Source: Bacillota bacterium (GTDB lineage: Bacteria; Bacillota; Clostridia; Tissierellales; MES13). From it: a DNA stretch of 64,000 nucleotides. Both the position numbers and the translations under genes were made by a program. The notes beneath the pieces are model-generated. The model ran no database searches. It saw only the letters and a list, made by a program, of their open reading frames with translations, and was not told the origin of the DNA. The DNA is taken from the NCBI GenBank assembly GCA_009711765.1, contig VEND01000029.1:4320-68319 (forward strand). Reading direction: 5' to 3'. Position 1 is the first letter of the stretch, and every line of letters begins with the position of its first letter. This document shows, in pieces, positions 1 through 64,000 of the stretch.

Positions 1-469
1 AGTAAATCCTAAGGATAAATTTAAACTTAAATCAGTAATTAATCCTGGTATAATATCTTTATGTATTGGTCTAGCTATTTTTATATTTTCACTAAAAATA
101 CCTAAACCAATATATCTTTCTTTAAAAAGTTTAGCAAATACAACAACACCTTTAGCGATGATGGTTGTAGGTGCATTATTAGGTAGTGTTAAGTTAAAAA
201 GTTTATTTAAAGATTTTAAATTATTAACCTTTGTTTTATTAAAGCTTTTATTAATACCTTTGGTATTATTAATAGTATTAAAGTTTTTTATAATACCTGA
301 TATTATAATAGGTATTTTAGTTATAATATTTTCTATGCCTTCGGCGGTTAATGCATCAATATTTTCAAGAAGGTATGATTCAGATTATATTCTAGCATCT
401 AAGGGTGTATTTTTAACAACATTTTTTAGTATAGTAACTATACCTTTAATTATTTATACTTTAATTTAA
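1..469 (+). CDS. AEC (auxin efflux carrier) family transporter, C-terminal part (begins before window)
   Basis: Hydrophobic helices with NPG, TTTPLAMMVVG and SMPSAVNASIFS motifs typical of AEC permeases; frame open from the window edge. Confidence 0.8.
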   Translation, partial: VNPKDKFKLKSVINPGIISLCIGLAIFIFSLKIPKPIYLSLKSLANTTTPLAMMVVGALLGSVKLKSLFKDFKLLTFVLLKLLLIPLVLLIVLKFFIIPDIIIGILVIIFSMPSAVNASIFSRRYDSDYILASKGVFLTTFFSIVTIPLIIYTLI

Positions 470-2133
470 TCTAAATTTTTATTTAAAGACATTGGCATTG
501 TATGTATTGAATCCCTTTGTTTAGCAAATAGTTGATTAAATATAGTATCTCTAGTACTTTCATCTAAGCCTATATATTTAAATGTATAATGGTAATTATT
601 AGAAGTGTCATAGTATTTAGTAATTCTTCCTGGTACGATTATCTTAGAACCATCTTCAAATATAATGATAATATGTTTAAAATCTTTAATATTTTCTAAT
701 CTTTTATTATTAGTATGGAATTGAAGAAAATCTCCACTTAGATATTTAATTTCAACATTATAGGTATTTTTTCTATCCCTTACAATAATTCCATTTATGT
801 TCCATAATAAACCGAAGGTATCATTATAATTATTAAGTTCAATTTCTTTAAAAAAAATAGAGTTACCACTTATTTTATCTAATTTAGTTTTATACTCATA
901 TATTGTATGGTTAATATCTATAAAAATTTCTATTTCAGTTAAAGCTTTATCCTTTAGTAAGTTTTCTATATTTTCTTTATAGGATATGAAGACGTATTTA
1001 TCCTTTTCCTTTCTAAAGGCTCCCTTAAGACTTATGATTTCATCTGCTAAAATTATATTTAAATTAGCTGACATACCAAAGCTATTAATAATCTCTATAT
1101 TTTTATTACCTGAAAGTCTTTTTAATACATTTACTGAAGCATTTACAACTTTAGGATCATAAAGGGTTTCTTTATTTCCTTTTAAATCTATAATACTATC
1201 TATAAAGGATTTAGTTTCTTTATATACTCTTTTAGAAACCATAGCATCAATAGAATCTGCTACCCTTATTATTCTACTTTCAAGGGGGATTTCTTCCTTT
1301 TTTAAACCCTCAGGATATCCAGTACCATCATAATTTTCATGATGATATTTTACTATATCTTCTATATTGATATTATTATCTAATAAACTAGTCAGTTCAT
1401 TAACTATATTATAGCTATATATACTATGTCCTTTTATATATTCAAACTCCTTATCATTATAGTGAGTATTTTTATTTAATATATTATTATTTATAAATAT
1501 TTTACCTACATCATGAAGCATTGAAGCTATTTGAATATTACTAATTTCTTTTTCACTAAGGTTAAGTTCCTTAGCTATAAGTACTGAAAAATAAGCTACA
1601 TTATAGGGATGACTCTCATCATAGGTTTTATTTTCCTCAGCTATTTTAGTTAACAATCCAACTATAATATTAAATATTGATTTAAATTTACTTTCTATAT
1701 ATATCATATTTAAGTCATTAGATATTTTATTAGTTAAATCTAAGTTTTCTAAATCCTTTGTTTTATCCTTAGTTGAACCTAAATATATTCCTCCTATAAT
1801 TCTTTCAAATTCATCATTACCTAAATATAGTGGAATACAAATTTCTTTTTTCATACTATCAATAAAGCAAGTATCATTATTAAAGTTATATAGTTTTTTA
1901 ATATTTTTATTATCGACATTTTTAAGTTTTTCTTTTAAATTAATTAAAATTTCATTCTCAATTTTATTAAGGCGGTTACTATCATTATCACAACCACAGA
2001 TTATTTCTACATTTTTATTTCCATGATTAAAGATAGTAATTATAGCTGTTTCATATTTAAGTTTATTTTTAAGATTATTTAAATTATTTTCAATTACCTT
2101 TATTTTTTCTTGTTTATTAAAATTAAAAAACAT
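466..2133 (-). CDS. HD-GYP domain c-di-GMP phosphodiesterase with N-terminal GAF-like and C-terminal PilZ-like domains
   Basis: LHDVGK, YHHENYDGTGYP and RIIRVADSIDAM motifs; the C-terminal segment (IVPGRIT..YTFKYIGLDESTRDTIFNQLF) resembles a PilZ barrel. Confidence 0.8.
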   Translation of the reverse strand: MFFNFNKQEKIKVIENNLNNLKNKLKYETAIITIFNHGNKNVEIICGCDNDSNRLNKIENEILINLKEKLKNVDNKNIKKLYNFNNDTCFIDSMKKEICIPLYLGNDEFERIIGGIYLGSTKDKTKDLENLDLTNKISNDLNMIYIESKFKSIFNIIVGLLTKIAEENKTYDESHPYNVAYFSVLIAKELNLSEKEISNIQIASMLHDVGKIFINNNILNKNTHYNDKEFEYIKGHSIYSYNIVNELTSLLDNNINIEDIVKYHHENYDGTGYPEGLKKEEIPLESRIIRVADSIDAMVSKRVYKETKSFIDSIIDLKGNKETLYDPKVVNASVNVLKRLSGNKNIEIINSFGMSANLNIILADEIISLKGAFRKEKDKYVFISYKENIENLLKDKALTEIEIFIDINHTIYEYKTKLDKISGNSIFFKEIELNNYNDTFGLLWNINGIIVRDRKNTYNVEIKYLSGDFLQFHTNNKRLENIKDFKHIIIIFEDGSKIIVPGRITKYYDTSNNYHYTFKYIGLDESTRDTIFNQLFAKQRDSIHTMPMSLNKNLD

Positions 2134-2330
2134 AAAAGTCCCCCTTTAAATAAAAAGTCTTATATAAATAATTCTAAAATTACTTTAAAATCCCTTTTAT
2201 TTTTTCAGAATATTAGAAAAATACCATGGAAATTTGTAATATTTTGTAGAAAAAAGAAGGTTTTTATTTTAAACTATAGAAAGGTTTATAATAGGGAAAT
2301 AATACAAATTATTATAAGAGAGGTTTAACT

Positions 2331-4556
2331 ATGGATAAAATGACATTTAATGAGTACATAACAAAAAAATATTATAAAGTTTTCATAGTTACTTTGTTAG
2401 TTACATCTATAATACTTTCTTTAATTTTTTATAATATATATAGGCATAATTATATTAATGAAAAAGAAAGGTTAGAAAGGATTCTTACCTATTTTATTAA
2501 TGATATAAATGATGATTTCTTTGAATTAGAAAGTAAATATAATAACTTTTTAAGATTAGTGTTATTAGACTTTTATAGAAAAAGTAAAGGAAATGAAAAG
2601 ATAAATATCAATGAGTTTATGGGTAAAAATAAAAGATATATAAAAGAGTTAAATAGTCCTTTTAAAGCTAAAGATATATATTATTTCAAAATAAATAAAA
2701 ATGGAGTTATAAATAAAACAGATTATAAAAAAGATAAGGGACTAGATTTATCAAAACATAAAGATCTATGGTCTAGATTAGAAAGTTTACATAAGGGTCA
2801 AGTTTTATTATTACCTATCCAAAATAAGATAGATAGTAATAATGGAATGTTATTTGGATATATAAAACTCTCCGATGGAAATATGTTTGCACTTGGTATA
2901 AGTTTTAAGGGTTTTAAAGAAAGCATACAAAAAAGACTTAAACTTTTAGAAAGGGATACTTATTTAAATGTACAAATATTAGGTCATTTTTTCATTCCTA
3001 TATTTTCAGAAAAAAATCATATTGATAATAATGATAGAGAGTTTTTATTAGAAGCTAAAGATAAGGATAAGCTAATTGTTAGAGATATATCCTTGTTTGT
3101 TAAAAATTATTATAAGGGTTGGTATTCTAGGTATGGTAATCACTATATTAAAGTAACTGTAGAATATTCACTATTGATAAAGTTATTTTTTATAATGTTT
3201 TTTATGGTTTTAGTAATACCTATAATATTAACATTTTATAAAAATAAACTTTTAAATATTATAAACAAAACAATGTTACCTTTAAATAAACTTTCATATG
3301 ATATGGCCTATTATAAAGAAAATAAAAAAAGTAAACTGAGTATTAAAGATACTAATATAGAAGAGATAGATAATATAGCAAGTAATTATAAGGATATGGT
3401 AAAAAAGATAAATGAAAATGAAAAAGAGCTTAAATTAAGTTATAAAAAGCTTGAAAAATCCTATAGTGAAATTAATGAATTAGCTAATAGTTTAGAGAGG
3501 GTAATTAATTTAACATCTAAATTAAGTACTATAAAAATGGAGGATGAAAAAAGTTTTCTTTCTAATTTATTAAAAACAGCTATAAAGATTATACCCCAGG
3601 CTGACTATGGTTCAGTTTATTTATATAAAGATGATAGATTAGAATTCATAAATGCAGAGGGACATGATATTGATTTATTAAATGAAGCTAAAATTCCTTC
3701 TAATACCTTTGATATTAGAAAAAATGAAATAAAAATTATTAGAAATATTGCAAAAAAAGATATAGATAATGTAGATGAAAAAAGTGCTGAATATATAAAA
3801 AGGGGCATTAAGCCAATAGAGGAGAGTATGTTCTTTGCTATATTTGTTGATGGTAAAAAAAGTTGTGGTATAAGTTTAGATATAGCAGAGGGTAAATATG
3901 ATAAATTCAGTGAAAGTTCCATAAGACTTATGAAGGATTTTAAAAATATAATATCAGTTTTTTATAGTTTAAAATCCTATTATAATATGAATGAAAAATA
4001 TCAAAAGGAAATAGTATTATCCTTTACTAATATGTTAGAGATACATGATAAATATACAGAAAATCATTCAAGGGAAGTTGCTGATATAGCTAAAAGATTA
4101 GCTAAGCTTTTAGGACTTAATAAAAAGGATATAAGAGATGCTTACTGGGCAGGTATAGTACATGATATAGGTAAGATATTAATACCTTCATATATATTAA
4201 ATAGTAAGGGGAAATTAACAGATGATGAATTTTTCCTAATAAAAAAACACCCCGTATGGGGATATGAGACACTTAATAATTCAGATAAGTTAAAGGATAT
4301 TTCTGAATATGTATTATATCACCATGAAAGATGGGATGGATTTGGTTATCCCTTAGGACTTAAAAAGGATAATATACCATTAATATCTCAAATATTAGCC
4401 GTAGCAGATACTTGGGATGCTATGCGTTCTAATAGATCCTATAGAGATGCTTTAGCTAAAAACGTAGCAATAAAAGAGATAAAAGAAAATAAAGGCACTC
4501 AATTTTCACCAAGGGTTGTGGATGTATTTTTAGAAAATATAGATTGGTTTAAATAA
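2331..4556 (+). CDS. Membrane-anchored HD-GYP phosphodiesterase (2 TM, HAMP-like, GAF-like, HD-GYP)
   Basis: Two TM segments flank an extracellular domain; TENHS, VHDIGK, HHERWDGFGYP and AVADTWDAMRS motifs. Confidence 0.85.
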   Translation: MDKMTFNEYITKKYYKVFIVTLLVTSIILSLIFYNIYRHNYINEKERLERILTYFINDINDDFFELESKYNNFLRLVLLDFYRKSKGNEKININEFMGKNKRYIKELNSPFKAKDIYYFKINKNGVINKTDYKKDKGLDLSKHKDLWSRLESLHKGQVLLLPIQNKIDSNNGMLFGYIKLSDGNMFALGISFKGFKESIQKRLKLLERDTYLNVQILGHFFIPIFSEKNHIDNNDREFLLEAKDKDKLIVRDISLFVKNYYKGWYSRYGNHYIKVTVEYSLLIKLFFIMFFMVLVIPIILTFYKNKLLNIINKTMLPLNKLSYDMAYYKENKKSKLSIKDTNIEEIDNIASNYKDMVKKINENEKELKLSYKKLEKSYSEINELANSLERVINLTSKLSTIKMEDEKSFLSNLLKTAIKIIPQADYGSVYLYKDDRLEFINAEGHDIDLLNEAKIPSNTFDIRKNEIKIIRNIAKKDIDNVDEKSAEYIKRGIKPIEESMFFAIFVDGKKSCGISLDIAEGKYDKFSESSIRLMKDFKNIISVFYSLKSYYNMNEKYQKEIVLSFTNMLEIHDKYTENHSREVADIAKRLAKLLGLNKKDIRDAYWAGIVHDIGKILIPSYILNSKGKLTDDEFFLIKKHPVWGYETLNNSDKLKDISEYVLYHHERWDGFGYPLGLKKDNIPLISQILAVADTWDAMRSNRSYRDALAKNVAIKEIKENKGTQFSPRVVDVFLENIDWFK

Positions 4557-4590
4557 TAGGGGATAAAAGTTAACTTTTATCCTCTTTTTT
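4557..4590 (+). terminator. Intrinsic terminator after HD-GYP gene
   Basis: GGATAAAAGT-TA-ACTTTTATCC hairpin followed by a T-run. Confidence 0.7.
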
Positions 4591-4610
4591 AATTTAGAGA
4601 GGAGATTATT

Positions 4611-4740
4611 ATGAAAGTATAATAACAGGATTTTAACCCTTTATGAATCTAGATGATATAACTAAGGGACTTAAGGTTAATATTAAAGCAGCTATTAAAT
4701 ATGAAAGGGATATAAAATTCTGGGAGGGAAGCTATACTAA
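4611..4740 (+). pseudogene. pcp: Internally deleted pyroglutamyl-peptidase I remnant
   Basis: AGGAG RBS then ATG AAA GTA..ATA ACA GGA TTT TAA CCC TTT (MKV-ITGF*PF, cf. MKILITGFxPF), fused to MNLDDITKGLKVNIKAAIKYERDIK (Pcp C-terminal helix). Confidence 0.6.
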
Positions 4741-4890
4741 GATCAATGGTAATATAAGGAATGTAGAATTTTGTCAAAATCTCTGGAAAAAAAGGACATT
4801 TTAGTGTATAATTATTAATATACAGAAATTTTTAAATTTTCAATAGGAAAAAAGAACTAAAATACTTTTGTAAAAATATAGTTAATTATA

Positions 4891-4919
4891 TTGAAGTTAT
4901 TATTTTTATTAGCTATAAT
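4891..4919 (+). promoter_or_regulatory. SigmaA promoter upstream of riboswitch/MCP
   Basis: TTGAAG-17 bp-TATAAT about 30 nt before the riboswitch. Confidence 0.7.
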
Positions 4920-4947
4920 GTGTTAGAAAAACTAAATAAAAGAAAAA

Positions 4948-5014
4948 GGCAAACTTGTCGTGAGGCAGGGACGCAAAGCCATGGGTCTAACAGAGTATAG
5001 ATAGCCAGGTTGCC
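4948..5014 (+). ncRNA. Cyclic di-GMP-I (GEMM) riboswitch aptamer
   Basis: GGCAAAC-TTGTC-GTGA-GGCAGG-GACGCAAAGCC-ATGGGTCTAA...GATAGCCAGGTTGCC matches the class I consensus, including the GNRA loop and receptor. Confidence 0.9.
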
Positions 5015-5031
5015 ATATTAAATATTTTATG

Positions 5032-5058
5032 GCACCTATATATTCATAGGTGTTTTTT
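5032..5058 (+). terminator. Riboswitch expression-platform terminator
   Basis: CACCTAT-loop-ATAGGTG followed by TTTTTT, before the MCP RBS. Confidence 0.8.
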
Positions 5059-5133
5059 GCGTACCTAAAAAAGGAGGGAATATCTATAAAAAGAGCTTTC
5101 ATTTAATTTTAATAATTATTAGGGGGTATTAAT

Positions 5134-7137
5134 GTGAAAAAGAAAATGTTTAAAAACAAAGGTATAGCTTTTAAACTAATAATAACTTTTATATTGCTTA
5201 TAAGTATTCCTTTGACGGTACTAGGATTTGCAACTTATAATAAATCAAATGAGATTTTAAAAAAGGATTTAGAAAGTTCAACTGCTGAGTTAAATACTCA
5301 AATAAATAATTCTATTAGAAATTATCTTAAAGGTATAGAACAAAGTGTTGTAATGATGAGTAATGATCCTAATGTAAAGAAAGTTTTTAATGATGAAAAT
5401 GTATCATGGATGTTAAAAAGTTTTAAAAGTTACATAGAAAGTTATGAAGATGTATCAAAGGTTTTTATAGGAACTAAATATGGTGATATGCATATATATC
5501 CTAATAAAACCTATGATAGTAGCTACGATCCAAGACAAAGGGTTTGGTATAAAGAAGCAGTAAAAAAAGATAAACTTATATGGACTAATCCATATGAGTC
5601 AGCATCTACTGGAAAGTTACAGATATCTGCTGCTAAACCAGTATATAATGATGATGGATTTGTTGGAGTTTTAGCTATAACTGTACCTATTGATGTATTG
5701 ACTAAGGAAGTTACTAAAATTACAGTAGGAGATAAAGGTTATATAACTTTATTAGATAGGGAAAATAAAACTATTGCTAGTAAAAATAAAGAACTTATAG
5801 GTAAAGAAATACCTGTAGAAAAATTAGTAAAAGCAGTTAATGAAAAGGATAAAGGTAAAGTTGAGTATAACTGGGTTGAAAATGGTAATGAAGTTAAAAA
5901 GTTTGCAGTATTTGATACTATTGATGGAGTAAATTGGAAAGTAGTAGCTTTTATGCATGAAAGTGAAATTAATAAAGATTCCTCAGCTATTTTAAATAGA
6001 ATAATATTTATTGGTCTTATAGCTTTAATTGTAGCAATAACAGTGGCAGTATTATTTTCAAGAAGCCTAACTAAAAACATAAAAAGGTTGGTAGAAACAA
6101 CTAAAAAGGTTATGGAGGGTGACTTTACAGTTAAATCTGATATTAAAGCAAGTGATGAAATAGGTTTATTATCAGATAGTTTTAATATGATGATAGAAAC
6201 TGTTAGAAACCTTATTAAAAAGAGTAAAAATGTTTCCTTAGAAGTAACTTCATCGGCTCAAAATTTAGCAGCAACCAGTGAAGAAACCACTGCTTCAGCT
6301 GAAGAAATTTCAGGTACGGTTGATGAAATTGCTAATGGAGCTACAGAACAGGCTAATGATTCCCAAGAGGGAGCAAGTCTTGTTAATAATTTAGATGAGA
6401 AATTTAAAAGCTTAGTTAATAATAGTGAAGATATGTTAAATACAGCAATGGAAGTTAAAAAAGTTAATCAAAGTGGTATAGAAGTAGTTAATGGATTAAG
6501 GAAGGAAACAGAATCTAATAATGAAGCAACAAAAAGAATAGAAAATGCTATTTTAGAACTTGATAGTAAATCAAAGGAAATAGGAAATATATTAGAAACT
6601 ATAACATCAATATCAGAGCAAACTAATTTACTTGCATTAAATGCGTCTATTGAAGCTGCAAGAGCAGGGGAACATGGTAAAGGATTTGCAGTTGTTGCTA
6701 ATGAAATAAGGGACCTAGCAGAGGGTTCTAACGAAGCTGCTGAAGAGATTAAAGAAATAGTTTCAGGTATTCAGGATAAAAGTAAAAATACTGTTAATAT
6801 AATGGATGAAGTTAAAGAAAGATCTAATAATCAAACTACAGCAGTTAATAAAGCTAATGAATCATTTAGTGATATATCAAACTCTATAGAAGATATAACA
6901 ACTAAAATAGAATCTATAAGTGATTTTGTAAAGGATATGGATAATGATAAAAATAAAATAGTAGAAGCTATAGAAAATATATCAAGTGTATCCGAGGAAA
7001 CTGCTGCTTCTAGCGAAGAAGTAAGTGCAACAGTACAACAACAAACAAGTGCAGTTGAAGAGGTTTCTAAGGCAGCAGAGAAGCTTAATTCACTATCAGA
7101 AGAACTTAACAAAGAGATAAATAAATTTAGGGTTTAA
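5134..7137 (+). CDS. Methyl-accepting chemotaxis protein with dCache_1 sensor domain
   Basis: TM-Cache ([16 protein letters not shown])-TM-HAMP, then signalling motif [27 protein letters not shown]. Confidence 0.95.
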
Positions 7138-7141
7138 TTTT

Positions 7142-7179
7142 AAAAGTGCTTTTAGCTTATATAAGCTAGAAGCATTTTT
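7142..7179 (+). terminator. Intrinsic terminator after MCP
   Basis: AAAAGTGCTTTTAGCTTAT/ATAAGCTAGAAGCATTTTT inverted repeat. Confidence 0.7.
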
Positions 7180-7202
7180 ATTAAAGAAAGTGGGGAAAAT
7201 TA

Positions 7203-7781
7203 ATGAAGATAAATGTATTAGGGAAAGGAGAGCTTAAAAAAATACCTACCCTACCTTTAGTTTTAATATGTGATGATGGCAAAATATTTGAAACTGATAA
7301 AGTTAAAGGTGCTGTAAGTATTTTTACAGGAAGAGATTATATAAAAATAGATAATAAGGATGAAAGATGGTATAAAAGATTATTTGCAGCTAATAATTTA
7401 GTGAAAAAAGAAAAGGAAGAAATTAATATTGAGATATTTGATAAAAGAAAAGGTGTTATAGATAATAACTTTGTCATAGCTCCAAAGGAAAGTAAATATT
7501 TATTAAAAAGTAATACTAACTCTTTAAAATTAAGGATAGATAATGATAAATTATTTCTTTTAAGTTTACTTAAAATGAGAACATTTTCATTACTAGAAAG
7601 GGAAGATAGCTTTATATTTAAACAACAAAAGAAACATAAATTAAATAATAAAGAAAGTTTATGTGTATTTGAAAATAAAGATTCTAGTATTAGATATATA
7701 GATATTTTTTTAGAGTATGATATAGATAAATTATTAAAGATTTATGATAAGGGGTTTAAAGATGTAGTAGGTAATGAATAA
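7203..7781 (+). CDS. Hypothetical protein
   Basis: 192-aa ORF with GGGG RBS; no motif recognised. Confidence 0.55.
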   Translation: MKINVLGKGELKKIPTLPLVLICDDGKIFETDKVKGAVSIFTGRDYIKIDNKDERWYKRLFAANNLVKKEKEEINIEIFDKRKGVIDNNFVIAPKESKYLLKSNTNSLKLRIDNDKLFLLSLLKMRTFSLLEREDSFIFKQQKKHKLNNKESLCVFENKDSSIRYIDIFLEYDIDKLLKIYDKGFKDVVGNE

Positions 7782-7877
7782 AAAATTTATAATAGTTAGT
7801 TAAATGTTTAGATTTTGTGTATAATAATAATATAGATTTTTGCTAGAGCATTTATGAAAAGTGAGGTAATTGATCTT

Positions 7878-7976
7878 ATGGAATTTATAAATGAAAAACA
7901 ACAGAAGGAATTAGAAAATACTATGGATATGATTATAGAAAAAAATAAAAAAGCATTAAAAAAATTAAGTAAATAA
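7878..7976 (+). CDS. 32-aa putative antitoxin peptide (MEFINEKQQKELENTMDMIIEKNKKALKKLSK) upstream of doc; not in ORF track
   Basis: GAGGT RBS; TAATG stop/start overlap with doc; C-terminal helix like those of Doc-neutralising antitoxins. Confidence 0.55.
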   Translation: MEFINEKQQKELENTMDMIIEKNKKALKKLSK

Positions 7977-8179
7977 TGAAAAAGATAAGTTTAGAAGAAC
8001 TAATACTATTTCATAAAAAAATTGTTAAACAAACAGGAGGAAGTTCGGAGATTAGGGATATTACATTGGTTGAAAGTGCCTTAAAAAATGTAGATATGAG
8101 TTTTGGTGGGAAAGATTTATATCCTAGTATTAAAGAAAAAATATCAGTGAGAAATTTTAGTAACTTTTATCCCTTTTAA
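7976..8179 (+). pseudogene. doc: Truncated Fic/Doc (death-on-curing) toxin
   Basis: Typical Doc N-terminus (HKKIVKQTGG..IRD..LVESA..FGGKDLYPSI), but the frame runs into IS sequence before the catalytic HxFxDGNKR motif. Confidence 0.75.
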
Positions 8180-8338
8180 ATTTAGCAATTTATTGATAAA
8201 ATTAGAATGCACTTATTGAATACCTCCTTTGATTTGGTGTCAGCAACTATATTTTAGCAGGTATTTTCGATAAGTGCATTATTTTTTGCAAAAAAACTAA
8301 ACGTTGGAGTTTATCACCCCAACATTTATTATAGAACC
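8144..8338 (-). mobile_element. ISL3-family left-end remnant with first 22 codons of the transposase
   Basis: Minus strand starts GGTTCTATAATAAATGTTGGGGTGATAAACTCCAAC (ISL3-like end), then AAGGAGG RBS and GTG ORF MHSNFINKLLNLKGIKVTKISH* (8212..8144). Confidence 0.65.
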
Positions 8339-8406
8339 TTTTTATTAACTTTTTATACTTTGAGATAATAATGTAAAATATAAATAAAAGAAAAGAGGTG
8401 TTTAAG

Positions 8407-9321
8407 ATGAAAAAAGTAATAATAGATGTGGATACTGGAATAGATGATGCGTTAGCTATCCTCTTAGCAGCTAAAAGTGAAAAATTAGATATATTAGGTA
8501 TAACCACTGTGTCAGGTAATACTAATTTAGATAATGCAACTATAAATACTTTAAAAGTATTAAAATTAATAGATAAATCTATACCAGTATATAAAGGAGC
8601 AAGTAAGCCTTTATTAAGGGATATTAGTTTTAAAAGGGGAGTTCATGGAGAAAATGGTATGGCAGGAGCATTAAAGGATATAGACTATGGAAAGGAAGAA
8701 GATAAACATGCTGTTGATTTTATTATAGATTCATGTTTAAATAATAAAGATATTACTATTATACTTGTAGGACCTATGACTAATATGGCTTTAGCCCTTA
8801 AAAGAAAACCAGAGATAGCTAAAAATATAAAAGAGATAATCACCATGGGTGGAGCCTATAATGGTAAGGGCAATGAATCCTTAGTATCAGAGTTTAATGT
8901 ATATACAGACCCAGAAAGTGCAAAAATAGTTTATAATTCTAATGTATCTGTTAAAATGGTTGGCTTAGATGTTACAAGAAAGGCTATGTTAATGGAGGAT
9001 GATTTAAAAAGATTAAATAAAAATAAGGTTACTAGCTTTGTAAAGAAAGTATCAAATCATTACATAGATAGATACTTTAAAAATACTAATATTAAAGGAT
9101 GTGCATTACACGATCCTTTAGCTGTAGCGATAGCTTTAGATGATTCATTAGTTGAAACTAATGATACTTTCGTTGATGTGGAAATAAAATCTAAGTATTG
9201 TGATGGACTTACCATATGTGATTTTAAAAATACATTAAATAAAAAAGCTAATACTGAAGTTTGTGTTGATGTTGATAGTAAAAGATTTATAGATATGTTT
9301 ATAGATACTTTAAATAAATAA
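8407..9321 (+). CDS. Inosine/uridine-preferring nucleoside hydrolase
   Basis: DVDTGIDDA, GPMTN, SEFNVYTDPESA and LHDP motifs. Confidence 0.93.
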   Translation: MKKVIIDVDTGIDDALAILLAAKSEKLDILGITTVSGNTNLDNATINTLKVLKLIDKSIPVYKGASKPLLRDISFKRGVHGENGMAGALKDIDYGKEEDKHAVDFIIDSCLNNKDITIILVGPMTNMALALKRKPEIAKNIKEIITMGGAYNGKGNESLVSEFNVYTDPESAKIVYNSNVSVKMVGLDVTRKAMLMEDDLKRLNKNKVTSFVKKVSNHYIDRYFKNTNIKGCALHDPLAVAIALDDSLVETNDTFVDVEIKSKYCDGLTICDFKNTLNKKANTEVCVDVDSKRFIDMFIDTLNK

Positions 9322-9335
9322 AATTCACACACATT

Positions 9336-9389
9336 TTATCCACAGAAAATGAAATATAGCGATTAAAAAATATAAAAAAATGTGGATAA
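9336..9389. promoter_or_regulatory. Pair of perfect, oppositely oriented DnaA boxes
   Basis: TTATCCACA at 9336-9344 and TGTGGATAA at 9381-9389. Confidence 0.5.
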
Positions 9390-9396
9390 ATTCATA

Positions 9397-9427
9397 AATA
9401 ATCCCCTAATATTAGGGGATTTATTTA
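9397..9427. terminator. Bidirectional terminator between convergent genes
   Basis: AATCCCCTAAT/ATTAGGGGATT hairpin with A/T flanks. Confidence 0.65.
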
Positions 9428-10612
9428 CGAATTTAGGTATTTCATTGCTGTATTACAGAAAAGTTTAATACCTAGTGGTAAGATATCTTCATCTATATTA
9501 TATTCTGGATGATGCAGAGGAATATTAATACCTTTATCTATATTTTTAGTTCCTAAAAAGAAAAATGTACCTGGTACCTTTTGTAAGTAAAAACTAAAGT
9601 CTTCCCCTCCCATGGATGGTCTTTTAATTTCAAATACTTTTTCATCTAAAATCTCCTTAGCTACACCTTCAAAAAAGGTAGTAAAGTTTTTGTCATTTAT
9701 AGTTGGAGGGTAATAATAGCTATAATTAAATTCATAGCTACAATCATTTGCCTTTGTAATGTTTTTAATAAAACTTTCTATTCTTTTAGGAATTAAATTT
9801 CTTGTTTCATTATTTAATGTACGTACTGTACCAGAAAGGGTAGCATCATTAGGTATTACATTAAATACACTTCCTGAGTTAAACATACAAGTAGATACTA
9901 CAGCACAATCTAGGGGATCAATTTCCCTACTTACTATGGTTTGTAATGAATTAACTATTTGTGAACCTATAACTATTGGGTCTTTAGCTAAATGGGGAAC
10001 AGCTCCATGGCCTCCTAATCCTTTTATTTTTATATCAAATCTATCTGCAGCTGCCATTATTGTATCTTTTTTTATTCCAACATAACCAGAATCTATTTCT
10101 GGCCATATATGTAAACCAATAATTGCATCTACCTTAGGATTTTTAAGTGCTCCTTCATCTATCATTTCTTTAGCCCCTCCGGGACCTTCTTCTGCTGGCT
10201 GAAAGATAAATTTAATATTACCCTTTATTTCCTCCTTTAATTCTGAAAGGATTTTAGCTGCTCCTAAACATATGGCTATATGACCATCATGACCACAGGC
10301 ATGCATAACTTTAGAGTTTTCTGATTTAAATTTAAGATTAGTTTTCTCTTTTATATTCAAAGCATCCATATCAGCTCTTATGGCTATCGTTTTACCAGGC
10401 TTAGAACCCTTTAATATACCTATTACTCCTGTTTTTGCAACATTAGTAATTACAGTTAATCCAAAAGATTCTAAAAGATTAGCTATTTTTTTAGAAGTAT
10501 TATATTCTTTAAAGCCAACTTCAGGGTGTTTATGAAAATATCTTCTTAAATCTATAACTTCTTTATTATATTTTTTTACTTTTTCATTTATAATATCCTT
10601 CATTTTTTTCAC
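9425..10612 (-). CDS. M20 family amidohydrolase (AbgB/YxeP/hippurate-hydrolase-like)
   Basis: RADMDAL, MHACGHDGH, FQPAEEG, GGHGA, GGEDFS and HHP motifs. Confidence 0.92.
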   Translation of the reverse strand: MKKMKDIINEKVKKYNKEVIDLRRYFHKHPEVGFKEYNTSKKIANLLESFGLTVITNVAKTGVIGILKGSKPGKTIAIRADMDALNIKEKTNLKFKSENSKVMHACGHDGHIAICLGAAKILSELKEEIKGNIKFIFQPAEEGPGGAKEMIDEGALKNPKVDAIIGLHIWPEIDSGYVGIKKDTIMAAADRFDIKIKGLGGHGAVPHLAKDPIVIGSQIVNSLQTIVSREIDPLDCAVVSTCMFNSGSVFNVIPNDATLSGTVRTLNNETRNLIPKRIESFIKNITKANDCSYEFNYSYYYPPTINDKNFTTFFEGVAKEILDEKVFEIKRPSMGGEDFSFYLQKVPGTFFFLGTKNIDKGINIPLHHPEYNIDEDILPLGIKLFCNTAMKYLNS

Positions 10613-10651
10613 CTCTTAAAATTATAAAGGGTGTTTCCACACCCTTTAATT

Positions 10652-12121
10652 TTAGTCAACTGGTATTTGAGACTCTTCAATAAATTTATCTACATGGCTT
10701 TTATCTTGGGGCTTAGTAAGTAAACTAACTATTACTAATACTATAATATTTCCAAGTAGTCCCCATATACCTGAATGTATATCATATATAGAAATACCTG
10801 TTATAGTTATATAAAAATTAATCAATACACCTGTTAAAAGACCAAAAATAGCTCCCTGTTTAGTTGCCCTAGGCCAGAAAAATACTGCTACCATAAGTGG
10901 GAAAAATTGAACTATAGATCCATAAGCGCCTAATAATAAGGCAACTAATGATTTAGCTCCAAATACAGCTATATAATAGGCTACACTACAGAAAATTACT
11001 ATAGCTATTCTTGTAACAAGTAAAGATTTTTTATCATCCATATTAGGATTAATTACTTTTTTATGAAAATCAAAGGTATAAACCGATGCAGCACCATGGG
11101 TTATAGTATCAGAAGAAGACATTGCAGCTGCTAAGGTAGCTGCCGCTACTAAACCTAATATAACGGAAGGTAAATTAAGTTGAGTTAACATATAGGGAAG
11201 TATCTGATCAGCAGATTCTAAAGTTCCCTTTGGAACTATACCTATACCTGAAAAACCTATAAATAATACTGGTATCATAAATATCGCAAAGGTTGGATAT
11301 AATGCAACTGTTCTTTTTAATGTCTTTTCTGATTTTGTTGTAAAGGATTTCATAAATAAGTGAGGCCACATAGTAAATCCTAATATTGAAACTATTAAAG
11401 CCGATGAAAAAGCAGGCCATGACATTTTAGCACCGATTATTAAATGACTCGGATCATTTTCTGCTATTTTACTAAACATATTAGAAATACCACCATGGAA
11501 TTTAAATGGTAGCCATAAACCTAAAATCCAAGCCATAAAAAGCATAAATAATCCCTGTAAGACATTTGTCCATGCAACACCACGAACACCACTAGAAAAA
11601 ACATATACTAAAACTACACCATAGGCTAATAAAGCACCTAACCAAAAAGGTATCAAACCATCGGTAGTAACATTTAACACATAAGCCATACCCTTAAGTT
11701 GTAGCGCAATATATTGAATAAAGGCAAGGATACTAATTATAGCCATTATAGCTGATAATGATTTAGACTGAAATCTATCAGAGACTAATTCAGCCTGGGT
11801 CATATAATTATATCTTCTACCTAAGCGGTAAGCTTTAGGTCCCCATAAAAGCCAAGGAACTAATCCCATAGCACAGTAACCTAAAATATAAAAAGAAGCA
11901 GCTCCCTTAGAATATGCCCACCCAGGGCCACCTAAAAAAGCAAAGGCACTAAATATAGCACCACCCATTAAAAAATACATTGTAAAAACATTTAGACTTC
12001 TTCCAGCTGTAACAAACTCTTCAACACTTTTATCTTTATTTAATCCTGCACGGATTCCCATAAACATAACTAAAACTAAATATGCTAATACAATAAGTAA
12101 AACTACTATAGTACTACTCAC
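10652..12121 (-). CDS. Sodium:solute symporter family protein
   Basis: About 13 TM helices; TAGRSL, FSAFAFLGGPG and AAAMSS motifs of SSS transporters. Confidence 0.9.
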   Translation of the reverse strand: MSSTIVVLLIVLAYLVLVMFMGIRAGLNKDKSVEEFVTAGRSLNVFTMYFLMGGAIFSAFAFLGGPGWAYSKGAASFYILGYCAMGLVPWLLWGPKAYRLGRRYNYMTQAELVSDRFQSKSLSAIMAIISILAFIQYIALQLKGMAYVLNVTTDGLIPFWLGALLAYGVVLVYVFSSGVRGVAWTNVLQGLFMLFMAWILGLWLPFKFHGGISNMFSKIAENDPSHLIIGAKMSWPAFSSALIVSILGFTMWPHLFMKSFTTKSEKTLKRTVALYPTFAIFMIPVLFIGFSGIGIVPKGTLESADQILPYMLTQLNLPSVILGLVAAATLAAAMSSSDTITHGAASVYTFDFHKKVINPNMDDKKSLLVTRIAIVIFCSVAYYIAVFGAKSLVALLLGAYGSIVQFFPLMVAVFFWPRATKQGAIFGLLTGVLINFYITITGISIYDIHSGIWGLLGNIIVLVIVSLLTKPQDKSHVDKFIEESQIPVD

Positions 12122-12126
12122 TTAAA

Positions 12127-12381
12127 TCACCCCCTATATTCTTGATTGTATTTTGTCATTGTTCCAATAAAAACTATTACTATCCATAAACCTATCCAAA
12201 ACATACTAAAAGGCATTCCTAAAACTAAAGGCTTAACTCTATTAGCTATTAAATAAATAGGCCATATTTGAGCTAAACCACAAATTAAAAAGTAACAAAA
12301 CCAAAAGATACTACGCTTTTTTCTAGTATTGTCTATGTCTTTACTAAAGAATGACAAACCCCTTTTTGTGACTTTTTTCAT
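12127..12381 (-). CDS. Small 2-TM SSS accessory protein (DUF3311-like)
   Basis: ANRVKPLVLGMPFSMFW motif; immediately upstream of the SSS gene. Confidence 0.7.
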   Translation of the reverse strand: MKKVTKRGLSFFSKDIDNTRKKRSIFWFCYFLICGLAQIWPIYLIANRVKPLVLGMPFSMFWIGLWIVIVFIGTMTKYNQEYRG

Positions 12382-12714
12382 ACTTTCACCTCCTAAAGTT
12401 TATCTTGTTATAAATCTATGAGGACAAGTTTAAAATAATTACAAAATATTAATAAATTTTCATAAACTAACTTCCTATAAAAGTTAAGAAATTATTGAAT
12501 TTCTTAAGAGTTTTGGTTACTTTAAAATTAAAATATAAATAAATTGGGTAGGTAGAAGTGCTTTAAATTACACTTTTACCTACCCTTTTTATTTTTTAAT
12601 ATGAAATATATCTATATGTAAAATCATAAGAAATTTAAATTTAGCTTATTTTTTAATGTAAGTTTATTAATATAACATATTATCACCGGTAAATATAAAG
12701 GGACGTCTCTTTCC

Positions 12715-13299
12715 TTGGAGGAGAGTATGTATAGTGAAATAAATACTTTATATATAGATTATTTAAATGGTGATAAAGAGGCTTTAGAAAAGTTACTTAA
12801 TAAACTTAAACCCCTAGTTTTATCTTCAATAAATAAATATTACAAAAAAATAGATCAATATGATGATTTAATCCAGGAAGGGTTTGAGGTAATAATAAAT
12901 GCAATTAATGGTTTTGAAAAAAATAAGGGTTGTTACTTACTAGGATATATTAAGCTTATGCTTAAATACTACTATTTAGATAAATCAAAATATGAAAAGA
13001 AAACTATATCCTTAAATAAAGTAATAAGTAATGAAGATGAATCCTTAGAACTTATAGATATGATTAAGGATGATTTACCCTTAATAGATGAAATGATGAT
13101 AGAGGATGAATCTAGAAAAGTTCTTTGGGAAAGTATATCAAAGTTAACTAATAGACAAAGACAGATTATATATCTTTATTATTTTAATAATAAATCTTTA
13201 AAAGATGTAAGTAAAGAGCTTTCAATAAGCTATAGAACAGCTGTAAACATAAAAGGAAAAGCTTTAGAAAATTTAAGAAAAAATTTTAAAAATAAATAG
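12715..13299 (+). CDS. Sigma-70 family RNA polymerase sigma factor (regions 2 and 4)
   Basis: DDLIQEG region 2; LTNRQRQIIYLYY..SLKDVSKELSIS region 4 HTH. Confidence 0.85.
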   Translation: MEESMYSEINTLYIDYLNGDKEALEKLLNKLKPLVLSSINKYYKKIDQYDDLIQEGFEVIINAINGFEKNKGCYLLGYIKLMLKYYYLDKSKYEKKTISLNKVISNEDESLELIDMIKDDLPLIDEMMIEDESRKVLWESISKLTNRQRQIIYLYYFNNKSLKDVSKELSISYRTAVNIKGKALENLRKNFKNK

Positions 13300-13348
13300 T
13301 AACTTTTAATCCTTCTTTCTATATAAGAAGTAGAAAGGGGGTGAGAAT

Positions 13349-13573
13349 ATGGCGATAGAGGCAAATAGTAAGGATTCTAAATTTAGAGTTGGTTTTAATG
13401 CTGGGGTTGATGAAGATGGTAAAGAGATTATAAAAAGAAAAACATTTTCTAAAGTTAAATCCCAAGCAACTAATGAAGATATTTATGCAATAACTACTTC
13501 ATTAGCAGGACTTCAAGAAAGACCTTTAGTAAGTGTATCAAGAATTGATGAGGTGGAATTAAGAGAGGTTTAA
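13349..13573 (+). CDS. DUF1659 family protein
   Basis: G(V)DEDGKEIIKRKTFSKVK pattern; typical adjacency to DUF2922. Confidence 0.8.
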   Translation: MAIEANSKDSKFRVGFNAGVDEDGKEIIKRKTFSKVKSQATNEDIYAITTSLAGLQERPLVSVSRIDEVELREV

Positions 13574-13605
13574 TTAACCTTAAATAATTTTAAGGAGGTG
13601 AGAAG

Positions 13606-13818
13606 ATGGCAAGTAAATTAGAGATGATTTTTAAAAACCAAACAGATTCTAAAGCAAGGATTACTATAGATCAGCCAAGAAGTGATCTTACCCAATTAGA
13701 AGTAGAAACTGCAATGAATGATATTATCGCTAAAAATGTATTTAATTCAAACGGAGGGGACTTTGTAGCAATCTCTGGGGCTCGAGTAGTAACAACTCAA
13801 ATAAATGATTTAATATAA
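13606..13818 (+). CDS. DUF2922 family protein
   Basis: LEMIFKN..ITIDQPRSDLT..AMNDII..NVF..GG..GARVV pattern. Confidence 0.8.
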   Translation: MASKLEMIFKNQTDSKARITIDQPRSDLTQLEVETAMNDIIAKNVFNSNGGDFVAISGARVVTTQINDLI

Positions 13819-13860
13819 ACTTTAAGCCGGGGAAACCCGGCTTTAATTAGAGGTGATTAA

Positions 13861-14004
13861 ATGGAGGAAGTTTATACTCAAATAGCTAATTTAGGGTTTC
13901 CTATAGCTGTAAGCATCTATCTATTAGTAAGGATAGAAGGTAAGCTTAATAGTTTAACCCAAAGTATAAATGAGTTATCTAAAACCATAGCAGCCATTAA
14001 ATAA
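13861..14004 (+). CDS. YvrJ family small membrane protein (47 aa; not in ORF track)
   Basis: GAGGTG RBS; MEEVYTQIANLGFPIAVSIYLLVRIEGKL contains the NxGFPIAVxxYLLxRxE signature. Confidence 0.85.
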   Translation: MEEVYTQIANLGFPIAVSIYLLVRIEGKLNSLTQSINELSKTIAAIK

Positions 14005-14040
14005 TAAAAAGACTTGATATTTTTATATCAAGTCTTTTTT
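14005..14040 (+). terminator. Intrinsic terminator
   Basis: AAAAAGACTTGATAT/ATATCAAGTCTTTTT inverted repeat. Confidence 0.7.
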
Positions 14041-14185
14041 AGTTAAAAAATTTCAATAGTCTTTTAGTCCTAAATGGCTATATTAGTTGATTTAAAGTCT
14101 GAATGACGAAATATGGGGAAACTTTGTAGTATACATTAGTAAAGAGGCAGTATATAATATATTTAGAACTAACTGGAGGTAAAAT

Positions 14186-14779
14186 ATGATAAATATAGAT
14201 AAATTTGTAATGAAGAAAATAATAGGTATTATACCAGAGATTAAAAATGAAAAACCTATAACAAAAGTGATAACAAAGGATTTAAGTGTATTTATTATAG
14301 ATAAGAATATAAGGATAGTTTTAAAAAGTTTAGCTAAATACTTTGAAATAGATTTAAAATTAACAAAACTATATTCTAAGACTTTAACTAAAGTTTCTAA
14401 TTCATTAGTTTTACCCTTTGATAAGGATAACATATTTATTCCCTTTAACTTAAGAAAAGTAACTAATTCAAATGATATAGCATCTGGATATTTTAATATT
14501 GATTATATTAAAGATATATATAAATTAAATGGACAAGCAGTTTTAATATTAAAAGGGGATATGGAGATAAAACTTAAACAAAATATGAAAACAGCTATTA
14601 AACATATGAAAGAAGGTGAGATAGTAAAAAGACATTACAAAAGTTACCCTATAAGAGTATACAGCGGAGAAGATTATAAAGGTTTTGAAAGGATGAAATT
14701 TGATATCGCCTCTAAAGATGATATTTACATGTTAACAAATGAAATATTAGTTATTAATAAACTAATAAATAGTTTTTAA
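14186..14779 (+). CDS. ComK-like family protein (paralogue 1)
   Basis: LPFDKDNIFIPFNLRK..ND..GYFNID pattern shared with the next gene; resembles the clostridial ComK-like family. Confidence 0.5.
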   Translation: MINIDKFVMKKIIGIIPEIKNEKPITKVITKDLSVFIIDKNIRIVLKSLAKYFEIDLKLTKLYSKTLTKVSNSLVLPFDKDNIFIPFNLRKVTNSNDIASGYFNIDYIKDIYKLNGQAVLILKGDMEIKLKQNMKTAIKHMKEGEIVKRHYKSYPIRVYSGEDYKGFERMKFDIASKDDIYMLTNEILVINKLINSF

Positions 14780-14818
14780 GATGTTTAAGATTAATTAAAA
14801 AATGGAGGAATGTAAAAT

Positions 14819-15418
14819 ATGAAGGATTTAAAGAAAGTCTTAAAAAAAGAACCTATAGCTTTTATACCTGAGTATGTTAAAGATAAGGGTAACTTAACTA
14901 AAGTTATAACAAAGGATTTAGAAGTGTATTATTTAAGAAATAGATTAAATACAGTACTAAAGGAAATGGCTAAAAAACATTTAGTAGATATTAATGTAGT
15001 TAAAAAATATATAGGAGATATTTTAGGTGGCTCTAGGGTTTTACCTTTATTTTTCGATGCAGAAAATATATTTGTACCTATTAAGGTGAGAAAACCTCTT
15101 AATTCAAATGATAGTTGCTATGGATATATAAATCTAGATTATCTAAAGCTAGATGAAGAGAAAAATCTAATTTTAATAGATAATAAATTAGAGATAAATG
15201 TAGTACAAAGAATAGAAACTATAAAAGGATATATAAAAAGAGCAGAGATAATAAAGGAAGGTTATATTAACACACCTTTCATAGCACTCAATGAAAGAAA
15301 TACCTATGAACTTATAAATAGACCAGTAACTAAACTAGATATGGCCATTTTAAGACATGAACTACTTAATATTAAAAAACTCCTATTAAAATTAAAGAAT
15401 AAGAAAGATAAAAAATAA
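14819..15418 (+). CDS. ComK-like family protein (paralogue 2)
   Basis: LPLFFDAENIFVPIKVRKP..NDSCYGYINLD; clear paralogue of the previous gene. Confidence 0.5.
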   Translation: MKDLKKVLKKEPIAFIPEYVKDKGNLTKVITKDLEVYYLRNRLNTVLKEMAKKHLVDINVVKKYIGDILGGSRVLPLFFDAENIFVPIKVRKPLNSNDSCYGYINLDYLKLDEEKNLILIDNKLEINVVQRIETIKGYIKRAEIIKEGYINTPFIALNERNTYELINRPVTKLDMAILRHELLNIKKLLLKLKNKKDKK

Positions 15419-15620
15419 CTTTAATATATAATCTAAAAGAAAACTAACCCTCATAAATTTAATTTATGGGGGTTAAATTATTTATTAAGAATTAATATAA
15501 AAATCATACTCTAATCACTTGAATTACAATGTTTTATGGTATAAAATGTAGTTGCATGTTTTTTTAGCATGTCTTATTAAATTTTAACAAAAGAAGCTAA
15601 TAACTTTAGGAGGTAATTAA

Positions 15621-16052
15621 ATGTTAGATATAACAGAAATAATGAAACTTATTCCCCATAGATATCCCTTTATATTAGTAGATAAGGTAGTTGATTTAGA
15701 AGTAGGTAAAAAGGCAGTGGGAATAAAAAATGTAACTATAAATGAACCCTTTTTTCAAGGACACTTTCCTGGAAATCCTATAATGCCAGGAGTATTAATA
15801 GTAGAAGCAATGGCTCAAGTTGGTGCTGTAGCACTTATGAGTAATGATGAAAATAAAGAAAGGTTAGCAGTATTTACAGGGATAGATAAGATAAGATTTA
15901 AAAAACAAGTTAAACCAGGAGATACTTTAAAAATGGAAGTTGAAATAGAAAGTATGAGAAGAGGTATAGGTAAGGGTAAAGCTATAGCCTATGTAGATGA
16001 TAAAGTAGCTTGTAAAGGAACTTTAATGTTTGGCTTAGTTGATAATGAATAG
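15621..16052 (+). CDS. fabZ: 3-hydroxyacyl-ACP dehydratase
   Basis: IPHRYPF..VD and [26 protein letters not shown] motifs. Confidence 0.97.
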
Positions 16053-16308
16053 TAAAAGTGATAGGCAAAGTGTTAAAAACTTTGCTTATTTTTATATTAT
16101 AAAATATATTGGATTTAAATATTAGGAGTTAACTTATGTTATAAAGGGTTATAAATACTTGTTAAACGTTTTAAGCAGAAATAATATTAATTTTATTTAC
16201 TAGTAACTAGTAGTATTTTACCCTTGATTTACCTATATTACTAAGATACAATATTTCTGTGTGTTGTAATATCATGGAAAAATAAAAATATTAATATGAG
16301 GTGCAAAG

Positions 16309-18432
16309 ATGTCAACTAAATCATTAGTGAAAGGCAAGAATTCGTTTAGTATACCGGTTTTGATTTTATCTATTATAGTATTTTTTATGCCTTTTTTTAG
16401 AGGTTTATATTTTGAAGAAGAGTTTTATATAGCAAGTTTAATAATATCAGGGTTTGCTTTAATATTTACAATAAAAAATATTAAGGATAGGGAAAAGTTT
16501 AGGATAACTAGTTATCTTGAATATTTTGTATTAGCTTTTGTAATGATTTTTATAATTAATTTTCCATTTTCAGTTAATAAACAAATGGCAAGCTTTGAAA
16601 TTATAAAAAATCTTACATATGTTATAACATTTTTAATAATAAGTAATAAAATAAATTCAAGTAAAGACATAAGTTTAATAAATTGGATACTTATATTAAG
16701 TGGTACTGTAGTAGCATTAATAGGATTAAGTTCAGCAATGGGGCCTTTTATATATAATGGAGCATTTGTAGGTGGAATGATAAATTCAACATTTCAGTAT
16801 CACAATACCTTCGGTTCTTATATGCTAGCAATGTTATTTATTACTATGGCTGAACTTACTGAAAAAACAGATTTTAAAAGACATATATTAAATTCTCTTG
16901 CGTATATACTCTTTTTAGGCTTTGTATTTTCCTATTCAAGGGGGTCATGGATTTTATTACCTGTATTAGGGTTATTAGCCTTTATATTTTTAAAAGGAGA
17001 AGGATTAAAAAAAGTAATAATAAGTTTCATATCAATAATAGTTTCATTTGGTGTAACATTTAATTTTGTACATAGAAGTATTATAGAAAATTCTTTAAAG
17101 GGCTGGCTTTGGATTATACTAGGAAGCATACTAACAGTGATTATTACATATTTATTAGAAAAAATTAAATATTCTAAATTTAAAATTAAAAAGAAAACAT
17201 TTATCATAATACTAATAACCTTAGGCATATTAATTGGAGGATTAATTATAAGTGGTGCTTTATCTAGTTTTTTACCAGAAACTGTTTCTGAAAGGGTTCA
17301 AGGTATAAGCTTTAAAACTTTTACAGCAGTGGAAAGAAGTGTGTTTTATAAAGATGCTTTTAAAATAATAAAGAATAACCCTATTATTGGTACTGGTGGT
17401 GGTGGCTGGGAAACTTTATATAGTATGTATAAGACATATGATTATTCGACCACACAAGCCCATAATTATGTGATACAAACTTGGGTTGAAGTAGGAACGA
17501 TAGGTTTGATTTTATTATTAGGTATATATATATCTTTTATATGGACAAGTTATAAAACCTTAAAAAATATAAGGGATGATAAATTATCAAATAAAACTGT
17601 AGGTATCGTTTGTGGAGCATTAACATTAGTACTTCATAGTATAATAGATTTTGATATGGCCTTAGGAGGCTATGCAATATTATTTTGGTTATTAATAGGA
17701 GTAGTTAATAACTTAAGTAAAAAATATACTGAAGAAAGAATTAAAAAAATTAATATATCAAATATAGTCTTAATAGTAGTGATTTGTTTTGTCTTTATAT
17801 TTTCATCAATGTTTAAAATAGGTGAAATTAACGCTAATAAGGCAGTTAAAAACTATAAAAATAAAAATTATAAAGAAGCTATGGAAAACTTTAATACCGC
17901 TTCTAAATTTGCACCATTTATTCCTAATTATAAATTTGATTTGGGTAATTTACAATTATCCATAGGGAGACAGAAAAGATCAAAGGATCTAATAAATAAT
18001 GCAATTAAAAATGTGGAAAATGCAATAGAACTTAATAAAACTGATTTTAAAGCATTAGGAAATGGAATAAGCTTTTATTCAAAGGCAGGTCAGATTGATA
18101 AATGTATAAAATTATCTGAAGATCTTTTAAAATATCATCCATTAAATGAATCTACTTATATTAATGTGATTAGTATATATTATCAATTTGGAGAAGCTTA
18201 CTTAAAAAAGGGAGATAAAGATAAGGCAAAAGAATATTTTGAAAAAGTAATTAATGTAGATAAGAAAGTTTCAGAGATTAATGAAACCTTAGATAATAGA
18301 GAGGATAAATTATTAGAAGGTGTCAAAGATGCACCTGAATCTTATATTAAAGAAAGATTTAATATTAACTTAAATGATACAACTAAAAAAAGAATAAAAA
18401 GTTCAAAAGATATTTTAAGTAAACTAAAATAG
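16309..18432 (+). CDS. O-antigen ligase/oligosaccharyltransferase (Wzy_C) with C-terminal TPR
   Basis: Multiple TMs; STFQYHNT, SYSRG, R..FYKDA..PIIGTGGGGW and AHN motifs; TPR-like helices at the C-terminus. Confidence 0.85.
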   Translation: MSTKSLVKGKNSFSIPVLILSIIVFFMPFFRGLYFEEEFYIASLIISGFALIFTIKNIKDREKFRITSYLEYFVLAFVMIFIINFPFSVNKQMASFEIIKNLTYVITFLIISNKINSSKDISLINWILILSGTVVALIGLSSAMGPFIYNGAFVGGMINSTFQYHNTFGSYMLAMLFITMAELTEKTDFKRHILNSLAYILFLGFVFSYSRGSWILLPVLGLLAFIFLKGEGLKKVIISFISIIVSFGVTFNFVHRSIIENSLKGWLWIILGSILTVIITYLLEKIKYSKFKIKKKTFIIILITLGILIGGLIISGALSSFLPETVSERVQGISFKTFTAVERSVFYKDAFKIIKNNPIIGTGGGGWETLYSMYKTYDYSTTQAHNYVIQTWVEVGTIGLILLLGIYISFIWTSYKTLKNIRDDKLSNKTVGIVCGALTLVLHSIIDFDMALGGYAILFWLLIGVVNNLSKKYTEERIKKINISNIVLIVVICFVFIFSSMFKIGEINANKAVKNYKNKNYKEAMENFNTASKFAPFIPNYKFDLGNLQLSIGRQKRSKDLINNAIKNVENAIELNKTDFKALGNGISFYSKAGQIDKCIKLSEDLLKYHPLNESTYINVISIYYQFGEAYLKKGDKDKAKEYFEKVINVDKKVSEINETLDNREDKLLEGVKDAPESYIKERFNINLNDTTKKRIKSSKDILSKLK

Positions 18433-18442
18433 GGGGCACATT

Positions 18443-19285
18443 ATGAAAGTACTTATTACTGGCTCAAATGGTATGCTTGGGTGTGATTTAAAGAAAGTTA
18501 TGGAAAAGCAACATGATTTAATATTAGCAACCAGGGATGATTTTGATATTACCAATATAGATGAAACTATAAAGTTTATAGAAAAATCTAATCCAGATAT
18601 AGTTATCCATGCAGCAGCATATACTGATGTTGATGGATGTGAAAGTAATATAGATTTAGCATATAAAGTAAATAGCTTAGGTGCTAGAAATATTGCAGTT
18701 TCATGTAATAAAATAGATGCATCTTTAGTTTATATAAGTACTGACTATGTATTTGATGGAACTAAGGGTGAAGGTTATATAGAAACAGATAAGACTAATC
18801 CACAAAGCATATATGGAAAAAGTAAGTTAGCAGGAGAAAATCTTATAAAAGAGACTTGTAAAAAACACTATATTGTAAGGACTTCTTGGTTGTTTGGAGA
18901 AAATGGTAATAACTTTGTAAAAACCATGCTTAATCTAGCAAAGACAAAGAAAGAACTTACAGTAGTAAATGATCAGTTTGGTTCACCAACTTACACATTA
19001 GACTTAGCAAAGGCTATAAATAAACTTATAAAAAAACCAACATATGGAACTTTCCATGTAACTAATAGTGAATATTGTAGTTGGTATGAGTTTTCAAAGG
19101 AAATATTTAAAATAGCAAATATTGATATAAAAGTTGAACCTACAACGACAGAAGCCTTTAATAGGCCAGCTCCTAGACCTAAATATTCTGTAATGAGAAA
19201 TTATATGTTAGAACTTGAAGGATATGAAAAATTAAGGTCTTATAAAGAGGCAGTGAAAGAGTATATTGAATTATTAGATATTTAA
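18443..19285 (+). CDS. rfbD: dTDP-4-dehydrorhamnose reductase
   Basis: TGSNGMLG, AAYTDVD, ISTDYVFDG, YGKSK and APRP motifs. Confidence 0.96.
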   Translation: MKVLITGSNGMLGCDLKKVMEKQHDLILATRDDFDITNIDETIKFIEKSNPDIVIHAAAYTDVDGCESNIDLAYKVNSLGARNIAVSCNKIDASLVYISTDYVFDGTKGEGYIETDKTNPQSIYGKSKLAGENLIKETCKKHYIVRTSWLFGENGNNFVKTMLNLAKTKKELTVVNDQFGSPTYTLDLAKAINKLIKKPTYGTFHVTNSEYCSWYEFSKEIFKIANIDIKVEPTTTEAFNRPAPRPKYSVMRNYMLELEGYEKLRSYKEAVKEYIELLDI

Positions 19286-19337
19286 ATTAAAATTACTAAG
19301 TAATTATTTAAAAAAGTTATAGGGGAGGAAATTATTA

Positions 19338-20255
19338 ATGAAAGGAATAATTTTAGCAGGAGGATCTGGAACTAGACTTTATCCAGTGACAAAGTCAGTA
19401 TCAAAACAAATATTACCTATATATGATAAACCTATGATTTATTATCCACTTTCAGTTTTAATGTTAGCAGGTATTAAAGATATACTAATAATATCGACAC
19501 CTAGAGATATTGATACATATAAGGAGTTATTAGGTGATGGAAATCAAATAGGTTTAAATATATCCTATGAAATACAAGATAAACCAAGAGGTTTAGCAGA
19601 TGCATTTATAGTTGGTGAAGAGTTTATAGGAGATGATAAAGTAGCATTAGTTCTTGGAGATAATGTATTTTATGGTCAAAGCTTTACTCAAATATTAAAA
19701 AGAGCAGCAAATAGAGAAAAAGGATCAACTATATTTGGTTATTATGTAAACAAGCCTAAACAATTTGGTGTTGTAGAATTTGATGATAATAATAATGTCA
19801 TTTCTATAGAAGAAAAACCAGAAAATCCAAAATCTAATTATGCAGTGCCTGGATTATACTTTTATGATAATGACGTAGTAGAGATAGCTAAAAATGTAAA
19901 ACCTTCGAAAAGAGGAGAACTTGAAATTACAACTGTTAATAACGAGTATTTAAAAAGAGGCAAACTAAAAGTTGAATTATTAGGAAGAGGTATGGCTTGG
20001 TTAGATACAGGAACTCATAGAGGGCTTTTAGAGGCAAGCAATTTTGTTGAAGCAGTACAGAATAGACAAGGATTATATATAGCCTGTATTGAAGAAATTG
20101 CCTATAGAAAAGGATATATAGATAAAGAACAATTATTAAAGCTTTCAGAACCACTTAAGAAAACTGATTATGGAAAATATTTAGTTAGAATTGCAAATGA
20201 AGATAGAAGTAACATATCACCAGATAGTGAAGCAGCTGCGACAAGAGAGGTGTAA
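19338..20255 (+). CDS. rfbA: Glucose-1-phosphate thymidylyltransferase
   Basis: [20 protein letters not shown] and WLDTGT motifs. Confidence 0.97.
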
Positions 20256-20257
20256 AT

Positions 20258-20815
20258 ATGGGTAAATTTAATTTTATAAAAACTGATATTAAGGATTTAT
20301 ATATAATAGAGCCTACTGCATTTGGTGATAGTAGAGGTTATTTCATGGAAACATATAATTATAATGATTTTAAAAATGCAGGATTAGATATGGATTTTGT
20401 ACAAGATAATCAATCAAAATCAAAAAAAGGTGTCTTAAGAGGGTTACACTTTCAATATAAACATCCCCAAGGGAAACTTGTAAGGGTTCTAAAGGGGGAA
20501 GTATTTGATGTAGCAGTAGATTTAAGAAAAAGTTCAAATACATATGGACAGTGGTATGGAGTAATATTGACAGAGGAAAATAAAAAGCAATTTTATATAC
20601 CAGAGGGATTTGCCCATGGTTTTTTAGTACTTTCTGAAGAGGCTGAATTTGCTTATAAGTGTACTGATTTTTATCATCCTGAAGATGAGGGTGGTATAAT
20701 GTGGAATGATCCAGATATAGGAATAGAATGGCCAATAGAAAACATTGGACAAGTTAATTTATCAGAAAAGGATAAGAAATGGGAAACATTAAAGGAAATA
20801 TCAACAGACTTTTAA
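20258..20815 (+). CDS. rfbC: dTDP-4-dehydrorhamnose 3,5-epimerase
   Basis: GDSRGYF, LRGLHFQ and GFAHGF motifs. Confidence 0.97.
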   Translation: MGKFNFIKTDIKDLYIIEPTAFGDSRGYFMETYNYNDFKNAGLDMDFVQDNQSKSKKGVLRGLHFQYKHPQGKLVRVLKGEVFDVAVDLRKSSNTYGQWYGVILTEENKKQFYIPEGFAHGFLVLSEEAEFAYKCTDFYHPEDEGGIMWNDPDIGIEWPIENIGQVNLSEKDKKWETLKEISTDF

Positions 20816-20863
20816 TATGAAAATATATAGCACATTTAAAAATTACTTAGTTGGAGGGAAGAT

Positions 20864-21925
20864 ATGAAGAAGTTATTGATTACAGGTGGCGCAGGTTTTA
20901 TTGGAAGTAATTTTATTAAATATATGCTTAATAAATATAAGGATTATAAAATAGTTAATTTAGACTTATTAACATATGCAGGGAGTCTTGAAAATTTAAA
21001 GGATGTAGAAGATAATGATAATTATATATTTCAAAAAGGAGATATAGCAGATAGAGAATTATTAAAAGAATTATTTTATGAGTATAAATTTGATTATGTA
21101 ATAAACTTTGCAGCAGAATCCCATGTGGATAGAAGTATAGAAGAACCAGAAGTTTTCTTAAGAACAAATATAATGGGAACTCAAGCTTTATTAGATACAG
21201 CTAAGAATCATTGGATGACAGGAAAAGATGAAAAAGGGTATCCAACTTATAGAGATGGAGTGAAGTACTTTCAAGTATCAACGGATGAAGTATATGGAGC
21301 ATTAGGAAAAACAGGGATGTTTACAGAAAAAACTCCCCTTGCACCTAATAGTCCATATTCTGCAAGTAAAACAAGTGCTGATTTAATAGTTAGATCATAT
21401 AATAAGACATTTAAAATACCAACAAATATAACTAGATGCTCAAATAACTATGGACCATATCAGTTCCCAGAAAAACTTATACCACTTATGATAGCAAATA
21501 CTTTAGAGGAAAAAGACTTACCTGTATATGGAGATGGTATGCAAATAAGGGATTGGCTACATGTGAATGATCACTGTAGTGCAATAGATACTGTACTTCA
21601 TAAAGGGAAAATAGGTGAAGTATATAATATAGGTGGAAATAATGAAAAAGCTAATATAGAGATAGTAAAGCTAATAATAGAAAAACTAGAAAAAACAGAA
21701 GACTTAATAACATATGTGAAAGATAGATTAGGACATGATAGAAGATATGCTATAGATAATACAAAAATAACAACAGAATTAGGTTGGGAACCTATCTACA
21801 CATTCGAACAAGGTATGGAAGAAACAATAAAGTGGTACTTGGATAATAAAGACTGGTGGGAAAAGATTAGAAGTGGAGAATATATGGATTATTATGAAAA
21901 AATATATGGAGAGAGAATCGATTAA
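20864..21925 (+). CDS. rfbB: dTDP-glucose 4,6-dehydratase
   Basis: TGGAGFIG, AESHVDRSI, STDEVYG, YSASK and GHDRRY motifs. Confidence 0.97.
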   Translation: MKKLLITGGAGFIGSNFIKYMLNKYKDYKIVNLDLLTYAGSLENLKDVEDNDNYIFQKGDIADRELLKELFYEYKFDYVINFAAESHVDRSIEEPEVFLRTNIMGTQALLDTAKNHWMTGKDEKGYPTYRDGVKYFQVSTDEVYGALGKTGMFTEKTPLAPNSPYSASKTSADLIVRSYNKTFKIPTNITRCSNNYGPYQFPEKLIPLMIANTLEEKDLPVYGDGMQIRDWLHVNDHCSAIDTVLHKGKIGEVYNIGGNNEKANIEIVKLIIEKLEKTEDLITYVKDRLGHDRRYAIDNTKITTELGWEPIYTFEQGMEETIKWYLDNKDWWEKIRSGEYMDYYEKIYGERID

Positions 21926-22010
21926 GTAAATTATAGATATTAGGAGAATTTAACACACCTTAAAACACTAGATTATTTATGCAAAAGAACCAACGAAGGA
22001 GATAGTTAAA

Positions 22011-22814
22011 ATGTTCAAAGCTGTTAAATATGTTATGAAGGAACATAAAAGTAATTTTAAAAATATTATCAAACTTTCTATAGCTCATATTAATAATGAG
22101 ACAATTAGAACAAGCTTAGGGTTTTGGTGGCTTATTATCCATGATCTTATATATTTTATTGTATTTACTTTCTTTAGAACTTTAATGTCAGGAGATTCTC
22201 AAATAGATGGAATGCATAGAGTTATTTATTTACTTACAGGATTAATCCCTTGGTTTTTTATGAGTGAAGTACTTAATAAGGGATCAAATTCAATTTTAAA
22301 AAGTAAAGGGATAGTAAATAGCATAAAATTTCCAATTACGACATTACCTACTATTGAAGTAATATCAATTTTTATAAAGAGAAGTTTTACTTTCATTATA
22401 GTTTTTTTTGTGTGTGTATTTTTTGGTTATGTATCAAATTTTTCAATTATACTTTTTGTTTATTATTTTGTAGCAATGTTTATGCTTATGTTTTCTTTAA
22501 ATTTAATTATTTCAGCCTTAATAGCTATTTCAAGTGATTTCACTCAGCTTTACAGGTCTATAACTCGAGTTTTGATGTTTTCATTGCCAATTCTCTGGAG
22601 TTTTGAAATGGCTAAAGGATATAGATTTATTTCTATACTCTTAAAGATGAATCCTATGGTCTATATTATTTTGGGTTTTAGAAGTGCATTTATTTACGGA
22701 CATTTACCAAATTTAAATTATTCAATTTACTTTTGGGCATTTGTAATAATTGTGTTTAACTTAGGGTGTTATGTACAATATAAACTGAGAAAATATTATT
22801 CTGATTTTATGTAA
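22011..22814 (+). CDS. wzm: ABC-2 polysaccharide export permease (Wzm/TagG-like)
   Basis: TSLGFWW, GLIPWFF and NPM motifs; six TMs. Confidence 0.85.
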   Translation: MFKAVKYVMKEHKSNFKNIIKLSIAHINNETIRTSLGFWWLIIHDLIYFIVFTFFRTLMSGDSQIDGMHRVIYLLTGLIPWFFMSEVLNKGSNSILKSKGIVNSIKFPITTLPTIEVISIFIKRSFTFIIVFFVCVFFGYVSNFSIILFVYYFVAMFMLMFSLNLIISALIAISSDFTQLYRSITRVLMFSLPILWSFEMAKGYRFISILLKMNPMVYIILGFRSAFIYGHLPNLNYSIYFWAFVIIVFNLGCYVQYKLRKYYSDFM

Positions 22815-22829
22815 TATGTGAGGTGCATT

Positions 22830-23591
22830 ATGAGTTATGCAATCAAAGTAAAAAATTTAAAAAAATATTTTTGGCTTTTTGAAAAAGACTATAAAATTTT
22901 TGCTTGGCTATTTACTAAAAAGGGCCATAGTGGAGTGAAAAAAGCTATTGATGATGTTTCTTTTGTTGTTAAGCCTGGAGAAGTTGTTGGCTTGATAGGT
23001 TCGAATGGAGCAGGCAAGTCTACTCTGATGAGAGTAGTTAGTGGGATTACGTTGCCTACAGAGGGTGATATAAGGGTTAATGGGAAAGTAGGAAGTTTTA
23101 TAAATTTATCAGCAGGGTTTAATGTAGAATATACAGGAAGGCAAAATTTATATTATAAAGGGACATTAATGGGAATGTCTAAGAAAGAATTAGATAATAA
23201 AATTGATGAAATTATTGACTTTATAGATATCGGAAACTATATAGATATGCCTGTTAGGACATATTCATCTGGTATGGCAGCTAGACTAGGGTTTGCTTTA
23301 GCTATTTTTTCGGATCCAGATGTATTAGTTATTGATGAAGTCTTTGCAGTAGGAGATCAAGATTTTAGAAAAAAATCAGCAGAAAAATCAAAAGAGTTAT
23401 TTTTAGCTGGAAAATCGATATTATTTTCATCACATACAGATTCTTTAATTAGAGAATTTTGCCACAGGGTAATATATTTAAAAGATGGGAATATTGTCTT
23501 TAATGGAGATGTTGAAGAAGGTCTTAAAATGTACAATGAAGATATCAAAAAAAGAAAATTAAAACGACTAAGTAAAGAAAAGAAGGACTAG
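22830..23591 (+). CDS. wzt: Polysaccharide export ABC ATPase (Wzt/TagH-like), no C-terminal carbohydrate-binding domain
   Basis: GSNGAGKST, YSSGM and DEVFAVGD motifs; about 253 aa. Confidence 0.88.
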   Translation: MSYAIKVKNLKKYFWLFEKDYKIFAWLFTKKGHSGVKKAIDDVSFVVKPGEVVGLIGSNGAGKSTLMRVVSGITLPTEGDIRVNGKVGSFINLSAGFNVEYTGRQNLYYKGTLMGMSKKELDNKIDEIIDFIDIGNYIDMPVRTYSSGMAARLGFALAIFSDPDVLVIDEVFAVGDQDFRKKSAEKSKELFLAGKSILFSSHTDSLIREFCHRVIYLKDGNIVFNGDVEEGLKMYNEDIKKRKLKRLSKEKKD

Positions 23592-23605
23592 TGGAGGTGT
23601 GGTGA

Positions 23606-26600
23606 ATGAAGAAAGCAATATTTGTTTTAGGCATGCACAGAAGCGGAACATCTGTCTTGACTGCTGGTATTAATGCACTGGGTGCTAAAGTTATTAATAA
23701 TACTCCAAAAACTGAGGAAAATCCAAAAGGATATTACGAACATGGAGAGGTACAAGCACTTAATGATGAAATTCTAAAGGAGTTTAATACATTTTGGGGG
23801 AATCCTTATTATAAATCTGAAATTGAAGAAGTTTTTGTAGATGAAAAAAAGTTTTCAAGATATTATGATAGAGCTAAAAAAATTATAAATGTTTATAAAA
23901 ATGACGATGTATTTGTCATAAAAGATCCAAGAATGTCAATTCTTTACCCTTTTTGGGAAAAAGTAGTGCGTGAGGTTTTTAGTGCAGAAGTATTTAAAGT
24001 AGTTATATTAAGAAATCCTATGGAAGTTATTAAATCGTTGTTAAAGAGAAACGAATCAAATCCGTTTCTTTCATTAGGACATAATAAAATTCATTATCTT
24101 AAATTATGGACATTATATAATTTTTGGATTATAAAAAATATTGATACTAATAATTATTTTATCACCTTTGACGAATTCGTTAACCATCCTAGAGACACTT
24201 TGGTTAATATAGCTAAAACAGTTTCTGTTAATATTGATGATATTAGAAACATCGATGAGTTTATTAACAATTTTTTAGAAAGAGGATTAAAACATTACAA
24301 CGAAGATATAGATATTCAAATGTTTAAAACAATAAATAATGATTTGACATGGATATATAATTTTTATACAGACCTAAATAAGATAGCAAATAAAACATTA
24401 AATAAGAAAGAAGTATTAACGATAGTAAAGAAATATGATGACATATTTGAAGATTTGTTTAAAGATTTAAATGGGGTAAGTGGTTTATTAAGTCACTATT
24501 ATTACCTATTGCAAGATATTAAAACTAAATTTGATGCAGGCCATGGGGAAAGTCAGATGAATAGTGATAACATAAATATAGAACAGTTATATATTGACTT
24601 TGGAGAAGGTTATTCAGAAGAAAATAGCATAGTTAATAAACTAAATGTGAATCAGTCCAAATTTACTAATTCATGTGAATTTACAATTAATCATAAAGTT
24701 AGTGATATTACAGGAATTAGATATGATCCTCTTGACGAAAAGTGTATACTAAAACTTAAAAATATAAAAATATTGACAAATAAAGAAGCATATTCTGTTG
24801 GGGTAGATTCAACGAATGCAAATTATAATTATAGCAATGTATACCTTTTTTTAGGTGATAATCCATCTATTATTTTAAATTTAGATGGTATTTTAGAAGA
24901 TGAAGTTATAGATAAAGTTATAATCAATGTAGAATTTTTAGATACTGATGAACTTATATCCGATATAGAATCTTCAATTGCAATAATAATTTATGAGATT
25001 AAGAGTATAAATAACAAGTTTAGTGGACTAAATGAGATAAAGCCAATGATTGAAAAATTTCAAATTGACAATTTAGTTAATGATAAGAATTTAGAAAGTA
25101 AGATTGATAAATTAAGTGATGCAACTGATAATATTGCACTAGCAATAGAAAGTGGAAGCTCACAGAATACAGAGTTGTCTGAAAGAATCAGATTAATTAA
25201 TAATTATGTTGAAGAAATAAGAAATAATATAGAAACTTCAAACAAAAAAATAGTGAGTAAAGTAGATATGTTGCAAGCAGCCAATTATGGAATGTATGAT
25301 AATTTTAATGAGTTAAGTAACCTTTATGATGAAACAGTTTCATATTTAGAAAATAAAAAAACACAGGATAGAGAACTTATTAATGAATTTAAATCGTTGA
25401 ATAGTATTGTTAATGAAATAAAACTTAACATAACAACTGGAAATGAAAAACTAAATAAGAAGATAGATATTTTGGAATTTAAAAGCAATAGTTTTTATGA
25501 AAAAATTAATGAGTTGAATAATACAATTAACAATATTGCTGCATCTAATGTGTGGAAGTTATTTAAGCCCAAATTGCTTATGAAAAGTATAGTATTATAT
25601 AAGAAGATTTACCGAACAATAAAAAAAGCTAATGTTTTTGATGAAGAATATTACTTAAAAAATAACGAAGATATTAGTAAAACCAATATAGATCCTTTGG
25701 AACATTATATAAAACATGGCGCTAAAGAGTTACGAAATCCTAGTACAGATTTTGATACTAGCTACTATATCAAAAACAATCCAGATGTTAAGGAAAGTGG
25801 TATAAACCCTCTATTTCATTATATTGTATTTGGATATAAGGAAGGGAGATTACCATCTAAAGAAGCAAACAGATATGATGAATGGATAAAACTTCATAGG
25901 AGACCAAAATGGTATAATTTATATAGACAAATAGAGAATGCGAAGATAGCATATCATATATTTAAGAGTAAACAGTTTGATAATGCATGGTATTTCAATA
26001 AGCATCCTGATTTAAATGACAAAATTTTAAAATCAGTATTTTGGAAATATCGCAATTCCAAAATAAAATTACTTAGACTTTTTGGTAAAGCACTAACTAG
26101 TCCTATATTACATTATGTTTGGCAAGGTGTATATTTAGGATATGAGCCTAGTCCTACGTTCAATACAGATGTTTATCTTAATGAACATGCCTCAAAGAAT
26201 TTTGATATCGTGAATCCGTTCTACGATTATATATTAAGTCAGCATAATAAAACTGAAGAAATATTAGAAACAAATACTAATAAAGAAATTTCTAAAAACT
26301 TAGATTCTATAAGTGATACTAAATTAATAGAGATTCTCAGGGAAAGTCCAGAATTTGACGCTAAGTGGTATTTAAATGAAAATAAAGATGTAGCAAATGC
26401 TGGTATAGATCCTGTTGAACACTTTTATTACAATGGATGGAAAGAAGGCCGTAATCCAAATAAAGATTTCAATTTAAATGAGTATAGAAAGCAAGTACCT
26501 GAATTTACAGACGAAAACCTAAATCCATTCATGCACTATTTATTAGTATGGAAAAAACAATATGGACAGTTTATTAGTAAGAATGATATATGGAAAAAAA

Positions 26601-28489
26601 TTATCTTTAATAAAAATAGTGATATAAAAGTGAATGACAGAATTGATATTATAGTTGTTGTTTCAGACTCACAGAAGAATGTTGTAAAGCTAATAGATGA
26701 TATTGATTCTTATTCAGATGTACCATATAGACTTATTATTGTGGATGATTGCATAAAGGATATAGAAGTAAAACAACAAATAGAGGTTTATTGTGCTACG
26801 CAAGAAAATACTGTATATCTTAGGAATGATATTAAAATAGGAAAAGAGAATAGTATTAATAAGGCTATTCAATTATTTGGATTAGAAAATCATAAGGTAA
26901 TAATACATTCAAATATAGAATTGTATGAAAACTTCTTATCAGGAATTTTGAAACAAATTATAAAAGAACCAAATAAAGTATCTAGTGTTAGACCTATGTC
27001 TAATACAATTCAAGAAGTTTTAAGTACTAAGTATTGTGATAATATAAGTAAGAGAAACGAAAAAAAACAAAATATGTATAGAATACTAGAAGCTAATAAT
27101 ATAAATTTAGGTAGCTTTAGCGAAGGTCTTATAGCTATCAATAAGTCTATATTACAAAAGAATGGATTACCAGGTTTCATTAGCATAACAAACAAAGAGA
27201 ATAGTTGGTTTACTAAAGCATCCAATATGGGATATGAGAATCGATTGGCAACGGATGTGTTTATTAAGTTAAAGGATAAAGCAAATAATGATTTATTGTT
27301 TTTAGACAAAAGAGCAAATATAGATTTTGATACTCAGAACAGTTTAGCTTCGCAGACAATATACACTAATTACTGTAAAATTATGGACAATCTAAGTGAT
27401 GAGGACTTATATTCAGAGAGATTCTTAATAATAAATAGTGTCCAAGGTGGCGGGAGTAAAGCATATATTAAAAGAAAAATACAAAGTTTAAACAAGTCAA
27501 AAAAGCAAATTCTACTATGGGACCCAAATACATTTAAAGCAGAATTTGTAGATGCCCAAGGGGAACCTTTAGCTGGATTTACTGTTAGTTTAGATTTATT
27601 TAATGACTTAGTCCAAACCTATAAGCCAACAGAGGTTATTATTTCGTCTATTGTTTTTTGTTATAATTTCCAAAGGACTGTATCTACAATAATTGAAGCT
27701 TTTAATGAATATAAGACTGAATTAACATATTTGGTTCATGATTATTATTGTGTTTGTCCTTCATTTAACTTGTTAGACTATAAAAATAGTTTTTGTGGTT
27801 TAAAAAATTTAGATAAGTGTAAAAAATGCTTAAAGTCAAATACAAATAAGGCTATTGAATATAATGATATAGATAGCTGGAGATTGACATGGGAAAATCT
27901 TCTTGACAAGTGTGATAATATTCAAGTTTTTTCTAACTCATCAAGAGACTTAATGGAAATTGTATATCCAAAAGTAAGCAATAAAATTCAAATTAGACCT
28001 CATGATGTTAGTTATTGTAAAAATTTAAGAGTACCAAATATATCAGATCCACAGTCTAATTTGCATATTGGTTTTGTTGGAGATATTACAATTTCAAAAG
28101 GATTAGAAAAAATAAATGAATTTTCTAAATTGGATACAGAGGTTTCTTTAACTGTAATAGGAAGAGTGGCTCAGCCAGTAATAAGTAAGGTAAATATAAC
28201 TGGAAGGTATTCATTAAATGATCTTCCAGCTATTATAGAAGATTCTCAAGCAAATGTCTTTTTTATATCCTCTATCTGGCCTGAAACATTCTGTTATGTA
28301 GCAGATGAGCTTATGCAAATGAAACTACCGATTGTATGTTATAATTTAGGAGCTCAAGCAGATAAAATCAGAAAATATAAATTTGGTTATGTGTTAGATA
28401 TTGACATGCCTTTTAATGAACAAATAAGTAGCATTAATGAATGGCGTAAAAATAAACTACAAGATGTTTGGAAGGAGCGGACAAAATGA
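23606..28489 (+). CDS. Multidomain protein: sulfotransferase + coiled coil + FD..Y..NPDV repeats + degenerate GT2 + GT4-like glycosyltransferase
   Basis: N-terminal LGMHRSGTS, KDPR and RNP (PAPS-binding fold); heptad-rich region; repeats; VDD GT2 segment; HDYY..CP, SIWPETFCY and GAQAD GT-B motifs. Confidence 0.75.
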   Translation: MKKAIFVLGMHRSGTSVLTAGINALGAKVINNTPKTEENPKGYYEHGEVQALNDEILKEFNTFWGNPYYKSEIEEVFVDEKKFSRYYDRAKKIINVYKNDDVFVIKDPRMSILYPFWEKVVREVFSAEVFKVVILRNPMEVIKSLLKRNESNPFLSLGHNKIHYLKLWTLYNFWIIKNIDTNNYFITFDEFVNHPRDTLVNIAKTVSVNIDDIRNIDEFINNFLERGLKHYNEDIDIQMFKTINNDLTWIYNFYTDLNKIANKTLNKKEVLTIVKKYDDIFEDLFKDLNGVSGLLSHYYYLLQDIKTKFDAGHGESQMNSDNINIEQLYIDFGEGYSEENSIVNKLNVNQSKFTNSCEFTINHKVSDITGIRYDPLDEKCILKLKNIKILTNKEAYSVGVDSTNANYNYSNVYLFLGDNPSIILNLDGILEDEVIDKVIINVEFLDTDELISDIESSIAIIIYEIKSINNKFSGLNEIKPMIEKFQIDNLVNDKNLESKIDKLSDATDNIALAIESGSSQNTELSERIRLINNYVEEIRNNIETSNKKIVSKVDMLQAANYGMYDNFNELSNLYDETVSYLENKKTQDRELINEFKSLNSIVNEIKLNITTGNEKLNKKIDILEFKSNSFYEKINELNNTINNIAASNVWKLFKPKLLMKSIVLYKKIYRTIKKANVFDEEYYLKNNEDISKTNIDPLEHYIKHGAKELRNPSTDFDTSYYIKNNPDVKESGINPLFHYIVFGYKEGRLPSKEANRYDEWIKLHRRPKWYNLYRQIENAKIAYHIFKSKQFDNAWYFNKHPDLNDKILKSVFWKYRNSKIKLLRLFGKALTSPILHYVWQGVYLGYEPSPTFNTDVYLNEHASKNFDIVNPFYDYILSQHNKTEEILETNTNKEISKNLDSISDTKLIEILRESPEFDAKWYLNENKDVANAGIDPVEHFYYNGWKEGRNPNKDFNLNEYRKQVPEFTDENLNPFMHYLLVWKKQYGQFISKNDIWKKIIFNKNSDIKVNDRIDIIVVVSDSQKNVVKLIDDIDSYSDVPYRLIIVDDCIKDIEVKQQIEVYCATQENTVYLRNDIKIGKENSINKAIQLFGLENHKVIIHSNIELYENFLSGILKQIIKEPNKVSSVRPMSNTIQEVLSTKYCDNISKRNEKKQNMYRILEANNINLGSFSEGLIAINKSILQKNGLPGFISITNKENSWFTKASNMGYENRLATDVFIKLKDKANNDLLFLDKRANIDFDTQNSLASQTIYTNYCKIMDNLSDEDLYSERFLIINSVQGGGSKAYIKRKIQSLNKSKKQILLWDPNTFKAEFVDAQGEPLAGFTVSLDLFNDLVQTYKPTEVIISSIVFCYNFQRTVSTIIEAFNEYKTELTYLVHDYYCVCPSFNLLDYKNSFCGLKNLDKCKKCLKSNTNKAIEYNDIDSWRLTWENLLDKCDNIQVFSNSSRDLMEIVYPKVSNKIQIRPHDVSYCKNLRVPNISDPQSNLHIGFVGDITISKGLEKINEFSKLDTEVSLTVIGRVAQPVISKVNITGRYSLNDLPAIIEDSQANVFFISSIWPETFCYVADELMQMKLPIVCYNLGAQADKIRKYKFGYVLDIDMPFNEQISSINEWRKNKLQDVWKERTK
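25637..26545 (+). repeat. Protein-level tandem repeats FD(x)xYxxxNxDV..(G)xxPxxHY..G.kEGR.P (about 6 units)
   Basis: FDEEYYLKNNEDI..DPLEHY; FDTSYYIKNNPDV..NPLFHY; FDNAWYFNKHPDL; FNTDVYL..NPFYDY; FDAKWYLNENKDV..DPVEHF; FNLNEY..NPFMHY. Confidence 0.75.
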
Positions 28490-29553
28490 TAAGAGTATAT
28501 ACATCAATAACGAAAAGTTATATACCTAAAGCAAGAGTATTAGCAAAGAGTTTAAAAAGATTTCATCCTGATTGGGAATTCAATGTTGTATTTTCAGATA
28601 CTTTACCACTAAGTTTTGATTTAACGAAGGAACCCTTTGATAGTGTTACTTTAATAGATGAATTTGAAATACCGGATAAAGAGCAATGGATTTTTAAACA
28701 CTCAATAGTTGAGCTGTGTACTGCTGTTAAAGGCTTTATGGGAGAAAGATTATGTGCTAGACCAAATACTGATGCAGTTATCTACTTAGATCCTGATATC
28801 ATGATATTTAATTCATTAGAGCCCTTAATAGAAATGTTAGATGAATATGATATCTTGCTTACCCCTCATCTAACTCATAATGAAGGAATTAGTGATAGAA
28901 ATCCTGAGCCTATTGAAAATGAGCTTACAGCTTTAAAGTATGGAGTATATAATCTTGGGTTTTATGCAGTTAAACCGGAAGGCCAGGGATTAGAGTTTGT
29001 TAAATGGTGGTCAAACAGATTACATTTCTTTTGTGATGAAAATTGGAGAGAGGGACTCTTTACTGATCAGAAATGGTGTGACATAGCTCCAGGTCTATTT
29101 AGCAAGCTAGGAATTATTCATGACCCTGGATATAATACTGCTACGTGGAACTTAAAATATCGACCAATTAGCAAAAGAAAAGGTATTTTTTATGCAGGGG
29201 ATAAACCTCTTAGGTTTTATCATTTTACAGGATATGATAGTGGTAAGGGTCTTGTACAATTAAAGAAAGTACCTAGTTACAAAAACGCAAAAAAATTATG
29301 GGATATATATGATAAAGAGTTAAAAGCTAATGGTCATGGCGATGAAGATTTTAACCATTGGCATTATAACTATTTTAATAACGGAGAAAAAATTACTAAA
29401 GAGATGAGGAGGTTGTTTAGAGCTTGGGATATTCAGGACAATTTTAAAAAACCATTTCATACTGAAGGAAATAGTTTTTTTAATTGGTTCTACTCAGATA
29501 ATTATAAGAAAAACAAAGAAAATTATAGTAAATTTCAGCTTAATGACATTTAG
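28486..29553 (+). CDS. Glycosyltransferase (GT-A fold, GT8-like)
   Basis: ELCTAVK, YLDPD, GVYNLGF, DQKW, GYN..WN and FYHFTG motifs. Confidence 0.75.
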   Translation: MIRVYTSITKSYIPKARVLAKSLKRFHPDWEFNVVFSDTLPLSFDLTKEPFDSVTLIDEFEIPDKEQWIFKHSIVELCTAVKGFMGERLCARPNTDAVIYLDPDIMIFNSLEPLIEMLDEYDILLTPHLTHNEGISDRNPEPIENELTALKYGVYNLGFYAVKPEGQGLEFVKWWSNRLHFFCDENWREGLFTDQKWCDIAPGLFSKLGIIHDPGYNTATWNLKYRPISKRKGIFYAGDKPLRFYHFTGYDSGKGLVQLKKVPSYKNAKKLWDIYDKELKANGHGDEDFNHWHYNYFNNGEKITKEMRRLFRAWDIQDNFKKPFHTEGNSFFNWFYSDNYKKNKENYSKFQLNDI

Positions 29554-29606
29554 ATTAGAATTTAAAACTCTTGTAATAAATAATAGAGGAATAAGGAGTT
29601 GGAACA

Positions 29607-30797
29607 TTGAAGACTATATATTTTCATATAGGTTTGCATAAAACTGGAACTACTGCACTACAAACTTTTTTCACAAAAAACAGAAAGAAGTTAGCAAAAT
29701 ATGATATTTTATATCCTAAAAGTGGTCATTATATAAACGGACATCATCTTTTGGTTTGGGCACAAAGGAAAAAACTAAGTGATGCATTAATCAAGGGGTT
29801 TATAGGGAATAGAAAGTTAAACTTCTTTGTACATCAACTGATAGAGGAAATAGATAATATGCCTTGTGATAATATCCTGATTTCTAGTGAAAATTTAGCT
29901 GCTAGACCTTTTATTGAATTATTTAGAGTAATAGATGCTTTAAAACAATATGGTTTTAAAGGTAACATTAAAATAGTTATATATTTAAGACGGCAACATG
30001 AACTATTGTCTTCCTACTATTCGCAGTATGTAAAACAATCAACTTACTCTGGAAGAATTTCTGAATTTGATGGATATAATAATAAGCTTAACTATGAGAT
30101 ATTATTAAACAAATTAAAAGAAAGATTTGAAAAAAAGAATATCATTGTAAGAGTTTATGAAAAAAAACAGTTTATAAATGGAAATATATTTGATGATTTC
30201 TTAAACTCAGTATTTAATATTAATTTAAGTAATGAATTTATATTGCCTAAAAAAGATCCTAACCCAAGGCTAAATGTAAAAGCTTTAGAGTATAAGCGAC
30301 TTACTAATGAATATTTTCATAATAAGTATATTGATTCATTTTTTGAAACTACATTATTAAAGTACTCAAGACTAGTAGACCCATCAACACATAAAGCTTT
30401 TCAGAAATATGGATTGTTATCGGAAGAGCAAAAAAATAATATATTTAAAAAATATTATAAAAGCAATCAGAATGTTGCTAAAGACTTTTTTGGTAGACAG
30501 AAATTATTTATATCAGAGATAGAAAAAAATTATGACCATAAAATAATGAAAAATTTAAATATTATTGATGTAATAGAAATAAGTAGATTTTTGTTAGAAT
30601 CAAAATTTAAAATAGAAATTACAAATGAAATGTTAGCTGAAATTATAATTAAGTCAACGATGGAATTAATTCTAGAAAAAAACATTACATTCAATGAAGA
30701 TAAATTTGAACAAATAATTATACCTAATGATAAAAGTATCATTAAAACAATAATATCTAATATTATAAAAAAAATAAAATTAATAACAAACTTTTAA
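29607..30797 (+). CDS. Sulfotransferase-like P-loop protein
   Basis: HIGLHKTGTTALQ, ISSE and YLRRQ..SYYSQ motifs. Confidence 0.7.
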   Translation: MKTIYFHIGLHKTGTTALQTFFTKNRKKLAKYDILYPKSGHYINGHHLLVWAQRKKLSDALIKGFIGNRKLNFFVHQLIEEIDNMPCDNILISSENLAARPFIELFRVIDALKQYGFKGNIKIVIYLRRQHELLSSYYSQYVKQSTYSGRISEFDGYNNKLNYEILLNKLKERFEKKNIIVRVYEKKQFINGNIFDDFLNSVFNINLSNEFILPKKDPNPRLNVKALEYKRLTNEYFHNKYIDSFFETTLLKYSRLVDPSTHKAFQKYGLLSEEQKNNIFKKYYKSNQNVAKDFFGRQKLFISEIEKNYDHKIMKNLNIIDVIEISRFLLESKFKIEITNEMLAEIIIKSTMELILEKNITFNEDKFEQIIIPNDKSIIKTIISNIIKKIKLITNF

Positions 30798-30814
30798 TAC
30801 AAGGGGGGCTTAAG

Positions 30815-32320
30815 TTGAGCAAGAGAACATACTATATTCACGTTGGAACAGGTAAAACTGGAACTACAGCATTACAACAATTCTTCAATATTAATAAAAA
30901 TACTTTACAGAAAAGAGGAATAACTTATCCAGAAACAGGGATTTTTAACAATTCAGGAGCACATCACAATATTATTTGGTCAATTTATAAGGGAACACAG
31001 GAAACAAATAATTCAGATTATGATGGACCTAATAGAAATGAAATGTTTAATCTTTTGAGTAAAGAACTTAAAGATAAACCAAATAAAGTTTTATTATCTA
31101 GTGAATTTGTTTCATATACCAGGAGTGGCTTAAAACAATTAAAAGAATTTTTTCAAGAAAATATTAAAATTATCTTATATATAAGAAGACAAGATGAGTT
31201 TATACAATCGGTTAATTCTCAATGGATAAAAGTTGGTAACAGAACTACAATTTCAAGCACTGATATAAATGGAAATTATTTAGCGATAATTGAAAATATA
31301 GTTGATATATTTGGTAGAGATAATCTAATATTACGACCGTATGAAAAACAACAATTTTATAATTCGAGTATTTTTGCGGATTTTTTAAATTATGTTTTCG
31401 GATTAAAACTAGATAAGTCTTTTCAAATACCAAAATCTAATCCTAATCCAAGTCTTGACAGAAATGCTTTAGAATATAAAAGACTGATAAATAAATTAAA
31501 TATTAGTAGAACGGAAAAGCAGAGTATATTACCTGAATTAAAAAACTATAGTATATCTTCTAATAAGAAAGTTTTTCTTCCATTTAGTAAGCATAAATTA
31601 TTATCACCAAAAGAAAAATTGGATATAATTAGAAAATATGACAAGATAAACAAAAAAATTGCCAAAGAATATTTAAATAGAGAAGATGAACAATTATTTT
31701 ATGACGAGATTCCTTCGGAAAATGAAAAATATAAGTCATATAAGACTTTAAGTATAGAAGAAGCCATTGATATTAGCAGGCACTTATTAAGTAAGATTTA
31801 TAGTGAAGATGTGGACAAGATGATAATTAACTCTATAATAAGAGGAACAATAGAAGAAATTACTGGAAATAAGATTGATGTAGGATATTTAAGGGATAAA
31901 GAATTTAGAAAATTAACTTATATTTATGATTTATTAAATAAGATTCCTAAACATTATAAAAATATAACTAATTTTGAAATAAATGAAAAAGGATTGTCTT
32001 TCATGGCTAAAGATAAACCTAAAATGATTTTGCCAAAGTTTAATAACGTAAAAGAATTTAAACAATTGCGAATAAAGATTGACATAACAATCCCAGAACC
32101 TACTAAGTTAAAAGTTTTATATAGAGGCAAAGAAAATAATTTTGAGGAGAATAACTCTAAAAGTATTAAATTACTCAAGAAAAGAAATTGCTTATATTTT
32201 GATATTGAATCATATGAGAATATAGATAAAATATTATTGGCTCCAGGAATAGTTAAAGGGAATTATACTATACATTCTTTAAGCATTAGAGGAGTAAAAA
32301 ACGAGAGTGATTCAAGGTGA
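30815..32320 (+). CDS. Sulfotransferase-like P-loop protein with C-terminal beta-rich domain
   Basis: HVGTGKTGTTALQ, LSSE and YIRRQ motifs; paralogue of the previous gene (RxYEK.QF, PNP.L...ALEYKRL). Confidence 0.7.
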   Translation: MSKRTYYIHVGTGKTGTTALQQFFNINKNTLQKRGITYPETGIFNNSGAHHNIIWSIYKGTQETNNSDYDGPNRNEMFNLLSKELKDKPNKVLLSSEFVSYTRSGLKQLKEFFQENIKIILYIRRQDEFIQSVNSQWIKVGNRTTISSTDINGNYLAIIENIVDIFGRDNLILRPYEKQQFYNSSIFADFLNYVFGLKLDKSFQIPKSNPNPSLDRNALEYKRLINKLNISRTEKQSILPELKNYSISSNKKVFLPFSKHKLLSPKEKLDIIRKYDKINKKIAKEYLNREDEQLFYDEIPSENEKYKSYKTLSIEEAIDISRHLLSKIYSEDVDKMIINSIIRGTIEEITGNKIDVGYLRDKEFRKLTYIYDLLNKIPKHYKNITNFEINEKGLSFMAKDKPKMILPKFNNVKEFKQLRIKIDITIPEPTKLKVLYRGKENNFEENNSKSIKLLKKRNCLYFDIESYENIDKILLAPGIVKGNYTIHSLSIRGVKNESDSR

Positions 32321-33393
32321 AAAATAAATTACTCTATCTTCATATAGGTATGCATAAAACCGGTTCAACATCGATTCAAAAATCACTATATAATTCCAGA
32401 GATACTCTTTTGCTAAATGGGATTAATTACTTAAATTGTAATAGTTCAAATCATTCAACTAGTTTTGTTTCACTTTTTAGAAAAGAACCTGAGAAATATC
32501 ATATGAATATACAAAAGGGAATTAATACCAAAGAGAAAGTAAACATTTATAATCAGACGTTAAGAAGAAAGATTATCGATGAGTTTGAAAAAAATCAATC
32601 AGATATTTTCATTATTTCTGGTGAAGATTTAACATATTTTACATATGAAGAGGTGAGAAATCTATACAATTTTCTGAAAAATTATTTTGAATGTATCAAA
32701 GTTATAGCTTATGTTAGAGAACCGATATCTTTTATTGACAGTGAGACACAGCAGCGAATTTTGGGAGGAGTGACATTTAAGGAATTGGAGAATAATCCAG
32801 CTTTGCCCCATTATAAATTTCGATTTGAAAAATACTTTAAATATTTTGGACGAAATGATGTTAAATTATTTCTATTTGATAGAAATAAGCTGTATAAACA
32901 AAATGTAGTATATGATTTTTTGTATAATATTGGTGCTAATAGGGATGTATTAGAAAATATAAAATGTAAAAATACTAATTCATCTTTTAGCAAAGATACT
33001 ATTTATTTTATTGAGAAACTAAATAGATTATATCCATTATATGTAGATAACAAGCTTAATAATTTGAGAGGTAATTTAAATAGAGACCTACTGAGAGAAG
33101 CTGAAAGAGAAAATGAATGTGAAAAATTCACAGCACCTAGAACTTTTAATAATAGTGATCTAGAATATTTAAATCAAGATATTGATTATGTAAATCAATT
33201 TTTGGACATTGAAGAAAAAGTACCAAATATTAAATCTATTAAGAATACGATACATGAAACTTGTAGATTAAACGATGAGTACCTTATTAAACTAATTAAT
33301 GTATTGAATCTGAAGGTTCAAGAAAGGGATGAAAAGGTTAAACAATTAAAAACTCGTTTAAGAGAAGAACAATTAAAAGACAATAATAGTTAA
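32317..33393 (+). CDS. Sulfotransferase-like P-loop protein
   Basis: HIGMHKTGSTSIQ, ISGE and YVREP motifs. Confidence 0.7.
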   Translation: MKNKLLYLHIGMHKTGSTSIQKSLYNSRDTLLLNGINYLNCNSSNHSTSFVSLFRKEPEKYHMNIQKGINTKEKVNIYNQTLRRKIIDEFEKNQSDIFIISGEDLTYFTYEEVRNLYNFLKNYFECIKVIAYVREPISFIDSETQQRILGGVTFKELENNPALPHYKFRFEKYFKYFGRNDVKLFLFDRNKLYKQNVVYDFLYNIGANRDVLENIKCKNTNSSFSKDTIYFIEKLNRLYPLYVDNKLNNLRGNLNRDLLREAERENECEKFTAPRTFNNSDLEYLNQDIDYVNQFLDIEEKVPNIKSIKNTIHETCRLNDEYLIKLINVLNLKVQERDEKVKQLKTRLREEQLKDNNS

Positions 33394-33660
33394 TAAAGCA
33401 AAGGATACACTACTATAATAATTTTTTTAATTTTTATTCCCATATCTAGTGAAACATACAGTGGATTTAAAAAACTATGTAGTATACAATAAAAGAGTTA
33501 AAAGAAATATTTATGTAAGTAGATGATAGTCATATATAGTAGAAAGAATACTGGATCATAAGGATTGATTTCCAAAATTATCGAAAATGATTACTATAGT
33601 TTATATTAATATTTAGGCTTAATCTAACTTATTAGATAATAGAATTAAGACTATCGAAAG

Positions 33661-34644
33661 TTGTTGATAAATATGATGAGTATAATCATACCTAATTATA
33701 ACGGTGAAAAGTTTTTGAAAGAATGTTTAGAGTCTTTATTGAAACAAACTATTAGAACTTTAGAAGTAATTATTGTCGATAATGCTTCTAGTGATAATAG
33801 TATAAATATAATAGATAATTATAAGAATCTCCTAAATATCTCATTAGTAAAAAATAACCAAAACTTAGGATTTGCAAAAGCAGTTAATATTGGGATAAAA
33901 AGATCTAAAAAGAAATACGTTTTCTTACTAAACAATGATGTAGTTTTAAAGCCCAATACTTTAGAGAGACTCTATAATTGTATACTAAAAGATGACTCTA
34001 TATTTTCAGTTCAAACAAAGATGTTACAGTACTATAAACATAATAGCATAGATGATGCAGGGGATGGGTATACGATACTAGGATGGGCGTATCAAATTGG
34101 GAATAACAGGTCTTCTAAGCTATATAAAGAAGAAAGAGAGATTTTTTCAGCATGTGCTGGAGCAACTCTATATAGAAAAAGTTTTTTAGACAATATAAGC
34201 TTATTTGATGAAAATTTCTTTGCTTACATGGAAGATGTGGATATAGGGTATAGAGCTAGAATACATGGGTATAAAAATATCTATTGTCCACAGTCTATAT
34301 GTTATCATGTAGGTAGTGCAACTAGTGGTAGCAAATACAATGAATTTAAAATAAGATTAGCAGCAAGAAATAATATATATGTACTATACAAAAACATGCC
34401 TATTATGCAACTGTTTATCAACTTACCTTTTCTTATTATAGGATTTATTATAAAAGGGGTTTTCTTTTATTTAAAAGGTTTTGGGCAAGTATATATAAAA
34501 GGCATATATGAGGGAGTAAAAACCTTAGATAAAGTCAACAAAGTTAAATATAGTAATAAAAATTTAGTTGAATATATTAAAATAGAATGGTTGTTATTGA
34601 AAAATACATTCACCTATATTGTTTCAAAATTGCGGATGGATTAG
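33661..34644 (+). CDS. GT2 glycosyltransferase (rhamnosyltransferase-like)
   Basis: IIPNYNG, VDNAS, NLGFA, LLNND and FAYMEDVD motifs. Confidence 0.88.
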   Translation: MLINMMSIIIPNYNGEKFLKECLESLLKQTIRTLEVIIVDNASSDNSINIIDNYKNLLNISLVKNNQNLGFAKAVNIGIKRSKKKYVFLLNNDVVLKPNTLERLYNCILKDDSIFSVQTKMLQYYKHNSIDDAGDGYTILGWAYQIGNNRSSKLYKEEREIFSACAGATLYRKSFLDNISLFDENFFAYMEDVDIGYRARIHGYKNIYCPQSICYHVGSATSGSKYNEFKIRLAARNNIYVLYKNMPIMQLFINLPFLIIGFIIKGVFFYLKGFGQVYIKGIYEGVKTLDKVNKVKYSNKNLVEYIKIEWLLLKNTFTYIVSKLRMD

Positions 34645-35185
34645 AAAAACTTAAAATTTATATAATTTGGAATATAGAACTAAAAGAATTATGGAGAAGA
34701 ATGTAGGTCCTGTAAAGGACATAATATAGTTTTTTATAATGGTTATGGTATATATAATATCGTATTTAATCCTGATGTTATATTAGATATAAACTTTATA
34801 ATAGAAGTAATAATTTAATTAGAAAATGATAAAAAATAGGTATGATATCTGAAAAGTATTAAGTAGGACTAAAGATTTTAAATTTACTAATATAATCGAT
34901 ATTACAGGTATTATTATACTAAAAAAAAGAGGATATATGATATAGGGTCAAGGGCTAAAAGACTTTTAAAAGATACATAAGATAAAAGTAGATGTTTAAT
35001 GATTATTAAATATGGAAAAATAAAAGATTATATTAAAAACTGACCGTTTATATTAGCCCTTGATTTAGCTATATTTGGCTATTGTTTGTTAAAAGAACTC
35101 ACTACTTTAAATTATATTCCATATACTATAAAATTATTTTCTGATACAATATAAAAAAAGAAAGATTATAAAAAAGAAAATTAAG
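34636..35185 (+). pseudogene. Degraded GT2 glycosyltransferase
   Basis: Fragments VFNPDVILDINFI, IIDITGII and DLAIFGYCLLKE in shifting frames with stops. Confidence 0.55.
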
Positions 35186-35202
35186 ACAAAAGAGGTACTT
35201 AG

Positions 35203-36066
35203 ATGGATTTATCAATAATTATTGTGAACTATAATACAAATAAATTAATTAAACAAACCTTAAATTCTATATATAAATATAATCATAATATTGACTACGA
35301 AGTAATAGTGGTAGATAATAACTCATCAGATGATAGTGTATATATGATAAAAAGTGAATTTTTTCAGGTGATTTTAATAGAAAATAATGCTAATCTAGGA
35401 TTTTCGAAAGCAAATAATATAGGAATAAAGAGGGCTAGTGGAAAATATATATTACTATTAAATTCAGATACAGTGATAGAAAGAGATACTTTGGAAATAA
35501 TGTATAAATATATGGAGGGGAATGAAAATGTTGGTGCGTCTGGATGTAAAGTTATACTTCCAAATGGAAACCTTGATAAAGCATGTAAAAGAAGTTTTCC
35601 TACACCAAAGAATGCTTTATATAATGCATTAAAACTAGACAGGCTATATCCAGAAAATAAAAGTTTTGGAGAATATGATTTAACCTATTTAGATGAAGAC
35701 AAAACTCATGAAGTTGATTGTTTAGTTGGTGCGTTTATGATGGTAAGAAGAGAGGCTATAGAAGAAGTAGGACTTTTGGATGAAGATTTTTTTATGTATG
35801 GAGAAGATATAGATTGGTGTTATAGAATAAAAAAGGCAGGATGGAAGGTAATTTACTATCCTGAGACAAAGATAATTCATCATAAGGGTGGAAGTATTAA
35901 AAAGAAAAGAAAAAAAATAATATATGAATTTCATAGGTCAATGTATATTTTCTATGAAAAACATTATAAAAATAAATATTCAATAATAACAAGATATATA
36001 GTCTACATAGGAGTATTTACTAAGATGCTCTTAACTTTTAGTATTAATGCTTTTAAAAACAATTAA
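35203..36066 (+). CDS. GT2 glycosyltransferase (WbbL/WsaD-like rhamnosyltransferase)
   Basis: IIIVNYN, LLNSD, GAFMM and FFMYGEDIDWC motifs. Confidence 0.88.
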   Translation: MDLSIIIVNYNTNKLIKQTLNSIYKYNHNIDYEVIVVDNNSSDDSVYMIKSEFFQVILIENNANLGFSKANNIGIKRASGKYILLLNSDTVIERDTLEIMYKYMEGNENVGASGCKVILPNGNLDKACKRSFPTPKNALYNALKLDRLYPENKSFGEYDLTYLDEDKTHEVDCLVGAFMMVRREAIEEVGLLDEDFFMYGEDIDWCYRIKKAGWKVIYYPETKIIHHKGGSIKKKRKKIIYEFHRSMYIFYEKHYKNKYSIITRYIVYIGVFTKMLLTFSINAFKNN

Positions 36067-36179
36067 GGTTTTATAAGTTCATAAAATGTAGTATAATTAC
36101 TAATTAGGAATGAATTGTAAATGTTATTTTGAATACATAAATTAAAGCTAATCGTAGTTTTTCTATCTGGGGTGTTAAA

Positions 36180-37577
36180 ATGATTAAGCAAAATCAAAAG
36201 ATACTAAATACAATACAAGTTTTAATAGATGCAACAATTGTATCATTATCACTTATAATAGCTTGGTATATAAGGTTTAACAGTGGGTTGTTTAAATTAG
36301 AGGGACATTTAGGTTTTAATGCGTATTTAAAACCTCTTTTTTTAATAGTACCGCTATATTTAATTTTATATAGTTATTATAAGTTGTATACACCAAGGAG
36401 AAGAAAAGATATTTTTACTGAAGTAGTAGGTATAATTAAAAGTAATATCTTTGGTCTTATTGTTTTAATGACTATTTTGTTTATAGTAAAACAAATACAT
36501 TATTCTAGATATGTTTTATTACTATTTTCAATATTATCTGTATTATTAACAATTTCAGAAAGATTAGTTATAAGATTAGTTTTAAGGAAATATAGAAGAC
36601 AAGGATTTAATTTAAAGCATATTTTAGTATTAGGAACAGGGGAACCTGCGGTTGAATTTTTAAGAAAAATAGAAACCCATAAATATTTAGGATATAGTGT
36701 ATTTGGAATACTTGATGATAATAAAAAAGAAGGTTATAAGATAAAAGGTGTCTACGTAAAGGGGAAAATAAATGAATTAGATAAAATATTATCTGAAAAT
36801 ATGATAGATGAAGTAATAATAGCTATTGGTTTAGAGGAGTATCATAAGTTAGGATATATAATAAATGAAACCGAGAAAAATGGTATAAGAACTCAGATAA
36901 TTCCAGATTACAATAAATATATACCAGCAGAACCATATATAGATGAAATAGATGGTTTGCAGCTTATAAATATAAGACATGTACCTTTAGATAATATATT
37001 AAATAAATACATAAAACGATTTATAGATATTATACTTTCTGTAATTTGTATAGTTTTATTTTCACCGATAATGATATTTACAGCTATTACTATAAAATTA
37101 ACATCTCCTGGAGATATAATATTTAGACAAATTAGAGTAGGTTTAAATAATAGGGAATTTGAAATGTATAAGTTTAGATCAATGCATGCAAAAAACGAAG
37201 TAGCAGCTACAAAATGGACTACTAAAGATGACCCAAGAAAAACTAAATTCGGTAGTTTAATAAGAAAGTTAAGTGTCGATGAGCTTCCTCAGCTTTTTAA
37301 TGTATTAAAAGGAGATATGAGTTTAATTGGTCCAAGACCAGAAAGACCTCACTTTGTTGAAAGATTTAGAGAAGAGATACCTAAATACATGATAAAGCAT
37401 CAGGTTCGCCCAGGGATAACAGGTTGGGCACAGGTAAATGGATGGCGGGGAGATACATCTATTAAAAAGAGAATAGAGTGCGATATATACTATATTGAAA
37501 ATTGGAGTCTATTTTTTGATATAAAGATACTTTGTTTAACAGTATTTAAGGGTTTTGTAAATAAAAATGCATATTAA
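36180..37577 (+). CDS. Undecaprenyl-phosphate hexose-1-phosphate transferase (WcaJ/WsaP-like)
   Basis: KRFIDI, YKFRSM, DELPQL, GPRPE and PGITGWAQVNG motifs. Confidence 0.93.
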   Translation: MIKQNQKILNTIQVLIDATIVSLSLIIAWYIRFNSGLFKLEGHLGFNAYLKPLFLIVPLYLILYSYYKLYTPRRRKDIFTEVVGIIKSNIFGLIVLMTILFIVKQIHYSRYVLLLFSILSVLLTISERLVIRLVLRKYRRQGFNLKHILVLGTGEPAVEFLRKIETHKYLGYSVFGILDDNKKEGYKIKGVYVKGKINELDKILSENMIDEVIIAIGLEEYHKLGYIINETEKNGIRTQIIPDYNKYIPAEPYIDEIDGLQLINIRHVPLDNILNKYIKRFIDIILSVICIVLFSPIMIFTAITIKLTSPGDIIFRQIRVGLNNREFEMYKFRSMHAKNEVAATKWTTKDDPRKTKFGSLIRKLSVDELPQLFNVLKGDMSLIGPRPERPHFVERFREEIPKYMIKHQVRPGITGWAQVNGWRGDTSIKKRIECDIYYIENWSLFFDIKILCLTVFKGFVNKNAY

Positions 37578-37580
37578 ATA

Positions 37581-38585
37581 ATGATTGGAGATAAGAATTT
37601 GAATATTTTAATAACCGGTGGCGCAGGATATATAGGATCCCATGTTGTAAAGGAATTAAAAGGAACTGAAAATAAAATTGTAGTTTTTGATAATTTACAG
37701 AAAGGTCATGAAGATTCTATTAAAGGAGTATCCTTTATAGAAGGAGATTTAAGCGATAAAGAGCTATTAGATGATACTATGAAGGATTTTAATATAGATG
37801 CTGTAATTCATTTAGCAGCCGATAGTTTAGTTGGAGAATCTATGGAAAATCCTAAAAAATATTATAAGAATAATGTTTCAAATGGAATAACTCTATTAAA
37901 TATAATGGTAGAAAATAATGTAAAATACATAGTATTCTCATCAACAGCAGCTGTATATGGTAAACCTGATAGTACTCCGATAACTGAAGAAAATGAAACA
38001 AAACCTACGAATGTATATGGAGAAACTAAACTAATATTTGAAAATATGTTAAAAAGATATGAAAATGCATATGGAATTAAGTATATTTCCCTTAGATATT
38101 TTAATGCTTCAGGGGCTGACGAAAGTGGAAAAATAGGTGAAGATCATAATCCAGAGTCCCATTTGATACCTATAGTTATGCAGGTACTTTTAGGTCAAAG
38201 AGATAAAATATATATATTTGGAGATGATTATGAAACTAGGGATGGGACCTGTATCAGAGACTATATACATGTTACAGATTTAGCTAATGCTCATATACTA
38301 GCATTAAAGTCTTTAGAAAATGTAAATAAGTCAAATATATTTAACTTAGGAAATGGTAAAGGATTTTCTGTTAAGGAAGTTATAGATATGATAGAAAAGG
38401 TAACGGGTAAAGAAATAAAAAAGGAAATATCAGATAGAAGAGAAGGAGATCCTGATGTTTTAATAGCTAGCTCAGATAAAATTAAAAAAGAGTTAGGATG
38501 GAAACCTAAATTTAATGATTTAGAAAGTATTATTAAAACAGCTTGGAAGTGGCATAAAAACAACCCAGATGGCTACGAAGATTAG
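37581..38585 (+). CDS. galE: UDP-glucose 4-epimerase
   Basis: GGAGYIGSH, FSSTAAVYG, LRYFN and DGTCIRDYIHV motifs. Confidence 0.95.
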   Translation: MIGDKNLNILITGGAGYIGSHVVKELKGTENKIVVFDNLQKGHEDSIKGVSFIEGDLSDKELLDDTMKDFNIDAVIHLAADSLVGESMENPKKYYKNNVSNGITLLNIMVENNVKYIVFSSTAAVYGKPDSTPITEENETKPTNVYGETKLIFENMLKRYENAYGIKYISLRYFNASGADESGKIGEDHNPESHLIPIVMQVLLGQRDKIYIFGDDYETRDGTCIRDYIHVTDLANAHILALKSLENVNKSNIFNLGNGKGFSVKEVIDMIEKVTGKEIKKEISDRREGDPDVLIASSDKIKKELGWKPKFNDLESIIKTAWKWHKNNPDGYED

Positions 38586-38628
38586 TTTTAAAAAAATATA
38601 ATATATAAGACTAAAGGGAGGCAAAAAC

Positions 38629-39519
38629 ATGAAAGTTAAAAAAGCTATTATACCAGCTGCAGGTTTAGGGACGAGATTTTTACCGGCAACTAAGGCTCAA
38701 CCTAAGGAAATGCTACCTATAGTTGATAAACCAACTATTCAGTATATTATAGAGGAAGCTATCGCTTCAGGAATTGAAGATATACTAATAATTACAGGTA
38801 GAAATAAAAGAGCTATAGAAGATCATTTTGATAAATCAGTGGAACTTGAAATGGCCCTTGAAAATAAGGGAAAAGATGAACTTTTAAAGTTAGTTCAAGA
38901 TATATCAGATATGGTTAATATTCATTATATAAGACAAAAAGAACCGAAGGGTTTAGGACATGCTATACATTGTGCTAAAACTTTTATAAAGGATGAACCC
39001 TTTGCTGTATTATTAGGAGATGACATAGTAGATGCTAAAAAACCTTGTCTAAAGCAACTTATAGATGTATATGATGAGTATAAAACTAGTGTATTAGGTG
39101 TTCAAGAAGTATCTAAAAAAGATGTAGATAAATACGGAATAGTAGATGGTAATCATATCGAAAATGGAGTATATAAGGTTGATAACTTAGTTGAAAAACC
39201 AGATGTTGATAAGGCACCTACTAATGTAGCAATACTAGGTAGATATATTATAACTCCAGAGATATTTGATATATTAGAACATACTAAACCCGGAAGAGGT
39301 GGAGAAATACAACTTACAGATGCTTTAAAGGAACTTGCAGGAAAGAAGAAAATGTATGCTTATACCTTTGAGGGAAGAAGATATGATGTAGGTAATAAAT
39401 TAGGATTTTTACAAGCAACCATGGAATTTGCTCTTAAAAGGGATGATTTAAAGGATGACTTTAAAAACTATTTAATAGATTATTTTAAAGATGAAAATGA
39501 AGTGAGTATAGAAAAATAA
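38629..39519 (+). CDS. galU: UTP-glucose-1-phosphate uridylyltransferase
   Basis: [24 protein letters not shown] and GEIQLTD motifs. Confidence 0.96.
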
Positions 39520-39651
39520 TAAAACTTAAACTATAATTTTTTTATTTTTAGATAAGTTTTATTACAATTCTAAAATAAGATATAATAGTATTTAAATAAT
39601 ATTATTTAAGAGTATGAAGAGAATTTTATAAGTTGCTTAGGTGGAGTTTAT

Positions 39652-39957
39652 ATGAAAAAAAAGAAAATAATAATCATTGATTATAATGATAAATTAACTA
39701 GTGAATTATTAAAAGAAAGATTAATACAAATAGGAACTAATATAGAAGTAGAGGTTATATTTATAATTAACAAAAGAAATTATGATGATAATTCACTGAT
39801 TTATATGTTTTATAATATAAGAGAGAAATTAAAAGTTATTAGTAAAAGTTTAAATAACGACGATATTACTTATAGCATTAAGTATGTCAAAGATAAAAAA
39901 GAATTAGATCAAATATATTTAAAAAAGACTAGTAACTTTGATTTAGTAATAAAATAA
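39652..39957 (+). CDS. Hypothetical protein (paralogue of 46126..46446)
   Basis: GGTGGAG RBS; aligns by eye with the ORF after cysC. Confidence 0.55.
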   Translation: MKKKKIIIIDYNDKLTSELLKERLIQIGTNIEVEVIFIINKRNYDDNSLIYMFYNIREKLKVISKSLNNDDITYSIKYVKDKKELDQIYLKKTSNFDLVIK

Positions 39958-39976
39958 ATATAAAAGAGGTTTTGTT

Positions 39977-40747
39977 ATGAATTTAGATAAAGAACTAAAA
40001 GTAACTAAAGAATTAGCAATTTTAGCAGGAAAAGAAATAATGAAAGTTTATGAAAATTCTATAGAAGTAGAATATAAAGAGGATGAATCCCCTTTAACAA
40101 AGGCAGATGAAAAATCTAATGAAGTTATAGTATCTAGACTAAGAAAAGAATTTAGTGAATATGCGATTCTTTCAGAGGAATCTGAAGATGATAAATCTAG
40201 ACTAGATAATGACTGGTGCTTTGTTATAGATCCATTAGATGGAACTAAGGAGTTTATAAAAAGAAATGGAGAATTCACAGTAAATATTGCTCTAACTTAT
40301 AAGAAAAAATCAGTTTTAGGAGTTATTTACGTTCCTGTAACTAAAGAGCTTTACTATGCCACTAAAGGTAATGGTGCTTTCTATGAAGTTAATGGACAAG
40401 CTGAAAAAATAAAAGTATCAGATAGAACGGACAATATAAGATTAGTAATGAGTAGATCCCATGCATCAGAGAATTTACAAGAATTAATTGATAAACATGA
40501 TATAACTAATACAAAAAGAGCCGGAAGTTCTTTAAAGGGCTGTAAAGTAGCTAAGGGTGAAGCAGAAGTTTATTATAGGTTTAATCCTACAATGGAATGG
40601 GATACAGCAGCAATGCAGTGTATAGTAGAAGAAGCAGGTGGTATATTTAAACAGATGGATCATTCAGAAATGCTTTATAATAGAAGAAATAGTTTGAATG
40701 ATAAAGGATTTTATATTATAAACAGAGAAGAAAATCAACTTTTATAA
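39977..40747 (+). CDS. cysQ: 3'(2'),5'-bisphosphate nucleotidase (PAP phosphatase)
   Basis: SPLTKAD, LSEE, DPLDGTKEF, SRSH, GSSLK and EWDTAA motifs. Confidence 0.93.
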   Translation: MNLDKELKVTKELAILAGKEIMKVYENSIEVEYKEDESPLTKADEKSNEVIVSRLRKEFSEYAILSEESEDDKSRLDNDWCFVIDPLDGTKEFIKRNGEFTVNIALTYKKKSVLGVIYVPVTKELYYATKGNGAFYEVNGQAEKIKVSDRTDNIRLVMSRSHASENLQELIDKHDITNTKRAGSSLKGCKVAKGEAEVYYRFNPTMEWDTAAMQCIVEEAGGIFKQMDHSEMLYNRRNSLNDKGFYIINREENQLL

Positions 40748-40762
40748 ATAGGAGGTTTAGAA

Positions 40763-41644
40763 ATGAATCATTTAGACAAATTAGAAAATAGAAGTATTCA
40801 TATACTTAGGGAAGCTTATAGTGAATTTAATAATTTAGGAATGCTTTGGTCAATAGGTAAAGATAGTACAGTATTATTATGGCTTGCAAGAAAGGCATTT
40901 TTTGGACATGTACCTATACCATTAATTCATGTTGATACAAATTATAAAATACCTGAAATGATAGAACATAGAGACAGACTAGCAAGGGAATGGAAATTAG
41001 ATATGATATATGGTCAGAATACTGACGCATTAGAAAATAAGGAAACTTTCCCTGATGGAAATACAACAAGACTTAAGTGTTGTAAGAATCTAAAAACAAA
41101 CGCACTTAAAAATACTTTAAATGGAGTATGGCCTAGATATAGAATGAACCATGATACTAAAGAATATGAAATAGATAAAAATAGAGAGCCATTTACAGGG
41201 GTTATAGTTGGAGTTAGATCAGATGAAGAAGGAAGTCGTTCTAAGGAAAGATACTTCTCACCTAGGGATAAAAATAATGATTGGGATATAGGAGATCAAC
41301 CTCCTGAGTTTTGGAATCAATATAAAACAGATTTTGCTCCAGGAACCCACGTTAGGATACATCCTTTACTTGATTGGACAGAACTTGATATATGGGAGTA
41401 TATAAAAAGAGAAAACATCCCAATGGTATCATTATACTTTGACCAAGGAGAAGGAAAAAGATATAGATCATTAGGATGTGCACCTTGTACAAACCCAGTA
41501 GATTCAACTGCAAAAAATGTAGATGAAGTTATAGAAGAATTAAAAACAGGTAAATTTTCAAATATAGCAGAAAGATCAGGAAGAGCTCAGGATAAAGAAG
41601 ATGGTGGAGGATTAGAAGAATTAAGAAAAGACGGTTATATGTAA
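40763..41644 (+). CDS. cysD: Sulfate adenylyltransferase subunit 2
   Basis: [32 protein letters not shown] and GYM C-terminus. Confidence 0.93.
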
Positions 41645-41657
41645 AAGAGGGATTTAA

Positions 41658-43430
41658 ATGTCAGCAGCTTTAATAACAATAGCTATAATTGTGCTTATGT
41701 TTATAGCCCTTGTTTTTGAATTATTTGAACCTATACTAAGCTTTTTTCTAGCCATAGTTTTATTAATGGTATTTCAAATAATAAATATAGAGGATGCTAT
41801 AACAGGATTTAATAATAAAGGAGTATTAACCATAGCAGCATTATTTATTATAGCAGGAACTATAAGAAAAAGTCCTGTTATATTTCATTTTTCTAACAAA
41901 GTATTAGGAAGTAACTTTAAGGGAAGAAAGACTATTTTTAAGATATTATTACCTGTAACTTTATTATCTTCCTTTGTAAATAATACTCCCGTGGTATCCC
42001 TTTATACACCTATAGTAAGGGATTGGTGTAAAAAGGTAAAAGTACCTTCGAGTAAAATTTTAATATTAATATCCTATACATCAATATTTGGTGGTATTTT
42101 AACACTTATTGGAACATCTACAAACCTAGTTGTTAGTGGATTGTTAGAACAAGAAGGTTTTAATCCCCTTACCATGTTTCAGTTAACTAAGGTAGCAATA
42201 TTTTTATGTATAATAGGATATATTTATATACTTTTTACTTACAATAAATTATTACCTAATAATAAGGACTCAATAAATAAAGTAAAAGTAAATACAAAGG
42301 ATTATTTAGTAACTGTTGTTGTAGAAAGGAACTGTGAAATTATAGGTAAGACTGTTGAAGGAGCTGGCTTAAGGAGTTTAGAAGGACTTTACTTAATAGA
42401 AATTAATAGAGTAGATAAAGAAATAGCTCCAGTAGATAGACAAGAAATCATAAGAAAGGGCGATGAATTAGTCTTTACTGGAAAAATTGAAACCTTAGTT
42501 CAATTACAAGCTATTAAGGGTCTTAATTTTGATTCATCTATTAGATTTGGTTTTGAAGATTTAAAAAATAAAAGGGCTGAGGTAGTAGAAGCTGTAATTT
42601 CAGAGTCCTTTCCATATTTACATAAAACTATCAAAAAAAGTAAGTTTAGAAGTAAATATGACGCCGCTGTAATAGCTGTAATTAGAAATGGTGAAAGATT
42701 AAAAGGAAAACTTGGTAACGTAAAATTAAAGGTAGGAGATACAGTACTTCTTATAGCGAAGAAGGGTTTTATGGAAAGATGGGGAGATTCCAATGATTTT
42801 TATTTGATAAATAATCATAACCTAGATAGTTATCTTCCGGATAAGAAATCATGGATACCTTTAGCTACATTTCTTTTGATTATAATATTAGCCTCATTTA
42901 ATATATTAAGTATTTTAGAATCTAGTTTATTAGGTCTTGCAATACTATTTTTAACTAAAGTTATTATACCTAGGGAAGCATTAAAGATGATATCTTGGGA
43001 AACCTTAGGAGTTATTGCCCTTTCCTTTGGATTAGGTAAAGCAATGGTTAATAGTGGGGCAGCTGATTTAATTGCTAAAAATATTATAATAATAGCAAAC
43101 GGATGTGGAGTATATGGAGCATTACTTGTAATATATATTATGACAAATATATTTACAGAGCTTATTACTAATAATGCCGCAGCTGTATTAGCATTTCCAA
43201 TTGCGGTTAAAGTATCACAAAGTTTAGATGTAAGTCATATGCCCTTTGTAGTAGCAGTTGCAATAGCAGCATCGGCTGCATTTTCATCACCCTATGGGTA
43301 TCAGACAAACTTGATGGTATATGGTTTAGGAGGATATAAGTTTAAAGATTTTATAAAGTTTGGATTACCTTTAAATATTTTATTTATGATATTTTCAATC
43401 ATATTAATACCGTTATTCTTTAAATTTTAA
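41658..43430 (+). CDS. SLC13/DASS family permease with TrkA-C domains (probable sulfate uptake)
   Basis: VNNTPVV, TLIGTSTNL, TNNAAA and PYGYQTN motifs; embedded between cysD and cysN. Confidence 0.85.
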   Translation: MSAALITIAIIVLMFIALVFELFEPILSFFLAIVLLMVFQIINIEDAITGFNNKGVLTIAALFIIAGTIRKSPVIFHFSNKVLGSNFKGRKTIFKILLPVTLLSSFVNNTPVVSLYTPIVRDWCKKVKVPSSKILILISYTSIFGGILTLIGTSTNLVVSGLLEQEGFNPLTMFQLTKVAIFLCIIGYIYILFTYNKLLPNNKDSINKVKVNTKDYLVTVVVERNCEIIGKTVEGAGLRSLEGLYLIEINRVDKEIAPVDRQEIIRKGDELVFTGKIETLVQLQAIKGLNFDSSIRFGFEDLKNKRAEVVEAVISESFPYLHKTIKKSKFRSKYDAAVIAVIRNGERLKGKLGNVKLKVGDTVLLIAKKGFMERWGDSNDFYLINNHNLDSYLPDKKSWIPLATFLLIIILASFNILSILESSLLGLAILFLTKVIIPREALKMISWETLGVIALSFGLGKAMVNSGAADLIAKNIIIIANGCGVYGALLVIYIMTNIFTELITNNAAAVLAFPIAVKVSQSLDVSHMPFVVAVAIAASAAFSSPYGYQTNLMVYGLGGYKFKDFIKFGLPLNILFMIFSIILIPLFFKF

Positions 43431-43466
43431 TTTTTAGTCTATAAAGACTTAAAGAAGGAGGCAGTT

Positions 43467-45275
43467 ATGGAACATTTAAATAAACAGGATGAGAATATGA
43501 ATATAGTAATAGTAGGTCATGTTGACCATGGAAAAAGTACGATAATAGGTAGACTCTTAGCAGATACAAATTCTTTACCGGAAGGTAAATTAGAACAAGT
43601 TAAAGAAACATGTAGGAGAAATTCTAAACCCTTTGAATATGCATTTTTATTAGATGCTTTAAAGGACGAACAGTCCCAGGGTATAACTATAGATTCAGCT
43701 AGGGTATTTTTTAATACAAAAAAAAGAAATTATATTATAATAGATGCTCCTGGACATATAGAATTTTTAAAGAATATGGTAACTGGAGCATCAAGGGCAG
43801 AATCAGCACTTTTAGTTATAGATGCTAACGAAGGTATAAAAGAAAATTCTAAAAGACATGGATATATGTTATCAATGCTAGGAATAAAGCAAGTATCGGT
43901 TTTAGTAAATAAAATGGATTTGGTTGATTATGATGAAGATACATATAAAAATATAGTAAAGGAATATACTAAATTTTTAGAAAAGATAGATATAAAACCA
44001 GAATCATTCATCCCAGTAAGTGGAATGATGGGAGATGCTGTAGCGAGTCTTTCTGATAATATGCCTTGGTATGAAGGACAAACTGTTTTAGAATCATTAG
44101 ATAATTTTAAGACTAAAAAGGAACCAGAAAATAGACCTTTTAGAATGCCAGTACAGGATGTATATAAATTTACTAAGGATGGAGATAATAGAAGAATTGT
44201 TGCAGGAAATATAGAATCAGGAAAGGTAAGTGTAGGAGATGAAGTAGTATTTTATCCTTCAGGAAAAAGTAGTAAGGTTAAATCTATAGAAGGTTTTAAT
44301 AGGGAAAAAACTGATACTATAGGAGTAGGATATGCTACAGGTTTTACCTTAGAAGAACAGATTTATATAAAAAGAGGAGAATTAGCATCAATATATAACC
44401 AAAAGAAGCCAAAGGTATCATCAAGGATAAAGACTAATCTTTTCTGGCTTGGAAGAAAACCTATGAAAAAGGGAAAAGAATATAAATTTAAAGTAGGTAC
44501 TTCTAAAGTAATAGCAAAAATAGAAGAGATAACAAGGGTTATTGATGCTTCAGATTTAAGTAATGCTAAAAAAGAAAGTATAGATAGACATGATGTAGCT
44601 GAATGTATTTTAACACTAGATAAAGCGATAGCTTTTGATGAAGTAACTGATATAGATAAGACAAGTCGCTTTGTTATAGTTGATGATTATGAAATAGCAG
44701 GTGGAGGAATAATTCAAAAGGCTCTAGAAGATGATTTAAGTGAAGTAAGAGATAAGGTAATGCTTAGAAATTATAAATGGGAAAAAAGTATAATAACAAA
44801 GGAAGAAAGAGCGGAAAAATACAATCAAAAATCTTCACTTATATTAATTACAGGAAAAGAGGATGTAGGTAAAAAACCTTTAGCTAAGACCCTTGAGAAA
44901 AAGTTATTTAATGATGGGAAGATAGTATATTTCTTAGGTATAGGAAACTTATTATATGGAGTGGATGCAGATATTAAAGCAACTTCTAATAATAATAAGG
45001 AAGAACATTTAAGAAGATTAGCAGAAGTTGCAAATATAATACTAGATTCTGGATCAATACTTATAGTAACAGCTGTAGGACTTACAAAGGAAAACTTAGA
45101 TACAATTAAAACTTCAATAGATACAGAAAATATCCAAACAGTATGGGTTGGAGATGAAGTAACTACTAATATACCTGTAGATATACAGATAACAGATACA
45201 AATTCTTTAGAGGCTGAATCAAATAGAATTAAAGGATTATTACAAAAAGAAGGTATCATATTTAAACCATGGTAA
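43467..45275 (+). CDS. cysN: Sulfate adenylyltransferase subunit 1 with degenerate C-terminal APS-kinase-like domain
   Basis: [20 protein letters not shown] and NKMD GTPase motifs; the C-terminal domain has TGKEDVGK and LGIGNL in place of TGLSGSGK and LDGDN. Confidence 0.9.
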
Positions 45276-45291
45276 AGAAAGTGGTGAAAAA

Positions 45292-45888
45292 ATGAAATTT
45301 AATAAAGAGAAAAGTAAAAATATTGTATGGCATGAGGGAAAAATAACATATAGTGATAGATGTCAAAATCTAGGGCAGGAAGGGCTTGTAATTTGGTTTA
45401 CAGGTCTTTCAGGATCTGGCAAATCAACTATTGCAGTAGAAGTAGAAAAAGAACTTATAAAAAAAGGAAAAGCTGTTTATAGGCTAGATGGGGATAATGT
45501 AAGACATGGACTTAATTCAGATTTAGGTTTTTCTAAGGAAGATAGAAATGAAAATATAAGAAGGATAGTAGAAGTAGCAGCACTTTTTAAAGATGCAGGT
45601 TTAATAACATTAGCATCTTTCATATCTCCATATAAAAAAATGAGAAACTTTGCTAGAGAAAAGGTAGGAAAAGAAAACTTTATAGAAGTCTATGTAAAAG
45701 CAGATGTAGAAACATGTTCTAAAAGAGATCCTAAGGGTCTATATGAAAAGGCAAAAAAGGGAGAAATAAAGGATTTTACAGGGATATCATCACCCTATGA
45801 GGAACCTGAAAATCCAGATGTAATTATTGATAGTGATAAACTTTCTATCAAAGAATCAACTAATAAGATATTAGAGGTTATTGACTAA
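45292..45888 (+). CDS. cysC: Adenylyl-sulfate kinase
   Basis: WFTGLSGSGKST, LDGDNVRHGL, RDPKGLY and FTGISSPYE motifs. Confidence 0.96.
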   Translation: MKFNKEKSKNIVWHEGKITYSDRCQNLGQEGLVIWFTGLSGSGKSTIAVEVEKELIKKGKAVYRLDGDNVRHGLNSDLGFSKEDRNENIRRIVEVAALFKDAGLITLASFISPYKKMRNFAREKVGKENFIEVYVKADVETCSKRDPKGLYEKAKKGEIKDFTGISSPYEEPENPDVIIDSDKLSIKESTNKILEVID

Positions 45889-46125
45889 GAAATGTAAATT
45901 AGAAGATATGTTTGTGTTAAACTCTTGAGTGAGATTATAATAATGTTTTTTTAGACAACTTTTATAATATCTCTTGGTAAAAATTTTACAAGTTATCGTT
46001 TATAATATAAACAATATAAGAGTCACAATTTAGTGCTACAAATCTTAAATGATAAAAAAGCATATAATTTCTATTGAAAAAAATGCTTTTAAGTATTCTA
46101 GATAATATATATTTAATTTAAAGGA

Positions 46126-46446
46126 TTGTTAATTATGAAAAAAATATTAGTATTAGATTATAATAATAATAATAAAATTAGATATGAAGAATTTAAAGAT
46201 TTAATAAATGATTTTATTAATAATAAATATTATCTAGAAATGATATTTATAATTGATGAGAAAATTGAAGACAATGTAATTGCATATATGTTATGTAATA
46301 TCAAACGAAAGATTGATTACTTTAACAAATATATGAAAAATGAAAGCTTTAGTTATAAACTTAAATATATTAGTAATAAAAAACAAATTAAAGATATTAA
46401 AAGGGAATATAACTTAGAAAATGTAATAATTAAAGAATACAAGTGA
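46126..46446 (+). CDS. Hypothetical protein (paralogue of 39652..39957)
   Basis: KKILVLDYN..IFIID..YMLCNIKRK..YKLKYI, similar to the ORF before cysQ. Confidence 0.55.
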   Translation: MLIMKKILVLDYNNNNKIRYEEFKDLINDFINNKYYLEMIFIIDEKIEDNVIAYMLCNIKRKIDYFNKYMKNESFSYKLKYISNKKQIKDIKREYNLENVIIKEYK

Positions 46447-47100
46447 TTAGATAAAGCACCTATTTATATATCTATACGATGTAGATATATAATAAACCAA
46501 GCTATATTTAAAAATTAGGATACCAAACTTGGTAAAGTTGGAGATATACAAACTACAGTTGATTTTACATTAAAAAGAGATAATTTTTAAAAAAGGATAG
46601 TTAAGTATTTAAAAAAGATATTAGATAAGTAAACAAAGGATAATAATCTTGATGAGCTAGTAGAGTAGAGAGAAATAGAATTGAATAGAAGGATGTAAGC
46701 ACCCTAATTTATTTTGGGGTGCTGTTATTAATTCTTTAAAGTTAAGTATTGTTTGATATTTTATTTTAAGTGGAAAAGGCTAGGGATGGGGTAATTATAT
46801 TCTTTTTTTCGTAAGTTCTATATAAAAATAAAATATTATTTATAAGGGATCACTTTTAGATATTAATTAAGGGTCAGCTTTAATTATAAATCAATAGCTA
46901 TAACTGAAGAAAAAGGTCATTATTAGTAGGGAGTTTATTTGCTAGTAATGACCTTTTTTAGATGGAATTCATTTGTAAAACAAAGAAGGAAATATAAAAC
47001 ATTTGTTGAAATAAAAGTAATGAGAAAAGATTATATAAAGAGCATATATAGATTGAATGTAAAATAGAAAAAAATATAGCTATTAGAGGGGGATAATGTT

Positions 47101-47442
47101 ATGTACAATAATGAAGAAATGATAAAAAGGTTAACTAGGGAAGTTAAAGATGAGATTAAAGCATGTAATGAATATGATGATATTTCATCTAGAACATATA
47201 TGTATAGTGATTTTCCTAAAGTTTTATCGGAAATAGATGAAATAATGGATAATTTAAAACTAAAAATAAGAGTATTAAAAAAAGCTTATGAAGAAATAGA
47301 TAAATATCCTTTAAATCAAGTTAATAGTGATTTTGAAAGTTTAAATTATATGTTTGATGATGTATATAAAGAAATATTAAAGCTTATTCCTGATGGAGTG
47401 GAGGTAAAGAAGAAATACTATTCTGAAAATGGAGAAGTTTAA
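47101..47442 (+). CDS. Hypothetical helical protein
   Basis: GAGGGG RBS; 113 aa; no motif recognised. Confidence 0.55.
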   Translation: MYNNEEMIKRLTREVKDEIKACNEYDDISSRTYMYSDFPKVLSEIDEIMDNLKLKIRVLKKAYEEIDKYPLNQVNSDFESLNYMFDDVYKEILKLIPDGVEVKKKYYSENGEV

Positions 47443-47838
47443 AAAGTATTACTAAAAGTTTAAGCATTTTTATGTAAATTATAAAAATATTTAAGACATC
47501 TGTAGATTTCTTTATGAATTTACAGATGTTTGTTATTTTAAATCAAACTAAAATATAAATAACAAATATATTAAAAAAAATTATATTTAATAATTGATAA
47601 AAGAAACAGACACAGTTTATTATTTTTTTAACAAACATAAATAGATGGGACATGTTTTTTATAGTTAAATCATATATATGTATATATGATCTATAAATTA
47701 ATAGTATGTTTAAGTAAAGAGTATATGTTACATGTAGGTATTAAGTTAGAGTAGGGATATTGACTTAATTGAAAGATTTTTTAGTAAATGTAAAAGTAAT
47801 TTATCTAAAATTTCACTAATTAAAAAGAGGGGTTTGAA

Positions 47839-48768
47839 TTGGGAATAGATAAAGAAAACAAAAAAAGAGTAGAATATATCCGTATAGCTAGTTACTATTA
47901 CAAATGGGGATTAACACAAAATGAAATTTCTAAGAAAATAAATGTATCTAGACAAAAGGTAAATAGGATGCTTAAAGAATGTGTGAAGTTAGGTATAGTT
48001 AAGTTTGTTATTCCAGAGTTAGAAGATAGTTATGTAAAATTAGAGTCAGAAATAGAAAAAAAATATAATTTAAAAGCTGTTCGTATAGCTAAACATGGTT
48101 GTCAAGAAAATTTGTATTCAGCATTAGGAAGAACAGGAAGTGAGTATCTAATGAAAATATTTAGTGATGGAGATACTATTGGTTTTTCTAGAGGAAGAAG
48201 TGTATCTAACTTAGTAGACTCTATAAATCCTAGAAAAATAAAGGATACTACAGCTGTTCAGTTAATGGGAGGATGGAATAATGAGAATACAAATGGAAAT
48301 TCAGATGAAATTGTCCATCGTTTTAGCGAGAAAGTTAATGCTCGACCAGCGAAGCTTTACGCTCCTGTAGTTGTAGAGTCTAAAATTTTAAAAGAAGCAA
48401 TTTTAAAAGAAGCTTCCTTTTTAAAAGTTTATGATATTATTAAATCCTGTTCTATTTCAGTTGTGGGTATAGGAAATGCTAAATATCCAGAATTAATACC
48501 TACCATGGGAGAGAAGGATTATAGTTATATTAAGGATAAAGCTGTGGGAGAAATATGTACACATTTCTTTGATGAAAATGGCGATTATATAAAAACTCCT
48601 TTTAATGATCGTGTTATATCGGTAGAATATGAAGATTATATGAATATTCCTATAAGAATTGGAGTTGCTGGTTCTTTAGAAAAATTAAAAGCTATTAAAG
48701 GAGCTGTTGCTGGAAAAATCATAAATGTTCTTATTACTGATTTTGAAACAGCAAAACATCTTTTATAA
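47839..48768 (+). CDS. SorC/DeoR(LsrR)-family sugar-phosphate-binding transcriptional regulator
   Basis: YYYKWGLTQNEIS..VSRQKVNRML HTH; GFSRGRS, VVGIG, AVGEIC..FFD and LITD motifs. Confidence 0.92.
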   Translation: MGIDKENKKRVEYIRIASYYYKWGLTQNEISKKINVSRQKVNRMLKECVKLGIVKFVIPELEDSYVKLESEIEKKYNLKAVRIAKHGCQENLYSALGRTGSEYLMKIFSDGDTIGFSRGRSVSNLVDSINPRKIKDTTAVQLMGGWNNENTNGNSDEIVHRFSEKVNARPAKLYAPVVVESKILKEAILKEASFLKVYDIIKSCSISVVGIGNAKYPELIPTMGEKDYSYIKDKAVGEICTHFFDENGDYIKTPFNDRVISVEYEDYMNIPIRIGVAGSLEKLKAIKGAVAGKIINVLITDFETAKHLL

Positions 48769-48770
48769 AA

Positions 48771-48818
48771 GCACCCTATAGATAGATTTTTTTAACATCT
48801 ATCTATAGGGTGTTTTTA
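48771..48818 (+). terminator. Intrinsic terminator after regulator
   Basis: GCACCCTATAGATAGAT/ATCTATCTATAGGGTGT followed by TTTT. Confidence 0.8.
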
Positions 48819-48895
48819 TGTTTAAGTATTTAATATAAAAATTTTAAAAATTTTAAAAATTTTAATATCATAAACTTGTCATATTTTTATACCAT

Positions 48896-48931
48896 AGTTA
48901 CATATGTATAGTAGTAGTTACAAATGTAACT
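48896..48931. promoter_or_regulatory. Candidate tandem operator for the SorC-family regulator
   Basis: Palindrome AGTTACA-AA-TGTAACT (48916-48931) and imperfect copy AGTTACATATGTATAG (48896-48911) just upstream of the aldolase RBS. Confidence 0.55.
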
Positions 48932-48966
48932 TAAGAATTAATAATGAATATTATAGGAGGGGAAAA

Positions 48967-49767
48967 ATGGTGGGTAGGAAAAATAGAATGAATCATATTT
49001 TTAAAAGGGACAATAAGACTTTTATTTTAGCAATGGACCATGGAGCAAATTTTAATGTTTTACCCCAGCTAAAAAAACAGGGGAAAATGATTAGAGAGTT
49101 AGCAAAAGCAGGAGCGGATGCATTTTTAGCAACACCTGGAATGGTAGATAAGTTTGGGGATGATTTTTTAGGTAAAGGAATTATTCTTAGAGTGGAAGGA
49201 GGAGTTTCATTTCTAGGAGACCGTTCTAAGCCTATGCAAATTGTTGTAAATGCTGAAGATGCATTAAGACTTGGGGCAGATTCTATTATTACTATGTCTT
49301 TTCCAGGGTCTAAGTTTGAAAATGAAATATTAAGTCAATTATCAAGAACAATCATGAAAGCCCATAAATGGAATCTACCAGTTACAGCTGAAGCATTACC
49401 TAGAGGATTTGAAGGAGGTAGTGATGCTAGAACACCAGAGAACATTACTTTTGCTTGTAGACAAAGTGTAGAGTTAGGAGCAGATATTGTTAAAACAATA
49501 TATACAGGGGATAAAGAAAGTTTTAAAGAGCTAACAGATAGTGTTTATGCACCTGTTGTAATTTTAGGTGGATCGAAAAAAGTAGCTGAACGTCAACTGT
49601 TACAAGAAATTAAAGATGCAATTAATTCAGGGGGAAAAGGTGTAGCTATGGGAAGAAATATATGGGGACATGAAAAGCCTGTTAAATATGCATCTTCAAT
49701 TTCTAGAATTATCCATGAAGATTGTAGCGTTGAAGCAGCTTTAAAAGAATTTAATACTTTGTATTAA
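48967..49767 (+). CDS. Class I (Schiff-base) aldolase, DhnA/FbaB/LsrF-like
   Basis: AMDHG, ELGADIVKT (catalytic Lys), VILGG and GVAMGRNIW motifs; AGGAGG RBS favours the start at 48967. Confidence 0.88.
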   Translation: MVGRKNRMNHIFKRDNKTFILAMDHGANFNVLPQLKKQGKMIRELAKAGADAFLATPGMVDKFGDDFLGKGIILRVEGGVSFLGDRSKPMQIVVNAEDALRLGADSIITMSFPGSKFENEILSQLSRTIMKAHKWNLPVTAEALPRGFEGGSDARTPENITFACRQSVELGADIVKTIYTGDKESFKELTDSVYAPVVILGGSKKVAERQLLQEIKDAINSGGKGVAMGRNIWGHEKPVKYASSISRIIHEDCSVEAALKEFNTLY

Positions 49768-49789
49768 GTAAAGATATGGGGGAGTTTAT

Positions 49790-50827
49790 ATGGAAAAATA
49801 TAAAGTAAGTGTAATCACTGATGAAAATAAAGTGAAATATTATGAGCTTGATAAAAAGGAGCCAGTAGATAATGAAGTTTTAGTAAAGGTTCATTCTAGT
49901 GCAATTTGTACATTAGAACAAAGAGTATTTAAAGGAATAAAACCAATATATCCCTTTGCAGGAGGACATGAAGTTTCTGGGATAGTTGAAAAAATAGGTA
50001 GTAAAGTTAAAAGTGTTAGTAAGGGGGATAAAGTTGTAATTAGAACCCTTAATACCTGTGGAGAATGTGAGTTTTGTAGAAGTGGACATGAAAATCTATG
50101 TAGGGTTTCATATCAGTCATCAACCCATTCAGAGTTTAAAGGCCCGGGTGGTTTATCTGAATATATGACAGTAGATGCAGCTAAAGTATATAAACTAGAT
50201 CAAGATGTAAATTTAAGTTTTGCATCATTAACAGAGCCACTAGCTTGCTGCATTCATAGTATAAAGAAAGCTAATATAGATTTTGGAGATAATGTTGTGG
50301 TTATGGGTGTTGGAATTATGGGGCTTTTCCATATTCAACTTGCAAAGCTTAGAGGTGCAAAGGTAATTGCTTGTGACATTAATGAAGAAAGGTTAGAGAT
50401 TGCATCAAATTTAGGTGCTGATATAACTATAAATTCAAGTGATAATAAACTACTTATAAAAAAGATAAATGAAATAACAAAGGGTAGAGGTGTTGATGTA
50501 TCAATTTGTACTGTTCCTTCTACTTTGGTTGCTGCTGATTGTGTAAGTATAACAGGAAAATTAGGAAGGGTTGTAATGTATACATCATTCTATCCAGACA
50601 ACCCAATCGATACTAGTCCAAATAAGATACATTCTACAGAGAAAACAATAACAGGAGCAGTTAGTCCAACTAATAAAGATTTTTTAATTGCAACAAAACT
50701 TATTTCAAATAATGTAATAGATATGGAAAATGTTATAACTGATATAATTCCAATGACAAATTTAAAAAAAGCTTTTGAAAAGGCACTAAAACCAAGCTCA
50801 TATAGAATACTTATAGATTTTTCTTAA
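49790..50827 (+). CDS. Zn-dependent MDR polyol/alcohol dehydrogenase
   Basis: IC..GHE, structural-Zn CGECEFC..C, EPLAC and GVGIMG motifs. Confidence 0.9.
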   Translation: MEKYKVSVITDENKVKYYELDKKEPVDNEVLVKVHSSAICTLEQRVFKGIKPIYPFAGGHEVSGIVEKIGSKVKSVSKGDKVVIRTLNTCGECEFCRSGHENLCRVSYQSSTHSEFKGPGGLSEYMTVDAAKVYKLDQDVNLSFASLTEPLACCIHSIKKANIDFGDNVVVMGVGIMGLFHIQLAKLRGAKVIACDINEERLEIASNLGADITINSSDNKLLIKKINEITKGRGVDVSICTVPSTLVAADCVSITGKLGRVVMYTSFYPDNPIDTSPNKIHSTEKTITGAVSPTNKDFLIATKLISNNVIDMENVITDIIPMTNLKKAFEKALKPSSYRILIDFS

Positions 50828-50889
50828 GACTAAAGTATAGATTAAAAGCGTAGTTTACACTTTAGAAAGGTTTAAAAAGGAGGGTTAAC

Positions 50890-52260
50890 ATGGCAAATTC
50901 ATCTAAAGATTCTACGACACAAGGAGGAACGTTAAATTTACTTAGTTGTGTAACAATTATTGTAGGTGGTATGGTAGGTAGTGCTATTTTTTCTCTTTCA
51001 GGATTGACAATGTATTATGCTGGACCAGCATCAGTTATTTCATGGATCATCGCTGGAATTATTTTATTAATGTATGGTTTACAAGTTGCTGAACTTGCTA
51101 CAATCTTTCCAAAGTCAGGTGGAGTATTTGTTTTTCCATCAAAGTCTCTTGGTAAAACAGAACTACAAGGTAAAATTTGGGGTTGGTTTTCAGCATGGGG
51201 TTATATTACAGCTAATATTGCTGGAATAGCTTTTTCAGCTATTTATGTTTCCATGTATCTAGGGGTAGGATTCCCTATATTTTCTAATTTACAGGTTCCA
51301 TTAGCTGTTGGAGCGGTTATTGTATGTGGAATTTTAAATTTTTATAGAATTTCTGTAGCAGGTAAAGCAAATACAATTTTATTAACTATCTTAGTTTTAA
51401 CTATGTTAGTATTTGTTGCAGTAGGTTTATTCGGTGGAAAGTGGGACTTAAGTTTAATTACTCCGTTTTTTACTCAAGGAGCATTAGGAGCTTCAGGATT
51501 TGTTAGTGCAATACCTAATGCTATGGTTGCATATGGCTCAATAGTAGCTATTGCTTTCATGGTATCTGAAGTTAAAAATCCAAATAAAAATGTACCTAAA
51601 TCAGCTATGATAGCTATGGGGATTGTTGGATTACTTTATGCGATAGTTATAATTACAACGACAGGATTAGTTTCTGCAAAGTTTTTAATAGAAAATCCAG
51701 GTATGAGGTTTATACCATTATATGCTGCAGCATTTACTAAGTTATCTATGTATCCATGGCTACCTAAAGTTATATCTATATCAGCTGTGATGGCTCTTTT
51801 AACTACTATATTAGTATTAATTGCAATTACTTCTAGAGCTATCGAAGCTACAGCTTTAGGAGGATTTTTACCTAAGTCTTTAGGGAAAAAACATAAAAAA
51901 ACTAAAGCTCCATTAAATGCTACTATCGTTGTAGTTGTTATTAGTTCTATTATCTCTTTATTTCCTCAATTAACTGAGCAGATTGTTAACTTAGGTTCTT
52001 TATTTGCTGCTATTACTATTGTTATAAATTGTATATCCCTATTAGTAGCACGAAGAAAGTATGAGTATATAGAAGGTAATTATCGTGCTCCAGGAGGGTC
52101 TGTTATACCAGTAATAACATTAGTTGTTATTGTTTTATCATATGTGCCTAGAATATTAGATGGTTCAGAAGTGATTTTATTTACAATTATTTGGTATGCT
52201 GTGGCAGGGATATTATTACTTTTTACTAAGGAGAAAGTAAAAAAGACAGTGGAAAATTAA
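50890..52260 (+). CDS. APC family permease
   Basis: GGMVGSAIF, AELATIFPKSGG and SEVKNPNKNVP motifs; about 12 TMs. Confidence 0.88.
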   Translation: MANSSKDSTTQGGTLNLLSCVTIIVGGMVGSAIFSLSGLTMYYAGPASVISWIIAGIILLMYGLQVAELATIFPKSGGVFVFPSKSLGKTELQGKIWGWFSAWGYITANIAGIAFSAIYVSMYLGVGFPIFSNLQVPLAVGAVIVCGILNFYRISVAGKANTILLTILVLTMLVFVAVGLFGGKWDLSLITPFFTQGALGASGFVSAIPNAMVAYGSIVAIAFMVSEVKNPNKNVPKSAMIAMGIVGLLYAIVIITTTGLVSAKFLIENPGMRFIPLYAAAFTKLSMYPWLPKVISISAVMALLTTILVLIAITSRAIEATALGGFLPKSLGKKHKKTKAPLNATIVVVVISSIISLFPQLTEQIVNLGSLFAAITIVINCISLLVARRKYEYIEGNYRAPGGSVIPVITLVVIVLSYVPRILDGSEVILFTIIWYAVAGILLLFTKEKVKKTVEN

Positions 52261-52368
52261 AATTAAATTTTAGTATATAAATCCTTATTAGAAGAAATAA
52301 GTAAGAGGGTAAATTACCCTCTTACTTTAAAATTAGTTTTCAATGGGGGAGTTAGGGGGTTTATAAAG

Positions 52369-53271
52369 GTGGAAGTTAAGAAATTAGAGGAATTTAAAGT
52401 TAAAAATAATTGTGTTTTATTTGGAAAGTTTGATGGGCTACATAGGGGGCATCGAAGTGCAATTGATTTATTAAAACAAGAAGAGCATGAAGGTTTAAAT
52501 TCAGTTATGCTTTATGTAGAAACTGATGATATTGAAAGAATATATACGAAAGAAGAAAAACAAACTATTTTAGAGAAAATTAATCCAATGTATTATGTTG
52601 ATGCTTCTCGATTTAATTTAAAAAATATGGAGGCTCAACAATTTATTGAAGAAATCCTTATAGATAAATTAGATGCAAAAAAAATAATAATTGGAGAAAG
52701 TTATAGATTCGGAAAAGATAGAAAAGGAAGTATTGATACATTAAAGAAATTATCTAAAAAGTTAGGGTTTGAAATAATTGAATGTAAAACAAAGACTTAT
52801 GATAATAAACCTATTACAAGCGAAAGAATTAAAGATGAGATAAGATCTGGAAATATTTTAGATGTAAATGAAATGCTAGGGGAACCATATTTTATTATAG
52901 GTGAAGTTTTACATGGGAAAGCATTAGGAAGGACAGTGGGTATGCCTACTGCTAATTTAAGCATACCTAAAGAAAAAATAGAACCTAAGCATGGAGTATA
53001 TGCTACATTAACTAAGATTGATAATAAAACCTATAAGGGATTAACTAATATTGGACTTAGACCTTCTGTAGATAATTATAATTATACGACTGTTGAAACA
53101 TTTTTATTAGATTTTTCTAAAGATATCTATGGAGAAAAGATAAAGATTGAAATTCATGATTACATAAGAGGAGTAGTTAAGTTTAATAATTTAAGTGAGG
53201 TAAAGGCGCAAGTAGAAAAAGATATAGAAAGAATAGAGAACTGTTTTAAAAGGGGAATTGTTTATGGGTAA
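52369..53271 (+). CDS. ribF: RibF-like riboflavin kinase / FMN adenylyltransferase (kinase domain intact, adenylyltransferase domain eroded)
   Basis: GKFDGLHRGH, RFGKDRKG, ITSERI, GRTVGMPTAN, NIGLRPS, VETFLLDF and DIYGE motifs; the usual TFxPHP segment is absent. Confidence 0.85.
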   Translation: MEVKKLEEFKVKNNCVLFGKFDGLHRGHRSAIDLLKQEEHEGLNSVMLYVETDDIERIYTKEEKQTILEKINPMYYVDASRFNLKNMEAQQFIEEILIDKLDAKKIIIGESYRFGKDRKGSIDTLKKLSKKLGFEIIECKTKTYDNKPITSERIKDEIRSGNILDVNEMLGEPYFIIGEVLHGKALGRTVGMPTANLSIPKEKIEPKHGVYATLTKIDNKTYKGLTNIGLRPSVDNYNYTTVETFLLDFSKDIYGEKIKIEIHDYIRGVVKFNNLSEVKAQVEKDIERIENCFKRGIVYG

Positions 53272-54598
53272 ACTAAAGGCAGTTTATTATATAAATCAGT
53301 TTTATGCTGGAATAGGTGGTGAAGAAAAGGCTGATATCGGTCTTATGACATTTGATGAAAAAAAAGGACCGGCTATAGGTATAGAAAGATTTTGGCAGGG
53401 TGAAATGGAGATTGTAAAAGTAATTAGTTGTGGTGATAACTTTATAAATAATGAAGACAAATTTAAAAGTATTTTACCTAAGATAAAAAAGATACTAAAA
53501 AAGGTTAATCCAGACGTGTTTATTGCAGGGCCAGCTTTTAATGCTGGAAGATATGGAGTTGCTTGTGCTAAGTTATGTGATTATGTAAAAAGAGAATTAG
53601 GAATTGAAAGTGTAACGTCTATGTATTATGAAAATCCAGCTGTAAAGATGTATGTAAAAAATAATTATATAGTAGAAAGTGCTGAAACATCTAGAGGGAT
53701 GAAAAAGGTGTTACCAATTCTTTCGAACCTATCATTAAAATTAGCAAAGAAAGAGAATATTGGCCCTGCGAGATTAGAAGGGTATCTACCCACAGGATAT
53801 AGATATAATGAGTATCATGATAAAACTGGGGCTAAAAGAACAGTGGAGATATTACTTAAGAAATTAAATAACGAAAACTATAAAACAGAAGTTCCTTTAA
53901 GAGGTTTAGAAAAGGTTTCTCCTTCTAAACCTTTTAAGGATATTGAAAATGCCAAAGTAGCTTTAATTACTACTGGTGGATTAGTACCTAAGGGAAATCC
54001 AGATAAATTAAAACAGGCTTTTTCAGTTACCTATGGTAAATATAATATTGGTAATCTTGATTCTATAAAAAAGGATGAATACGAATCAATTCATGGAGGA
54101 TATGATACTACCATTGTAAATCAAGATCCTAATAGATTAGTTCCCTTAGATGAGTTGAGGAATTTAGAAAAAGAAGGGAAAATTAGAGAAATACATGGAA
54201 AGTTTTTTACTACATGTGGAATTGGTACAAACGTCGAAAATAGCAAACAGATAGGAAGAAAAATTGTTAAAGATTTAGAAAAAGAAAATGTAGATATTGC
54301 TATACTTACTTCAACCTGAGGCACTTGTACTCGTTGCGTTGCAACGATTTCAAAAGAATTAGATAAAGAAAATATACCGAATGCTGTAATTACAGCCTTT
54401 ACATCCATAGCTTACAATGTTGGAACTAATAGGATAATATATGGAGGGAATTTCACTAACCCTGCAGGAAACCCAAACTTACCTCTTGATAGAGAAAAAT
54501 ATTATAGAAGGAATATACTATTAAAAGCTTTAGAGGCGATAGCTACTAAAATAACTGAGCCAACAATCTTTAAAGTTGATGAGAGTAAGGAGGTTTAA
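53264..54598 (+). CDS. Glycine/sarcosine/betaine reductase selenoprotein B family protein (444 aa, Sec at TGA 54317-54319)
   Basis: YINQFYAGIGGEEKA, GPAFNAGRYG, HGGYD and DPNR motifs, then LTST-TGA-GTCTRC; the frame stays open for 92 more GrdB-like codons (NRI..GNP.L..E...R..L.KALEA) to TAA at 54596-54598. Confidence 0.92.
54331..54347 (+). promoter_or_regulatory. Bacterial SECIS-like hairpin
   Basis: TCGTTGC-GTT-GCAACGA stem-loop starting 12 nt after the in-frame TGA, at the position of clostridial grdB SECIS elements. Confidence 0.7.
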
Positions 54599-54600
54599 GT

Positions 54601-55911
54601 ATGAAATTAAAAAGGCAATATTTTGATGTAAAGGATGTAGTTTGGGATAGTAAGTTAGAATATAAAGATGAAGTTCTATATTTAAATAAGGAAGAAATCT
54701 TAAAGAAAATTAGACCTTTAATGAAAAATGTAACAAATGTAGACTTAGAAATAGTTAAACCTGGTGAAGATGCAAGGATTATTCATGTATTAGATACTAT
54801 TCAACCAATGGTTAAAATAGAGGGAAGTGGAAAACAATATTCAGGATTTTTTAGTCATCCTAAAACTATAGGTGAAGGAATAACAAATGTATTAAGAGGC
54901 TTTAGTATTATGGAAAGTGCTCCGCTACCTTGGGATGATGGTAGCGCTAGCAGTGGTCTATTATATCCAAGGGATGCAATTATAGATATGACTGGACCAA
55001 TTAAAGGATTTACACCCTTTTCAGAGACTATAAATTTAGTAATAACTTATGAATTAGTTGATGGAAAGTCTTCTGAGGAGTATGACAATGATATAAGACT
55101 TTGTGGACTAAAGATATCTGAGATATTAGCAAAACTTACAGTTAAAAATACTCCAAATGAAGAAGAAACCTTTTCTATAGATGAGATTAATCCTGATTTA
55201 CCGAATGTAGTATTAGTATGGCAATGTCAAAATCAAGGAGTTTATTCAAATACATATTTGTATGGTCATAGTATAGATAATTTAGTTCCAACACTATTAC
55301 ATCCTAATGAAATGTTAGATGGTTGTATAGTAAGTGGTAATTATGTATGGCCTGCATTTAAGGTTCCAACATATTTACATGTGAACCATCCTATTTTATT
55401 AGAATTATATAAACAACATGGAAAGACTATTAACTTTAAGGGAGTGATATTTAGTAGAAGTCACAATCCTACAAATTGGCATAAAGAAAGATCTGCTAAC
55501 TTCTGTGTAAAAATATCTAAATACTTAGATGCAGATGGTTTGATAATGGCTTGGGAAGGAGGAGGAAATGCCGCAGTAGATGGCATGTTAACTATACAAC
55601 AAGCAGAGAATATAGGTATAAAAACATCTACTATAACTTTTGAATTTGGAGGAAAAGATGGAACAGAAGGTGTATTATTAGTTGATGATGTAGCTGAAGC
55701 AGATGCTGTAATTAGTGGAGGCAGTATTGAAAAGACTTATGAGTTACCTAATGTAAAAAGAGTAATTGGTGGTAAGTATTTAAGATTAAATAAGGAATCT
55801 GGAGGATATTTCCCACCTTCAAATAAGAGTATTACATTTGATACAACTACTCAATTTTACTGTTCAGGAAATCAGTCTGGACATAGTAAGTTATTTGGAG
55901 AATCATATTAG
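54601..55911 (+). CDS. Glycine/sarcosine/betaine reductase component B proprotein-family subunit (GrdE/GrdG/GrdI-like)
   Basis: KPGEDARI..D.I.P, IIDMTGP..TPFS, PTLLHPNEMLDG.IVSGN, EGGGN and ADAVISGG motifs. Confidence 0.88.
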   Translation: MKLKRQYFDVKDVVWDSKLEYKDEVLYLNKEEILKKIRPLMKNVTNVDLEIVKPGEDARIIHVLDTIQPMVKIEGSGKQYSGFFSHPKTIGEGITNVLRGFSIMESAPLPWDDGSASSGLLYPRDAIIDMTGPIKGFTPFSETINLVITYELVDGKSSEEYDNDIRLCGLKISEILAKLTVKNTPNEEETFSIDEINPDLPNVVLVWQCQNQGVYSNTYLYGHSIDNLVPTLLHPNEMLDGCIVSGNYVWPAFKVPTYLHVNHPILLELYKQHGKTINFKGVIFSRSHNPTNWHKERSANFCVKISKYLDADGLIMAWEGGGNAAVDGMLTIQQAENIGIKTSTITFEFGGKDGTEGVLLVDDVAEADAVISGGSIEKTYELPNVKRVIGGKYLRLNKESGGYFPPSNKSITFDTTTQFYCSGNQSGHSKLFGESY

Positions 55912-55942
55912 GTTTTAGTTAGTTTTAATAAGGGGGAGAGCT

Positions 55943-57439
55943 ATGATAGATCCTTATAAGTATGTTAATAACAAACCTTATAAACTTTATATTAATGGAG
56001 AATTTATAACACCTAAATCAGGGAAAACTATGGATGTTATAAATCCAGTTAATAATAAGAGTTTTGCAAGGGTATATAAAGGTGGAGAAAAAGAAGTAAA
56101 AAAAGCAATAAAAGCAGCAAGAAAAGCTTATGACAATGGACCTTGGGGGAAAATGACTAATCTACAAAGAAGTAAGTTACTTTTAAAGTTTAGAGATAAG
56201 TTATCAGAAAGGCGAGAAGAACTTGCATGTCTTGAAGCTTTAGATTGTGGAAAACTTTATACAAGTACATTTTACTATGAACTTCCTCAAAGTATAGATG
56301 CATTTGAATACTATGCAGGGAAAGCTAGATGTCTAGAAGGGAAAGTAGTACCTGTGGATGGTGGTGGGAATTATCTTAACTATGTAACATGGAATCCTTG
56401 TGGAGTAGTAGCAGAAATTCTTCCATGGAATGGTCCATTAATGATGGGGTGTCAAAAGATTTCAGCTATATTAGCGGCTGGTAATACTGTAATTGTAAAG
56501 CCTTCATCTTGGGCTTCATTAAGTTTATTGGCACTAGCATCTATATTTGATGAAGTAGGATTTCCACCTGGAGTAGTTAATATAATAACAGGTTCTGGAT
56601 CTTTAGTTGGAGATATGCTTGTAAAGAGTAAAAATGTAGATATGGTATCTTTAACTGGTGGAACTGAGACTGGAAAGAAAATAATAGAATCATCTGCTAA
56701 AAGCGTAAAGAATATAGCTTTAGAACTTGGTGGAAAAAGTCCAAATATTATATTTGAAGATGTCAATTTAGAAAATGCTTGTAAATGGGCATTGTTTGGA
56801 TTTACTTTAAATTCAGGGCAAGTATGTGTATCAGGTACTAGAATAATAGTTCAAGAATCTATATATGATGATTTTATAATTCAATTAAATAAACTTTGTA
56901 AAAATTTCAAATTAGGTGACGGATTTGATTATGAAAAAGGAGTAAATTTTGGCCCGTTAATTTCTAAAGAACATTGTAATACTGTATTGAATTATATTGA
57001 AAAAGGAATAAGTGAAGGAGCTAGACTTGTAACTGGAGGGAAAAAACTTGAAGGGGAACTTTCTAATGGGAATTTTATATCTCCAACAATCTTTGCTGAT
57101 GTAACTTCTCATATGACAATTTTTCAAGAAGAAATATTTGGTCCAGTTGTATGTATATCTAAATTTAAAACTGAAGAAGAAGCAATTAAGTTAGCTAATG
57201 GAGTAAATTATGGATTGGCAGGTGCAGTATTTACAAATAATATTAAGCGTGGACACAGAGTAGCTGAAAAAATAAAAGCCGGTCAAGTGTATATAAACAC
57301 ATATTTTAGTAAAGGAATGGTTGAATCAGCAGGAACAGGATGGAAACAAAGTGGATTAGGAGTTGCTGGTATTCATAAATATATGCACTCTAAAACAACT
57401 TTTGTTGAATTAGATGATAATGTTAACCCACCACTGTAA
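55943..57439 (+). CDS. NAD(P)-dependent aldehyde dehydrogenase (betaine-aldehyde-DH-like)
   Basis: PWN, KPS, TGGTETG, LELGGKSP, SGQVC and EEIFGPV motifs. Confidence 0.93.
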   Translation: MIDPYKYVNNKPYKLYINGEFITPKSGKTMDVINPVNNKSFARVYKGGEKEVKKAIKAARKAYDNGPWGKMTNLQRSKLLLKFRDKLSERREELACLEALDCGKLYTSTFYYELPQSIDAFEYYAGKARCLEGKVVPVDGGGNYLNYVTWNPCGVVAEILPWNGPLMMGCQKISAILAAGNTVIVKPSSWASLSLLALASIFDEVGFPPGVVNIITGSGSLVGDMLVKSKNVDMVSLTGGTETGKKIIESSAKSVKNIALELGGKSPNIIFEDVNLENACKWALFGFTLNSGQVCVSGTRIIVQESIYDDFIIQLNKLCKNFKLGDGFDYEKGVNFGPLISKEHCNTVLNYIEKGISEGARLVTGGKKLEGELSNGNFISPTIFADVTSHMTIFQEEIFGPVVCISKFKTEEEAIKLANGVNYGLAGAVFTNNIKRGHRVAEKIKAGQVYINTYFSKGMVESAGTGWKQSGLGVAGIHKYMHSKTTFVELDDNVNPPL

Positions 57440-57494
57440 GCTATGACAATATATAAATCTTATAAAAACAGAAAACTAATTATAGTAATATACT

Positions 57495-57529
57495 CAATAG
57501 CAGTCATCTTTTAGATGACTGCTATTTTC
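57495..57529 (+). terminator. Intrinsic terminator ending the aldolase-ALDH operon
   Basis: AATAGCAGTCATCT-TTT-AGATGACTGCTATT followed by TT. Confidence 0.8.
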
Positions 57530-57959
57530 AATCTGTTTATAAAACTAGTATTACAATTATATTAGTTTTATAAGCTAAACAATGAAGTAATAGATATTGT
57601 TGTGTTGTGGAAACTGTGGAGAAAGTTACTCCTAAATCAGAGCTTGATGTGGATAGTTTTAATCATATAATAAAAAATGCTTATTTTCTTACTTATTTAA
57701 TACATGTACCTTGTAGAGTAAAAACTTAATTCAATTAAGGATTAAGCTTTAAATAACTAAACAAAAAAGTTTATACTTATGCTCTAAGGTCTTTTTGTTT
57801 ATGATAATTTAGTATTACAAGCATTGTTAATATAATTGGTAATTCATATAGAACTGGTGCCGCATTATCAAAAATACCTAATGAGGAAATTAGTAGTTAA
57901 ACTGTACATAAAATATTGGCACAATTGTACAAAATAATCTTGACATTAGTAGTAATGAT

Positions 57960-58094
57960 TATTTCCTAAAGACTATTGAAAAAGGATTTATTTATGGAGA
58001 TGGTATGATTGATTTTGAATTTAAATGTGGCATTACAAGGAGTATACAAGCTTTTATACGAAAATCCCCTAAGAAGAAAAGACAAAAGAAATAA
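57960..58094 (+). pseudogene. C-terminal remnant of a large serine recombinase
   Basis: FLKTIEKGFIYGDGMIDFEFKCG resembles the VEKIxVxxDxxIxFxFK tail of large serine recombinases; no start or catalytic domain. Confidence 0.45.
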
Positions 58095-58182
58095 GTCAAG
58101 AAGTTAATATAGATAGTAAAAAAGTAATAAGAAACCCTTTAGTTGGAAGATAGTAATTATCAAGCAACTAGGTGGGTTTCTT

Positions 58183-58884
58183 TTAGTTCAAGTATTCCTT
58201 ATATAGATTGGTCATTTGAGTTATAAATTTTCCCCATTCAGGGTTTGTTTTCTTTTCAAAATTTGTTATATAGTATTGGTACTTATAAAGCATTCTAAGT
58301 GATTTTTTATCACCAAGGTCTTTTGCACAGAGATAGTAGATGAGCTCATACATCTTAATAGCTTGAACATTGTCAAGGCCTGTGGACCACTCTGCAGCTT
58401 TCTCTATTAGCTGTATTGCATTGTTATCATGAGCAGCAAAGTATAAAAGATTCTTAACTGCAATGTATGATAGTGATTTTACTTCACCACGGTCATCTTT
58501 ATTATCAATCATTGGTTCGTAGTTAGTATGTGGATATATCTTTGCTTCAATTGAATTACGAAGACCTTTTTCAATAGCTGTTAGAGAAGAATCTTTATGG
58601 ATAATAATAGCAGGGGGATTCTTCTCTAACAAATCCTCAATATATTCCTGAATTGATGAAAGGATCAGTTCTTCATAAACCGCCTCATGTATAGCGAGCT
58701 TGGGAAAAGTTGAAAAAATAGGGTCAAGCCACACTTTCTTAAAGAGGGGAAAATCAAAACTTCTCTTAGTATATCTGCTGCGGTCTGGGGGAATCAAAAA
58801 GTTTGCATCCAGAGTAATGATTTGAGTAGGGTCCTTAAATATACTAATTAGGGAAGGATTTTGGGTGTTAATGTTAATTTTCAT
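58183..58884 (-). CDS. PIN-like domain protein (putative RNase toxin)
   Basis: ITLDANFLI, IHEAVYEEL, DRGEVKSL and AAHDNNA give the acidic PIN active-site pattern; AGGAGGGG RBS favours the start at 58884. Confidence 0.65.
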   Translation of the reverse strand: MKININTQNPSLISIFKDPTQIITLDANFLIPPDRSRYTKRSFDFPLFKKVWLDPIFSTFPKLAIHEAVYEELILSSIQEYIEDLLEKNPPAIIIHKDSSLTAIEKGLRNSIEAKIYPHTNYEPMIDNKDDRGEVKSLSYIAVKNLLYFAAHDNNAIQLIEKAAEWSTGLDNVQAIKMYELIYYLCAKDLGDKKSLRMLYKYQYYITNFEKKTNPEWGKFITQMTNLYKEYLN

Positions 58885-59758
58885 TATTCCCCTCCTCGTT
58901 AAAGAAGGCATCTAGTTCATCAATATCTTCATCAGATACGGTGATTTCATAACCGAATTCATCCGGTGTTTTGTTGAAGAGACTTAATGTGTCAGCAAAC
59001 TTGTCTTCATCAATCAGGTTATCTTCGAAGTTTCGGATGATGATTTCAATATCATTGGGAGAAGTACCGATGGTGTTGGTTGCTTTATTTAATTTTATGA
59101 AGACTTCGTTATTAATTGCGCGACCGATCTTACCATATGCACCATCTAAATTTCTTTCATTAATGGCATACAATTTTTTATATTGTTCTTTAGAAATAGC
59201 CTTAATTTCACTAAGTCTTTTGACGATGGAGCGATAAGGAATCAACCACGTACATTGAAGTCTAGCTATAAATCGTAAAAGAGTTTTTATAGAAACTTCC
59301 AATAGAGATGAAGTCTTGAATTCCTCAAGAATGATACCTTCTAATGCAACTTCTGGTAGTAAGAACTCAGCTGCAAACCGATTTGCTTTTGCTTCAATAA
59401 TATTATTTTCTTCATCTTCCAATCGACTTAGATGGGATCCGGTTTTTGTGTAATAATGATATAGCTCATGTGCAATGGCAAAAACCTGCTTATCAAAGTA
59501 ATCAGCTGTGTTTAAACCAATAAATACTAGTTCTCTGTTACCTTCCTCAGAATATATAATTGCAGCAGAAAAAGCTGGTTTACCATCTTCAGATTTAATA
59601 GGATATTCTAATAACATAATGTCTAACTGATCAAGGATTGTAAAAATGTCATTTGCAATAGGAGTTTCACCGATAAAACCTAGAGATTGGCGCCGATCTC
59701 TGGCAAGCTTACGGATTTCCTCTATCTGAACTTCATTAAGCTTTATTCGTTGATTCAT
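58874..59758 (-). CDS. ImmA/IrrE family Zn metallopeptidase (DUF955)
   Basis: FAIAHELYH (HExxH) and EAKANRFAAEFLLP motifs. Confidence 0.9.
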   Translation of the reverse strand: MNQRIKLNEVQIEEIRKLARDRRQSLGFIGETPIANDIFTILDQLDIMLLEYPIKSEDGKPAFSAAIIYSEEGNRELVFIGLNTADYFDKQVFAIAHELYHYYTKTGSHLSRLEDEENNIIEAKANRFAAEFLLPEVALEGIILEEFKTSSLLEVSIKTLLRFIARLQCTWLIPYRSIVKRLSEIKAISKEQYKKLYAINERNLDGAYGKIGRAINNEVFIKLNKATNTIGTSPNDIEIIIRNFEDNLIDEDKFADTLSLFNKTPDEFGYEITVSDEDIDELDAFFNEEGNNEN

Positions 59759-60101
59759 TTTCGAATTTCTCCCTTAATAGGATTTGTTGTCTTAATGACA
59801 GCATCATTTTAAAGAGCTTATCTACGCCTTTTTTTTCATTTTCGCTCAATGCTTCGCTGCGAAGTGCAATAAACGAATTCTTTTTTTCTTTTTCTATAAA
59901 CATATTTGTAATATCAAATCCAAGTATATCGGCTAATGCTTCAAATTGCGCGATGGAAGGAGTAAAATCCTCTCGCTCAATACGACCAATCATAATTCTA
60001 TTAATACCAGTTAATTTTCCTAATTCTTCCTTTGTATATCCTTTTTCTTCTCTTAATTTTGTAACTGTTGTAGCTAGTTTTTTAGAAGATAAAATTTTCA
60101 T
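59736..60101 (-). CDS. XRE-family helix-turn-helix regulator
   Basis: LREEKGYTKEELGKLTGINRIMIGRIE..PS HTH_3; AAAGGAGG RBS favours the start at 60101. Confidence 0.88.
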   Translation of the reverse strand: MKILSSKKLATTVTKLREEKGYTKEELGKLTGINRIMIGRIEREDFTPSIAQFEALADILGFDITNMFIEKEKKNSFIALRSEALSENEKKGVDKLFKMMLSLRQQILLREKFENESTNKA

Positions 60102-60146
60102 AATTGGGCCTCCTTTCACTAATATAGTATGCCCATATCTAATTAT

Positions 60147-60175
60147 ATGATACTTAAAATAACAAACTTTGTCAA
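60147..60175 (-). promoter_or_regulatory. SigmaA promoter of the XRE-ImmA-PIN operon
   Basis: Minus strand TTGACA-17 bp-TATCAT. Confidence 0.65.
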
Positions 60176-60309
60176 TGTTGCAGTTAAAAAATGATGTTTG
60201 AAATTAATATTAACATAAATCTTTAAATGTATCAAAAGGAAGAATTATAGTTTCATTAATATAAATTTTTTGCTACAAATTCAAAAAGTATTCCTAATAG
60301 CAAATTCAT

Positions 60310-60525
60310 AAGTATATGCACTTTAAGACATCGAAGAATATGAGAAGAGTAAAGCAACAATTAAACTTTTATCAAAATTACTAGAAGCTGAAAGAACTAT
60401 CAAAACAGGAAAAGATTGGATTACTGAAGATCAAGCGAAAGAAGACTTGGGTATATGGTCTTATCGTAATTAAGGATTAATCCAATTGCAAGATACGATT
60501 TAATAAGGATATGAAAGATATAGAA
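60310..60525 (+). pseudogene. Remnant Phd/YefM antitoxin C-terminus plus start of a RelE/ParE toxin
   Basis: KYAL*DIEEYEKSKATIKLLSKLLEAERTIKTGKDWITEDQAKEDLG, followed by LRINPIARYDL. Confidence 0.55.
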
Positions 60526-60530
60526 ATTCT

Positions 60531-60647
60531 CAGTTTAGTATTTTAGATATATTGCCTAAAACTTCAGTGTCTGAAGATGTAATATAATTAGAAAATACTA
60601 TGAAGAAAAAGCTTGGTTCAAAGGTTTTTGAATTAAATATGAATTAG
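60531..60647 (+). pseudogene. C-terminal remnant of a GIY-YIG nuclease family protein
   Basis: QFSILDILPKT..EDVI*LENTMKKKLGSKVFELNMN matches the FQxSILE..E..WK.KL.SR..GLN.N tail. Confidence 0.55.
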
Positions 60648-60892
60648 AATTTATTAAATTAACTAATAGATGAATCTAGTAAAAAATATAGAGAAGGGAT
60701 AACTTATGATAAGAAAGGTGTAAAAGATTTAATTAGCAAATTAGGAGTTGGGAGTGTTATAGAAACAGTTTATTATATTAACTGACTGCCGTAATGAAGC
60801 ATATTATTTAGACAATATAATACTTTGAATTTATAAATTTAGAAGGGATTTACTGTAAATTATATAATATATACATATATGGAAATTAATAC

Positions 60893-62080
60893 ATGGAGAT
60901 GATAATAGTGAGTGATATATATGAGGTAAAGTTATTAGAAAATTTTATATATGATAATGAAGAATTAGAAAAACTTGAATTATTAACAAATGATTTTAAT
61001 ATCTTTACAGCATTAAACATCATTAATGACGAATTGAAACACTCTAATTTTCTTGCTTGGTTGCTATCGCCGAGGGAAACACATAATTTAGGAGATTATT
61101 TTCTAAAATCATTAATAAAGACAACTATATATAAAATTTCTAAATATAATAATTATACTATTCCTTCTATATTTGATATTGATAGCTGGAGTTTTGATGA
61201 TGCCGAAGTATTAAGAGAATGGAGAAATATTGATATAGTAATAAGAAGTGATGAAAATAACTTTGTATGTATAATAGAAAATAAAGTCCTATCAAAAGAG
61301 CATAGTACTCAATCAAGAAGATATAAGAATATAATTGATAGAGAATTTATGGATTATAAATATAAAGTATTCACTTTTTTGACTATTGATGGGGAAGAGG
61401 CTTCGGAAGAAGAGTATATATCTTTAAGCTATGAAGAGATTGTAAATATTATTGAAAAAATAACTACGAGTAATAAAGATAAATTAGGACAAGAAATAAT
61501 TATATTTTTAAGCCACTACACAGAAATGGTAAGGAGGTATATTATGAGAGAGGCAGAAATCCAGAATATATGTGAAAGGATTTATAAGACACATAAGAAA
61601 GCTCTTGATCTTATATATGAGTATAAGCCTGATAATCAGTTAGAAATTTCTGAAGTTTTAATTGATATTATAAAAAATGATAGTGATTTAATTTTAGATG
61701 ATTCTAATAAGAAATATATAAGGTTTTTACCAAGTGACCTTGATTTTATTGAACATGAAGGAGAAGGATGGACAAAGTCTAAAAGGATACTGTTATTTGA
61801 GTTTAGGAATAGGCCTTCTTCATTAAATCTTTATCTTATGATTGGTCCTGGTAATCAAGATGTAAGAGAAAGGTTATATAATACTGCTCGAAAATCAGAT
61901 TTTAAATTTACAAGGGAAAATAAAAATTTATCAAAAACATGGTTTGCATTACATAAAAGACGTAGTATGAAAATAGATGAAGATAATTATAATATAGAAG
62001 AAATTAAAGATAGACTTATTAAATATTTTAATAAATTTAAAAATAATGAAATGAAAAATATTATAATTGCATTTAAATAG
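60893..62080 (+). CDS. PD-(D/E)XK nuclease family protein (PDDEXK_4-like)
   Basis: ELKHSNFLAWLLSP..H.LGDYFL, REWRNIDI and IIENK motifs. Confidence 0.8.
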   Translation: MEMIIVSDIYEVKLLENFIYDNEELEKLELLTNDFNIFTALNIINDELKHSNFLAWLLSPRETHNLGDYFLKSLIKTTIYKISKYNNYTIPSIFDIDSWSFDDAEVLREWRNIDIVIRSDENNFVCIIENKVLSKEHSTQSRRYKNIIDREFMDYKYKVFTFLTIDGEEASEEEYISLSYEEIVNIIEKITTSNKDKLGQEIIIFLSHYTEMVRRYIMREAEIQNICERIYKTHKKALDLIYEYKPDNQLEISEVLIDIIKNDSDLILDDSNKKYIRFLPSDLDFIEHEGEGWTKSKRILLFEFRNRPSSLNLYLMIGPGNQDVRERLYNTARKSDFKFTRENKNLSKTWFALHKRRSMKIDEDNYNIEEIKDRLIKYFNKFKNNEMKNIIIAFK

Positions 62081-62717
62081 ATAGATTAAATTTAAAATAT
62101 AGACAATATTTTTCTAGATAATGATTGTTTAACTTATATTTGAGCCTAACAAAAGGCAACTAACCGCTAATTCTTTACAAATACATTCTATATAAATTAA
62201 ATTTATTAAAGAGTTATATCAAAATGGGTTAAACGTTTTATTATTTGATGATGAATTTACTATAGCTTGTTTAAAAGAGATGTTTAATATTACTAATGAC
62301 AAAGCTAATTTGTTATTAGGATAAGCAATTAAGGAAATTAATAAATCTAAAAGTACAATTCGAAAAATAGTAGATAGCATGGATAAATCCTACTAAAGAA
62401 GAATTAGTTGATCGATTAATTAATGAAAAAGAGTTTAGAATAATATATTAAAAGAAATTATAACTAATATATTAAGTCTTGATTTTAAATCAATGGTTTT
62501 TATTTATGGGATTAAAAAGAAAGAGTCTCTTAAATTAGATGATATTATTATTAATGGAATAAAAGAAAATTTATTAGCTGATGGAGCTAATAATAAATTA
62601 GTAAATAAATTGTAATTTATTACCTTTAGAACTACTAGTAGCTCAGCACTTAAATATTCTTATGATATAATATATTAAAATAAACAATATAATCTATTTA
62701 AAGGGGAGTCTTTATTT

Positions 62718-63236
62718 ATGACAAATACCGAAATAAAAAAGCAATTAGAAGAAAAAATATATGAGATGGAAAAGGTGGCTAAAGTTTTTGATATCGAACC
62801 TTTTGATATGTATTTTCTTGGAGGTTCTGCATGTATACTAGGAGGATATAATGATAGAGCAACGAGAGATTTTGATTTTATAGATTTAAACTATTCTTCT
62901 AAATTAGGTAAGGTATTTGTTCATCTAAGGGAATTTGATATGTTAGAATATGAAAGTACTTTAATATCTCCTTTTTATAAAGATAGAGCTATAAAGCTTA
63001 ATAAATTTAAGTATTTAAATATTTTTGTGTTATCTGTTGAAGACATTATTGTAAGTAAAATAATAAGATTGGAAGATAAGGATATAGAAGATATAGATAA
63101 GTTAATAAAAATGGCAGATAAAAAGTTAATAAAAAAAATCGCAGATGAGGTTATAAGTAGAGAGGATCTATATGATAGTAAAAAGAAAGAGTTTAAAAGG
63201 AAACTTAGAACTTTTAAGGAGATTTACCATGTATAG
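62718..63236 (+). CDS. Nucleotidyltransferase (DUF6036/AbiEii-like)
   Basis: LGGSA, RATRDFD and EDIIVSK..R..KD.ED motifs. Confidence 0.75.
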   Translation: MTNTEIKKQLEEKIYEMEKVAKVFDIEPFDMYFLGGSACILGGYNDRATRDFDFIDLNYSSKLGKVFVHLREFDMLEYESTLISPFYKDRAIKLNKFKYLNIFVLSVEDIIVSKIIRLEDKDIEDIDKLIKMADKKLIKKIADEVISREDLYDSKKKEFKRKLRTFKEIYHV

Positions 63237-63570
63237 AATAGTTTGTGAAAGTTATAAAAATTATATGAAGGATTTTGATGATAAAACGAGAGATTTCCGT
63301 TATAAGGTGATGTTACCCTTTAGTTTAATAGTGGATTTAAATAAATATAAATATGAAAAACAAATAGAAAGTATAAGGTATAAAAAACTTGAGGATTTTG
63401 TTTGGAAGATTAAAAGGAATGAAAATAAGTATCCTCGATTAAAGTCATTTATTTGGTCCTTAGAATCTAGGGGAATAAAAGGAAGAAATTATAAAGTATT
63501 AGATGAAATAGAATTTGAGGAACAAGTAAAAATTATAGAGATGTTTTTAAAACTAAGTTATTGGAATTAG
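63229..63570 (+). CDS. Hypothetical protein translationally coupled to the nucleotidyltransferase
   Basis: AAGGAG RBS; ATG at 63229 overlaps the end of the upstream gene. Confidence 0.6.
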   Translation: MYRIVCESYKNYMKDFDDKTRDFRYKVMLPFSLIVDLNKYKYEKQIESIRYKKLEDFVWKIKRNENKYPRLKSFIWSLESRGIKGRNYKVLDEIEFEEQVKIIEMFLKLSYWN

Positions 63571-64000
63571 AATACCCATGGGACTTGTTACTATAGCTGA
63601 GGATTTTTTCTCCGTTTTTTGTATATATGATGTAAGAGGTTTATGCTTTTAAGGAAATAGTGATTGGTAATTTAGCTAAGGGAATATGGATAAGTGGATA
63701 TAATTATGAATCTTATAAATCCTTTAGTAGTCAAACTAATGAAAGTTATGAGATAAGTGTTATAGACGTTCTAACAGATAAGGATGATTCTCTAATATAT
63801 GACTTTTTAATATACTATAAGGGATATAGTGAGTGGAAGAAGTAAACGTAAAAGAAGATGCAAACGATTATGTATTTATAGTTCCTGAAATAAGAGAAAT
63901 AAAATGTATAGTTAAAGATAATGATGTACACATAGGCATTAGGGATATAAAAAAATATTAATTTTAAGGGGCTGTCGGGAAATAGATAGCTAAAAAAAAC

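Follow-up and report, generated by a model that had tools for sequence, protein, structure and literature searches.

A probable fin-type gene cluster for anaerobic degradation of the riboflavin side chain in an uncultured clostridial anaerobe

A flavin-induced neighbourhood, fin, has been described as a gene cluster of gut bacteria, and in Clostridium scindens riboflavin induces this cluster and lumichrome is formed (J Bacteriol 2026, PMC13492142). In that report finG and finHI are already part of the cluster, Muricomes intestini is named as a carrier of a C. scindens-like neighbourhood, and hydroxyethylflavin is reported for a F. fissicatena strain whose cluster is without finG, finH and finI. 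Its authors suggest that finBCD release a triose, after which finHI cut a C2 unit. A second point of reference comes from FarE and GrdI, which according to PMC10838667 have no pyruvoyl-forming cysteines and are not proproteins.

Here we describe a run of eight co-oriented genes, from a regulator to an aldehyde dehydrogenase (ALDH), at 47839-57439 on the + strand of a 64,000-nucleotide stretch of DNA (the window). The host is an uncultured clostridial anaerobe whose nearest named relatives are Tissierellales, not Lachnospiraceae. In our judgement the operon is probably a fin-type cluster for anaerobic riboflavin side-chain degradation, in which the sugar tail would be removed in two steps, a selenium enzyme making the second cut, to leave lumichrome. 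The earlier note on this DNA had mentioned riboflavin-induced, lumichrome-forming neighbourhoods in clostridia, and PMC13492142 bears this out; the novelty it implied for a coupling of ALDH with a selenoreductase does not stand, as finG and finHI were published there.

Layout of the operon and its upper module

All eight genes proposed in the earlier note were recovered in place on the + strand, and the terminators it had seen before the aldolase and after the ALDH are real hairpins, each followed by a T-run. The features are as follows.

47839..48768, +, SorC/DeoR-type transcriptional regulator with HTH and sugar-phosphate-binding domain (PF04198, 206 bits)
48766..48818, +, terminator hairpin of Rho-independent type 3' of the regulator gene, 22-bp stem then T-run
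48904..49767, +, DhnA-type (DeoC/LacD-family) class I aldolase, FinC-like (PF01791, 111.5 bits)
49790..50827, +, Zn-dependent MDR polyol(-phosphate) dehydrogenase, FinD-like (ADH_N, ADH_zinc_N)
50890..52260, +, APC-superfamily permease, FinA/F-like, "APC-1" type (PF13520, 141.9 bits)
52299..52327, +, internal hairpin in the permease/ribF gap (dG -19.2, z -4.76)
52369..53271, +, second, diverged bifunctional RibF, FinB-like, full-length (FAD_syn and Flavokinase domains)
53258..54598, +, GrdB-family selenoprotein, FinH-like (PF07355, 455 bits; TIGR01918, 472 bits)
54320..54357, +, bacterial SECIS_4 element (RF01990; Rfam 41.7 bits, gathering score 38)
54601..55911, +, GrdE-family subunit, FinI-like (PF09338, 445.6 bits; under all NCBIfam cut-offs)
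55943..57439, +, NAD(P)-dependent ALDH, FinG-like (PF00171, 542.7 bits)
57496..57526, +, terminator hairpin 3' of the ALDH gene, then TTTTC

The hairpin behind the regulator folds at dG -30.1 kcal/mol (z -9.08), with 0 of 200 shuffles folding equally well, and the one behind the ALDH at dG -19.5 (z -6.03); a simple consensus terminator scan listed neither. The third hairpin, between permease and ribF, is a possible attenuator or transcript boundary, so that the gene run may be two transcripts.

The regulator scores 214.7 bits on NF053881, under the cut-off of 420, and is the probable repressor of the operon; its orthologue adjoins aldolase/dehydrogenase genes in 24 related loci. The aldolase misses all NCBIfam equivalog cut-offs, its closest models being ADH synthase, archaeal FBA and LsrF, and in the PDB it is matched best by MJ0400 (2qjg, 159 bits), in an alignment that takes in the GADIVKT.YTGD block. 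Its counterparts in the Muricomes intestini fin locus and in Alkaliphilus are 65% and 83% identical to it, respectively. Relatives align with it only from residues 17-23 onward, and the true start may lie about 21 codons 3' of 48904. Among models, IolM, threonine dehydrogenase and galactitol-1-P dehydrogenase come nearest to the dehydrogenase, which stays under the cut-off of each, and the nearest solved structures are polyol dehydrogenases, topped by L-iditol 2-dehydrogenase; identity across class-I-type fin loci is 49-62%. Orthologues of the APC-1 permease (45-74% identity) stand between dehydrogenase and ribF in full loci, and a second APC type (34-43%) goes with the reductase genes elsewhere. 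We propose the permease as the flavin importer. Its family is an amino-acid/organocation one, not a known riboflavin transporter family, which counts against a riboflavin reading.

The RibF paralogue and the proposed route

For comparison 80 related loci were kept. The association of a ribF-like gene with an aldolase and a grdB/grdE pair, to which the earlier note had pointed, recurs: of 63 related loci, at least 31 have RibF, aldolase, Zn dehydrogenase and the B/E pair together, in three gene orders. These full loci come from Lachnospiraceae, Oscillospiraceae, Christensenellaceae, Lutisporaceae, Natronincolaceae, Clostridiaceae and Treponema putidum.

The operon's ribF is neither the host's only copy nor peculiar to this operon, two circumstances that the earlier note had named as counting against its reading. 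A separate housekeeping ribF lies on another contig (C13) in a truB-ribF-pnp context, the paralogue is present in the same 31 or more of 63 loci, and isolates with a full cluster have two RibF matches apiece. The window RibF scores 229.7 bits on TIGR00083, above the cut-off of 184.35, and is 36% identical to the housekeeping enzyme. In our trees, which are rapid IQ-TREE searches with SH-aLRT as the sole support measure, a split supported at 99 places it with the fin-linked RibFs and apart from six housekeeping ones.

In the proposed route riboflavin would be imported by the APC permease and phosphorylated at C5' by the RibF paralogue to FMN, the first enzymatic step. The Zn dehydrogenase would oxidise the ribityl C4'-OH of FMN to give a DHAP-like CHOH-C(=O)-CH2OP end, and the class I aldolase would cut this 4'-keto-FMN at C2'-C3' into DHAP and 10-formylmethylflavin, which the ALDH would convert to 10-carboxymethylflavin. 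The selenocysteine-containing GrdB-like protein and its GrdE-like partner would then transfer the carboxymethyl group from N10 to selenoprotein A, freeing lumichrome, and the Se-carboxymethyl ether would yield acetyl-phosphate through GrdC/D, thioredoxin and thioredoxin reductase, whose genes lie elsewhere in the genome. A phosphorylated intermediate is probably sensed by the SorC regulator. The identities of the genes, the coding of selenocysteine, the conserved linkage, the separate housekeeping copies and the missing pyruvoyl cysteines are seen directly, whereas we infer every chemical step; that riboflavin is involved is known from published work on C. scindens (induction, lumichrome). The order of kinase, dehydrogenase, aldolase, ALDH and selenium-dependent C-N cleavage read by the earlier note agrees with all tests made, among them synteny with loci linked to riboflavin by experiment.

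With ribE in its genome, the host probably synthesises riboflavin itself, so the purpose of degrading it is hard to see. This speaks for another role of the same enzymes and chemistry, namely flavin overflow or damage control, in which endogenous reduced FMN/FAD would be disposed of, the RibF paralogue would run in reverse, acting as FAD(H2) pyrophosphorylase, and products would leave through the permease. Such a role is favoured in the published discussion (PMC13492142), and the window RibF does retain the N-terminal GxFDGxHxGH motif. However, we consider it unlikely, as among 31 fin RibFs mean pairwise identity is 61% in the flavokinase module and 39% in the FMNAT module, kinase motifs including GMPTANL are at least 90% conserved, and 4 of the 10 fin RibF rows displayed have lost the xRFGxx block through a deletion of 7 residues. 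Substrate-inducible catabolic operons moreover typically have a permease of their own and a repressor of sugar-phosphate type, and coupling to GrdA/C/D would give acetyl-phosphate, which looks like energy conservation.

The selenoprotein, its partner and the second cut

Selenocysteine in the FinH-like protein is encoded by its one in-frame TGA (54317-54319, codon 354), in the motif TST-U-GTCTRC (U-x-x-C-x-x-C) of the read-through translation, and the SECIS element lies directly 3' of it, a position shared by all 6 orthologous loci tested and by the canonical grdB. It is conserved in all readable orthologues (75 of 79 loci, the other four being unreadable), and none of the 79 FinH loci has cysteine instead. 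The protein, which may start at ATG 53264 rather than TTG 53258, shares 44% identity with the GrdB of the same genome and falls under the glycine, sarcosine and betaine equivalog cut-offs.

Its FinI-like partner, 34% identical to the genome's own GrdE, sits in a 62-row clade (SH-aLRT 100) and lacks both pyruvoyl-forming cysteines, reading SGN-Y-VWP-A against SGN-C-VSA-C in canonical GrdE; among 79 fin-type and spirochaete-group rows, 0 have a cysteine at the first pyruvoyl position. It is the probable substrate-binding partner of the selenoprotein, and the missing cysteines fit a tertiary ring nitrogen as substrate, where a Schiff base would be impossible. The closest FinI relatives of the window (L008-L010, 78-83% identity) have no RibF nearby, and L009 is neighboured by a mannose-family PTS, SorC, a Zn dehydrogenase and a class II aldolase.

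Mannose-family PTS take up some Amadori compounds. Such surroundings at L009 and L010, the amino-acid/organocation type of the permease and the low identity of the RibF paralogue to the housekeeping enzyme would suit another N-ribityl or N-polyol compound handled by the same logic (ribityl-lumazine, 5-deazaflavin FO, roseoflavin or an Amadori/glycated amine), with riboflavin as a side substrate only. We regard this as quite unlikely, given the strong conservation of the flavokinase motifs and the absence from FinI of the pyruvoyl cysteines, which one would expect if the reaction released a primary or secondary amine (with Amadori compounds, for example, glycine or an N-alkylglycine). The published cluster responds to riboflavin and its products are flavin-derived (PMC13492142).

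The ALDH has an orthologue in 53 of 63 related loci, and its best model is betaine aldehyde dehydrogenase (BADH; TIGR01804, 506.5 bits against a cut-off of 668.6). In 3 of the 63 (L018, L029, L056) ferredoxin and a tungsten-type aldehyde:ferredoxin oxidoreductase replace it, a non-orthologous swap that would preserve the aldehyde-to-acid step. Some loci hold a lower module only, of ALDH and B/E reductase, often with an Fe-ADH, a BADH-like ALDH and an APC permease, a set that looks like a choline-to-betaine-type route and resembles the arrangement of GbsB/GbsA with betaine reductase. The isolate Bariatricus massiliensis, with such a locus, has one RibF, and a FinC-type aldolase was not found in its genome; in 7 of 9 MAGs searched whose loci have no upper module it was also missing (5 without a match, 2 with distant matches only, at most 36%).

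These loci, the BADH match and the GrdI-like absence of pyruvoyl cysteines (GrdI: PMC10838667) would agree with two unrelated adjacent units, one for sugar-phosphate catabolism (SorC, aldolase, Zn dehydrogenase, permease) and one of BADH-like ALDH and a non-pyruvoyl GrdHI-like pair, taking an amino alcohol or aldehyde (for instance choline or betaine aldehyde) to an amine and acetyl-phosphate. We find this very unlikely: the linkage recurs in several families and all three gene orders, the RibF paralogue is placed between the two supposed units, and the betaine GrdH model gives FinH its lowest score (408.6, cut-off 775; the genome's own GrdB reaches 598.6). Only a joint pathway explains the F. 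fissicatena variant and its hydroxyethylflavin, as reported in PMC13492142.

The window itself holds no grdA/C/D, and as the earlier note had suggested looking for, grdA, grdC and grdD, along with trxA and trxB, are present elsewhere in the host genome. GrdA, GrdC and GrdD are supplied by a canonical grd operon under its own tandem glycine riboswitch, so the window pair is not the glycine reductase. GrdA occurs in 53 of 56 genomes with a FinH/FinI pair (the host, 5 of 5 isolates and 47 of 50 further genomes). GrdC adjoins the pair in 12 of 63 loci, and in L014 and L060 the genes trxB/trx/grdA/grdC/grdD/selA/selB come immediately after the complete fin set. A D-proline reductase-like FinHI, cleaving N10-C directly by thiol/selenol to acetate, or acting on an aldehyde or alcohol substrate, with neither selenoprotein A nor acetyl-phosphate, would suit the lack of grdA/C/D in the window and the 3 of 50 further genomes in which GrdA was not found, but is most improbable when those three are all MAGs, grdA/C/D stand directly beside the pair in those 12 loci, and FinH is GrdB-like over its full length, with a PrdB match confined to residues 227-407 (96.7 bits).

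Comparison with described systems

The C. scindens locus is outside the 80 kept, so orthology with it rests on Muricomes intestini and on synteny. The M. intestini locus has the gene content and order of the window, at identities of 65% for the aldolase, 57% for the dehydrogenase, 55% for the permease, 39% for RibF, 65% for FinH, 67% for FinI and 62% for the ALDH. FinI resembles GrdI and FarE in missing both pyruvoyl-forming cysteines. The window operon has the same gene set as the C. scindens fin neighbourhood, in a host outside Lachnospiraceae.

The window operon and the published fin cluster

The operon at 47839-57439 (+) of the window is real and well delimited, and it belongs to a kind published in 2026. 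All eight co-oriented genes that an earlier note had read from the sequence were found, and profile searches assigned their families: a SorC/DeoR-type regulator, a class I aldolase, a Zn-MDR dehydrogenase most similar to enzymes for polyols and polyol phosphates, an APC-type permease, a complete bifunctional RibF, a GrdB-like and GrdE-like pair, and an aldehyde dehydrogenase (ALDH) whose best model is the betaine-aldehyde dehydrogenase TIGR01804, with a score of 506.5 that does not reach the equivalog cut-off of 668.6. The aldolase is of the DeoC/LacD family, matches the PF01791 fold family and has ADH-synthase, archaeal FBA and LsrF as its nearest models, scoring below every equivalog cut-off. 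Its GADIVKTIYTGD aligns to GADIVKTSYTGD of MJ0400 (2qjg), the best PDB match; the GADIVKT.YTGD block is conserved, and its lysine we take to be the catalytic Schiff-base lysine of the window enzyme.

Sequence reading and folding bore out the two terminators proposed in the earlier note, T-run hairpins 3' of the regulator gene and of the ALDH gene, both of which a simple terminator scan missed; a third hairpin lies between the permease gene and ribF. A search of the window for FMN and other riboswitches yielded a single c-di-GMP-I riboswitch, at a long distance upstream, besides the SECIS element, so flavin sensing by RNA is unsupported. That riboswitch (c-di-GMP-I-GGC aptamer, 4939-5018 (+), 70.1 bits) is situated just upstream of an ORF at 5134-7137, and a 1627-aa ORF occupies 23606-28489 (+) inside a long co-oriented gene run. 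The upstream flank of the operon (41658-45888 (+)) carries a CitMHS-type transporter, a CysN-like GTPase/APS kinase fusion and an APS kinase (sulfate activation), the spacer at 46-48 kb has 21% GC, and the downstream flank (58183-63236) encodes a PD-(D/E)XK nuclease, a DUF6036 nucleotidyltransferase and, on the minus strand, an ImmA/IrrE-XRE pair. The flanking genes and the spacer suggest that the operon borders on a mobile or variable region. It also looks like a mosaic: the upper genes most resemble those of the Alkaliphilus type (aldolase 83%, permease 74% identity), and the B-E-ALDH part most resembles the relative at locus L008 (82-85% identity).

The published counterpart is fin, a flavin-induced neighbourhood (finA-K) of C. 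scindens and related Lachnospiraceae (Quiles-Perez et al., bioRxiv 10.64898/2026.02.13.705874; J Bacteriol 2026, PMC13492142). According to that paper, C. scindens converts riboflavin anaerobically to lumichrome, riboflavin induces finA-K there as one neighbourhood, and the comparative survey of fin covers 792 Lachnospiraceae genomes; F. fissicatena, for which hydroxyethylflavin was reported in 1970, has a shorter variant without finG/H/I (PMC13492142). The earlier note had mentioned riboflavin-induced neighbourhoods of aldolase, oxidoreductase and kinase genes, rightly as the paper shows, and had supposed that their coupling to an ALDH and a reductase was new, which it is not, being already within the published cluster (PMC13492142). 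Selenium, DHAP/dihydroxyacetone and carboxymethyl find no mention in the text of the fin paper (PMC13492142), and we found no other paper on the selenium dependence or the explicit chemistry of anaerobic riboflavin side-chain breakdown. A candidate cluster for this breakdown was assigned only in 2026, and only within Lachnospiraceae; for the window host, the link to riboflavin comes by orthology.

A candidate route and the enzymes that bear on it

In the route proposed here, which follows the earlier note, phosphorylation of riboflavin at C5' and oxidation at C4' would create a CHOH-C(=O)-CH2OP end of the sort that DhnA-family enzymes handle. The aldolase would then cut C2'-C3' to give DHAP and 10-formylmethylflavin, which could be reduced to hydroxyethylflavin, the F. 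fissicatena product, or oxidised by ALDH or an aldehyde:ferredoxin oxidoreductase (AOR) to 10-carboxymethylflavin, an N-carboxymethyl compound like betaine. The selenocysteine (Sec) enzyme would finally dealkylate this compound onto GrdA, leaving lumichrome, with acetyl-phosphate formed via GrdC/D. Such a scheme accounts for every conserved gene, the exchange of ALDH for AOR, the two published products and the missing pyruvoyl site described below. No other reading explains the operon as well, and we consider the mechanism as stated fairly likely. The scheme goes into more detail than the published proposal and is strengthened by the comparisons presented here. Its main rivals differ from it over the physiological role (overflow) or over the substrate (another N-polyol or amino-alcohol compound).

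The host assembly (3.83 Mb, 180 contigs, 93.65% complete) supplies the partners that the route calls for. Its PNPase shows no more than 78-80% identity to any other sequence, and among named organisms it comes closest to Caloranaerobacter, Thermohalobacter, Sporosalibacterium, Anaerosalibacter and Gottschalkia (78-79% to the first two), which points to a Tissierellales-like lineage and away from the Lachnospiraceae. The window reductase pair has no grdA, grdC or grdD of its own; all three were found on host contig C19 together with thioredoxin and thioredoxin reductase, in one canonical operon trxB-trxA-grdE-grdA(Sec)-grdB(Sec)-grdC-grdD with a tandem glycine riboswitch upstream (L006:13278-13462 (-), L006 being the C19 locus). 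A second, higher-scoring RibF is present in the conserved truB-ribF-pnp context, so the window ribF is an extra copy, in keeping with the catabolic role that had been suggested for it.

The window RibF scores 229.7 bits against TIGR00083 (cut-off 184.35), has FAD_syn and Flavokinase domains, and is 36% identical to the housekeeping RibF of the host. Aligned to T. maritima FADS (1mrz) it contains GxFDGxHxGH, YRFGKD and GMPTANL, presumably the functional motifs of the RibF modules, and both the kinase and the FMNAT set are kept. It groups with the fin-linked copies in one branch against six housekeeping RibFs (99 SH-aLRT), in a tree whose 34 'fin' rows include three antisense-ORF artefacts to be ignored (L019, L048, L057). 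Each full-cluster isolate gave two RibF matches, one of them adjoining the reductase genes. Among the 31 fin RibFs mean pairwise identity is 61% in the flavokinase module versus 39% in the FMNAT module, conservation reaches 90% or more in GMPTANL and the kinase motifs near it, and 4 of the 10 fin RibF rows displayed have a seven-residue deletion over the xRFGxx block. The better conservation of the kinase half points to selection chiefly on the kinase. This fits a pathway requiring a 5'-phosphate, and counts mildly against the published idea that FinB, the RibF paralogue, is mainly an FAD pyrophosphorylase.

With its single in-frame TGA read as selenocysteine, the GrdB-like protein is 446 residues long and carries the motif TST-U-GTCTRC. 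The B subunit of the window is a selenoprotein with U-x-x-C-x-x-C and a SECIS element, as follows:

54320-54357, + strand: SECIS_4 (Rfam), directly 3' of the TGA codon

Both subunits score below the cut-offs of the known classes. The B subunit reaches 445.6 on the glycine model (cut-off 602.2), 465.3 on sarcosine (800) and 408.6 on betaine (775), and the E subunit reaches 284.9 on GrdG (780) and 135 on FarE (675); their identity to the canonical proteins of the host is 44% for B and 34% for E. A search of structure entries returned no solved structure of FinH or FinI, the GrdB-like and GrdE-like proteins. Among the 79 loci where a GrdB-like gene could be read, 75 have the Sec codon; truncation or frameshift affects the remaining four, and Cys replaces Sec in none of them. 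SECIS_4 lies at the equivalent position in all six orthologous loci tested. GrdA was found in the host, in 5/5 isolates and in 47/50 further pair-carrying genomes (52/55 besides the host), the three misses being MAGs, in a search that omitted eight fin-clade loci (L008, L040, L051, L053, L055, L058, L064 and L069); full-length GrdA matches always had one in-frame TGA.

The self-cleavage site is a discriminating feature of the pair. It reads SGN-Y-VWP-A in the window GrdE-like subunit versus SGN-C-VSA-C in canonical GrdE, and the two cysteines for self-cleavage and pyruvoyl formation that mark the GrdE-type proprotein of the glycine and sarcosine types are absent. SGNYVWP is common to 73 of 79 fin-type and spirochaete-group rows, none of which has cysteine at the first position; only the canonical GrdE row does. 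GrdI and FarE likewise lack the two pyruvoyl-forming cysteines, as described in PMC10838667. The missing cysteines group the Fin-type subunit with reductases whose leaving group needs no imine. Such a subunit would suit N10 of isoalloxazine, a fully substituted ring nitrogen, and would argue against primary or secondary amine substrates, for example those from Amadori compounds, which the earlier note had named as an alternative.

Distribution and modularity of the cluster

The GrdE-like protein falls among more than 120 database clusters at ≥69% identity. From an alignment of 14 GrdE-like clusters we retrieved 80 genomic loci, mapped the eight window proteins onto them, clustered all their ORFs and annotated the recurrent clusters. 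These loci do not include that of C. scindens, and the comparison with it runs through Muricomes intestini (L045). A quick tree unites 63 loci with the window in a single clade (62 tree rows, 100 SH-aLRT), which stands apart from a spirochaete group and at a great distance from the host's own GrdE. The co-occurrence expected from the earlier note was evident: RibF, aldolase, Zn-dehydrogenase and reductase pair stand together in at least 31 of the 63 loci, 10 more have long flanks without these upper genes, and in 22 the sequence is too short to decide. An ALDH gene occurs in 53 of the 63; ferredoxin and AOR take its place in L018 (Alkaliphilus peptidifermentans), L029 and L056, and seven have neither, five of those being cut by contig ends. 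Aldolases of the class-I-type fin loci are 62-83% identical to each other and form a fin-specific group.

Three gene orders are seen for the full set, which is spread over several named families, its holders including Muricomes intestini, Lutispora, Alkaliphilus, Christensenellaceae, Oscillospiraceae and Treponema putidum, and the 63 loci span at least seven named families, with an oral treponeme and environmental MAGs among them. Two Christensenellaceae loci, L014 and L060, have trxB, thioredoxin, grdA, grdC, grdD, selA and selB immediately after the full set, and L014 has tRNA-Sec as well. In a class-level sample any GrdE-like gene was found in 47 of 399 genomes, and a Fin-type one (≥55% identity) in two, the host and one other at 71%. 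The fin cluster is widespread but rare and sporadic, and is almost always accompanied by selenoprotein A.

Several loci are worth recording in their own right. Treponema putidum ATCC 700334 (L059), a spirochaete isolate, has a complete Firmicute-type cluster (ALDH, XRE-cupin regulator, B, E, aldolase, Zn-dehydrogenase, permease, RibF), with GrdA and a second, weak RibF-like match elsewhere in the genome; this looks like horizontal transfer. The spirochaete group proper (45-51% identity, no ALDH) was set aside as a probably different substrate class. Its loci (L072-L087, e.g. L083:1-21308) hold Sec-GrdB/GrdE-like sister pairs, also without the pyruvoyl cysteines, beside a GntR regulator, hydantoinase A/B, opine-dehydrogenase-like and carbamoyltransferase-like proteins, trxB/grdA/trx/grdC, ferredoxin with AOR, and an XDH-like Mo enzyme; they probably represent another substrate class of selenoprotein-B reductase. 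Immediately upstream of ALDH and the reductase pair, L012, L013, L021, L066 and L086 encode an amidohydrolase and a Mo enzyme of the xanthine-dehydrogenase family with three subunits (MoCoBD, FAD-binding, 2Fe-2S); these enzymes could have the alloxazine ring as substrate or be part of purine fermentation. Two loci of one contig (L009:1-8600 and L097, both G406:C39) carry a reductase pair 78% identical to that of the window, among its closest relatives. The L009 pair, which has no RibF nearby, adjoins Enzyme I, a mannose/sorbose-family PTS (IIA-IID), SorC, Zn-dehydrogenase, class II aldolase, a TIM-barrel isomerase and an ABC transporter. L009 and L010 may be an ordinary sorbose-type sugar cluster beside reductase genes; alternatively L009 may be a functional analogue of the upper module, with PTS for permease and kinase and a class II for the class I aldolase. 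We give these loci no weight in either direction.

The main weakness of the pathway reading is the loci that have only the lower module, ALDH and reductase pair. Loci with and without upper genes are interleaved in the quick GrdE-like tree, which forces at least eight changes. We searched nine genomes whose long-flank loci lack upper genes for a FinC-type aldolase: two were positive (62-63%) on another contig, two gave only distant matches (≤36%) and five gave none, in a search that was positive in all eight full-cluster control genomes. In the isolate Bariatricus massiliensis there was no FinC-type aldolase and no second RibF, only one RibF being found; the same genome (G002, locus L035) has eleven GrdB-family matches, unusually many selenoprotein-B paralogues. 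Lower-only loci usually have an XRE-cupin regulator and a second type of APC permease (34-43% to that of the window), and often Fe-ADH. It is possible that these organisms take up hydroxyethyl-, formylmethyl- or carboxymethylflavin released by others or by photolysis. Alternatively, the lower module may act on some other amino alcohol or aldehyde.

Possible meaning and comparison with known systems

Following the riboflavin route, we tentatively suggest, with rather less confidence than we place in the mechanism as such, that FinHI is a 10-carboxymethylflavin reductase forming lumichrome, a further selenoprotein-B class at the end of a modular pathway with cross-feeding. If so, C3'-C5' of riboflavin would enter glycolysis as DHAP, and the C1'-C2' stub would be a Stickland-type electron acceptor leading to acetyl-phosphate and ATP via GrdA/C/D. 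A selenium-dependent last step tied to the glycine-reductase machinery thus predicts both a gain of ATP and control of lumichrome formation by selenium. Upper-only organisms of the F. fissicatena type would excrete hydroxyethyl- or formylmethylflavin, and lower-only organisms such as Bariatricus massiliensis (Fe-ADH, ALDH, second APC permease, FinHI) would import the excreted flavins and complete their breakdown. A modular pathway would therefore offer a concrete explanation of why flavin catabolites in animals differ (hydroxyethylflavin, formylmethylflavin, lumichrome). Lumichrome and catabolites akin to it have been reported to act as MR1 ligands and to dampen the activation of MAIT cells (PMC12650265), and on the cross-feeding reading a selenium-dependent chain of flavin catabolites would set the level of lumichrome in anoxic habitats.

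The window pair shares its two families, and Sec with SECIS_4 in the B subunit, with the host glycine reductase GrdE/GrdB on C19. What sets the glycine reductase operon apart is its tandem glycine riboswitch, the pyruvoyl cysteines, and a trxB-trxA-grdA-grdC-grdD set of its own. There is also a parallel with betaine reductase GrdHI and fluoroacetate reductase FarEB, protein B variants of the glycine reductase system that are specific for their substrates: a selenoprotein B with U-x-x-C-x-x-C, a GrdE-family subunit without pyruvoyl-forming cysteines, a proposed dependence on shared GrdA, GrdC/D and thioredoxin, and a leaving group that would need no Schiff base. However, the window pair falls below the GrdH (408.6 against 775) and FarE (135 against 675) cut-offs, forms its own clade, and has RibF, aldolase and ALDH as neighbours rather than betaine or fluoroacetate genes.

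As for the upper module, the window aldolase belongs to the DhnA fold family with archaeal FBP aldolase, ADH synthase MJ0400 and LsrF, all of which handle a C(=O)-CH2-OP end; unlike these it lies below every equivalog cut-off, and its proposed substrate is 4'-keto-FMN. Lumichrome is also the end product of the aerobic RcaE riboflavin lyase/monooxygenase of Microbacterium maritypicum and Devosia riboflavina. That route is described in PMC13492142 as oxygen-dependent, taking the ribityl chain off in one step as ribose, whereas the route proposed for the window would be anoxic, with phosphorylated intermediates and two cuts (C3 then C2).

The nearest system remains fin of C. scindens, with the same families, finB for the RibF paralogue, finC for the class I aldolase, finD for the alcohol dehydrogenase, finA/F for the permease, finG for the ALDH and finHI for the Grd-family pair (PMC13492142); the window is syntenic with Muricomes intestini L045 at 55-67% identity, a species that the same text names as C. 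scindens-like. Unlike the C. scindens cluster, that of the window lies in a host outside the Lachnospiraceae, has its ALDH gene 3' of the reductase genes and not before them, and has a single permease. C. scindens is described as an auxotroph (PMC13492142), whereas the window host has ribE, the riboflavin synthase gene.
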